Source of the DNA: Desulfocapsa sulfexigens DSM 10523 | GTDB lineage: Bacteria > Desulfobacterota > Desulfobulbia > Desulfobulbales > Desulfocapsaceae | Assembly: GCF_000341395.1 (NCBI RefSeq) | Contig: NC_020304.1 | Coordinates: 3,480,001 to 3,512,000, forward strand | Direction of reading: 5' to 3' | DNA length: 32,000 bases | In this document: in pieces, positions 1 to 32,000 of the stretch | How positions within the stretch are numbered: the stretch's first letter is position 1 | Layout of the letters: each line of letters opens with the position of its first letter | The notes under the pieces: generated by a model | What the model was told of the DNA's origin: nothing | Database searches by the model: none | Seen by the model: the letters and a program-made list of their open reading frames with translations, nothing else | Position numbers and translations under genes: made by a program

Positions 1-2
1 CA

Positions 3-749
3 TCGGGATACACCCATCGCAGTGGCCGAACAGGAAGAGCCGGGCGCAAAGGGATATCCATCGCCATCATCGCTTCAAATGAACAGTACCGCCTTCGATT
101 GATCGAAAATAAAATACAGAAAAAATTTATTCAGTGCAGAATCCCGACTGGAGAGGAAATCTGCAGAAAACAATTAATCAACCAGATCGATACCGTCATG
201 GATGTAAAGGTAAACCATGACCAGATTGCGCCTTTGTATGAAGAAATTGCTGAGAAACTAGCCCACCTCGATCGTGAAGCCCTGATTAAACAATTTGTTT
301 CACTCGAATTCAACCGCTTTCTCGAATACTACAAAAATGCAACCGATTTGAATATTAGTTCAACCCAAAAAGACGGTCGAGGCAGAACGGAAAGAGCTCC
401 TGGAGAATTACAGAAGGACCTACTGCACCCCAAAAACAAATTCACCACTTTCAGTATAAATGTTGGGAGGCGCCAGGGTATAATGCCACAGGGGGTGATT
501 GGGAAAATAAATGCAATTCAGGATGTTGGTAGGATAAAGATTGGAAAGATAGAAATATTGAGAAACTCAGCGACCATTGAAGCGGACAGTCGTTACACCG
601 CTCAGATACTCGCAGCCTTTCAGCGTTCTGAAATAAACGGAAAGACGATCTCTATAGAAATCACAAAATCCAAAGGTCCTTCAAAAGCCTATGCAGGAAA
701 ACGTAAGGGCAATTTTCACCGTAGAGAGCGAAAGCCACAAGCCGCCTAA
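3..749 (+). CDS. DEAD-box ATP-dependent RNA helicase, C-terminal part (5' end lies outside the window), with a DbpA-type RNA-binding tail
   Basis: Frame 3 is open from the window edge and reads SGYTHRSGRTGRAGRKGISIAIIA (helicase motif VI, HRxGRTGRAG) directly into the track ORF 99..749. The C-terminal FSINVGRRQGIMPQGVIGKI...IGKIEI segment resembles a DbpA RNA-binding domain and is followed by a basic tail. Confidence 0.85.
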   Translation, partial: SGYTHRSGRTGRAGRKGISIAIIASNEQYRLRLIENKIQKKFIQCRIPTGEEICRKQLINQIDTVMDVKVNHDQIAPLYEEIAEKLAHLDREALIKQFVSLEFNRFLEYYKNATDLNISSTQKDGRGRTERAPGELQKDLLHPKNKFTTFSINVGRRQGIMPQGVIGKINAIQDVGRIKIGKIEILRNSATIEADSRYTAQILAAFQRSEINGKTISIEITKSKGPSKAYAGKRKGNFHRRERKPQAA

Positions 750-768
750 GCATTCAGCGACAGAGAAT

Positions 769-807
769 CTGCAACAGGGTTCACCAACCACTTGATCCCT
801 GTTGCAG
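769..807. terminator. Hairpin between convergent genes (11-bp stem CTGCAACAGGG/CCCTGTTGCAG, 17-nt loop); possible terminator
   Basis: A perfect inverted repeat was read at 769-779 and 797-807, between the helicase stop (749) and the phasin-like stop (822). No clean U-tract follows on either strand. Confidence 0.4.
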
Positions 808-821
808 TAAAAACTCTGCTT

Positions 822-1127
822 TTATGACTCCCTGGATTTTAGAGCCTCACGTAGCTCCGCTATCTCTTGTTTCAGCACATTCATTTCACTTTTTTTGGCA
901 AGATCCATTTTTTTCAGAATTTCCTCTACTTTTTCCCCTATCTGTTTCTGGAGTTCCTGTCGTGACTCTTCGGAGCGAGTGACAAGGTCTTTGACCAGAT
1001 CCTTCCCTTCCTGTTCCGTCATTTTTCCTTTTTCAACAAAATCCTTGGCAACTTCTTCCAGTTTCTCTTTGGTTAGGGCAGCTACCCCGACACCTGCCAA
1101 TAATGTTTTCTTTACCAATTCAATCAT
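822..1127 (-). CDS. Phasin-like small coiled-coil protein (COG3937-type PHA synthesis regulator/phasin family)
   Basis: The translation MIELVKKTLLAGVGVAALTKEKLEEVAKDFVEKGKMTEQEGKDLV... is typical of this family. I chose the ATG at 1127 rather than the track start 1184 because it follows AAAGGAGAAGGGA and overlaps the dus stop codon (ATGATTGA). Confidence 0.6.
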   Translation of the reverse strand: MIELVKKTLLAGVGVAALTKEKLEEVAKDFVEKGKMTEQEGKDLVKDLVTRSEESRQELQKQIGEKVEEILKKMDLAKKSEMNVLKQEIAELREALKSRES

Positions 1128-2190
1128 TCCCTTCTCCTTTAACGGTTTCAAAAAACTTTGCTGCGATTTCGGCCGCCTCGACAACAGATCTGCAGTTCTG
1201 CACTCCTGTGGCCAAGTGATGGCCGAAGGAAAAATTTGAACTATAATAATGAGTAAACTGTTTTAAACGCCCGAGACACCGTTCCGGTAAAAAACGATCC
1301 TGCAACAACTCAATAAAACGAAAATATATATTTTTTACATTGTGTTCAGTTGAGATATTAAAATTGTATACCTCTTTGGCGATATTTGCAAACAGCCAGG
1401 GCCTGCATACTGCCCCCCTGCCTATCATCAGTCCATCTGCACCCGACTGTTCCAGACAGTTTCTGGCATCATTGACAGAAAAGATCCCTCCATTTGCAAT
1501 CACAGGTATTTTTACTGTTTTCTTTACCTTTCCAATCCAATCCCAACGTGGTCGTCTGCAAAACTTCTCTCCCTGCAAACGTCCATGAACCGTTAACAGA
1601 TCAACACCTTCGGCCTCAAGCATTTGACAAAATCGCAACAATCTCTTTTCATCCAGCTGTGCTCCAAGCCGTATTTTCGCACTGATGGGAAGATGGGTAA
1701 CTGCCCTTAGAGAACGTACGGTCTGCTGAGCAACATCGGGAGGCGTGAAGGAGCCAGCCCCTAATTTGCGGAGGGCAGGAGCGGGACACCCTAAATTTAA
1801 ATCAATCCCTTGAGCATTGAGGAGATGAAGCCTCTCCACTGCAGGAACTATGTCCTGATCTGGTCCTGCAAATATCTGATAAAAAAAAGGGGTCTCTTCT
1901 TGAGTACGGCATAGAAATGGAGAGACTGTTTCATTCTCGAAAGGAAGTCTTTGAACCGAAAGCATTTCACTGAAAAACAGGCCAATTCCACCTAACTCCA
2001 GAATTAGAATCCGAAGAGCTGAATGTGAAAGACCAACCATGGGGGCAAGAGCCAATGGCGGATTGCACTGCAGGTAGGGGGATACAAGAGAGTCATTCTT
2101 ATCAGAAGATGAACCGATACAGAGTGAATGCTTGTGGCACATATCAGGCGGCATGTCCTTTCCTTTCGATCCAGCCTCTTCAAAAAGCAA
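1120..2190 (-). CDS. tRNA-dihydrouridine synthase (Dus family, FMN-dependent)
   Basis: The translation contains LAPMVGLSHSALRILILELGG and the catalytic-Cys motif IDLNLGCPAP, plus a TIM-barrel-like FMN region (ISAKIRLG, VIANGGI). The start codon is uncertain because the N-terminus is long. Confidence 0.85.
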   Translation of the reverse strand: MLFEEAGSKGKDMPPDMCHKHSLCIGSSSDKNDSLVSPYLQCNPPLALAPMVGLSHSALRILILELGGIGLFFSEMLSVQRLPFENETVSPFLCRTQEETPFFYQIFAGPDQDIVPAVERLHLLNAQGIDLNLGCPAPALRKLGAGSFTPPDVAQQTVRSLRAVTHLPISAKIRLGAQLDEKRLLRFCQMLEAEGVDLLTVHGRLQGEKFCRRPRWDWIGKVKKTVKIPVIANGGIFSVNDARNCLEQSGADGLMIGRGAVCRPWLFANIAKEVYNFNISTEHNVKNIYFRFIELLQDRFLPERCLGRLKQFTHYYSSNFSFGHHLATGVQNCRSVVEAAEIAAKFFETVKGEGND

Positions 2191-2193
2191 CGC

Positions 2194-4590
2194 TTATGAC
2201 CTGCCAATAATATGTTTTACAATATCCTGCCCGATTATTTCATCAAGTTGTACATGTACAGAATATTCAGCTTCACCCTGGCCTTGAAAACGAACGGCAA
2301 CAATTACACCCTTTGTGTCTATCGGCTCAATCCCTTTAACTGTTATATTGGTTTTTATACCTCTTCCGAGTAAAAGCCTGGCATTTTCTTTTCTGGAGAT
2401 TTTGATAAAAAAAGAGAATCCACCACAGGAAATATCAACAATCTCTCCGTTAAAACTTCTCATACTTGCGTTACCATATTCATCGAGCAAGGTGTGTTTA
2501 ACAAGAAGTGACACGGGAAAACGAGGGTACTGACGGCGATCCTCGCCTGACATTTTAAGAAGTTTCGGTACTGTTTCGGCCTTCGAACAATAATTGATGA
2601 GACAAGACTCAATCCCTGGAAATTGTTCTATCAATTCAAGGAATACTTCTCTTTCAAGAACGTGTATTTTTGTTGTCCCGATTGCTGTCAGTGCTACAGT
2701 CCAGATTGACACATCAAAAAACGGTGTGGTTCCTATAATTTCTCCGGGCCCAACCTTTTTGAGAAAGACCTCATCCTGACCTCTCCAACAGGTTAATCTT
2801 GCCTGACCTGAATTAATAAAATAAAGCAATGGACTGTTTGCACCCTGTTCAACTATAATTGTCCCTGTATCATATTCTCTTGATTTAAGAGCTTCATAAA
2901 GAGCATTAAATTCATCAGTGGTAAGAGAATCATACAAATCCTGCCAGATACTGATATGACTTGTGGTAACAGATGAGGAGCGTTCCTCTTCAATGCGTTC
3001 CCCAGCCTTTATAACTTCCGCCAGTGCGTTTGGATCTACTTCAAGAATGCGATCCCTCAGCATTTCAGCAGCTTCAAATCTCTTCTCTTCTGCCGCTTCA
3101 ATACATTTTTTATAGAGCAATTCACTGGCATCAGCTACCTGCCCTTTCCCGAGAAGAACAGCTACCTCTTCATTTATCATCTGCACCTGACGCAGAGCAG
3201 GATTTTTAACCGATGGATCATTGTCAAAGGAGACATTGTCATCGGGAGGCTCAGGTTCTAGATTTACGGATTGTTTAGGGAGTTCTTTTTTGGAAAAACG
3301 AGGCTGAAGGATGTGAAGCGAATTGCGTGCAGCACGGGACACAGGATCGACCTGAGGATCATATTTAACACTCCGCTCCTCCAGGAGCATGGTAAGAAGA
3401 TTTACTGCTCGAATGGAGTCACTGAGCCGAACATGTATTGCCAGACTTTCGAGTAATTCGTCACGAACATTGGGAGAGAAAGTATCACGCCGGGCAAGAA
3501 GATCGAGAAAGGCATCAACAACCTCCAGGCCTCCCAACTTGCCAAGATGGCTGATAAGACCTGCTTTCAGGTTATCATCAACCACTGGTAACGCTGCAAG
3601 CAGATAGCCGCCAGGGTTGGTAACGGCAACTTCATTGATACAATCGATAACCTGTTGCTGAATGCGAATATCCTCATGGGAGAGACATGGCATGATAAGT
3701 GGTATCAGATTTTCATCATCCATTGCTGTTATCATCAGAATGATGTTACGAATTCCGTACCAGGGAAGTTTTTTCTGGAGGTATTCCTTTAAAACTGGAA
3801 CTGCAGCGTAACCTGTTGCAGGAATGAGCCCAACCAGACGAAGCCTGTCTTCTTTTTCCTGACAATTTAACAGGGTTTCAAGGAGGTGGATCGCAGCCTT
3901 ACGTCCAAGATGAACAAGAATCTGTTCTGCATACTGTCTTCTTTCACCACGTCCTCTGAGGCAAACAATAGTTAATTCCTCGAGTACATAGTCAGTGGCC
4001 ATTGCCTCTTGAGATCTCCCGACAATACTTCTTATTGCATTACTTTTTTCGTTCACTCCCGACTGAATCTGGTAAAAAATTTCCAGAAGAACACCACACT
4101 CCTTCCAGAGTCCTTCTTCAAACATCCGTATGCCATTTTCCTGCAACTGTTTACAGACGATACCGCAAACGGAAAGGAAAAGTGTCTCAGCACGAAGCCA
4201 ACGCAGAAGGATCCCGGTAATCACATCAATAAGATCACGATGCTCTTCCCGATTGAGTCCTCCCATACATAAGCTGAGTGCCATCACAGCACGCTCACGT
4301 ACATTGGGGTTTTCGGAACAGGCACAATCTCCGAGCTGTTCAAACAATTTTTTTACACGATCCCGGTTGCCGGTTGCGCTATAGACAGAGATAAGTTCAG
4401 GAAGCTTTCCCATAAACTCATCGTTGAGAAGAACTTCACTGTTACCATTCTCCAGATCAAGAACAAGCTTCAGCAATCTGCGTTCAGCACGCTGTTGTTC
4501 CTCTTTTGCGAGAAGCTTCCTGGCATTTTCCTGAGCTTCTCTCTGTTTTTTTATATCTATGTCCATAAATCCCGACGAATATTTTCTCAA
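2194..4590 (-). CDS. Multidomain signalling protein: N-terminal alpha-helical (HEAT/ARM-like) repeats, a cyclic-nucleotide-binding-like domain and a C-terminal PilZ domain
   Basis: The 798-aa ORF has a cNMP-binding-like fold segment (IIVEQGANSPLLYFINSGQARL...VGPGEIIGTTPFF). Its C-terminus carries the PilZ signature RRQYPR (RRxxxR) and DISCGG (DxSxxG). The HEAT-like call for the first ~550 aa is inference from its helical repeat character. Confidence 0.75.
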   Translation of the reverse strand: MRKYSSGFMDIDIKKQREAQENARKLLAKEEQQRAERRLLKLVLDLENGNSEVLLNDEFMGKLPELISVYSATGNRDRVKKLFEQLGDCACSENPNVRERAVMALSLCMGGLNREEHRDLIDVITGILLRWLRAETLFLSVCGIVCKQLQENGIRMFEEGLWKECGVLLEIFYQIQSGVNEKSNAIRSIVGRSQEAMATDYVLEELTIVCLRGRGERRQYAEQILVHLGRKAAIHLLETLLNCQEKEDRLRLVGLIPATGYAAVPVLKEYLQKKLPWYGIRNIILMITAMDDENLIPLIMPCLSHEDIRIQQQVIDCINEVAVTNPGGYLLAALPVVDDNLKAGLISHLGKLGGLEVVDAFLDLLARRDTFSPNVRDELLESLAIHVRLSDSIRAVNLLTMLLEERSVKYDPQVDPVSRAARNSLHILQPRFSKKELPKQSVNLEPEPPDDNVSFDNDPSVKNPALRQVQMINEEVAVLLGKGQVADASELLYKKCIEAAEEKRFEAAEMLRDRILEVDPNALAEVIKAGERIEEERSSSVTTSHISIWQDLYDSLTTDEFNALYEALKSREYDTGTIIVEQGANSPLLYFINSGQARLTCWRGQDEVFLKKVGPGEIIGTTPFFDVSIWTVALTAIGTTKIHVLEREVFLELIEQFPGIESCLINYCSKAETVPKLLKMSGEDRRQYPRFPVSLLVKHTLLDEYGNASMRSFNGEIVDISCGGFSFFIKISRKENARLLLGRGIKTNITVKGIEPIDTKGVIVAVRFQGQGEAEYSVHVQLDEIIGQDIVKHIIGRS

Positions 4591-4684
4591 GCAGCAGCGA
4601 TTAACGACAATTTCTATATTTTCAGACAGTTACGCAAAGCCACACAAAAATCGTATCATATCAGACGCCAATTGGGAACAACAA

Positions 4685-5314
4685 TTACTTACACGGAGAA
4701 CCACCAGTACGTAAAAGATCCTTCCGAAGCTTTCTCAAGTCGGCCATATCCTCAATACCAAGAAGAGAACGAAGCCGCGAAGATTCATTTTCAGCCTCCG
4801 GGTAGTCGTACTCAGCGGCCAGACTAAACCAGGCAAGGGCTTTTAACAGTGACTGCGGTACCCCTTTCCCCTTTTCGTATAGAGTTGCCAGAAAAAATTG
4901 TGCGGCGGGCCAATCCTTATGAGCAGCGCAGGCATACCAGCAGGCGGCCTTGTGTATATCTTTTTTTACTCTATTGCCATATTCATACTTCAGGCCGAGG
5001 TACAAACATGCACCAGCAACACCAGCCTTAGCGGCTTTTTCAAGCCAGATTACGGATTGCTCAGGATCGCGCTCTATTGTATCAGTTCCGTATTCATAGA
5101 GCAATGCAAGAGCGTACTGAGCCTGAGAATCTCCATCCTCTGCAGCCAAAAGCACATCTGCCTCGTAACTGTGTTCACTGGCGCCCCCGTGACAGGAAAA
5201 CAGGAGCACAAGTACAAAACAAAAACAGCCGCTAGCCCTGACAAAAAAAGGACTAACGGCTGATAGGTATGAAATATGTTTTGACAATTTACTGGATTGG
5301 CTCTCCAAAGGCAT
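4685..5314 (-). CDS. Sel1-like (SLR/TPR-type) repeat protein with an N-terminal signal or lipoprotein-like sequence
   Basis: Repeated Sel1-type motifs are present (AQYALALLYEYG, WLEKAAKAGVAGACLYLGLKYEYG, WYACAAHKDWPAAQFFLATLYEKGKG, WFSLAAEYDYPEAE), with a hydrophobic N-terminus FCFVLVLLFSC. The start is uncertain: ATG 5314 overlaps the upstream gene by 26 nt, and an alternative TTG lies at 5287. Confidence 0.72.
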   Translation of the reverse strand: MPLESQSSKLSKHISYLSAVSPFFVRASGCFCFVLVLLFSCHGGASEHSYEADVLLAAEDGDSQAQYALALLYEYGTDTIERDPEQSVIWLEKAAKAGVAGACLYLGLKYEYGNRVKKDIHKAACWYACAAHKDWPAAQFFLATLYEKGKGVPQSLLKALAWFSLAAEYDYPEAENESSRLRSLLGIEDMADLRKLRKDLLRTGGSPCK

Positions 5315-5786
5315 TCAGGGCCCTGGCGGCAGTTACATCAACAGTCACATACATGGTTAATGTCGTGTCAGACATTGCCCCATTGGGTTCTATATTCATC
5401 ATACAGGTTTTATTTGGTTTGGTGAAAGCAAGAATCACATTTTGGCTGGAGACTTCACCAGCAAGTTTCCACTTGTTTTTCTTCATTGAGGCAATGATGA
5501 ACTCTTTCAGAGAATGCATTTCAACACGTCCGGTATAATGAATAATTCCTCCACGAAAAGAACTTGTCTTGATGGACATACTATTTTTGGGGTTATATTT
5601 CATCTCAGAGGGAAGCTCAATATCCTCATAGTTTCCAACAGTGCTGCTAATAGCAAGGCTGCCATCGGTTCCGGCCATGGAAGTATCTGTCTGGGTGGTA
5701 CCGGGCATACAGCCAGTGAAAGTGAGAAGCACTAGAGCAAGTAAACTAACAACAACCCCTTGATACTGATGTTTTCCATATTTCAT
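5289..5786 (-). CDS. Putative lipoprotein of unknown function
   Basis: The N-terminus MKYGKHQYQGVVVSLLALVLLTFTGC has a lipobox-like LTFTG|C. GGAG lies upstream of the ATG (ggaatggagaaaagattATG). Confidence 0.6.
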   Translation of the reverse strand: MKYGKHQYQGVVVSLLALVLLTFTGCMPGTTQTDTSMAGTDGSLAISSTVGNYEDIELPSEMKYNPKNSMSIKTSSFRGGIIHYTGRVEMHSLKEFIIASMKKNKWKLAGEVSSQNVILAFTKPNKTCMMNIEPNGAMSDTTLTMYVTVDVTAARALNAFGEPIQ

Positions 5787-5940
5787 AATCTTTTCTCCAT
5801 TCCTTCAGTTTTCCAGCATTTTGCCGTATTCAAGATAAATAAAATCAACATTCTCTTTCTTTTTTTATCATTACAAGTAGATACTTCAGAGAGTCACTTT
5901 TGTCGAGTATTTTCCAGTCATACTGACCTAGAAACCAGGG

Positions 5941-7392
5941 TCAATTCAGACCTCCCAGGCACATATATTTTATTTCAAGATATTCTTCAATTCCATACTT
6001 TGAGCCCTCCCGTCCTATTCCAGATTCCTTCATTCCACCAAAAGGAGCGGCTTCGGAGGAAAGAATCCCCGTATTCACACCCACCATCCCATATTCAAGC
6101 GCCTCCGTAACCCTCCAGCATCGTGCTATATCCTGACTGAAAAAATATGAGGCGAGTCCATATTCGGAGTCATTGGCCATAGCCACCCCTTCGGACTCTT
6201 CCTTAAAGACAAAGATTGGAGCCACGGGGCCAAAGGTTTCTTCTCGTGCAATTTTCATATCTGTGGTTACGTTCATAAGGATGGTTGGTTCAAAGAAATA
6301 TCCACTCTCTCCCCACCGCTTTCCTCCAGCCAGTAGAGTTGCCCCCTTATCACACGCATCCTTAATCTGCTCTTCTACCTTGAGAATAGCGTTTAAATCA
6401 ATCAGCGGTCCCTGATTCACATCTTTATCGAATCCGGACCCCACTCGCAACTGTTCCTTCACAGCTACAGTCAATTTTTCAGCAAAACGTTGATACACGC
6501 CTTCCTGAACAATAAAACGATTGGTACAGACACAGGTCTGTCCTGAATTTCTATATTTAGACGCTACAGCATCTCTGACAGCCGCATCAATATCAGCATC
6601 ATCAAACACAATAAAAGGTGCATGACCACCAAGCTCAAGGGAAACCTTTTTTACTGTATTACTGCAGGCGGCCATCAGCTTCTTTCCCACCGGCGTTGAT
6701 CCGGTAAAACTGAGCTTCCTGATTATTGCACTACTGGTGAACTCTTCGCCGATAGTACGTGCGGGGCCAGTGATCACATTAAAAACTCCCTTTGGAATTC
6801 CGGCACGGTCTGCGAGTTCCGCCAAGGCAAGTGCTGAAAATGGAGTCTGAGCGGCAGGCTTGACGACAATACTGCAGCCAGCAGCAAGTGCCGGTGCAGC
6901 TTTTCTTGTGATCATGGCTGAAGGAAAGTTCCAGGGGGTGATGGCAGCGCAAACTCCAACCGGTTCCTTGAGTACAACAATTCTTTTTCCTTTTTGAGAC
7001 ATTGGAATTGTGTCGCCGTATACACGCTTTGCCTCTTCAGCAAACCATTCAACATAGGAAGCACCATAAAGAACCTCACCCTCTGCCTCAGCAAGCGGTT
7101 TTCCCTGTTCACTGGTCATTATGTAGGCAAGATCCTCTTTATGAGCGACAATAAGGTCAAACCATCTCCTGAGATAATCGGAACGTTCCTTGGCCGTCAG
7201 ATTTTTCCAGATGACATACGCATCCTTTGCAGCTTCGATAACTCCTCTTGTCTCCTCTGCTCCAAATGAAGGGACTGAACCAAGGACACTGTTATCCGCA
7301 GGATTGAGTACTTCAATTGTCTTCTCTGCTGTAACCCACTTTCCATTCAGATAGCATTGCTGCCTGAATAAATCAGAATTCTGTAACTTCAT
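5941..7392 (-). CDS. gabD: NAD(P)+-dependent succinate-semialdehyde dehydrogenase
   Basis: The protein is near-collinear with my recollection of E. coli GabD: MKLQNSDLFRQQCYLNGKWV, ITPWNFPSAMITRKAAPALAAGC, the catalytic-Glu motif SLELGGHAPFIVFDDAD, the catalytic-Cys motif GQTCVCTNR, and the C-terminus EGSKYGIEEYLEIKYMCLG. I took the start at MKLQNS (7392) rather than the track start 7404. Confidence 0.9.
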   Translation of the reverse strand: MKLQNSDLFRQQCYLNGKWVTAEKTIEVLNPADNSVLGSVPSFGAEETRGVIEAAKDAYVIWKNLTAKERSDYLRRWFDLIVAHKEDLAYIMTSEQGKPLAEAEGEVLYGASYVEWFAEEAKRVYGDTIPMSQKGKRIVVLKEPVGVCAAITPWNFPSAMITRKAAPALAAGCSIVVKPAAQTPFSALALAELADRAGIPKGVFNVITGPARTIGEEFTSSAIIRKLSFTGSTPVGKKLMAACSNTVKKVSLELGGHAPFIVFDDADIDAAVRDAVASKYRNSGQTCVCTNRFIVQEGVYQRFAEKLTVAVKEQLRVGSGFDKDVNQGPLIDLNAILKVEEQIKDACDKGATLLAGGKRWGESGYFFEPTILMNVTTDMKIAREETFGPVAPIFVFKEESEGVAMANDSEYGLASYFFSQDIARCWRVTEALEYGMVGVNTGILSSEAAPFGGMKESGIGREGSKYGIEEYLEIKYMCLGGLN

Positions 7393-7593
7393 ACCATACC
7401 TCATTAAATACTATCAAATAGTGGGCCAAGAAATGACTCCAACCGTATTGTATAAAAAAATCTAACAGCCAGGTATCTATTTTTTCCTTAACGCAGTTGC
7501 TGCTCGACAAGAAATACCTGGTCGTATAGAGTGTTTCCCATCGCACATCCACAGGACACTTTTTTCCTCCTTTATATGCATAACATGCAGACA

Positions 7594-7821
7594 ATGAGCA
7601 CTCCAACACCGATAGACATTCATAAAGAGCCAATACGCCTAAGTCAGTTCCTTAAACTTGCCAATGTTGTCCAGGATGGGCTTCATGCTAAAATACGGAT
7701 CACCGAGGGTGAGGTCATGGTGAATGGAAAGCCTGAAACACGCCGGGGACGAAAACTTGTTGCAAACGATCTCGTTGAAATCGACAATATAATTTTTCGG
7801 GTAAAAACAGCAGACAAATAA
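7594..7821 (+). CDS. Small S4-domain RNA-binding protein (YbcJ family)
   Basis: The sequence IRLSQFLKLANVVQDGLHAKIRITEGEVMVNGKPETRRGRKLVANDLVEI matches the S4/YbcJ pattern. The track ORF starts at a GTG (7531); in-frame ATGs at 7576, 7585 and 7594 are alternatives. I chose 7594 for its family-typical ~75 aa length. Confidence 0.6.
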   Translation: MSTPTPIDIHKEPIRLSQFLKLANVVQDGLHAKIRITEGEVMVNGKPETRRGRKLVANDLVEIDNIIFRVKTADK

Positions 7822-7840
7822 AAATTTGCTTGCAGTTGAT

Positions 7841-9403
7841 TCAGGGAAGAATCACCTGATCGGCCTGTATGGAGTAGAGTTTTACCGCTCGTTCCACACC
7901 ACGTAACTTTCTGACATCTTCTTCTCGTATGGGAAAATTCCCCTTCACATCCCTGTACACAGAATCGGTTATCAAAATCTGACCAGATTCAGTTGAATCG
8001 GCCAGGCGTTGTGCAATATTGACATCCGTACCAATTACAGTGTAATCAAGCCTTCTTGATGACCCTACATTTCCGTGAAAAACCTCTCCCCTGCTAATAC
8101 CTATTCCCAAGCCAAGCTGTTTAAACACAGGGGACTTTTTCAGCCACTTGCATCGTAATTGTTCAAAGCCCTGAGAAAGCTCAACGGCAGTGCACACTGC
8201 GGCATTTGACGGTTCGTCAAGTTCAATGGGAGCACCGAAGGCAACAAGAGCTGCATCTCCCATAAATTTATCAAGAGTTCCTTTCCAGGAAAAAGCCACT
8301 TCAGCAAAGAGATCAAAAAATTCAGTCAGAAAGAGATGGATATCCTTATGAGAAAGATGTTGAACGGCAAGGGTAAAATTTCGGATATCAGCAAACAGGA
8401 CAGTTATCTCTCTGACACCTCCAATTTTCATAATATTTTCACCGGACTTCAGCAGGATTTCGGCAACTTCCGGAGCGACATACTGTTCAAAGAGGGCTTT
8501 GGTACGAACATTCTGCTCGTGCTCCTTAATATATGCCACATTCTCAAGTGCCATAACTGCCTGACTGCAGATTACGGACAGCAGTTCCAGATCCGATTGG
8601 CTGTACTCAACATTCCTGGCAGTCTGACTGATGTTTAAAACTCCAAGAACCTGAGTTCGGCCAACAAGAGGAAAAGATATTGACGCTGCAATCTCTTCAC
8701 GCTTCAGATATTGTGAAAGCGGAGACTGTTCCTGGGTCAGCTTGTTCAAAATAACCGGTTCACCATGCTTATAAACCCAACCGGCAATTTTTTCTCCTGA
8801 CCTGACAGCAACGGATGCAGCGACAGCTCTATCAATACCTCTGGATGCTACGATGTGGAGACAGCTATCTTCCTTCACAAACATCATAAGTGACATTGAA
8901 GGAACTTTTATTTGCCGAGAGACGGCGTCGAGGAGAAGTTCATAGACCTCCTGCAGAGAGTTGGCAGCATTAAACTTTTCACCAAGTTTATACAGGGGCA
9001 GAATGGTTTTGAGGCGTGTGTTTTCTTCACGCAGGGCTGCTATGGCCAATGTTTCCTGGACAGTATTCACCAGGGTCCTGGCGTCCAGCGGTTTCTGGAG
9101 TACTCCGCTCAACCCTCTGTTCATTGCCGTCACCACCATATCCAAATCAGCATGACCAGACACAAGTAGTCCTGTAATTCCAGGGTCTGTCTGTCTAATA
9201 GTGTCAAAGGTTTCAACACCTGTCATCCCGGGAAGCATTGCGTCAACAATTATCAGATCAAACTTGTTAATCATTGCCATCTCCACTGCCTGTTCACCGC
9301 TATGGGCACAGACAACCTCATAACCACTATCTCCAAGAGCCATGCGACTTACATCAGCAATAGAGGCCTCGTAGGCTACAACAAGAATCTTCTGAGGGGA
9401 CAT
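7841..9403 (-). CDS. Response-regulator receiver, GAF and class III adenylate/guanylate cyclase domains (likely adenylate cyclase)
   Basis: The REC domain has LIIVDAMLPGMTG (phospho-Asp), VSG and QKP. A GAF-like middle region follows. The cyclase domain has both metal-binding Asp residues (VLFADIRNF, FMGDAALVAFG), the substrate Lys (DKFMGD) and the transition-state residues N/R (VNIAQRL). The start was taken at MSPQKILVV (9403). Confidence 0.85.
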   Translation of the reverse strand: MSPQKILVVAYEASIADVSRMALGDSGYEVVCAHSGEQAVEMAMINKFDLIIVDAMLPGMTGVETFDTIRQTDPGITGLLVSGHADLDMVVTAMNRGLSGVLQKPLDARTLVNTVQETLAIAALREENTRLKTILPLYKLGEKFNAANSLQEVYELLLDAVSRQIKVPSMSLMMFVKEDSCLHIVASRGIDRAVAASVAVRSGEKIAGWVYKHGEPVILNKLTQEQSPLSQYLKREEIAASISFPLVGRTQVLGVLNISQTARNVEYSQSDLELLSVICSQAVMALENVAYIKEHEQNVRTKALFEQYVAPEVAEILLKSGENIMKIGGVREITVLFADIRNFTLAVQHLSHKDIHLFLTEFFDLFAEVAFSWKGTLDKFMGDAALVAFGAPIELDEPSNAAVCTAVELSQGFEQLRCKWLKKSPVFKQLGLGIGISRGEVFHGNVGSSRRLDYTVIGTDVNIAQRLADSTESGQILITDSVYRDVKGNFPIREEDVRKLRGVERAVKLYSIQADQVILP

Positions 9404-9671
9404 AAATAAATACTCGCAGTAAAATCTTGAATAATTTACCAACTACTTCAGGGAAGATACTAGAAAACTCATTCTGCTTAATACTACCATCCGCATCAAT
9501 AGCTTACAAGCAATAGCCTGCCGTTGAGTTTATTATTTTGGAGCGGATTTCAGTCACGGAAAAGAGCAGACGATACTTTGTTCCTGCATTTATTCCATCC
9601 TGCTTGCAATATTATGTCAGTATAGGGTATTTACCTTCCTATACTGTTTTTCACATTAACCTTTCTGTACT

Positions 9672-11003
9672 ATGAAAACGACAACTAATAGTCCTCTCGC
9701 TGAACGCATGCGCCCCCAATCACTTACTGAGATAGTGGGCCAGGAAGACATTCTCGGAAAAGGAAAACTCCTGGAAAGCATGCTTGGATCTGGCACCCTG
9801 CCATCTCTTATTTTGTGGGGCCCTCCTGGAACCGGAAAAACTACCCTGGCCAGAATTCTGGCTCGTTCAACCAGTGCTCATTTTGTCTATTTCTCTGCCG
9901 TTCTTTCAGGCGTTAAGGAAGTTCGAAAAATCGTAGAACAGGCAGAAAAACAGAGAGAAATTGAAAATCGTGGAACAATTTTCTTTATTGATGAGATTCA
10001 TCGCTTTAATAAGGGGCAGCAGGACGCCTTTCTTCCCCATGTCGAAAACGGCCTATTCACTCTGATTGGCGCCACAACGGAAAACCCTTCCTTTCAAATC
10101 ATTGCTCCCCTCCTGTCCCGCTGCAAAGTACTGGTACTTTCGCCATTAAGCAAAGCGAACCTTGGGACTATCCTGCAAAGAGCTCTTGATAATCCAAAGC
10201 AGGGCCTCGGCAGGACTGATCTTTTCTTTGACAACAACAGCCTTGAACTCTTAACTACCCTTGCTGATGGCGACGCCAGAAAGGGGCTCAATACTCTGGA
10301 AATTGCCGCAACCATTGTTCTTCACCGGAAAAAAAATGATACTGCAGCCTCCAATGGTATCAGCCCTGATGATATTTTGGAAGCGGCACAGCAGACAGCC
10401 CTTCGCTACGACAGGGATGGCGACGAACATTTCAACCTTATTTCAGCCCTTCACAAAAGCCTTCGTGACTCTGACCCTGACGGCAGTCTCTACTGGCTCT
10501 ACCGAATGCTTGAATCTGGCGAAGATCCACTTTACATCTGCAGGCGCCTCATCCGGTTTGCTTCAGAGGACATTGGATTATCAGACCCACAGGCTCTTAT
10601 TCATACAATCTCCTGCAGAGATGCATATCACACGCTTGGACTTCCAGAAGGAAAACTTGCCATTGCTCAGGCTGTCGCCTACCTTGCTTCAGCTCCGAAG
10701 AGCAACAGTATTTACCGAGCGGAGTCCGATGTTTGCAAATGTATCCGTCAAACCGGCAGTCTTGGAGTACCCCTACATCTTCGCAATGCCCCCACTAGAC
10801 TAATGAAGGAACTCAACTATGGGAAAGAGTATAAATATGCTCATGATGCCGATAATGCACTTGTCGCTCAGGATCACCTTCCCGATGAAATAAAAGAAAA
10901 ACAATTCTACTTTCCAACCACTCGTGGATACGAGGCATTGATTAAGGATCGTCTGGAAAAATGGAAAATAATTCTAAAAAAGAGAAAACAAAATGCCGAA
11001 TAA
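9672..11003 (+). CDS. rarA: Replication-associated recombination protein A (AAA+ ATPase, MgsA/RarA)
   Basis: The translation shows [17 protein letters not shown], Walker [16 protein letters not shown], Walker [12 protein letters not shown], and the C-terminal MgsA region ([49 protein letters not shown]). Confidence 0.92.
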
Positions 11004-12606
11004 TCGACTATTTTCAAACCACTTTCTTTTACTTGCATGCTCTCTCAGTTTTCTTTTCACCACTATATGTATCCAGCCGGTGACCGCCGCCCCTGGACCT
11101 CCATCCCTTCTATTTTATTCTGGTAATATACAGAGTGAGACAGAACCCTGCGGTTGACAATCAAACCAATTGGGCGGTCTGCCCAAAAAGATTTACCAGA
11201 TCAACTCCCTGAGTAGCAGTGATAGATCCAACAGACTGCTTCTGGATTCCGGCAATCTCCTTTTTAAAAAGAATTCAATAGATAGAAGGCAGAACCAGGA
11301 AATACTGACCGCCGAGACTATTCTCGACATCTATACAGATATTGGCTATGACGCCGTAGCCATAGGCCCCTTGGATCTTGCAGCAGGAATAGATTTTGTT
11401 CAAAAGAGTTACAGCCATGGCTTCCCATGGATTTCTTCAAATATTACAGGCCCTGACGGAAAGCCCTTATTTACCCAATGGATAACCAGAACTCTTGGCG
11501 ATATAAAGGTGGTCATTACCGCAGTCACGGCCCATCCTCAGAAAGAATATAAAAACATCAATATTCAGCCATGGCAGGAATCACTAACGAAAACTCTCGT
11601 TACAATAAAAGAAAAAAAGGAAAATGCTTTTATTATTCTCCTTTCCTCCCTGAACAATTCTGAAAACGAGCAAATAGCTAAACGTTTTCCAGATATTAAT
11701 CTCCTTATTGGAGCAGACCCACACAGGGGGAACATCTCACCACAGCTTATAGGAAATACCCTCCTTACCCAAACGGCAAAACAGGGAAAATATCAGGGCT
11801 TACTTGAAATCATATTTGGTAAACAGAGGATATGGGGACATGATACCACCAGGCAACTTGCCGACCTCCAGAACAAACTGGGATCGGTTAACTGGCAGTT
11901 ACGACGCCTTAAAAAACAATCTAAAAAGAATGGAAATGAAAACAAATACACAGATACTATCCTTCGCCTGGAAAAGGAGAAGGAAGAATTAAACAGAGAG
12001 ATAGACACTTCAAAAAAACTCCTGACCCAGGAGAAAAAAACAGGAGTGAAAAATGATCAATACAATTATCGCTTTATTGGTCTTAAAAAGAACATGCCAA
12101 ACGATCAGCCAACTGCAGAAAAACTCATTTTGCTTAACCGCGAAATCAGAGAATTAAACAAGAAAAACAAACAGCTTGAGAATACTTCGGGAAACCTGTC
12201 CACACTTACTCAAAACATGGTGGGACATTCCGTCTGCGAAACATGCCATGAAACTCAGGCTGAGTTCTGGAAAGCCACCAGACACGCCTCTGCTTACTCC
12301 ACATTGAATAAAAAGGATAAATCGCTCAATTTGGACTGTTTACCCTGTCATTTGACCATAAACCCCAGGAAATTGGATTCCCAGATCAGCCCTGATCCTG
12401 GTTATCTCTCCTATCCGTCAGCATTACGTTCGGTAGGTTGTGAGTCCTGTCACGGCCCTGGCAGGGAACACTCCATTGCTCCTGAAACCTTTACATTATC
12501 CAGAAATCCCGAAAAGGCCCTCTGTCTCGCCTGCCATACTCCAGAGCATGACGACACTTTCAACTATGCTCCAAAGCTAAGCAGTATAGCCTGTCCTTCC
12601 GAATAA
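10993..12606 (+). CDS. Candidate selenoprotein (U55 encoded by TGA 11155-11157): signal peptide, C-G-U motif, metallophosphoesterase/5'-nucleotidase-like domain, coiled coil and C-terminal tetraheme cytochrome c (c554-like)
   Basis: ATG 10993 is in frame with track ORF 11170..12606, and the only interruption is one TGA. The 5' piece encodes [32 protein letters not shown]|AP (signal peptide), then LLFYSGNIQSETEPCG-U-QSNQLGGL. A SECIS-like hairpin lies at 11170-11186. Four CxxCH motifs (CETCH, CLPCH, CESCH, CLACH) lie at 12235-12537. Confidence 0.7.
11170..11186 (+). promoter_or_regulatory. SECIS-like hairpin (stem TTGGGC/GCCCAA, loop GGTCT) starting 12 nt after TGA 11155-11157
   Basis: Read directly: ttgggc (11170-75), ggtct (11176-80), gcccaa (11181-86). 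The loop sequence and the 12-nt spacing are identical to the hairpin after the fdhA UGA in this window, and the GGUCU loop matches my recollection of the E. coli fdhF SECIS apex. Confidence 0.65.
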
Positions 12607-12680
12607 AAAGCACATCCTCTTCCATACCTTTTTCCTCTCTCCTTATCAAACTCGGGGAAACACGATTCACCATGACCCAC

Positions 12681-12717
12681 AAAAAAAAAGGTGTTTCGAG
12701 GAAATCCTCGAAACACC
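12681..12717 (-). terminator. Rho-independent terminator of ppaC (12-bp perfect stem, 4-nt loop, 9-U tract on the minus strand); may also stop the convergent cytochrome transcript
   Basis: The stem GGTGTTTCGAGG (12690-12701), loop AAAT and stem CCTCGAAACACC (12706-12717) are preceded on the plus strand by A9 (12681-12689), which is U9 after the hairpin on the minus strand. It lies 49 nt downstream of the ppaC stop. Confidence 0.8.
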
Positions 12718-12765
12718 CTTAACACTTCCAGCTATATAACTGTCAGTATACTTTCTACTCTATCA

Positions 12766-13695
12766 TCAACAACCGAATGCTTTCTGAAGATCAGGAATTA
12801 CCTGCTTTTTACGGCTCATCATTCCGTCAACCCACATGGAAGTTCCTTCCATTTTGGATCCAAAAGCTTTCTCAATAAGAGCTTCATCATCAGAGACAAC
12901 AACCAGCTGAGTTCCTTCTTTTACAACATCAGTGAGCATAAGAAGAACTGTGTGACGTCCGTCTGCTTTTACTGCCTGAGCAGCAGCAAGAAGATCATCA
13001 CGAATAGCAGCAACCTGATCAAGGGTGGCAAGTTCGAGCTGTCCAACACCTACTTTGTTACCTTTCATGTCAAAATCTTTGTAATCACGGAAAAGGAGAT
13101 CCTTTGCAGGAACACCATCAACGGAAGATTTCGCTTTCAGCATATCCATAAAGAGTGCTTCAGTATCTTCAACACCAGCAATAACCTTCAGTTCTGCAAC
13201 AGCAGCTTTGTCATCATCGGTGCAGGTGGGGGATTTGAAATTAACAGTGTCAGAAAGAATCGCTGAAAGCATTCCACCAGCAACATCCTTAGGTATAGCA
13301 ACACCGGCGTCTTTAAACATCTTATTCAGTACGGTTCCGGTACAGCCAACAGGTTCAACACGGACAAGAATAGGCTGGTTGGTGGTTACATCACCAACTT
13401 TATGGTGATCAACGATGGTAACAACCTCAGCTTCGGTTATTCCTGCAGGAGCCTGTCCGATATCACTGAAATCTACAAGAGCGATGGTCTTGCCGGCAAC
13501 ATCCATCATTTCTTCTGGAGCGGTAAGGCCAAATTTTTCGAGTACAACAGTTGACTCAGGATTCAGATTCGCGAGAGAAGACTGCATGCATGCCTTGGCA
13601 TCCTGTCCCTGTGCATTCAAAAGAGCAGCAAGACCGATTGCTGCGGTAACTGAATCGGTATCAGGGTTAGAGTGACCTGTTACAAAAATTGTCAT
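12766..13695 (-). CDS. ppaC: Manganese-dependent inorganic pyrophosphatase, family II (DHH/DHHA2)
   Basis: The translation shows MTIFVTGHSNPDTDSVTAAIG (DHH motifs I/II), IVDHHKVGD (DHH) and the DHHA2 region (KDFDMKGNKVGVGQLE). The length of 309 aa is typical. The start at 13695 follows GGAGG (tacggaggtaacacaATG). Confidence 0.92.
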   Translation of the reverse strand: MTIFVTGHSNPDTDSVTAAIGLAALLNAQGQDAKACMQSSLANLNPESTVVLEKFGLTAPEEMMDVAGKTIALVDFSDIGQAPAGITEAEVVTIVDHHKVGDVTTNQPILVRVEPVGCTGTVLNKMFKDAGVAIPKDVAGGMLSAILSDTVNFKSPTCTDDDKAAVAELKVIAGVEDTEALFMDMLKAKSSVDGVPAKDLLFRDYKDFDMKGNKVGVGQLELATLDQVAAIRDDLLAAAQAVKADGRHTVLLMLTDVVKEGTQLVVVSDDEALIEKAFGSKMEGTSMWVDGMMSRKKQVIPDLQKAFGC

Positions 13696-13911
13696 TGTGT
13701 TACCTCCGTACATTTTATTTTTTAAAACCACCCAATTTCGGGGGTTCTTTAGCTTCTATTAAATTGTTGGCAACAATAGTGCTTTAGCTGATTTGAGTCA
13801 AGTGGAAAACTAAATTCTCACTGAAAAATAATGGAACCTAAACAGGTTTCTTTGATGGTGACATTAAGAAGAAGCTGCGGTATATTAAGAATAAAAAAAC
13901 AACCCAACCTT

Positions 13912-13920
13912 TGCTATAAT
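13912..13920 (+). promoter_or_regulatory. Extended -10 promoter element TGcTATAAT, 9 nt upstream of ATG 13930 (possible leaderless or very short-leader transcript)
   Basis: The sequence ttgctataat tgatttccc ATG was read directly. There is no Shine-Dalgarno sequence between the element and the ATG, and no good -35 was seen. Confidence 0.3.
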
Positions 13921-13929
13921 TGATTTCCC

Positions 13930-14982
13930 ATGGCCCCTTCCGAAGAAAAAAAACAGGACACCCTCCCTCCGACCACTAAAAAATCGAATTTTGTCCCATT
14001 CCTTCTGGTCATTCTTCTGTTATTTACAATTGCGGGAATTAGCTTTTATTTCTACTCAGGCTCTCAGCCCCCCCAATCGACTGATCGTGTCGCTGATGCT
14101 TCCCTTGAAAGTGAAACACCAGAGATAACAGAACGTGAGATCGAAGAAGCGTTGCCAAAATCTGAGTCCACGCCTCCACTTACTATCGAAACTGAACCTT
14201 CCCTCGTCGCAGACAATGCAACACAATTATTAGATTCAGACCCGGAAAATGATCTTCCCATAAAGACAACTGCAGAAGAGAACGGTGAGACTCTGCCACT
14301 CTCTCCTGGCCTCAATCAGCTCCCATCAGCTACTAGTACCCCAGCCATTAAAAAAAATTCTATCTGTGATGAGCCAGCCAAACAGCTAGAGAACTTCTAT
14401 AGCCATCTTGATTCTCAATCCTATATGGCTAATTTCACATTAGCAACTTCAAGTGAAAAACACTTCACTGCCCTGATTCACGAACTCCTGGCCAACCCAC
14501 CTCAAGTAACCCGTGAATCAGATGATCTGTATACCATATTAAAGAATACGGCCCATTTTTTCCGAATTTCCGGCAAAGACAATATCCTTATGCTCAAAGG
14601 GATACTGGACAACGAAAAAAGTAGTGTGGAACAAATCCTTGGTAACTACTACCAACTAGTTACCACGCCAGAGTGCAGCACAACTCCATTCGCCTCGGAC
14701 ATTGACCATGATGCTCTCTATGAATATGCCTGTTTTTTCTTAAATACAATGGGCGGGCGACTCTATCTTTTCAGGCGTGATGCCCTGTCGAGAATGGTTG
14801 TGACCTACTATGCAGTCCTTCTGGTTGAACAGGCAAATCTTCAAAAAAACAATCGACATGGAATCGCATTGCGACCCGTCGTTGATATGCTTATTTCGGA
14901 AATGGAGGCAGGAGGTTCAGCCTTGAAACAATCTGACTCCTACCTGGATACCCTGTATCGTCTTAAGGAAAAATACCAGTAG
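13930..14982 (+). CDS. Single-pass membrane protein of unknown function (short basic N-terminus, one TM helix, acidic Pro/Ser/Thr-rich linker, ~200-aa C-terminal globular domain)
   Basis: The 350-aa ORF has a TM segment FVPFLLVILLLFTIAGISFYFY and a low-complexity region ESETPEITEREIEEALPKSESTPPLTIETEPS. I recognise no family. Confidence 0.5.
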   Translation: MAPSEEKKQDTLPPTTKKSNFVPFLLVILLLFTIAGISFYFYSGSQPPQSTDRVADASLESETPEITEREIEEALPKSESTPPLTIETEPSLVADNATQLLDSDPENDLPIKTTAEENGETLPLSPGLNQLPSATSTPAIKKNSICDEPAKQLENFYSHLDSQSYMANFTLATSSEKHFTALIHELLANPPQVTRESDDLYTILKNTAHFFRISGKDNILMLKGILDNEKSSVEQILGNYYQLVTTPECSTTPFASDIDHDALYEYACFFLNTMGGRLYLFRRDALSRMVVTYYAVLLVEQANLQKNNRHGIALRPVVDMLISEMEAGGSALKQSDSYLDTLYRLKEKYQ

Positions 14983-15087
14983 ACAGTATTTTTGTCATTG
15001 GCCTATTTGATTTTCGAAACGGCAAAAGGTATACTGTCAGGATAAAGATCACTAAATTTCTTGTTACGTTGCCAAGGATATCAGTTC

Positions 15088-15888
15088 ATGATGCAAACTG
15101 TCTCTCACTCATACAGTGCGCAGGTTTACAGCCAGGTTCAAAACACCTCAGCTCCCCTTCAACGGAAGGTTAGTACCACAGGGCAAGTCGAAACGCCTCA
15201 TCCTTTTGCGTCACAGCAACAATCCACCGATGACTCCATTTCCTTGTCTCCAGAAGGAAAAGAACTCTCACAGAGAGAAGCCAATTCATTATCCGTCCCT
15301 CAAAAAGAAAAATCACTTATTAACGCACAAAGCAGTACAGAGAACGATACGCAGCAAGCCCTTTCTCAGGAAGATTTACGGCTCATAACAGATCTCCAGA
15401 AACGTGATGCCGAAGTACGTTCCCACGAACAGGCACATCTCTCAGCAGCTGGTCAATACGCCGCCGGAGGAGCATCCTTCTCCTATACTACAGGACCGAA
15501 TGGAAAAAAATATGCCACTGGTGGCGAAGTTCCCATCGATATAGCGAAGGAAAAGACGCCGGAAGCGACAATTCAGAAAATGCGGACTGTTCGACGCGCA
15601 GCCCTGGCCCCGGCAAATCCTTCCGCAACTGATCGCAGTATTGCTGCTCAGGCCAGCTCCAAAGAAGCCCAGGCCATGAAAGAACTTCTGGAGCAGGCTC
15701 AGATATCCCCCCCAACACCTTCGCCTCTTGGCGACACAGCAATTGCAGAAAATACAACCAACCGGGATACTGCTGGAGTTGAAGAAAACCCCACTGAGGC
15801 TCCGGGGAATATGCCGCAGGTATCGGACATTAGCCGGCGCAGATCCATGACCTCGGCTTACCAGGCAATCGCCGCCCTTGCAACCTGA
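15088..15888 (+). CDS. SprA-related family putative metalloprotease (HExxH)
   Basis: The segment RDAEVRSHEQAHLSAAGQYAAGGASFSYTTGPNGKKYATGGEVPIDIAKEKTPEATIQKMRTVRRAALAPANPSATDRSIAA matches my recollection of the SprA-related family (PF12118) core. The HEQAH motif is present. The start was taken at ATG 15088 (aagga 9 nt upstream) rather than the track TTG at 15061. Confidence 0.62.
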   Translation: MMQTVSHSYSAQVYSQVQNTSAPLQRKVSTTGQVETPHPFASQQQSTDDSISLSPEGKELSQREANSLSVPQKEKSLINAQSSTENDTQQALSQEDLRLITDLQKRDAEVRSHEQAHLSAAGQYAAGGASFSYTTGPNGKKYATGGEVPIDIAKEKTPEATIQKMRTVRRAALAPANPSATDRSIAAQASSKEAQAMKELLEQAQISPPTPSPLGDTAIAENTTNRDTAGVEENPTEAPGNMPQVSDISRRRSMTSAYQAIAALAT

Positions 15889-15917
15889 CAAATCCCTCTA
15901 CCTTTGACATAAAAGAA

Positions 15918-17222
15918 ATGAATCTGACAGCCTTTAACAAGGATTTTTTTGATTTTTTACAACAGTGCCCAACGCCCTTCCATACTACGAAATATATGAG
16001 TAGCCAATTCCTTCAGGCTGGCTTTACCGCTCTTCATGAAAATGACGAGTGGAAAATTAAAGACGGGCAGGGATACTACTGTATCCGTGATGATGGATCA
16101 ATTATAGCCTTTAAAATTGCTGCCAGCGGCAAAGAGAACACACCATGGCGAATGACAGGTGCTCACACTGACAGTCCGTCATTGCAGCTCAAACCAACCC
16201 CAGTTCGCAAATCCCATTCACTCAACCAGCTTTGTGTTGAAGTGTATGGCGGGCCCCTTCTCACCACCTGGTTTGATCGTGATCTTGGAATAGCCGGACG
16301 TGTCTCCCTGCTTGCCAACAACGCCCTGCTAAATCGTACTATTGATTTTAAAAAAGCAATGGCGATCATTCCAAGCCTTGCCATCCACCTCGACAGAACA
16401 GCGAACAAGGAACATACGGTTGAAAAACAAAAGCAACTCTATGCCCTCCTGTTCCAATCCACCGAAAAAGATCCCCCTTTCATGGACCTCCTTCTTCAGC
16501 AGATCAGCCATGAGTATCCTGAACTCACATTTGATGCACTCCTTGGCTATGACCTTTTCTGTTATGATACCCAAGGTCCTGCGTTACTTGGCCTTAACGA
16601 TGATTTCATAGTATCCGGCCGCCTGGACAATCTGCTCAGTTGTTTTGTAAGTATGCAGGGACTGCTCCAGAAAAACACTACAGGTAACTGCCTTCTACTT
16701 TGCAGCAATCATGAAGAAATCGGATCATCTTCCCTTGCAGGAGCACACGGCACATTTCTCCCTTCGGTACTCAAGCGATTACTGCCAGACCCAGCACGCT
16801 TCAACAGACTTATGAACAGTTCACACTTTATATCACTGGATAACGCCCATGCTACCCATCCAAACTTCAGTGAAAAACATGACCCACAGCATCTTCCACT
16901 TCTGAACAATGGGCCTGTCATCAAATACAACAGTAATCAACGCTATGCCACCACCGGAAGGTCTGCTGCTATGTATAAGACTCTGTGCCATGAAGTAAAT
17001 GTACCCATTCAGACATTCGTAATGAACAACGACCTGACCTGCGGATCAACAATTGGACCCATTGCAGCCACAAGTCTTGGCATTCAGACAGTTGATATTG
17101 GAGCACCAAGTCTTGCCATGCACTCCATTCGTGAAACCACAGGGGCAAAAGACCCTTACATGCTTTACCAGACCATTGCCCATTTCTTTACCCGCCCAAT
17201 TCTGCCCATGACCGAGGCATAG
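15918..17222 (+). CDS. apeB: M18 family aminopeptidase (aspartyl aminopeptidase-like)
   Basis: The translation shows FLQQCPTPFHTTKY, GAHTDSPSLQLKP, GRLDNLLSCF, EEIGSSSLAGA, AMHSIRET. The 434-aa length is typical. Confidence 0.85.
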   Translation: MNLTAFNKDFFDFLQQCPTPFHTTKYMSSQFLQAGFTALHENDEWKIKDGQGYYCIRDDGSIIAFKIAASGKENTPWRMTGAHTDSPSLQLKPTPVRKSHSLNQLCVEVYGGPLLTTWFDRDLGIAGRVSLLANNALLNRTIDFKKAMAIIPSLAIHLDRTANKEHTVEKQKQLYALLFQSTEKDPPFMDLLLQQISHEYPELTFDALLGYDLFCYDTQGPALLGLNDDFIVSGRLDNLLSCFVSMQGLLQKNTTGNCLLLCSNHEEIGSSSLAGAHGTFLPSVLKRLLPDPARFNRLMNSSHFISLDNAHATHPNFSEKHDPQHLPLLNNGPVIKYNSNQRYATTGRSAAMYKTLCHEVNVPIQTFVMNNDLTCGSTIGPIAATSLGIQTVDIGAPSLAMHSIRETTGAKDPYMLYQTIAHFFTRPILPMTEA

Positions 17223-17225
17223 CGA

Positions 17226-17888
17226 GTGAGAGCTATCCTTTTTACAGGAATACTCGTGCTCCTTTCCTGTTTTGCTGCTATAGAAATATCCTGGGCGTCA
17301 CAGCTGCACAGCAGTCTCCATAAGTATAAAAATTCACAGGTCAGCCATCTGACCCTGAAGCGACTTTCTCCCTATAATGGCTTTATCAACTACTATTCTC
17401 AATTTGCATTTTTCAGAAGAAACCATAAGGTCAGTCCGGATTTTATCCGTGCACTTATCATTGCCGAATCAAGCGTTGATCCTGTTGCAGTTTCTCCTAA
17501 GGGAGCAATGGGCCTTGGTCAGATTATGTTTCCCACCGGGAAAGAGGCTGCAAGGGAATTGGCGGATTCAGGCTATACATTCCGACATATAAAACCTCAG
17601 AAACTTGCCAACCTTCAGAAAGAAGACCTTTTTGATCCTGCAATTAATATTCTTCTAACCTGCTATCTGATTTCAAAATACAACTACAAGTTTAACGGTA
17701 AACTGGAGCTGGTATTGTCTGCATGGAATGCAGGTGAATATCATCGGGAGTTACAAAGAGGGCGTACCGTCCCCTACCAGGAAACCCACAATCTTATAGG
17801 TAAAATTAATGCCTACTACATTGACCTTTTGCAGAAAAGAAAACGTATATCTGTTTCTTCAAGACAGTATGTCAAGCAACCAGATTAA
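17226..17888 (+). CDS. Lytic transglycosylase (SLT domain) with signal peptide
   Basis: A GTG start gives the signal peptide MRAILFTGILVLLSCFAAIEISWA. The SLT catalytic region is IRALIIAESSVDPVAVSPKGAMGLGQIM ... AWNAGE. Confidence 0.8.
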   Translation: MRAILFTGILVLLSCFAAIEISWASQLHSSLHKYKNSQVSHLTLKRLSPYNGFINYYSQFAFFRRNHKVSPDFIRALIIAESSVDPVAVSPKGAMGLGQIMFPTGKEAARELADSGYTFRHIKPQKLANLQKEDLFDPAINILLTCYLISKYNYKFNGKLELVLSAWNAGEYHRELQRGRTVPYQETHNLIGKINAYYIDLLQKRKRISVSSRQYVKQPD

Positions 17889-18972
17889 TCTGCTGTACCG
17901 TTCCAACCCCGCCATTGTCTCTGACAAAAATACCAGTTGATTGAACTTCGCCCAACATCGCATTCCTGGCATCCGTCAATGTAAACAGTGTTGATGCTGC
18001 CCCTAGGTAGATAGCTCCTATACCTTTTTCGCCAAGGGCAAAAAGGGTATCATTCCCATCACTATCCTTTGTCCAAACACGTAGCTTATTATAAATATTG
18101 TCATTTTCATCTATCCAATTATTCCCATCACCGTCATAGGCTGCCAGGTCACGAAAACCATTGCCGCTTTCGGGGCCAAATAGTTCCGACCCATTGTTAA
18201 TCCTGCCATCTTCGTTACCATCAAGAGCGAGAAATCCACTCCCGGGTTTTAAAAATGAAATCTGATTTGTGGTCCCGTCATTATCAATATCGAAGGAAAA
18301 TTGAGTATCGGTTAGTTCTGCAGCTTTTCCAGAAAAATTGATAACAAGAGGGTCTTTAAGGGCATCCCCTGCTCTGATAGTAACTCGTTCTTCGCTGAAA
18401 AATTCACGACTCATATTGAGATCAACAGTAAATTGGATTTCTTCACCATCTTCGCTAAGAATGATCCCTTTCGCTGAAAATCCTGTAGATTCTTTTTCAT
18501 AATAGGATTCATAGGATTCATATATAAGACCACCCTGGGATGGGGGCTCAACTCTGGCTGACGCATTACCGTCGTGGGCAGAATCGTATTCAGGTGAAGG
18601 TTGTTTGTTGTTTGCCTGTAGATATCCTTGGGAAGAAAGACGAATCCGTTTCCCTGTGAACCGTTCAACCATGGCCCGCAGAATCCGAATATTTAAATCA
18701 ACCATTACTTCACTTTCTTCAGCTGATGGCTCTGTGACTGCATTAATGGGTTGGCTTCTAAGCGCCTGGGCTGAAAGACTCACTTGTGTAGATTCATTGA
18801 GGGATGAGATATGTTTCTGAATATCTATCATCTGTCCTTGGCCGTTATTAGTAGCTATGGCAGGACGTTTTTCCTCACCAGCTTTCCATACAATAAGTGT
18901 TTCTTTTTTTTGGTGATTTTCGACAAGAGATCTTTCAGAATTGAACAGGACTGCTGATTCGGCAATTTTCAT
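17872..18972 (-). CDS. Calcium-binding-repeat (DxDxDG-type) protein of unknown function
   Basis: The C-terminal half carries repeated Ca-loop-like motifs: DIDNDGTTN, DGNEDGRINNGSELFG, DGDGNNWIDENDNIY and DSDGNDTLF. A strong SD is present (aaggagggcctgccATG). No signal peptide is evident. Confidence 0.6.
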   Translation of the reverse strand: MKIAESAVLFNSERSLVENHQKKETLIVWKAGEEKRPAIATNNGQGQMIDIQKHISSLNESTQVSLSAQALRSQPINAVTEPSAEESEVMVDLNIRILRAMVERFTGKRIRLSSQGYLQANNKQPSPEYDSAHDGNASARVEPPSQGGLIYESYESYYEKESTGFSAKGIILSEDGEEIQFTVDLNMSREFFSEERVTIRAGDALKDPLVINFSGKAAELTDTQFSFDIDNDGTTNQISFLKPGSGFLALDGNEDGRINNGSELFGPESGNGFRDLAAYDGDGNNWIDENDNIYNKLRVWTKDSDGNDTLFALGEKGIGAIYLGAASTLFTLTDARNAMLGEVQSTGIFVRDNGGVGTVQQINLVA

Positions 18973-19059
18973 GGCAGGCCCTCCTTGGCATACATGAAAA
19001 AATGAAGACTAGGTGACATGATCGTCCCTGACCAGGGCACCAACAATTGTGTATCCACT

Positions 19060-19086
19060 ATATCGGCAACAGATCACAAAAAATTA
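19060..19086 (-). promoter_or_regulatory. Sigma-28 (FliA)-like promoter, TAAT-N15-GCCGATAT, about 90 nt upstream of the 18972 start codon
   Basis: The minus strand reads TAAT (19086-19083), then 15 nt, then GCCGATAT (19067-19060). The commonly cited consensus is TAAA-N15-GCCGATAA, giving 3/4 and 7/8 matches. Confidence 0.35.
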
Positions 19087-19227
19087 AGGGAAATAATCAG
19101 ATTTATAATTATATACAATGACTATTGTTAAATGATATCCTGTACGGTATCCTTATTTTGGTATTTCAGAAAAGTAATACAGCATGACAATACAAACTAT
19201 CTAAAAATTACAGACTCCCATTAGTGT

Positions 19228-19587
19228 ATGAACTCATTCACAGAAAAAAGAGACACAACTCGCCTGCTCATTGAAACTGAGGTTATACTTCTAGACCAGA
19301 AACAAGAAAAGATTATAGGAAAAATTCTAAATTTGAGTGCCAGCGGTGCGCTTATAGCCATAGAAGATGACCTTACAATTGGAAGAAAGTATGATGTGTC
19401 TATAAAATTGCAGGGTGACACAAGTAATTTGTTTATAGAAAATCTTGTTGCCACCGTTGTCCGTAACGAACCCTGTTGTGTTGCTGTGAAATTTTCTGAC
19501 CCCATGGAATGGCTTACAATATTCTACATCTATAAACAAAAACTCAAGGTCTTTAAAAATGGCCAATTGATAATAACCGACGAATAA
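19228..19587 (+). CDS. Stand-alone PilZ domain protein (putative c-di-GMP receptor)
   Basis: The 119-aa protein has KRDTTR (RxxxR) near the N-terminus and NLSASG (D/NxSxxG). No obvious SD precedes ATG 19228. Confidence 0.72.
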   Translation: MNSFTEKRDTTRLLIETEVILLDQKQEKIIGKILNLSASGALIAIEDDLTIGRKYDVSIKLQGDTSNLFIENLVATVVRNEPCCVAVKFSDPMEWLTIFYIYKQKLKVFKNGQLIITDE

Positions 19588-19610
19588 CCTTTTTCCTATG
19601 CTGAAACGAC

Positions 19611-19647
19611 AAAAGCCCTGTGTCTTACTCAAGACACAGGGCTTTTT
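19611..19647. terminator. Bidirectional Rho-independent terminator shared by the PilZ gene (+) and the acs-fdhA-hdrA-mvhD operon (-)
   Basis: AAAAGCCCTGTGTCTT (19611-26), loop ACTC and AAGACACAGGGCTTTT (19631-46) plus a further T form a 12-bp G/C-containing core flanked by A4 upstream and T5 downstream. It lies between the convergent stops at 19587 and 19667. Confidence 0.85.
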
Positions 19648-19666
19648 ATGTTTATAAAAAATTGTT

Positions 19667-20269
19667 TTATTCGCTGAGTGAGGCCAGAGATTTTTCCATC
19701 TTGGTGTTTATTATTCCATTGATATGCTCAACGGTCCAGATTCCATCTTTTCGCACCGCCTTAGTGGCATTTCCAAAACTGATACGAACCTTCTGACTCG
19801 ATACCGCATCAAGTGCTTTTTTGATTCGTTCCTGAACTTTGTCCTTTGTAAGCCCTTCAGCCTCACCAATAGGACCAAGTTCTCTCATGGTCTCGGTAAA
19901 TCCAGTGATATGTTTTACAAACAGAGGTGCTTCAGCAGCCGAAGCCCATTGAAGACTGAAACGCTCCTCCTTAATTCCAACATCTCTGAGTACTTTTTTA
20001 ACAAGTGCATCAACTCCCATCGCATCATAATTACCTACCTGGTAATGACATTCGCCAAGTTGTCAGCCGCCGGTAAAGATAGCGTCGGCTCCTTCAAGGA
20101 AGCCTTTTAACACAAATGATGGGTCAACCCTACCAGTACACATAACGCGAACAGTGCGCAGGTTTGGCGGGTACTGGAAGCGCGAAACCCCTGCTGCATC
20201 GGCGGCTGCATAACAGCACCAGTTGCAGAGGAACCCAAGAATTTTCGGGTTGAATGAATTTTCGGACAT
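19667..20269 (-). CDS. mvhD: MvhD/FlpD-like (methyl-viologen-reducing hydrogenase delta subunit family) selenoprotein, U69 encoded by TGA at 20063-20065; 200 aa with a C-terminal extension
   Basis: Track ORFs 20063..20269 and 19667..20020 share a frame. Reading through the stop gives ...KILGFLCNWCCYAAADAAGVSRFQYPPNLRTVRVMCTGRVDPSFVLKGFLEGADAIFTGG-U-QLGECHYQVGNYDAMGVDALVKKVL..., which is collinear with the MvhD pattern AGCHxGDCHYxxGN. U therefore replaces the first Cys. GGAG lies upstream of the ATG. Confidence 0.85.
20030..20046 (-). promoter_or_regulatory. SECIS-like hairpin for mvhD (stem AUUACC/GGUAAU, loop AGGUA), 16 nt after the UGA
   Basis: The minus strand reads ATTACC (20046-41), AGGTA (20040-36) and GGTAAT (20035-30). 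Confidence 0.5.
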
Positions 20270-20318
20270 ATTTTTTCTCCGTATATTACTCTTTTTACGT
20301 ATCTCTATGAATGAGGAA

Positions 20319-23300
20319 TCAAGCTTCTACTTTTTCATCGGTTATTTTATTTCCAAAGGCTTCTATTTGAGAAATCAACTGCTCATTAGTGAAGCCACCC
20401 ATGGAAATAGCAAAAGTTGGGCAATGTGAAGCACAAATTCCACAAGCCTTACAGGAAGCTGAAATGGTTCTTGCTTTACGCTTTTTCCCGACTTTTTCCA
20501 TTATAATTGCGCCATAGGGGCAGAGACTGCTACAAAGGCCACAACCGATACAGTTATCCTGTTCAACACTGGAAACAATCGGATCAACGGTGACAAACCC
20601 CTTAACAAGGGGCATAGCTGCCTTTGCTGCAGCAGCCTGCGCCTGGACAATTGTTTCCTCAACAGGTTTCGGAGCATGGGCGAGTCCGCATATATAGATA
20701 CCGTCAACTGCGGCCTCTACGGGGCGAAGCTTCACATGGGCCTCAAGGAAAAATCCATTGGCATTGACCGGGAGCTTGAGCATCTTGGAAAGCTCATCAG
20801 TTCCATCCGGTACAATTCCTACGGACAAAGTTACCAAATCCGGGTTCATACTTACTTCTTCCTGCATGATAGAATCAAAGAAGTCAACCTGTACTTTGGT
20901 ACCTTTTGAGCTCACAACAGGCCTTCGGTCAGTCTCATAGGGAATAAAAACAACACCCTTCTTTCTCGCCTCAAGGTAAGCATCTTCTGCAAAACCATAG
21001 GTCCGGATATCACGATAAAGAACAATAATCTGGGAGTCAGGATTAATTTCCTTAATCTTCAGAATATTTTTCATCGCATGATTACAGCACACCTTGGAAC
21101 AATAGTTAAGATCCTCACCCCGGGACCCGGCACACTGGATCATCACAATAGAGTTAGGCGCGCGATTCTTAGTTCGTCCGGCAAGCTTCGCTTCAAGCTC
21201 CTGCTGTGTAACAACCTTTTTTGATTTGCCAAGCTCATATAAATCAGGACGGTGCTCGTGGCCACCGGTTGCCACCACTATAACACCGTGGTCATAAACG
21301 GTTTCTTTCTTGTTTTTACCTTTTCCGCTTTCGATCACAGAATTAAAGTTACCGATAAATCCAGATGTCTGGGCGAGGGATCCATCGGTAATAACGGTAA
21401 TCTTTGCTGATTTCTGAACCTTTGCGGTAAGTGTTTTCAAAAAAGTTCCAACCGTATCTCCTGCGAGAGTATTTTTCAGATTCTTTAAATTACCACCAAT
21501 GGAAGGTGATTTCTCAACAAGAATCGACTCAAAGCCCTGATCGGCAAGAGACAATGCAGCAGTCATACCAGCTATTCCACCACCAATGACAAGGGCTTTA
21601 GGGGTAACTGGAACTGTCTGTTCTGGAAGTGGTTGAATATGTGCAGCCTTTGAAACAGCCATACGAACCAGGTCCTTGGACTTTTGTGTCGCAGCTTCAG
21701 GCTCATTGGCGTGTACCCAGGAACATTGATCCCTAATATTCACCATCTCAAAGAGGTTTCTATTCAATCCTGCATCCTTTAACGTCTCCTGAAAAAGTGG
21801 TTCATGTGTTCTTGGAGAACAGGCTGCAATGACAACCCTGTTTAATTTCTGATCTTTGATTGTTTTCTTGATCTGTTCCTGAGCATCCTGAGAGCAGGAG
21901 TAGAGGTTTTCTGTGTAGTAGGCGACATTATCCATTGTCCCGGCATTATCAGCGACATCCGGACAATCGACTACGGAGCTGATATTGATACCACAGTGAC
22001 AAACAAAGACGCCAATCCGTACTTCATCCTCATCTGTTACAGAGAGTTCGCTGGGATATTCCTTGATAATTGTTCCCTTACCTCTCTGTTTTTTCAGGAT
22101 ACTTGCAGCAAGCGCTGCAGCACCGGATGACTGGGTTGCTGACTCTGGAATATCCTTGGGCCCCTGAAATGCACCGGCAACTACAATACCATCCTGAGAA
22201 GTCTGCAGGGGGGTAAAGGAGTTTGTTTTACAAAAATCATATTTATTGAGTTCTATTTTGGTTATATCTGAGATCTTCTGGGCGTCCTTGGGTGACTCAA
22301 GACCGACAGAGAGAACAACCATATCATGGGCATCAAATTTGTGTTGACCATCCAGAGTAGAGTAGGTAAGTCTCAGATGATTCTCCCACGGAGTAACATC
22401 GGCAACTTTTGCACGGACAAACTTAATTCCAATGGCCTCAGCCCGCTCACGAGCTGCATCAAAATCTTTTCCCTGGGTACGGATATCCATGTAGTAGATG
22501 GTAATATCCACCTCGGGATCATGTTCTTTTGTTACAAGGGCTTCCTTAATTGCATACATGCAACAGACAGAAGAGCAGTAGCCATTGTCGCAGCCAAGAT
22601 CCCTTGATCCGACACACTGAATGAATGCCATGGATTTAGGATGACGACCATCGGAGAAACATTTAATCTCACCAAGGAACGGCCCTGAAGCAGTGGTCAT
22701 CCGCTCATACTCATAAGCGGTGACAACGTCTGGATGTTTTCCGTAACTGAATTTTTCAAGAGTTTCATCAGCAATCTTACCAAAACCAGGTGATAGAATG
22801 ACAGCTCCAATCTTGAGGTCCCGTGACTCTGGTTTCTGGCTGAAATTAATTGCATGACTCTGACAGACGGGAACACAGATCTGACAGGTATCATATTGAA
22901 TATGCATGCAGGATGCAGGATCAATATAATAGGTTGCGGGGACAGCCTGTGCATAATCGATATGAATTGGCCTGGTAATGGACAATCCTTCATTATATGC
23001 ATCTGCATGATGCTTTGGACAATACTGGGTGCATAAACCACAGGCAGTACAGGCATCAGCATCAATATAGCGCGGCCGTATGTTCAGCTTTGCTGTAAAA
23101 TTCCCTGGTTTTCCCTCCAATGCAAGAAAGTCAGCATTGGTGATCATTTCAATGTTTGGAGACCGACCGGCCTCTACCAGCTTTGGCGCCAGGATTCAGA
23201 GTGAACAATCATTGGTCGGAAAGGTCTTGTCAAGTTGGGCCATCACACCACCAACAGCTGGTGCTTTTTCGACCAGATAGACATAATAACCAAGGTCGGT

Positions 23301-23384
23301 CATATCAAGAGCAGCCTGGATACCGGCAATTCCCCCGCCGAGTATCATTACAGCTCCTTCCCTCTGTGTTATCGCTTTTCCCAT
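20319..23384 (-). CDS. hdrA: Heterodisulfide reductase subunit A-like flavoprotein (tandem or duplicated HdrA architecture, 1021 aa), selenoprotein with U63 encoded by TGA at 23196-23198
   Basis: Track ORFs 23196..23387 and 20319..23147 share a frame. Read-through gives [14 protein letters not shown]...[35 protein letters not shown], matching the HdrA motif NDCSxCILAPK. A second Rossmann motif ([18 protein letters not shown]) and a second IQCxGSR block ([20 protein letters not shown] versus [22 protein letters not shown]) are present, along with several 4Fe-4S Cys motifs. ATG 23384 is preceded by GGAG; the track start 23387 is a GTG. Confidence 0.88.
23159..23174 (-). promoter_or_regulatory. 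SECIS-like hairpin for hdrA (stem GAGGCC/GGUCUC with one G.U pair, loop GGUC), 21 nt after the UGA
   Basis: The minus strand reads GAGGCC (23174-69), GGTC (23168-65) and GGTCTC (23164-59). Confidence 0.5.
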
Positions 23385-23484
23385 CACAATCTCCGGGCTA
23401 ATATTTTTTGTAATTATCTACTTACTTGTTCAACGCAGTTTTTCACCCTGCGAAAAGTACAAATCGTTTTTTTAACTCTCTTCC

Positions 23485-26400
23485 TCAGGCAACTTCAAGT
23501 TTTGTGATCTTGATAGCACAAACCTTGGCCTCGGGAATTTTACATTGTGGATCGAGTGCGTCATTAGTCAACAGATTGGCCGAGGCCTCCTTATAATGAA
23601 AAGGAATAAAAACCAACCCCTTATTAACTCGCTCTGTAATCCTTACAGCAATTTCAATTTCTCCACGTCGTGATGCAGCACGAACCATTTCATTATCAGT
23701 GAGATTCAGGGTAGCAGCATCTAAGGGATTCATTTCGATATAGGCAGATGGAGCAGAACTTTCCAGAACATCTGAACGTCTGGTCATCGTTCCCGTGTGG
23801 TACTGGTACAGAATTCTACCGGTTGTCAGGACAAGCGGATACTCTTCATCAGGATTTTCTGCAGGTCCATTCCAGGTAATGGCGGACAACCACGCCTTAC
23901 CAATCGGAAACCCAGTTTTGTGAAGAATTGGAGTTCCAGGGTGATCAGCTTCCGGACATGGCCAGGCAAGTGACTCTTTTTCAAGTCTTTCATAACTCAT
24001 TCCCGCCATGGCTACCCAGCACTTTGTTATTTCATCAAAGACTTCATTGGCAAAAGGTGGAACGGTATGAAATACAGGGTCACTGCTACCCTGATATCTT
24101 CCATTCTGATTCCCTAGTATCCTGTTACTTACCATATTAATTATTGAAAGATCGTCCCTGGCATCTCCAGGAGGAGGTACGGCGCGCCGAACACGCTGAA
24201 CCTTTCTTTCAGTATTTGCAAACGTTCCATCTTTCTCAGCGAAGGAGGCAGCTGGTAGGACAACGTCTGCAATTTCAGCAGTTTCAGTGAGGAAAATATC
24301 CTGAACAACCAGGCATTCGAGTTTCTCAAAGGCCTTTTTCGCATGACTACTATTGGGATCGCTGAGAACAGGATTTTCACCCATAATCCACAATCCGGCA
24401 ACTTTCCCCTGAAGCATTGCATCACCCATTTCTGTCGCCATAAGACCTGGCTTATTCGTAATTGGGCTTTGCCATATTTCTGAAAACTTTGTACAGGCAG
24501 CTTCGTCATCACAACGTTGATAACCAGGGAAAAACGTTGGAACACAACCCATATCACTGGCCCCCTGAACATTATTCTGGCCACGAAGTGGATTAAGTCC
24601 TGCACCTTCTTTGCCAAGATTTCCTGTTATCACTGCAAGGTTCGCGAGTGAACATACATTATCAGTACCTGAGGTGTGCTGGGTAATACCCATGGTGTAG
24701 TAAATGCCGGCCTTATCAGCCTTCGCAAATGTATGTGCTACTTCCTCGATCAAGGTCACCGGTACATTGGTAATAGCTGCAGCCCATTCAGGGGTACAAT
24801 CAGCAATGGATTTTTTAAAAGCATCAAAATTCTCTGCACGCTCTTCAATGTATTTTTTATCCTCAAGACCGTCACGAAGAATGACATGACACAAAGCATT
24901 AATCAACGCACCATCGGTTCCAGGTTTCTGCTGTACCCAGTGATCTGCTGAGTCACACAATTTAATACGGCGGGGATCCGCAACAATGAGTTTAGAACCG
25001 TTCTTTGCAGCCTCAAGCATGCGTAAGCCGATAATAGGATGTGTCTCTGTTGTGTTGGATCCAATAACCAGCATCACATCACTATCGAGAATACCGTTAA
25101 TGGTGTTAGTCATTGCGCCTGAACCAAGTACTGTGACCAGACCGGTCACCGTTGGGCTGTGTCAGTATCTGGCACAATGGTCAACGTTATTTGTCCCTAT
25201 TCCAGCTCGGAAAAACTTCTGAAAGGCGTAGTTTTCTTCAGTGGTACATCGGGCTGAAGAGAGTCCGGCAAGAGCATCAGGCCCTTTTTCACCGAGAATA
25301 CGGGAAAAGGCTTGGCCCATAAAATCCAGGGCCTCATCCCACTTCACCGGTTCGAGTGGCATCCCCTTCTGTCTGCGAATAAGAGGTGTCTTTAATCGAT
25401 CTGGATGTTGGATAAAATTATGGCCAAATCGTCCTTTAACACAGAGATCACCAAAATTAGGTCCAATCTCAGGATCAGCAGTCACCTCCATGACGGTGTG
25501 ACCTTTCACCTTGAGGATCATTTGACATCCGGTTCCACAATAGGGACAGGTAGTTCTGACCTCTCGAACATCTTCCGCCTGAATAGGCACAATACGATTC
25601 TTTTTATTCAGGGCCCCGGTGGAACAATTCTCAACACATTTACCACAGGAGACGCAATTTTCCTTAAAATCGATAACAAGGCCTACTGGTCTGCCTTTTT
25701 CATCGACAGATTCAGCACGTACTTCAAGTGCGTCATATTCACACGATCGTTCACAACGACCACAGAAAATGCACTTATTTGGGTCGACAGTGATTGCGCG
25801 ATGACTGGTATCAACGGGATAAACAGGTACTGTACCCATTCCGGTTTTATTGATATTGACATTCAGTTCGATATCGAGGCGTTTCAGATCACAACGTTCA
25901 AAGGCGGTGCAGCCACACTTAAGACAACGATCAGCTTCACGTCTTGCCATTTTTTCGGTGAATCCAAGTTTGACTTCATCGTAATCCTGGGTGGAAACTT
26001 CAGGCGGGCGTTCGGGCATTTTCTCACGAAGATTGATTGCAATTTCATCAAAATTCTTGAGGGAGACATCATCAAAGGATTTTCCCCGGGTAAAATTGAA
26101 CCGGTTATCTGCTGGATCCTTTTCACAATTCATCACATAGGCATTGATATTATTGGCAGCCCTTCTTGCAGAAACAACGGCCTGAATAACAGATTTAGAA
26201 CCATTTGCAGCATCACCGCCTGCAAAAACTCCATCAACACTGGTCTCTGAACTTCTGGGATTAGAAACAAACATTCCCGCGGGAGTGATTTTGAGCTGTT
26301 CTTCAAGTTCCCCACCGGAAATAATGCCATTTACTGCCATTTGACCAAGTGAAGAGACAACGGTGTCAACGCCTAAGGAATTGGTTGAGCCAGGTATGGG

Positions 26401-27657
26401 CAGGATATCCCGTTTGCCCTTTTTGTCTGGTTCACCAAGTTTCATCCTGATAAGATCAAGTTTCAGCCGATTGTTTTCATCTGGAACAGCACAAAGCCCA
26501 GAAGGTGAAGCCATAAGAAGAAACTGGACGCCTTCGTTCTCTGCTTCCTTCACATTACGCTGGTTGGCTGGCATCTCAAGGCGAGCCCTAGGGTATACTA
26601 TTGTTACCTGTTCAACACCCTCACGAAGCAGCGACCTAGCTACTTCCATGGCGATGTTATTGCCTCCGATTACTGCGGCAGTGCGACCAAGATCGAGTTT
26701 TCTGCCTTCATTGATCATGCGGAGAAAACTGGTGGCTGTGTAGACATTCTCCTTGTCGGTACAGGGTACGTCAAAGGGAACATCAATGGTTGCACCGATC
26801 CCAATAAAAGTGGCATCAAACCCCATATCTTTGAGGTCCTGCAGGGTGAAATCTTTCCCCCATTTCTGCGACAGCCGAATATTGATTCCCATGCGCAGAA
26901 TAGCGTTGACTTCATAATCAACAATCTCTTTGGGAATCTTGTAATCAGGAAAGCCATAACGAAGTGCGCCGCCAAGTTTAGGGGCAGCTTCAAAGATGGT
27001 AACCTCATGACCTTTTCGGGTCAGGAACCATGCCGCTGTGAGACCAGCTGGGCCTCCACCGATAACTGCGATACGCTTACCGGTTGGTTTATCTTTTGGA
27101 ATTTTCAGATCAATCTCATGACTCATGCACCAGTCGGCAACAAAACGTTTCAAATGATTGATGGATACTGGTTCGTCAATGAGAAGCCGGCGACAGCGGG
27201 TTTCGCAAAAACGGGGACAGACACGGCCAACGGAAAATGGAACAGGATTGCGCTCCATGACAACACGCAAGGCCTCCTCGTATTCTCCTTTTGAAACATG
27301 AGCAATATACGCCTGAACATTGATCTGACCGGGACAAGTGAGATTACATGGAGCCTTGCAATCACCGAAATGCGTCTCGGAGATGATGGCAAGTCGATCC
27401 TGTCTGTGGCTAAAAACCTCCTCAGATTCAGTTTGTATATTCATTCCGTCACGAGCAAGAGTAACACAGGAACGCATTAAATCTTCCTGTCCTTCCACTT
27501 CCACCACGCAGATCTCACATGGGTTAGTAGAAGGTTTTCCTTTCACATGACAGAGAGTTGGGATTCTGATATCAGATCTTTTAGCAACTTCAAGGATGGT
27601 AAGGCCTTCCTCTGCTACTATCTCATTGCCGTTTATAGTCAGTGTAACAGTGCTCAT
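23485..27657 (-). CDS. fdhA: Selenocysteine-containing formate dehydrogenase alpha subunit fused to N-terminal 2Fe-2S, GltD-like NAD(P)H/FAD and 4Fe-4S ferredoxin modules (1390 aa; U832 encoded by TGA at 25162-25164)
   Basis: Track ORFs 25162..27657 and 23485..25149 share a frame. Read-through gives [31 protein letters not shown], the FdhA Sec motif. The N-terminus has a NuoG-type 2Fe-2S domain (CHVKG..CEICVVEV..C). It is followed by a glutamate-synthase-small-subunit-like region (GRVCPRFCETRC, IAVIGGGPAGLTAAWFL, AVIGGNNIAMEVA, GVFAGGDA) and by CIFCGRCERSC, CVSCGKCVENC and TCPYCGTGC. The remainder is a molybdopterin oxidoreductase body and C-terminal barrel. Confidence 0.92.
25133..25149 (-). 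promoter_or_regulatory. SECIS hairpin for fdhA (stem GUGACC/GGUCAC, loop GGUCU), 12 nt after the UGA
   Basis: The minus strand reads GTGACC (25149-44), GGTCT (25143-39) and GGTCAC (25138-33). Flanking CCAA...UUGG could add a lower stem. The element closely resembles my recollection of the E. coli fdhF SECIS apex. Confidence 0.75.
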
Positions 27658-27666
27658 GAATTCCTA

Positions 27667-29022
27667 TTAGTTAGAAGGTTTCCATTCTTTCAGGAACACT
27701 GGAAGATGTCCGGCTTCACGAGGTCCAATAATGATATTCCAATCTGGAAGTTCTTCTTCAAGCTCACCTTTAAGTGACGCAAGATAGCCGGGAATGATAA
27801 TATCACGATGTTTGACCTTATCCTCAATGCCACCTTTTTTAACAAACTGAGCAATGAGGTCAGCACCAAATTTTCCAGCTGCCCATGCCGTAAGAACCGA
27901 GAGTCCTTCAGTATCCTTGATAAGCAGCCAGGTTGGAACCTTGGAACCTTCAATCTCACCAGAAACAATAAAGTAGGTAAGCGAAAAGTTACAGGTGATA
28001 ACAACCGGGGAGTTCTCATCGGGTCCAGTAAGTGGATAAATATCCTCTGTAACAACCATGGGACGCTGAGGGTCGGTAAAAATATTCATCCGCTCAAGGA
28101 AAAGCGGAAAGATCAGGTCGCCCTGAAGATCGCCAAGTACTATGATACCTGCATATTTGGCAATGAGCACAGAGGCAACCATCGCTTCAAGCATTGGATC
28201 ATCGGTAATCTCACATGGGAAGGTAATAGTAGGAAACCCAAGAGGTTTAAACTTGGCTTTTACAGCAGAGCGCCTTGCAACCACATTATCCTCAAATGCT
28301 GCACGAAGAGTACGAGCACCGGTATCAATGACCATATCTTTAAGGCCGGCTGCACTGAGCTTTTCAGCAATTTCAACACAGTTATCAAGATTACTTGCCT
28401 TGACACCTACTGGGGCCTTAAAACTGCTGCCAAGCTTTGCCATATCGTCTGCATTATCAAGAGTTGCACCATAAAGCAAAGGCACTCTATCACCGCAGAT
28501 CTTAGCGGCTGCTTCCATATTTGCAGCAGAATCACTCATAAGGATGATGGCAGCACGAGCAGAACCTTCAAGTACCCTCTTGGTGAGAGCAACAAAGGAG
28601 GCTTCATCGTTTTTGGAATCTTTAACAGCAATGAGATCCGCACGCATGATAACTCCAACACGCTCGTATTCGAACTTATTAAAACGCTCAATACGGCCAT
28701 CGACATCAGCATCGCTCATTTCAGTGGTAACGAGAACTGCGATACCTGTCTGATTCTCAAAACGCTTATCATGACGATACATACAGGTCTCGCCACCGGA
28801 GACAAAACTATTATCCTTGGCACCAAGTTTAATGGTGCGTATCGGAGGAGCAGAAGCCTCGCTAATGGTGGCCTTGGCCTCATCGGAAACATAAGGACAT
28901 TCATCAATTTCAACCTGGCCAGCCGCTACTTTCATAGCAAAGGCAAGGCAGGTAGGGATGCTACATTCGCCACAATTTTTCTTGGGCAGCATCTTAAGAA
29001 TTTGAATACCGGTTAAGGCCAT
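27667..29022 (-). CDS. acsC: Corrinoid iron-sulfur protein large subunit (CFeSP gamma; AcsC/CdhE)
   Basis: The N-terminal 4Fe-4S motif is LPKKNCGECSIPTCLAFAMKVA...ECPYV. The 451-aa length and operon context fit. The GGAGG SD lies 7 nt upstream of the ATG. Confidence 0.92.
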   Translation of the reverse strand: MALTGIQILKMLPKKNCGECSIPTCLAFAMKVAAGQVEIDECPYVSDEAKATISEASAPPIRTIKLGAKDNSFVSGGETCMYRHDKRFENQTGIAVLVTTEMSDADVDGRIERFNKFEYERVGVIMRADLIAVKDSKNDEASFVALTKRVLEGSARAAIILMSDSAANMEAAAKICGDRVPLLYGATLDNADDMAKLGSSFKAPVGVKASNLDNCVEIAEKLSAAGLKDMVIDTGARTLRAAFEDNVVARRSAVKAKFKPLGFPTITFPCEITDDPMLEAMVASVLIAKYAGIIVLGDLQGDLIFPLFLERMNIFTDPQRPMVVTEDIYPLTGPDENSPVVITCNFSLTYFIVSGEIEGSKVPTWLLIKDTEGLSVLTAWAAGKFGADLIAQFVKKGGIEDKVKHRDIIIPGYLASLKGELEEELPDWNIIIGPREAGHLPVFLKEWKPSN

Positions 29023-29067
29023 GGTGATTCCTCCAGTTATCTATACAATTGGAATTTTGTATGTATT

Positions 29068-29087
29068 GTAATATTTATTACGTAATA
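29068..29087. repeat. Interlocked palindromes built from the hexamer GTAATA/TATTAC (GTAATA-tt-TATTAC-GTAATA), including the perfect 12-mer TATTACGTAATA, in the acsB-acsC intergenic spacer
   Basis: Read directly at 29068-29087. The 93-nt spacer is very AT-rich. Confidence 0.5.
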
Positions 29088-29115
29088 TTGAATGTTTCTT
29101 GTAAATCGATCAGAT

Positions 29116-31320
29116 CTAAACAGCCGTTTCCATTTCGAGTGCTGGATGGCCTTTTTCCTTGAGGAATTCGTAGATCTCCTCCTCAGTGGTTCCCTGTTCC
29201 TCTGTTGCGATCATATCAAACAGTTCTGGCATACCGATATCAGCACAGACTTCTTTTAATTTTTCAGCAATTTCTTCTTTGAGCATTTTCGGCAACCAGA
29301 CAACTCGTTTAAGCCCACCCTCTGCTTTGAAGAGTTTCTTGGAAGTCATGTAATGCTTACTGACACCCATAAATCCAGGAGTCTGCATACCACCACCGGC
29401 CATGCCGGCAAGAGAGGTGAACTTCATACCAGAGGGAGTCATACCAAGGTAATCACGGTTAACAACCATGATTCCGTTACATGTTGGCAGCATGGCGGCT
29501 ATTGCTTCAAAACAGCCACAGGCTGTCATCGGATTATTCATAAGCGAATAGCAACTTACTTCGGGAACAGCCCCACGAGATGCCTGATTTACAAATTCAT
29601 TAATTCCCGTGTAGTAGCCATTAGCTTCATCGGTACATTCCCCCTTCTCAATGGGCTGATTGGGACCGGTGGGATTAATATTAAAGGATGCCTTACCGTC
29701 GAGCCAGTTGTAAGCACCACACATTCCTATTCGTTCTGGGGTAATTACACATACATGACTTGGAGCAAAGGACTGGCACAGTGTGCATGAGTAGAAAACA
29801 TCCTCGGTCTCATCGGTCATGGCACCAAGACGGAGATCACGTTCGGTATATACAGAGGTGGCAAGATCTGAAACCATCTTTACTCCCTCTTCAGTGGTGT
29901 AGAGTTTCACCTGGATCTTATCAACAATGGCACCAAACTCCTGATGCAGTTTACCATGGAGTACTTTTCCAAGGTGCTTGAAGGAAAAGCCTTTTTCAAC
30001 AGCTGCAGTACCAATCCTGAGCCACATGATGTTTCGCTGGCCCATATGCATAATACCCTGGATGTAGTTCATCAGATGATGAAACTGACGTTCAAGGATA
30101 GGTTCAAAATCAGACTGCATTTCACGGCCTGCGACCTCTACAAGAATACCAAGTGGGACATTTTGACCACGTTCCAGATCGGAAATGTCCAATCCTTCAA
30201 GTGTCACTAATCCATCTTCGATCTCATCCATTTCTTTAGAGATAAGAACTTCAACACCTGGAGTTCGACCACCACCACACTCCATAAAGAGATCGTCCTT
30301 TCGAACACGCTCACCCTCAAAAGCGGGGCCAAAGGACATCGGGATATCGATTTTAGTTACGTTGACCTTCAGTCCACGAACCTCAATTGCTTTTTGAACA
30401 ATTTCTTCATGGGGGACGTTCGACACAACATGCTCGTAGGTACAGACACCAGTGGGCAGAATCTGAGGAATATCATAATCAGAAATGGTTGGAAAACCCC
30501 AGTTAATAGCACCAGCAGCATTTGCATACCACTCATCACTGACTTCACCAAAGGCCATGACAAAGGCAAAGGTTCGGTCTTTGTTATATTTCAGGTTCCC
30601 GGCATAGTCGCCTGGTTTGACCCCACCAAAGGCAAGGGCAACACGACAGGCAAAACCTATGGCAAAAACGGCGGTGGTATATTCACGACCAAATGGAACA
30701 AGACGGGTTCCCCAGCCAACCTGCTGTTTTTGTTTAAGCAGTTGATCGGGAAGACTTATCCCCTCGGTCTGGTCATGCATAAAGATGTACAGATTCTTCT
30801 CCTGAAGTTCTATCGCAATCTTTGCAGCCATTTCAGGATCTTTAGGAGTTCCAAGAATAGCAGCAAAACCAGGGGCTGAGCCATCGACAAATTCAACACC
30901 ACGTTTACGAAAAATTACGTCATCTGCGGCACCAAGCCAGAAGTTATCTGCGGTGGGATCTTCGGTTGCGGTATAGAGGCCAGGTTCATTGAGATACCTG
31001 ATAGCTTCGTACATCTCTTCTGCAAAGAATGTTGCCATACCGGCATCAAGTGCCGGAGCAAGATAGGGAAGCCAGATATCACCTGTTACAACAGGAGGCA
31101 TAAGCTTTCGACACTCCAGAAATATATCTTTCATGTCGCCAAGCTTCTCAACCTTGGCTCCAAGCATACTGTAAATAATTGGCAGAAAATAGGCGGTATT
31201 CGGAAATGACACTTCTTTGTCTTCACCATACTTCTTAACCGCATCTTCATAGCTGCTCTCGGCCATATCTATGATTTTTTGTGCACCGCGGATGGCAGCT
31301 GAACAAATTATTTTGGACAT
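29116..31320 (-). CDS. acsB: Acetyl-CoA synthase catalytic subunit of CODH/ACS (A-cluster subunit)
   Basis: The 734-aa protein has the A-cluster ligand motifs CTLCQSFAPSHVCVITPERIGMCGA and MTACGCFE. The N-terminus MSKIICSAAIRGAQKII is typical of bacterial AcsB. An AGGAG SD is present. Confidence 0.95.
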   Translation of the reverse strand: MSKIICSAAIRGAQKIIDMAESSYEDAVKKYGEDKEVSFPNTAYFLPIIYSMLGAKVEKLGDMKDIFLECRKLMPPVVTGDIWLPYLAPALDAGMATFFAEEMYEAIRYLNEPGLYTATEDPTADNFWLGAADDVIFRKRGVEFVDGSAPGFAAILGTPKDPEMAAKIAIELQEKNLYIFMHDQTEGISLPDQLLKQKQQVGWGTRLVPFGREYTTAVFAIGFACRVALAFGGVKPGDYAGNLKYNKDRTFAFVMAFGEVSDEWYANAAGAINWGFPTISDYDIPQILPTGVCTYEHVVSNVPHEEIVQKAIEVRGLKVNVTKIDIPMSFGPAFEGERVRKDDLFMECGGGRTPGVEVLISKEMDEIEDGLVTLEGLDISDLERGQNVPLGILVEVAGREMQSDFEPILERQFHHLMNYIQGIMHMGQRNIMWLRIGTAAVEKGFSFKHLGKVLHGKLHQEFGAIVDKIQVKLYTTEEGVKMVSDLATSVYTERDLRLGAMTDETEDVFYSCTLCQSFAPSHVCVITPERIGMCGAYNWLDGKASFNINPTGPNQPIEKGECTDEANGYYTGINEFVNQASRGAVPEVSCYSLMNNPMTACGCFEAIAAMLPTCNGIMVVNRDYLGMTPSGMKFTSLAGMAGGGMQTPGFMGVSKHYMTSKKLFKAEGGLKRVVWLPKMLKEEIAEKLKEVCADIGMPELFDMIATEEQGTTEEEIYEFLKEKGHPALEMETAV

Positions 31321-31332
31321 ATCTTAAACTCC

Positions 31333-31360
31333 TGTAATAGCTGTAATAGCAGTAATAAGC
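31333..31360. repeat. Three tandem 9-10 nt copies (TGTAATAGC, TGTAATAGC, AGTAATAAGC) abutting the acsB Shine-Dalgarno sequence
   Basis: Read directly. On the mRNA strand this is GCUUAUUACU-GCUAUUACA-GCUAUUACA-GGAGUUUAAGAU-AUG. Confidence 0.6.
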
Positions 31361-31392
31361 TTTGACTTCTACGTTTCAGTTCAAAGTTCCAA

Positions 31393-32000
31393 TCAGTCCA
31401 TAAGACCGGCAACCATTGCGTTAGTGAGTGCTATGGCTTTGGGATGACGCATGATCATAACTTCTCCACCTGCCATAAGCATGCAGCTGGCTGTAAGTGC
31501 TTCCATCATTATTCCTCGAGTCTCCTGATCACCAATCATATCATCGCTAGGAAGTTTCGTTTCCTTTGCCTTCCAGACTTCACAGCCAAGGTTACAGATG
31601 ATGGGTACCTGAAGCTTTGCATCCTGCTGGGTAAGAGCAGCAATACGAATACGCTCCATTACAGAGTAGGTGTACTCTATACCATAGCCAAGCGCTCCAA
31701 TGGAAGGATCCATCAGGACAGTATCAAGAGAAACACCAAGATTTTCAAGAAGAATGTTTAACTGTTTAGCTAGGTTAACATCAATTGGGGAGGCAGCTAC
31801 AATCGGATGCTGGAATGCCATGGCAGTTGCTCCGATAGTTCTGTAGTTGGAATCCTCAAGGGGCGCAAGACATACTTTTTTATCTCCTATGACGGAGGTA
31901 ATATCTCGCAGAGTTTCGGTATCTTTATCGGAATTACCACATCCCCAGACGATTACTGGGACATCAACTGCAGCAATTACAGCTGCTGCAGTTTTAGCAG
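31393..32000 (-). CDS. acsD: Corrinoid iron-sulfur protein small subunit (CFeSP delta; AcsD/CdhD), 3' part (5' end outside the window)
   Basis: The frame is open to the window edge (…AKTAAAVIAAVDVPVIVWGCGNSDKDTETL…). DPSIGALGYGIEYTYSVMERIRIAAL and the C-terminal MIMRHP closely follow my recollection of Moorella AcsD ([26 protein letters not shown]…LLMRHP). Confidence 0.9.
   Translation of the reverse strand, partial: AKTAAAVIAAVDVPVIVWGCGNSDKDTETLRDITSVIGDKKVCLAPLEDSNYRTIGATAMAFQHPIVAASPIDVNLAKQLNILLENLGVSLDTVLMDPSIGALGYGIEYTYSVMERIRIAALTQQDAKLQVPIICNLGCEVWKAKETKLPSDDMIGDQETRGIMMEALTASCMLMAGGEVMIMRHPKAIALTNAMVAGLMD

Follow-up and report, generated by a model that had tools for sequence, protein, structure and literature searches.

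The stretch of DNA analyzed here is a 32,000-nt window of the Desulfocapsa sulfexigens DSM 10523 genome (NC_020304.1), and all positions are given in window numbering. Downstream of rarA, on the same strand, the public record holds a protein of 478 aa (WP_015405360.1 / AGF79676.1 / UWK_03147), which is named UshA-like (seleno)protein and which has neither a signal peptide nor a selenocysteine (Sec) residue. A sequence-only reading of this DNA had proposed that the gene begins not at the TTG at 11170 but at an ATG at 10993, and that it is read through a single TGA. The arrangement is as proposed: the gene that starts at the ATG shares 11 nt with the 3' end of rarA, the ATG and the TTG are in one frame, and the sole stop between them is the TGA at 11155-11157 (codon 55), after which the frame remains open until a TAA at 12604-12606. 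The gap between the end of rarA and the TTG measures 166 nt and not the 167 nt that had been given, a trivial slip. The features of the locus are collected in Table 1.

Table 1. Features at the rarA-proximal selenoprotein locus of D. sulfexigens, in window numbering.
Feature	Coordinates	Strand	Basis and remarks
rarA (mgsA), upstream neighbour	9672..11003	+	ORF list; product name replication-associated recombination protein A
UshA-like selenoprotein gene (predicted), full	10993..12606	+	537 codons plus stop, U = codon 55; frame unbroken but for one TGA
Predicted Sec-type signal peptide, residues 1-32	10993..11088	+	Predicted cleavage VTA/AP; read from sequence; hydrophobic N-terminus also in orthologues
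UshA / 5'-nucleotidase metallophosphoesterase-fold domain, ~residues 36-283	11098..11841	+	Degenerate metal motifs; AF2 model, Foldseek, profile alignment
C53-G54-U55 motif (TGC GGT TGA)	11149..11157	+	Predicted Sec codon 11155-11157; TGA/TGC locus counts; Cys forms PCGC
Putative SECIS hairpin	11170..11186	+	5' arm 11170-11175, loop GGUCU 11176-11180, 3' arm 11181-11186; encodes L-G-G-L-P-K
Long helical (coiled-coil-like) linker, ~residues 284-405	11842..12207	+	AF2 helices of homologue; K, E, L-rich
Cytochrome c554-like tetrahaem domain	12208..12603	+	PF13435; CxxCH at 12235-12249, 12337-12351, 12439-12453, 12523-12537

With its U replaced by C, the read-through protein scores 482.5 bits on the NCBIfam model NF041198 (UshA_like_PCGU), for which the curated equivalog cut-off is 275; its residues 22-526 span model positions 8-519 of 519. 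By this profile match it is a member of the NF041198 "UshA-like (seleno)protein" family. It shares the P-C-G-U motif, the signal peptide, the UshA-like domain and the C-terminal cytochrome domain of the family; the protein itself shows no differences, and only the deposited gene model is truncated. A second model, NF049981 (UshA-like selenoprotein family 2), was tried and rejected for the window protein and the marine relatives, which reach only 32-52 bits where the cut-off is 140.

The sequence-only reading had termed the gene unannotated and had left open whether its family was already described as a selenoprotein. It is a catalogued one (NF041198): "COG0737, UshA-like, CxU" appears as a predicted selenoprotein in Zhang & Gladyshev 2008 (PMC2398784), and two reviews (PMC9312934 and PMC13188914) also list the UshA-like CxU family. 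The description as unannotated holds for the RefSeq gene model, which is truncated at 478 aa, but not for the name, since the RefSeq protein already bears that of the family, as its homologues do in their source records. In the literature that we found, the family appears solely in tables and is given no function. Selenoproteome papers on the Sargasso Sea (2005) and on Olavius (2007) make no mention of it, and a search with the locus tags and accessions of this gene returned no publications. As predicted CxU selenoproteins the members of this family have been on record since 2008, so the finding is no discovery; the sole new point is that the gene model of this particular genome is cut at the UGA.

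To place codon 55 in its family context, we compared 80 distinct loci from Desulfobulbales genomes. The equivalent codon is TGA in 78 of them and TGC in the remaining two, and the coding sequence is conserved on both sides of it with the frame intact, so that the 10993-11157 frame, which had been claimed as part of the gene, is indeed maintained across the TGA. TGA also occupies this codon in dozens of metagenome contigs. Five more Cys forms were found in metagenomes, for a total of seven; these read PCGC (Cys homologues: ETEPCGCQSNQLGGL), and the EPCG-TGA at 11146-11157 aligns with this PCGC. A motif of the form EPCGC...LGGL, which had been cited for homologous proteins, proved to be real: the Cys-form homologues read ...GETEPCGCQSNQLGGL..., with a Cys aligned to U55. 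In the orthologous loci the ...GETEPCG motif and the signal peptide are conserved across the stop, and a conserved ...LLFYSxNxxGExEPCG precedes the in-frame TGA, while the called starts lie four codons after that TGA in all of these loci. The locus therefore presents the pattern by which a selenoprotein gene is recognized, namely an in-frame UGA that aligns with Cys and is flanked by coding conservation on both sides.

The piece upstream of the TGA also supplies an export signal. As had been claimed, it encodes a signal peptide: residues 1-32, read from the sequence, comprise a basic n-region, a hydrophobic core and V-T-A ahead of the predicted cleavage site, and orthologous loci have an equivalent hydrophobic N-terminus upstream of their TGA or TGC. 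Full-length homologues begin with this signal peptide and not downstream of the TGA position. The TTG-started product has none, its N-terminus (MGGLPKKIYQINSLSSSDRS...) being hydrophilic. With four c-type haems bound covalently to its C-terminal domain, the protein needs a Sec-type signal peptide. We also considered LLAC (residues 13-16) as a lipobox and rejected it: too short a hydrophobic stretch precedes the Cys, and orthologues do not conserve this residue.

The four CxxCH motifs that had been noted at the C-terminus (CETCH, CLPCH, CESCH and CLACH) are present, and they are invariant across the homologue alignments. The domain that contains them scores 51.8 bits on Pfam PF13435 (Cytochrome_C554; gathering threshold 20.8), and a PDB profile search returned cytochrome c554 (1bvb) with E = 2e-14. 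The four CxxCH motifs and the PF13435 match are common to this domain and to cytochrome c554 of Nitrosomonas (1bvb / 1ft5) and related tetrahaem modules. Unlike c554, which is a free electron shuttle, the module here is the last domain of a larger protein that resembles an enzyme. The locus almost certainly encodes an exported Sec protein fused to a four-heme cytochrome. Relatives of the UshA-like selenoprotein that have no cytochrome domain also exist.

A hairpin, UUGGGC-GGUCU-GCCCAA, begins 12 nt after the TGA. Its 6-bp stem, GGUCU loop and spacing, together with a geometry like that of the element in the window's fdhA, were all found as the sequence-only reading had described them. The published bacterial SECIS (bSECIS) consensus (PMC13188914) calls for a loop of 3-9 nt with G in its first two positions, a stem of 4-16 bp, a UGA-to-loop distance of 16-37 nt and a minimum free energy (MFE) of -7.5 kcal/mol or lower. 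The hairpin falls within each of these ranges, with a 5-nt loop starting GG, a 6-bp stem, a UGA-to-loop distance of 18 nt and an MFE of -9.1 kcal/mol. When the single sequence was folded, the hairpin was the MFE structure, but only weakly unusual (z = -1.47), as 15 of 200 shuffled sequences folded at least as well. Because folding of the window alone was not decisive, we relied on comparative evidence. The whole window gave no Rfam match at gathering thresholds, and a search of 11100-11260 at permissive thresholds returned chance hits only and no SECIS family; this null result is uninformative because Rfam holds no model of such an element.

The hairpin also encodes the conserved L-G-G-L, so constraint on the RNA can be separated from constraint on the protein only via synonymous sites. 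Among the distinct Sec-type genome loci, the GGC and CTG codons of the hairpin are invariant (78 of 78 each) and the xCC codon is kept in 77 of 78, whereas background usage of GGC and CTG is 39% and 33%, respectively, and the codons of control invariant Gly and Leu residues vary (H = 1.5-2.1 bits). The synonymous sites of the hairpin are frozen in each of the 104 Sec forms, whereas each of the seven Cys forms has them relaxed, with changes such as GGC to GGA and CTG to CTA. The 5-bp core is retained in 104 of 104 Sec forms versus none of the seven Cys forms (Fisher p = 3e-11, with related sequences counted as independent; the Fisher tests ignore kinship, and most of the Cys forms may be a single clade). 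The two bases of the outer pair, C-G or U-A, are associated as well (p = 9e-5, again counting related sequences as independent). Lastly, the cytochrome-less marine relatives exhibit pure synonymous covariation at this outer pair, which is C-G in eight and U-A in four. Together, the alignments indicate that the hairpin is under selection at the RNA level, independent of the amino acids that it encodes.

Two further genes in the same window bear on whether the organism uses Sec. Both fdhA and hdrA are present here in Sec-type form: the fdhA TGA (25162-25164, minus strand) aligns with Sec140 of E. coli FdhH, and that of hdrA with a Cys in the HdrA of methanogens. The fdhA TGA is followed, after 12 nt, by GUGACC-GGUCU-GGUCAC, so that its loop, 6-bp stem length and 12-nt spacing are all identical to those of the UshA-like hairpin. 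The latter resembles the SECIS elements of both E. coli fdhF and the window fdhA in being a hairpin inside the coding sequence, directly 3' of the UGA, whose small apical loop opens with GGU. It differs from them in stem sequence, shows no evident lower stem back to the UGA, and is recognized by no Rfam model. Neither selA, selB, selC nor selD lies within the 32-kb window, and neither a tRNA-Sec gene nor any other tRNA gene was found within it. For the genome as a whole, Peng et al. 2016 predicted 14 selenoproteins in D. sulfexigens DSM 10523.

These observations can be set against three other readings of the TGA. It could be a genuine stop, with a 478-aa protein starting at the TTG and 10993-11157 being a 54-codon small ORF or non-coding. 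In the databases, the gene calls for most homologues give ~478-480 aa and a start of L/MGGL, in keeping with the length of the deposited protein, but this shared start lies just past an in-frame TGA that is itself preceded by conserved coding sequence, and the Cys forms run continuously through the position. A 478-aa product would moreover be left without a signal peptide, yet its four CxxCH motifs need periplasmic maturation, and NF041198 positions 8-519 are covered only when the upstream part is included. We give a genuine stop hardly any credence; the TTG "start" is an artefact of gene callers halting at the UGA. That the locus is a pseudogene, or that a TGC or TGT was misread as TGA in sequencing, is a practically negligible prospect: a single base does separate TGA from either codon, but the same TGA recurs in 78 of 80 distinct loci of independent genomes, and dozens of metagenome contigs share it, with the frame intact, and the conserved hairpin goes with TGA, not with TGC or TGT.

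The UGA might also be read through by insertion of something other than Sec (e.g. by a near-cognate Trp, Cys or Arg tRNA), with the hairpin serving as a generic stimulator of read-through. Tolerance of Cys at this position in some homologues would fit such decoding. However, the loop and spacing are those of the window fdhA, whose TGA corresponds to the Sec of FdhH, the hairpin conforms to the bSECIS consensus, and Sec use is documented for D. sulfexigens; a UGA that takes the place of Cys in a CxC-type motif is, in addition, a classic selenoprotein signature. Read-through without Sec is thus extremely unlikely. We conclude with high confidence that 10993-12606 is one gene, specifying a 537-residue periplasmic selenoprotein of the NF041198 family in which the UGA is predicted to be translated as Sec.

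The structure of the N-terminal domain was approached through an AF2 model of a Cys homologue (P0095, 35% identical to the window protein), built from a 41-sequence alignment. The model has a pLDDT of 87.5; its least confident part is the C-G-C loop (residues 31-50, pLDDT 57-67). Its best Foldseek matches are structures of E. coli UshA (1hp1 and 1ush; E ~1e-17 over ~285 columns), which assigns the domain, on the P0095 model, to the metallophosphoesterase fold. Helices at 278-297, 313-341 and 368-391 of the model correspond to the linker. We found no Pfam match to a C-terminal 5'-nucleotidase substrate-binding domain; the C-terminal half consists of the linker and the cytochrome.

Although the fold is retained, the dimetal and catalytic motifs (D-x-H, G-D, G-N-H-E/D, H and G-H-x-H) are not. 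In the alignment with 2z1a, NDTH is matched by ND-V-Q (GN-I-Q in the window protein), DAGD by DaGN, GNHEF by iGsldl, SHLG by lsnls and GGHSH by iqsdaa. The window protein has its N-terminal fold in common with E. coli UshA and other 5'-nucleotidases of the calcineurin-like metallophosphoesterase family (1ush, 1hp1, 2z1a; CD73), along with sequence likeness that includes the GGL and LSAN segments, and both are exported or periplasmic. Unlike those enzymes, it has neither the dimetal ligand motifs nor the C-terminal nucleotide-binding domain, and it has gained a Cys-Gly-Sec motif and a tetrahaem domain. The superfamily fold is likewise shared with the thiosulfohydrolase SoxB (TIGR04486; 2wdc), a periplasmic protein of sulfur metabolism. 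SoxB keeps its dimanganese site, whereas the UshA-like selenoprotein family has lost it.

The significant similarity of fold and sequence to UshA, CD73 and SoxB could be taken to mean that the protein is a functional UshA-type 5'-nucleotidase/phosphoesterase, or a SoxB-type thiosulfohydrolase, with an extra cytochrome domain. We consider this very unlikely. In the window protein D-x-H has become N-x-Q, G-D has become G-N, G-N-H-E has become G-P-L-D and the His of motif IV has become Ser, while G-H-x-H is not conserved. The substrate-binding domain on which a 5'-nucleotidase depends is absent, and the match to TIGR04486 reaches 33.2 bits against a cut-off of 550, with UshA-type models also far below their cut-offs. 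The UshA-like protein is most likely, we infer, a periplasmic Cys-Sec oxidoreductase wired to haems and not a nucleotidase.

In the mechanism that we propose, translation would start at the ATG, and the UGA would be decoded as Sec by SelB and Sec-tRNA recruited by the hairpin downstream. Cys53-Gly54-Sec55 would be located in a loop directly after the former D-x-H motif of a UshA fold that has no dimetal site. A Cys-Sec selenenylsulfide/selenol centre would then exchange electrons with the haems and act on a small substrate, for which an inorganic species of sulfur or selenium is a plausible candidate in this sulfur-metabolising order. A more specific version holds that a dead 5'-nucleotidase scaffold was rebuilt round Cys-Gly-Sec and, in Desulfobulbales, wired to a tetrahaem domain for one specific inorganic sulfur or selenium redox step, which would make it an uncharacterised kind of periplasmic selenoenzyme; this version is tentative and, as it stands, rather unlikely. 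Steps that come into consideration include sulfur disproportionation, the handling of polysulfide or thiosulfate, and selenium detoxification.

The genomic context was also explored as a clue to function and was dropped, only housekeeping synteny being kept: rarA lies upstream on the same strand at 64 of ~80 loci, and a DHH-family gene lies downstream at 47 of ~80. The gene is nonetheless kept throughout an entire order of bacteria that cycle sulfur. If the proposed role is correct, its near-universal syntenic presence in Desulfobulbales and its near-exclusive use of Sec would mark an important unstudied enzyme.

For annotation, the D. sulfexigens gene model should be extended to the ATG at 10993, with the UGA translated as Sec. 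Most members of the UshA-like family in the databases carry the same truncation. Because the models as called have neither the signal peptide nor the C-G-U motif, predictions of localisation, structure and function made from them are wrong. Beyond this correction, the family offers a clean and well-populated case in which selection on a SECIS element can be read from synonymous sites by comparing Sec with Cys forms. It also provides an example of an enzyme scaffold, here the UshA fold, in which the metal site has been lost and a predicted selenol centre has arisen.

The gene under study can be read as one frame from the ATG at 10993 to the TAA at 12604-12606, its single interruption being the TGA at codon 55 (U55). 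The ORF list starts it instead at TTG 11170, which gives a 478-aa product. As the sequence-only reading had described, the two starts share a frame with one TGA between them; the interval separating rarA from the TTG, put there at 167 nt, measures 166 nt. That reading had also assigned a signal peptide to the 5' piece and none to the TTG version: residues 1-32 do have the look of a Sec-type signal peptide, and the N-terminus of the TTG-started product is hydrophilic.

An exact look-up matched the 478-aa ORF to AGF79676.1 ("hypothetical protein UWK_03147") and to WP_015405360.1 ("UshA-like (seleno)protein"). Since WP_015405360.1 carries the family name, albeit on a truncated model, the earlier description of the gene as unannotated is only partly right. 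The stored RefSeq sequence (11170-12606) contains neither the signal peptide nor the Sec residue, and the same truncation occurs in most homologues of the protein collection.

Features of the candidate selenoprotein gene and of the other split genes
Feature	Position	Strand	Remarks
rarA	9672-11003	+	last 11 nt shared with the frame starting at ATG 10993
UshA-like selenoprotein gene	10993-12606	+	537 codons plus stop
Signal peptide, Sec-type (by eye)	first 32 residues	+	predicted cleavage before AP
TGA, codon 55	11155-11157	+	
Hairpin UUGGGC-GGUCU-GCCCAA	11170-11186	+	begins exactly 12 nt after TGA; MFE structure, -9.1 kcal/mol
C-terminal tail IACPSE	12583-12603	+	
hdrA-like gene	20319 to about 23380	-	ORF 20319-23147 extended upstream through in-frame TGA
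hdrA-like TGA	23196-23198	-	in ...TNDCSL-U-ILAPK...
hdrA-like hairpin GAGGCC-GGUC-GGUCUC	21 nt downstream of TGA	-	
fdhA (formate dehydrogenase alpha subunit)	23485-27657	-	called as two ORFs, 25162-27657 and 23485-25149
fdhA TGA	25162-25164	-	in ...VDHCARY-U-HSPTV...
fdhA hairpin GUGACC-GGUCU-GGUCAC	25133-25149	-	12 nt after TGA
Large ORFs beside fdhA	27667-31821	-	by eye, presumably acetyl-CoA synthase / CO dehydrogenase corrinoid-protein genes (Wood-Ljungdahl pathway)

The read-through protein (U replaced by C) scored 482.5 bits on NCBIfam model NF041198 (UshA_like_PCGU, product name "UshA-like (seleno)protein", curated cut-off 275 bits), with residues 22-526 covering model positions 8-519 of 519. 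A search of 5.8 billion proteins returned 1214 matches, several bearing the same NCBI name. Nearly all close matches are 470-480 aa long and start at L/MGGL, as a true start downstream of the TGA would predict; these are gene calls that restart directly after the same UGA. The few full-length matches (P0095, P0098, P0100, P0102, P0119, P0120) each carry a signal peptide and the motif ...FYSNDVQGETEPCGCQSNQLGGL..., with Cys opposite U55, which bears out the EPCGC...LGGL motif named in the sequence-only reading. Among 80 distinct loci fetched from species-representative genomes, all Desulfobulbales (Desulfocapsa, Desulfobulbus, Desulfurivibrio, Desulfopila, Desulfoprunum, Desulforhopalus, and others), the codon at U55 was TGA in 78 and TGC in two. 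In every one of them the frame upstream of this codon, corresponding to 10993-11157, is kept; its product starts with a hydrophobic N-terminus and continues into ...LLFYSxNxxGExEPCG. Five further Cys forms and many more TGA forms came from metagenomes scanned with the Cys forms as seeds. Because the TGA and the upstream coding sequence recur across loci and metagenomes in this way, a sequencing error, a pseudogene, and a downstream start are all excluded. We consider the gene very probably a Sec-containing member of NF041198; the original observation is confirmed and its interpretation supported.

The proposed 6-bp hairpin with a GGUCU loop was recovered at the expected position. It has all the features quoted for bacterial SECIS elements in PMC13188914, namely a 5-nt loop starting with GG, a 6-bp stem, 18 nt from UGA to loop, and an MFE no higher than -7.5 kcal/mol. 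A single-sequence shuffling test gave a weak signal (z = -1.47), and Rfam yielded no match to the element in the whole window or the local region. The codons under the hairpin encode L-G-G-L-(S/P)-K, an amino-acid motif that even true 5'-nucleotidases retain. Nucleotide conservation of the hairpin alone is therefore uninformative.

Synonymous sites do separate RNA from protein constraint in these alignments. Across the 78 Sec-type genome loci, the first Gly codon was always GGC (39% of the Gly codons in the rest of these genes) and the following Leu codon always CTG (33% of Leu codons elsewhere); the Ser/Pro codon was xCC in 77, and the first Leu codon was only TTG (8% of Leu codons elsewhere) or CTG, with ATG (Met) in five loci. 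Control invariant Gly and Leu codons in DSGNLLF and VGCExCH had entropies of 1.5-2.1 bits. The 5-bp core, GGGC/G(U/C)CC plus a U-A or U-G pair, was intact in 104/104 distinct Sec forms from genomes and metagenomes and in 0/7 Cys forms (Fisher p = 3e-11, a value that overstates independence because the sequences are related). The same codons vary in the seven Cys forms (GGA, GGG, GGC; CTA, CTT, TTG; TCT, TCG, TCA). Most of these may represent one clade, and they differ among themselves at exactly the sites that are invariant in far more divergent Sec forms. The outer, sixth pair showed a C-G/U-A association (p = 9e-5, with independence again overstated by relatedness). These comparisons, in which Sec forms stand unusually clearly apart from Cys forms at synonymous positions, show the predicted SECIS to be under RNA-level selection.

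Judged from their sequences, fdhA and the hdrA-like gene are two classical selenoprotein genes of the window, both split by the ORF track. The fdhA TGA aligned to Sec140 of E. coli FdhH, and that of the hdrA-like gene to the second Cys in the DCSMC motif of methanogen HdrA structures. The likeness claimed between the fdhA and UshA-like elements holds for loop, stem length, and 12-nt spacing, all of which are identical. No Sec-machinery or tRNA genes lie within the 32,000-nt window. Peng et al. (2016) predicted 14 selenoproteins in D. sulfexigens DSM 10523, and 12 organisms are listed there with selenoproteins of a "COG0737, UshA" family.

Whether the family had been described as a selenoprotein, a question the sequence-only reading left open, can be answered affirmatively: "COG0737, UshA-like, CxU" was listed with 76 Sec sequences in the Global Ocean Sampling selenoproteome (Zhang and Gladyshev 2008, PMC2398784), the family appears in prokaryotic selenoprotein reviews of 2022 and 2026, the latter citing NF041198, and it is included in NCBIfam and hence in RefSeq naming. 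The finding is a correct rediscovery of a catalogued family, and we therefore rate it as already known. Literature searches with the locus tag and accessions gave no match, and none of the papers retrieved takes up the family's function. The residual value of the finding includes an annotation correction for the D. sulfexigens genome and most database members, together with the clear Sec/Cys difference at synonymous sites.

The AF2 model of P0095, a full-length Cys homologue 35% identical to the window protein, had a mean pLDDT of 87.5 and a pTM of 0.82. Its best PDB matches were E. coli UshA (1hp1, 1ush; E about 1e-17 across roughly 285 columns), followed by CD73 and SoxB. A profile of the N-terminal domain matched Thermus 5'-nucleotidase 2z1a (E = 2e-11) with the dimetal motifs replaced: N-D-T-H of true 5'-nucleotidases is N-D-V-Q in the family and G-N-I-Q in the window protein, D-A-G-D is D-x-G-N (here D-S-G-N), G-N-H-E is G-x-x-D (G-P-L-D), S-H-L-G is S-N/S-L (S-S-L), and G-G-H-S-H is not conserved (G-A-D-P-H). 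These replacements show a UshA fold that has lost its metal site. The C-G-U motif occupies the loop joining the former D-x-H strand to the GGL helix, adjoining the old active site; because this loop is the least confident stretch of the model (pLDDT 57-67), we make no claim about its geometry.

The 5'-nucleotidase C-terminal domain is absent, and long helices lead instead into a c554-like tetraheme domain (Pfam Cytochrome_C554, 51.8 bits, cut-off 20.8; PDB 1bvb, E = 2e-14) containing the four CxxCH motifs first noticed by eye. Such heme-attachment motifs require a signal peptide. Cytochrome-less relatives exist, among them L123 (300 bits on NF041198), so the heme domain is an add-on to a conserved core of signal peptide, PCGU pseudo-phosphoesterase domain, and helical region. 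Marine metagenome contigs (L133-L163, e.g. L133 and L153) encode cytochrome-less proteins of about 392 aa with PCG-U-KKKPLGGLARKAT and NVHGE kept at the old D-x-H position. The L133 group scored 213.7 bits on NF041198, below the 275-bit cut-off, and only 35.5 bits on NF049981. Its variant element has a 6-bp stem and a GGUCUU loop, and the outer pair is C-G in eight and U-A in four, a purely synonymous switch (Leu CUG/UUG with Arg CGG/CGA). They probably correspond to the "UshA-like" selenoproteins of Global Ocean Sampling, and a separate family model may be required for them.

The gene order conserved across Desulfobulbales (window 9672-13731, L004-L083) runs from rarA through the UshA-like selenoprotein gene to an oppositely oriented DHH/DHHA2-family gene. 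With rarA upstream in 64 and the DHH gene downstream in 47 of about 80 loci, these are the only conserved neighbors, and genomic context gives no help on function. In the window the selenoprotein gene and rarA share 11 nt, an overlap that suggests co-transcription with this housekeeping gene.

Beyond the established features (gene structure, family membership, Sec/Cys correspondence, and four heme-attachment motifs with the signal peptide they require), a route can be proposed in which Sec would be inserted at codon 55 in a SelB-dependent manner and the product exported by the Sec pathway before heme attachment. It would then act as a periplasmic oxidoreductase, with electron exchange between the tetraheme domain and a Cys53-Sec55 selenenylsulfide/selenol center. 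An inorganic sulfur or selenium compound is a reasonable guess for the substrate, given that the family occurs throughout the sulfur-metabolizing order Desulfobulbales and is distantly related to SoxB.

A C-terminal tail, ...(I/V)xCP(A/S)(G/E), is conserved in the Sec-type (TGA-truncated) members of the family alignment except P0109, and the six full-length Cys forms end in ...LVH, without the tail Cys. This Cys may serve as a resolving or partner residue, or may provide a fifth ligand in the heme domain.

Follow-up and report, generated by a model that had tools for sequence, protein, structure and literature searches.

The Wood-Ljungdahl operon of Desulfocapsa sulfexigens DSM 10523 ends in genes for HdrA and MvhD that directly follow a formate dehydrogenase gene, which raises the question of the enzyme with which this pair exchanges electrons. 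A sequence-only reading of the 32,000-nucleotide stretch analyzed here (the window) had answered it with an HdrBC-less bifurcating CO2 reductase made of FdhA, HdrA and MvhD. We revisited this answer using domain architectures and comparison with other loci (L001-L083).

Layout of the operon

The window contains the distal two thirds of the Wood-Ljungdahl operon of a Desulfocapsa-like autotroph, whose full order is folD-cooS-metF::acsD-acsB-acsC-fdhA-hdrA-mvhD, with cooS and folD lying upstream of the window (Table 1). All six genes within it are on the minus strand, with spacers, from the acsD-like 3' end to mvhD, of 72, 93, 9, 100 and 49 nt; the earlier description of co-oriented genes with short spacers thus holds on re-measurement, with only the fdhA-hdrA value shifting (formerly about 97 nt). 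The lone strong terminator placed right after mvhD is likewise borne out, as a hairpin 20 nt past the mvhD stop and 23 nt past a convergent PilZ ORF. Its perfect stem is the sole long one, the remaining terminator-like matches being 5-8-bp stems within coding sequence; the 17 terminator-like matches are no clear excess over the shuffle expectation of 12.3 +/- 3.4, and the 20 promoter-like matches are fewer than the expected 23.9. The six genes, whose order is conserved among relatives (see below), are probably co-transcribed as one unit. The remaining 19.6 kb of the window consist of unrelated genes, and neither hdrB nor hdrC occurs within it.

The first of the six genes had been read as acsD. 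While its CdhD domain is real, it is just the tail of a longer gene, a metF::acsD fusion of 894 aa, which ends with a TGA stop codon at 31393-31395 and at its other end extends past the window edge. The whole ORF is visible on an identical contig (L081), which also bears an exact copy of acsB; here, some 300 aa rich in Ala, Lys and Glu link an MTHFR domain (residues 6-299) to the CdhD domain (residues 599-877). Such a fusion is seen in 10 of the 12 loci in which both metF and acsD are visible. Both metF and cooS, for which a search of the rest of the genome had been advised, lie in this same operon; metF, fused to acsD, had gone unnoticed.

Table 1. Features of the operon in the window (position 1 is the first nucleotide of the window)
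Feature	Position	Strand	Basis
metF::acsD 3' end (CdhD/AcsD domain, small corrinoid Fe-S protein subunit)	31393..32000	-	Pfam CdhD
acsB, acetyl-CoA synthase subunit, 734 aa	29116..31320	-	Pfam CODH_A_N, CdhC, ACS_CODH_B_C
acsC, large corrinoid Fe-S protein subunit, 451 aa	27667..29022	-	Pfam FeS + CdhD
fdhA, 1390-aa fused selenoprotein	23485..27657	-	Pfam, TIGR01591, PDB matches
fdhA Sec (UGA) codon	25162..25164	-	in-frame TGA, HCARY-U-HSPTV
hdrA, 1021-aa tandem (pseudo-dimeric) selenoprotein	20319..23384	-	phmmer vs 5odc_A
hdrA Sec (UGA) codon	23196..23198	-	in-frame TGA, PTNDCSL-U-ILAPK
mvhD, 200-aa FlpD/MvhD-type [2Fe-2S] selenoprotein	19667..20269	-	Pfam FlpD E=1.9e-46; NCBIfam VhuD-like
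mvhD Sec (UGA) codon	20063..20065	-	in-frame TGA, FTGG-U-QLGECHY
bidirectional intrinsic terminator, operon end	19611..19646	.	perfect 16-bp stem, 4-nt loop, A4/T4 flanks

Architectures and selenocysteine codons of FdhA, HdrA and MvhD

FdhA combines, in order, a [2Fe-2S] domain, an NfnB/GltD-like module with 2x[4Fe-4S] and FAD/NAD(P)H sites, a further 2x[4Fe-4S] domain and a Mo/W-bis-PGD formate dehydrogenase (Pfam Fer2_4, Fer4_20, Pyr_redox_2, Fer4_7, Molybdop_Fe4S4, Molybdopterin and Molydop_binding). Its formate dehydrogenase part scores 788.7 bits against TIGR01591 Fdh-alpha (cutoff 666), with residues 699-1387 matching FdhF of HDCR (PDB 7qv7_S). Residues 1-1039 match the StnC-like 8oh5_C and 9bov_A and residues 102-509 the NfnI large subunit (5jca_L), identifying the N-terminus by homology as an NfnB/StnC-like NADPH module; the earlier attribution to FdhA of its own NAD(P)H module is thereby upheld. 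HdrA is a tandem in which three segments match the methanogen HdrA 5odc_A (phmmer, E-values 1e-41 to 1e-90): residues 16-330 correspond to 150-460 (FAD domain with inserted ferredoxin domain), 453-633 to 2-182 (N-terminal domain, with a second GGGxAG) and 836-1010 to 474-649 (C-terminal ferredoxin domain). Its score of 966 bits against NCBIfam HdrA2 falls under the cutoff of 1100, and an alternative start lies at 23348.

That all three proteins are selenoproteins, as had been claimed, is corroborated by the homologous loci, which have TGA or TGC/TGT at each of the three positions, the classical Sec/Cys signature. The fdhA codon is TGA in homologs, with TGT in L029. Within the clade of at least 55% identity, almost every locus has TGA as the hdrA codon (TGT in L046), and most remoter homologs have TGC/TGT there; mvhD has TGC in the 94% identical L001 and TGA in most others. 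Hairpins exist 3' of the Sec TGAs in the window but are indistinguishable from those of shuffled sequences, and an Rfam search returned no hit.

A scan for the CCG motif of HdrB found nothing in the window or in L001-L056, L045 excepted, while it does pick up HdrB in L057-L080, with Pfam confirmation for L059. The absence of HdrB from the window and about 55 related loci sustains half of the label "HdrBC-less"; we prefer "HdrB-less", since Desulfurivibrio, which shares the gene order of the window, and one Desulfobulbaceae MAG have a further locus with genes for MetV, another MvhD and an HdrC-like protein.

Gene order in relatives and the partner of HdrA-MvhD

The conservation of gene order, which the sequence-only reading had left for comparative genomics, is extensive: 26 Desulfobulbales loci keep the order of the window, and fdhA lies directly upstream of hdrA-mvhD in 26/31 Desulfobulbales-type loci. 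In 4-5 loci, however, hdrA-mvhD stay beside the acs genes though fdhA is absent. Four of these (L013, L015, L018 and L051) pass from acsC directly to hdrA-mvhD; all four keep the hdrA Sec codon and three that of mvhD, L051 ending inside hdrA. The fifth is a cable-bacterium locus (L024). A different order, cooS-hdrA-mvhD, with cooS as the immediate upstream neighbor of hdrA, is found in 13 loci of Thermodesulfobacteria, Dissulfuribacterales and related groups. Where these could be read further (L030, L035, L039 and L049), hdrA and mvhD are followed by genes for an HdrC-like protein (183 aa), a second MvhD (MvhD2, 121 aa), MetV (DUF5981) and MetF, the last in some cases fused to AcsD; three of them (L030, L035 and L049) extend as far as fdhA, which comes last, behind acsC, with acsE before it in L030. 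Desulfurivibrio dismutans shares the operon order of the window and also encodes an equivalent trio at a separate locus (RS09145-09135): MetV, an MvhD-like protein and a 4Fe-4S dicluster protein. This trio is abundant in the proteome, at levels close to those of the proteins of the operon. Stand-alone hdrC-like-mvhD2-metV trios also occur in L082 and L083, and MetV is widespread in Desulfobulbaceae. Finally, NfnB-like modules recur beside this family: in Desulfobacterales (L034, L043, L047 and L048) they are fused to an HdrC-like protein beside HdrA-MvhD, and in Bathyarchaeia they are a separate gene adjoining tandem HdrA-MvhD. Together, these comparisons suggest that the conserved partner of HdrA-MvhD is the MetF of the first gene rather than FdhA alone.

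On a tentative reading, to which we give somewhat less than even weight, the operon would encode a bifurcating module without HdrB, with methylene-THF reductase, in the place of HdrBC, serving as the high-potential acceptor and the NfnB-like::FdhA fusion as the NADPH/CO2 side. Here, tandem HdrA and MvhD would form the flavin-based electron-bifurcating core, and methylene-tetrahydrofolate, in place of a heterodisulfide, would be reduced by the AcsD-tethered MetF. Electrons might reach MetF via the HdrC-like Fe-S protein, the second MvhD and MetV, as encoded at the second locus of the same-order relatives. NADPH would enter at the FdhA N-terminus, which would also connect the W/Mo-Sec site of CO2 reduction to this network. 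The exergonic NADPH-driven reduction of methylene-THF could then pay for the low-potential electrons needed in CO2 reduction, which may pass to ferredoxin for CooS and/or the FdhA site. That these proteins physically associate, that electrons flow this way and that they are bifurcated at all we infer from synteny and precedent; gene content, domain architectures, the three Sec codons, the synteny patterns and co-expression in a relative are observed.

Several lines of evidence point toward this MetF-linked module: the place of metF within the operon, the run of hdrA-mvhD into hdrC-like-mvhD2-metV-metF, the retention of hdrA-mvhD without fdhA, the trio of D. dismutans, the recurrent NfnB-like modules and the lack of the CCG motif. 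Moreover, by the established stoichiometry of the pathway, methylene-THF reduction and CO2-to-CO reduction consume electron pairs in a 1:1 ratio, and Rnf is reportedly absent from the Desulfobulbales, Thermodesulfobacteriales and Dissulfuribacterales, the orders behind most loci. Against it, hdrA-mvhD adjoin fdhA and not metF in the lineage of the window, and adjacency discriminates little given that all Wood-Ljungdahl genes share one operon. Further, metV is reported absent from the draft genome of Ca. Desulfobulbus rimicarensis (L011), which has the same operon order; Ech or Mvh-Hdr are alternative ferredoxin reducers in some Desulfobulbales; and the Moorella MetFV-HdrABC-MvhD complex, though purified, has no established second acceptor.

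The original proposal, a MetF-independent formate dehydrogenase/CO2 reductase of FdhA, HdrA and MvhD alone that bifurcates or confurcates between ferredoxin and NAD(P)(H), is borne out as to the probable single transcription unit, the absence of HdrB and the NAD(P)H module beside HdrA but overlooked MetF. Such a stand-alone enzyme is possible, if unlikely, the comparative data appearing best to support the MetF-linked module. The prevalent fdhA-hdrA-mvhD adjacency and the selenoprotein nature of all three products speak for it, as do the solved methanogen Fdh-Hdr complexes (matches to 7bkb and 9sfi/9t1s) and the HdrL-FdhAB interaction proposed, with similar expression reported, in D. dismutans (PMC12142623). 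Contact of FdhA with HdrA-MvhD is also plausible, as its N-terminus is homologous to the NfnB-like modules that recur beside that pair. Yet hdrA-mvhD persist without fdhA, and metV-metF-acs genes separate them from it in the cooS-hdrA loci where fdhA is seen. The CO2-fixing direction would, moreover, use up reduced ferredoxin in orders reportedly lacking Rnf to regenerate it, and FdhA, with its complete NADPH-to-Mo/W wire, could carry out a simple NADPH-dependent reaction by itself.

That last point favors a reading without bifurcation, which we regard as unlikely, wherein FdhA, having every domain for this electron transfer, reduces CO2 with NADPH on its own, and HdrA-MvhD simply serves MetF or CooS as an electron-transfer module linked to ferredoxin or NAD(P)H. 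The cooS-hdrA adjacency and the existence of non-bifurcating HdrA homologs, such as the Qmo-type HdrA of the same organisms, are consistent with it. However, HdrA keeps the FAD, inserted ferredoxin, N-terminal and C-terminal ferredoxin domains of the bifurcating methanogen enzyme, and Bathyarchaeia have the same tandem HdrA in a canonical MvhAG-HdrBC setting. A sulfur-carbon link, in which HdrA ('HdrL') draws electrons from DsrC trisulfide/DsrAB as sulfur is oxidized and hands them to FdhAB to reduce CO2, was put forward from co-localization and expression (PMC12142623) and suits the sulfur-disproportionating host lineages, but is very improbable, as the cluster and its surroundings lack a disulfide-handling subunit with a CCG domain (HdrB/DsrK-like), the synteny is with metV-metF and cooS and not dsr genes, and the pair also occurs in the cable bacterium and in Desulfobacterales Wood-Ljungdahl operons.

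Comparison with known systems

The fdhAB-hdrA-mvhD cluster was already described in 2025 from a different genus, in Desulfurivibrio dismutans AMeS2, as fdhAB-hdrL(hdrA)-mvhD (PMC12142623). Its folD-cooS-'delta subunit' (898 aa)-acsB-acsC-fdhA-hdrA-mvhD (RS08760-RS08725) is orthologous and collinear with the operon of the window, HdrA of the Desulfurivibrio loci L028 and L058 being 68% identical; every product was detected in the proteome, indicating co-expression at the protein level. That account proposes DsrC as the electron source and neither reports that the 'delta subunit' contains a MetF domain nor connects the separate MetV trio with the cluster (PMC12142623). Desulfobacterium autotrophicum HRM2, another Wood-Ljungdahl-using member of the Desulfobacterota, also has Sec HdrA-type and MvhD genes adjoining those of a cytoplasmic formate dehydrogenase (PMC2702500), but its HdrL is an HdrA/GltD fusion, its formate dehydrogenase consists of separate FdhA and FdhB subunits, and its hdrA/hdrL-mvhD loci lie outside the acs operon.

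The methanogen Fdh/Mvh-HdrABC(-Fmd) complexes (5odc, 7bkb, 9sfi/9t1s and 8rvu) share with the operon of the window the HdrA domains, all of them recognizable, the MvhD [2Fe-2S] connector, a homologous FdhA and HdrA/VhuD-type Sec sites. In contrast, the system described here is bacterial, has neither HdrB/heterodisulfide nor an F420-type FdhB, has HdrA as a fused pseudo-dimer with part of the accessory domains in each half, and bears an NfnB-like NADPH module on its formate dehydrogenase. StnC of the Sporomusa-type Nfn transhydrogenase StnABC (8oh5/8oh9) and the related 9bov_A have the same N-terminal architecture as FdhA, with a [2Fe-2S] domain, an NfnB-like 2x[4Fe-4S]+FAD/NADPH module, Fe-S clusters and a molybdopterin-oxidoreductase-like domain; unlike StnC, FdhA has a full-length Sec formate dehydrogenase domain above the TIGR01591 equivalog cutoff, and its neighbors are HdrA-MvhD, with no NuoE/NuoF-like StnAB genes nearby.

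The MetFV-HdrABC-MvhD (type III MTHFR) complexes of Moorella thermoacetica and Sporomusa ovata, biochemically purified and encoded by hdrCBA-mvhD-metVF, likewise place HdrA, MvhD and MetF in a Wood-Ljungdahl cluster. They are mirrored by the cooS-hdrA loci: the Moorella hdrA-mvhD-metVF is collinear with hdrA-mvhD-...-metV-metF of the relatives, in which MetV is present. The system described here differs in lacking HdrB, in its 1021-aa tandem HdrA, second MvhD and AcsD-fused MetF, in an HdrC-like protein with an extra 2x[4Fe-4S] domain, in the placement of metV, hdrC-like and mvhD2 at another locus in the lineage of the window, as seen in its same-order relatives, and in having an NfnB-like NADPH module, which here is part of the formate dehydrogenase.

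Operon layout and selenocysteine codons

The six genes from acsD to mvhD are all encoded on the minus strand and are separated, in that order, by 72, 93, 9, 100 and 49 nt, with their start, stop and selenocysteine (Sec) codons having been checked base by base. The convergent PilZ ORF and the A4/T4-flanked stem mark the hairpin past mvhD as a bidirectional terminator. Inside the cluster we found neither another strong terminator nor a promoter signal above chance. The sequence-only reading had described six closely spaced minus-strand genes with a single strong terminator after mvhD, and this description holds, the spacer that it gave as ~97 nt being 100 nt.

Coordinates (window positions) of the operon genes, their in-frame TGA codons and the hairpin
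Feature	Position	Strand	Remarks
acsD-like gene, 3' end	31393-window end	-	AcsD part of metF::acsD
acsB	29116-31320	-	
acsC	27667-29022	-	
fdhA	23485-27657	-	1390 codons
In-frame TGA, fdhA	25162-25164	-	motif CARY-U-H
hdrA	20319-23384	-	1021 codons
In-frame TGA, hdrA	23196-23198	-	
mvhD	19667-20269	-	200 codons
In-frame TGA, mvhD	20063-20065	-	
Hairpin	19611-19646		perfect 16-bp stem; 20 nt past mvhD stop; A4/T4 flanks; faces convergent PilZ ORF

The remaining 19.6 kb of the window lacks hdrB, hdrC, cooS and metF and codes for unrelated functions, among them Dus, PilZ/cNMP proteins, a Sel1-repeat protein, an aldehyde dehydrogenase, a response-regulator cyclase, MgsA, a multiheme cytochrome, a DHH pyrophosphatase and an M18 peptidase. 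The stand-alone PilZ protein (119 aa; 19228-19587, plus strand), which converges on mvhD and uses the same terminator, is conserved in a Desulfocapsa MAG (L001) and in a contig with an identical AcsB (L081). A second PilZ protein of 798 aa (2194-4590, minus strand) combines HEAT, cNMP-binding and PilZ domains, and a response-regulator-GAF-adenylate/guanylate cyclase is encoded at 7841-9442; this hints at a local cyclic-nucleotide signalling neighborhood. The multiheme cytochrome c (478 aa; 11170-12606, plus strand), with Cytochrome_C554 and C7 domains, lies ~7 kb from the operon.

Gene callers break fdhA, hdrA and mvhD at their in-frame TGA codons. Across 80 related loci the codon aligned to each is TGA or a cysteine codon (TGC/TGT), as in mvhD of L001 (TGC), fdhA of L029 (TGT), or both hdrA (TGT) and mvhD (TGC) of L046. 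This is strong evidence that all three genes encode Sec, as had been proposed from the sequence. The assignment draws solely on this Sec/Cys alignment, because the local hairpins obtained by folding the 60 nt past each UGA (for example, GUGACC-GGUCU-GGUCAC, ~15 nt 3' of the UGA in fdhA) were no better than those of shuffled sequences (z-scores +0.4 to -0.6). An Rfam scan of the whole window recovered no SECIS or other RNA family. The MvhD of L001 (13117-13716), at 94% identity, carries TGC at the position of the window's TGA, with hdrA and fdhA still carrying TGA; the Sec/Cys switch is very recent and confined to one gene of the three. Further, fdhA and hdrA also terminate with TGA (23485-23487 and 20319-20321), ~560 and ~960 codons downstream of their Sec codons, and hence context must separate recoding from termination within a single gene.

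Domain architectures of the encoded proteins

The nearest loci come from Desulfocapsa MAGs (HdrA identity 91-92%). In L081, a Logan contig, the genes upstream of acsB are, in order, those for malic enzyme, folD, cooS and an 894-aa protein (6838-9522). The latter displays an N-terminal MTHFR (MetF) domain (E=8.8e-37), a ~300-aa low-complexity linker rich in Ala, Lys and Glu, and an AcsD domain. Accordingly, the 'acsD' of the window is metF::acsD, and metF, which the sequence-only reading had proposed to look for in the rest of the genome, is part of the same operon, though not adjacent to hdrA. The fusion occurs in 10 of the 12 loci that show both parts, with linkers of 219-476 aa, that of L039 containing TPR repeats. 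We rejected MetV and AcsE as identities of the ~300-aa linker, given its composition and lack of any Pfam domain. NCBI-style annotation names the fusion only as 'acetyl-CoA decarbonylase/synthase subunit delta', thereby hiding metF. Consequently, with the selenoprotein genes also split, genomes can be wrongly scored as lacking metF or an intact fdhA or hdrA.

The sequence-only reading had assigned an NAD(P)H module to the formate dehydrogenase itself, and this is confirmed. FdhA fuses, in order, a [2Fe-2S] domain, an NfnB/GltD-like module with two [4Fe-4S] clusters and FAD/NAD(P)H sites, two more [4Fe-4S] clusters and a full Mo/W-bis-PGD formate dehydrogenase. The NfnB-like module is recognized by Pfam Fer4_20 (E=3e-19) and Pyr_redox_2 (E=8e-27), and residues 102-509 match the NfnI large subunit (5jca_L; E=4e-79); the architecture of residues 1-1039 is that of 8oh5_C and 9bov_A. 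The catalytic domain is complete, with the Sec ligand followed by His, and scores 788.7 bits against TIGR01591 (cutoff 666) and E=9e-200 against FdhF of HDCR (7qv7_S). Among otherwise collinear operons (L004, L005, L016-L023, L026-L029, L032, L058), this catalytic half (window 23485-25590) comes in two sequence types: one with the motif HCARY-U-HS, 65-90% identical to the window, and one with HCARL-U-HA, at an identity of only 46-51%. Throughout the same operons the N-terminal half with the NfnB-like module is 51-78% identical. This suggests that the Mo/W catalytic domain has been replaced or recombined, the two types perhaps corresponding to Mo and W enzymes.

HdrA aligns with methanogen HdrA (5odc_A) in three segments (domain E-values between 1e-41 and 1e-90): residues 16-330 correspond to the FAD domain with its inserted ferredoxin domain, residues 453-633 to the N-terminal domain with a second GGGxAG motif, and residues 836-1010 to the C-terminal ferredoxin domain. 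Its score of 966 against NCBIfam HdrA2 falls under the cutoff of 1100, and its arrangement is tandem rather than that of a single HdrA. Since the two halves align with complementary sets of domains, HdrA is a covalent pseudo-dimer whose halves retain complementary accessory domains; a simple head-to-tail duplication is rejected by the same alignment. MvhD belongs to the FlpD family. The alignments to the solved structures of HdrA, HdrC, FdhF, NfnB and StnC are unambiguous.

Comparative synteny and a second locus

The gene upstream of the tandem hdrA defines three main classes of loci. The fdhA class comprises 26 loci from the Desulfobulbales, including Desulfocapsa, Desulfurivibrio and Ca. Desulfobulbus rimicarensis. 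The acsC class comprises four loci and a disrupted cable-bacterium locus, from all of which fdhA is absent; here the Sec codon is retained in hdrA (5/5) and, among loci reaching it, in mvhD (4/4). In the disrupted locus (L024 2432-13655; Candidatus Electronema sp. PJ), small unrelated ORFs have been inserted, ~2 kb of them separating acsB from acsC and ~1.8 kb separating acsC from hdrA, with Sec codons retained in hdrA and mvhD. In the third class (13 loci) cooS precedes hdrA, and in the four loci whose downstream ORFs were read (L030, L035, L039, L049) hdrA is followed by mvhD, an hdrC-like gene, a second mvhD (mvhD2; 121 aa), metV (DUF5981), metF(::acsD), acsB and acsC. The three of these that extend further (L030, L035, L049) have fdhA after acsC, preceded in L030 by acsE. 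The HdrC-like protein of this class (183 aa) has four [4Fe-4S] clusters, with HdrC as its top PDB match (E=3e-18).

In Desulfobacterales (L034, L043, L047, L048) the HdrC-like protein and an NfnB-like module form a single fusion. One of these, the Seep-SRB1a isolate SM7059A (L048 10001-24276), has a Wood-Ljungdahl operon with two different HdrA-MvhD pairs, both between cooS and metF together with HdrC-like::MvhD (332 aa), HdrC-like::NfnB-like (595 aa) and MetV. In Bathyarchaeia the tandem HdrA occurs in the order NfnB-like, MvhD, HdrA, MvhD, HdrC, HdrB, MvhG, MvhA. In one such locus (L059 7788-18319) a GcvH-like protein precedes an NfnB-like::ferredoxin fusion and the first MvhD is of 251 aa; the locus is of the Mvh-Hdr type and additionally encodes an NADPH module and a lipoyl-carrier-like protein.

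A scan for the CCG motif of HdrB recovered none in the window and none in L001-L056 except in L045; motifs are present in L057-L080, with Pfam CCG confirmed in L059. The earlier statement that neither hdrB nor hdrC intervenes between mvhD and the terminator stands, and extends to the whole window. We also considered hdrBC located just downstream of mvhD in relatives and rejected it: the genes there are unrelated and variable, with no CCG motifs.

The operon lacks metV, which relatives carry either between mvhD2 and metF or at a separate locus. In Desulfurivibrio dismutans, the genes RS08760-RS08725 (folD, cooS, an 898-aa 'delta subunit', acsB, acsC, fdhA, hdrA, mvhD) reproduce the window order, and its proteome table features a separate, co-oriented trio of a 4Fe-4S dicluster protein (RS09145), an MvhD-like protein (RS09140) and MetV (RS09135). 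The trio ranks 65-362 in abundance, on a par with the operon proteins (52-361). The same stand-alone trio, HdrC-like protein included, occurs in a Desulfurivibrio MAG annotated as D. dismutans (L082), and mvhD2-metV in a short Desulfobulbaceae contig that ends before any upstream gene (L083). In protein-database searches MetV homologs are common in Desulfobulbaceae, and metV, hdrC-like and mvhD2 gave many Desulfobulbaceae and Desulfurivibrio matches, none of them labelled Desulfocapsa. The draft-genome paper of Ca. D. rimicarensis reports metV as absent.

A candidate electron-bifurcating module and its relatives

Methylene-THF has an E0' of about -200 mV. Synteny links the HdrA-MvhD module to both MetFV and the NADPH-formate dehydrogenase fusion, and we infer that the tandem HdrA family might constitute a modular bifurcation core. 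Its donors would vary between MvhAG hydrogenase, an NfnB-like NADPH module and formate dehydrogenase, and its high-potential acceptor modules between HdrBC and MetFV. In the window operon, a MetV-MetF route to methylene-THF would take the place of HdrB, NADPH would enter at the NfnB-like N-terminus of FdhA, and the low-potential output would pass to CooS, via ferredoxin or directly, and/or to the CO2 site of FdhA. The electron pairs would balance 1:1, with one methylene-THF reduced per CO formed.

The sequence-only reading had instead suggested a smaller enzyme of FdhA, HdrA and MvhD acting as an HdrBC-less bifurcating CO2 reductase. This is possible, and both the conserved operon order without hdrB and the NfnB-like modules beside tandem HdrA elsewhere speak for it. 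However, it was framed without sight of the metF in the operon, accounts for less of the synteny and, when running towards CO2 fixation, would use up ferredoxin rather than supply it. Proceeding from the methylene-THF-linked module, one might imagine, as a long shot, a supercomplex of NfnB-like::FdhA, tandem HdrA, two MvhD, the HdrC-like protein, MetV and MetF::AcsD, possibly docked to CODH/ACS. With NADPH as its sole electron source, it would carry out all redox steps of the Wood-Ljungdahl pathway, downhill methylene-THF reduction directly driving the uphill reduction of CO2 to formate and/or CO by internal channeling, without free ferredoxin or Rnf. If true, bacteria would possess a counterpart to the Fdh-Hdr-Fmd megacomplex of methanogens, and the 'second acceptor' long sought for Hdr-linked methylene-THF reductases would be identified.

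The cluster itself has been described before, and the functions ascribed to it are putative. A 2009 paper on D. autotrophicum (PMC2702500) noted hdrA/hdrL-mvhD adjoining fdhAB, and fdhAB-hdrA('HdrL')-mvhD beside Wood-Ljungdahl genes was described in D. dismutans in 2025 (PMC12142623), with the authors hypothesizing electron flow from DsrC via HdrL to FdhAB and leaving MetF unmentioned. HdrBCA-MvhD-FdhBA and HdrABC-MvhD-MetVF complexes have been discussed for Chloroflexi and Moorella, and metF-HdrABC complexes for Seep-SRB. The genome papers of D. sulfexigens and T. dismutans list the Wood-Ljungdahl genes and leave the Hdr module undiscussed, the sole 'hdrABC' listed in the former being of the qmo type, beside aprAB. 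In the literature searched, the MetF link, the composition without HdrB and the split between two loci seem not to have been remarked on.

These observations bear on how exergonic methylene-THF reduction is coupled to energy conservation and on how autotrophs near the thermodynamic limit obtain low-potential electrons without Rnf, which Desulfobulbales, Thermodesulfobacteriales and Dissulfuribacterales are reported to lack. Such autotrophs include sulfur disproportionators and cable bacteria, whose Wood-Ljungdahl operons hold an HdrB-less HdrA-MvhD module that is conserved and highly expressed. The availability of cultured hosts (Desulfocapsa sulfexigens, Desulfurivibrio spp. and Thermosulfurimonas) makes this module a concrete, purifiable candidate.

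In terms of known systems, the cluster is a variant akin to the Hdr-linked methylene-THF reductase and Fdh-Hdr complexes. With the HdrABC-type heterodisulfide reductases it shares the thioredoxin-reductase-like FAD domain of HdrA and the inserted and C-terminal ferredoxin domains; an HdrB with two CCG domains is not encoded in the window. The bifurcating formate dehydrogenases HylABC-FdhF2 and HytA-E differ in possessing NuoE/NuoF-like (HydBC-type) FMN/NAD(P)H subunits, for which neither the window nor L081 contains an ORF. As in the acetogen type III MetFV-HdrABC-MvhD, MetF is encoded together with hdrA-mvhD, although here it is not beside hdrA and the Fe-S subunit MetV (MTHFR_C/DUF5981) of that complex is not encoded in the operon.
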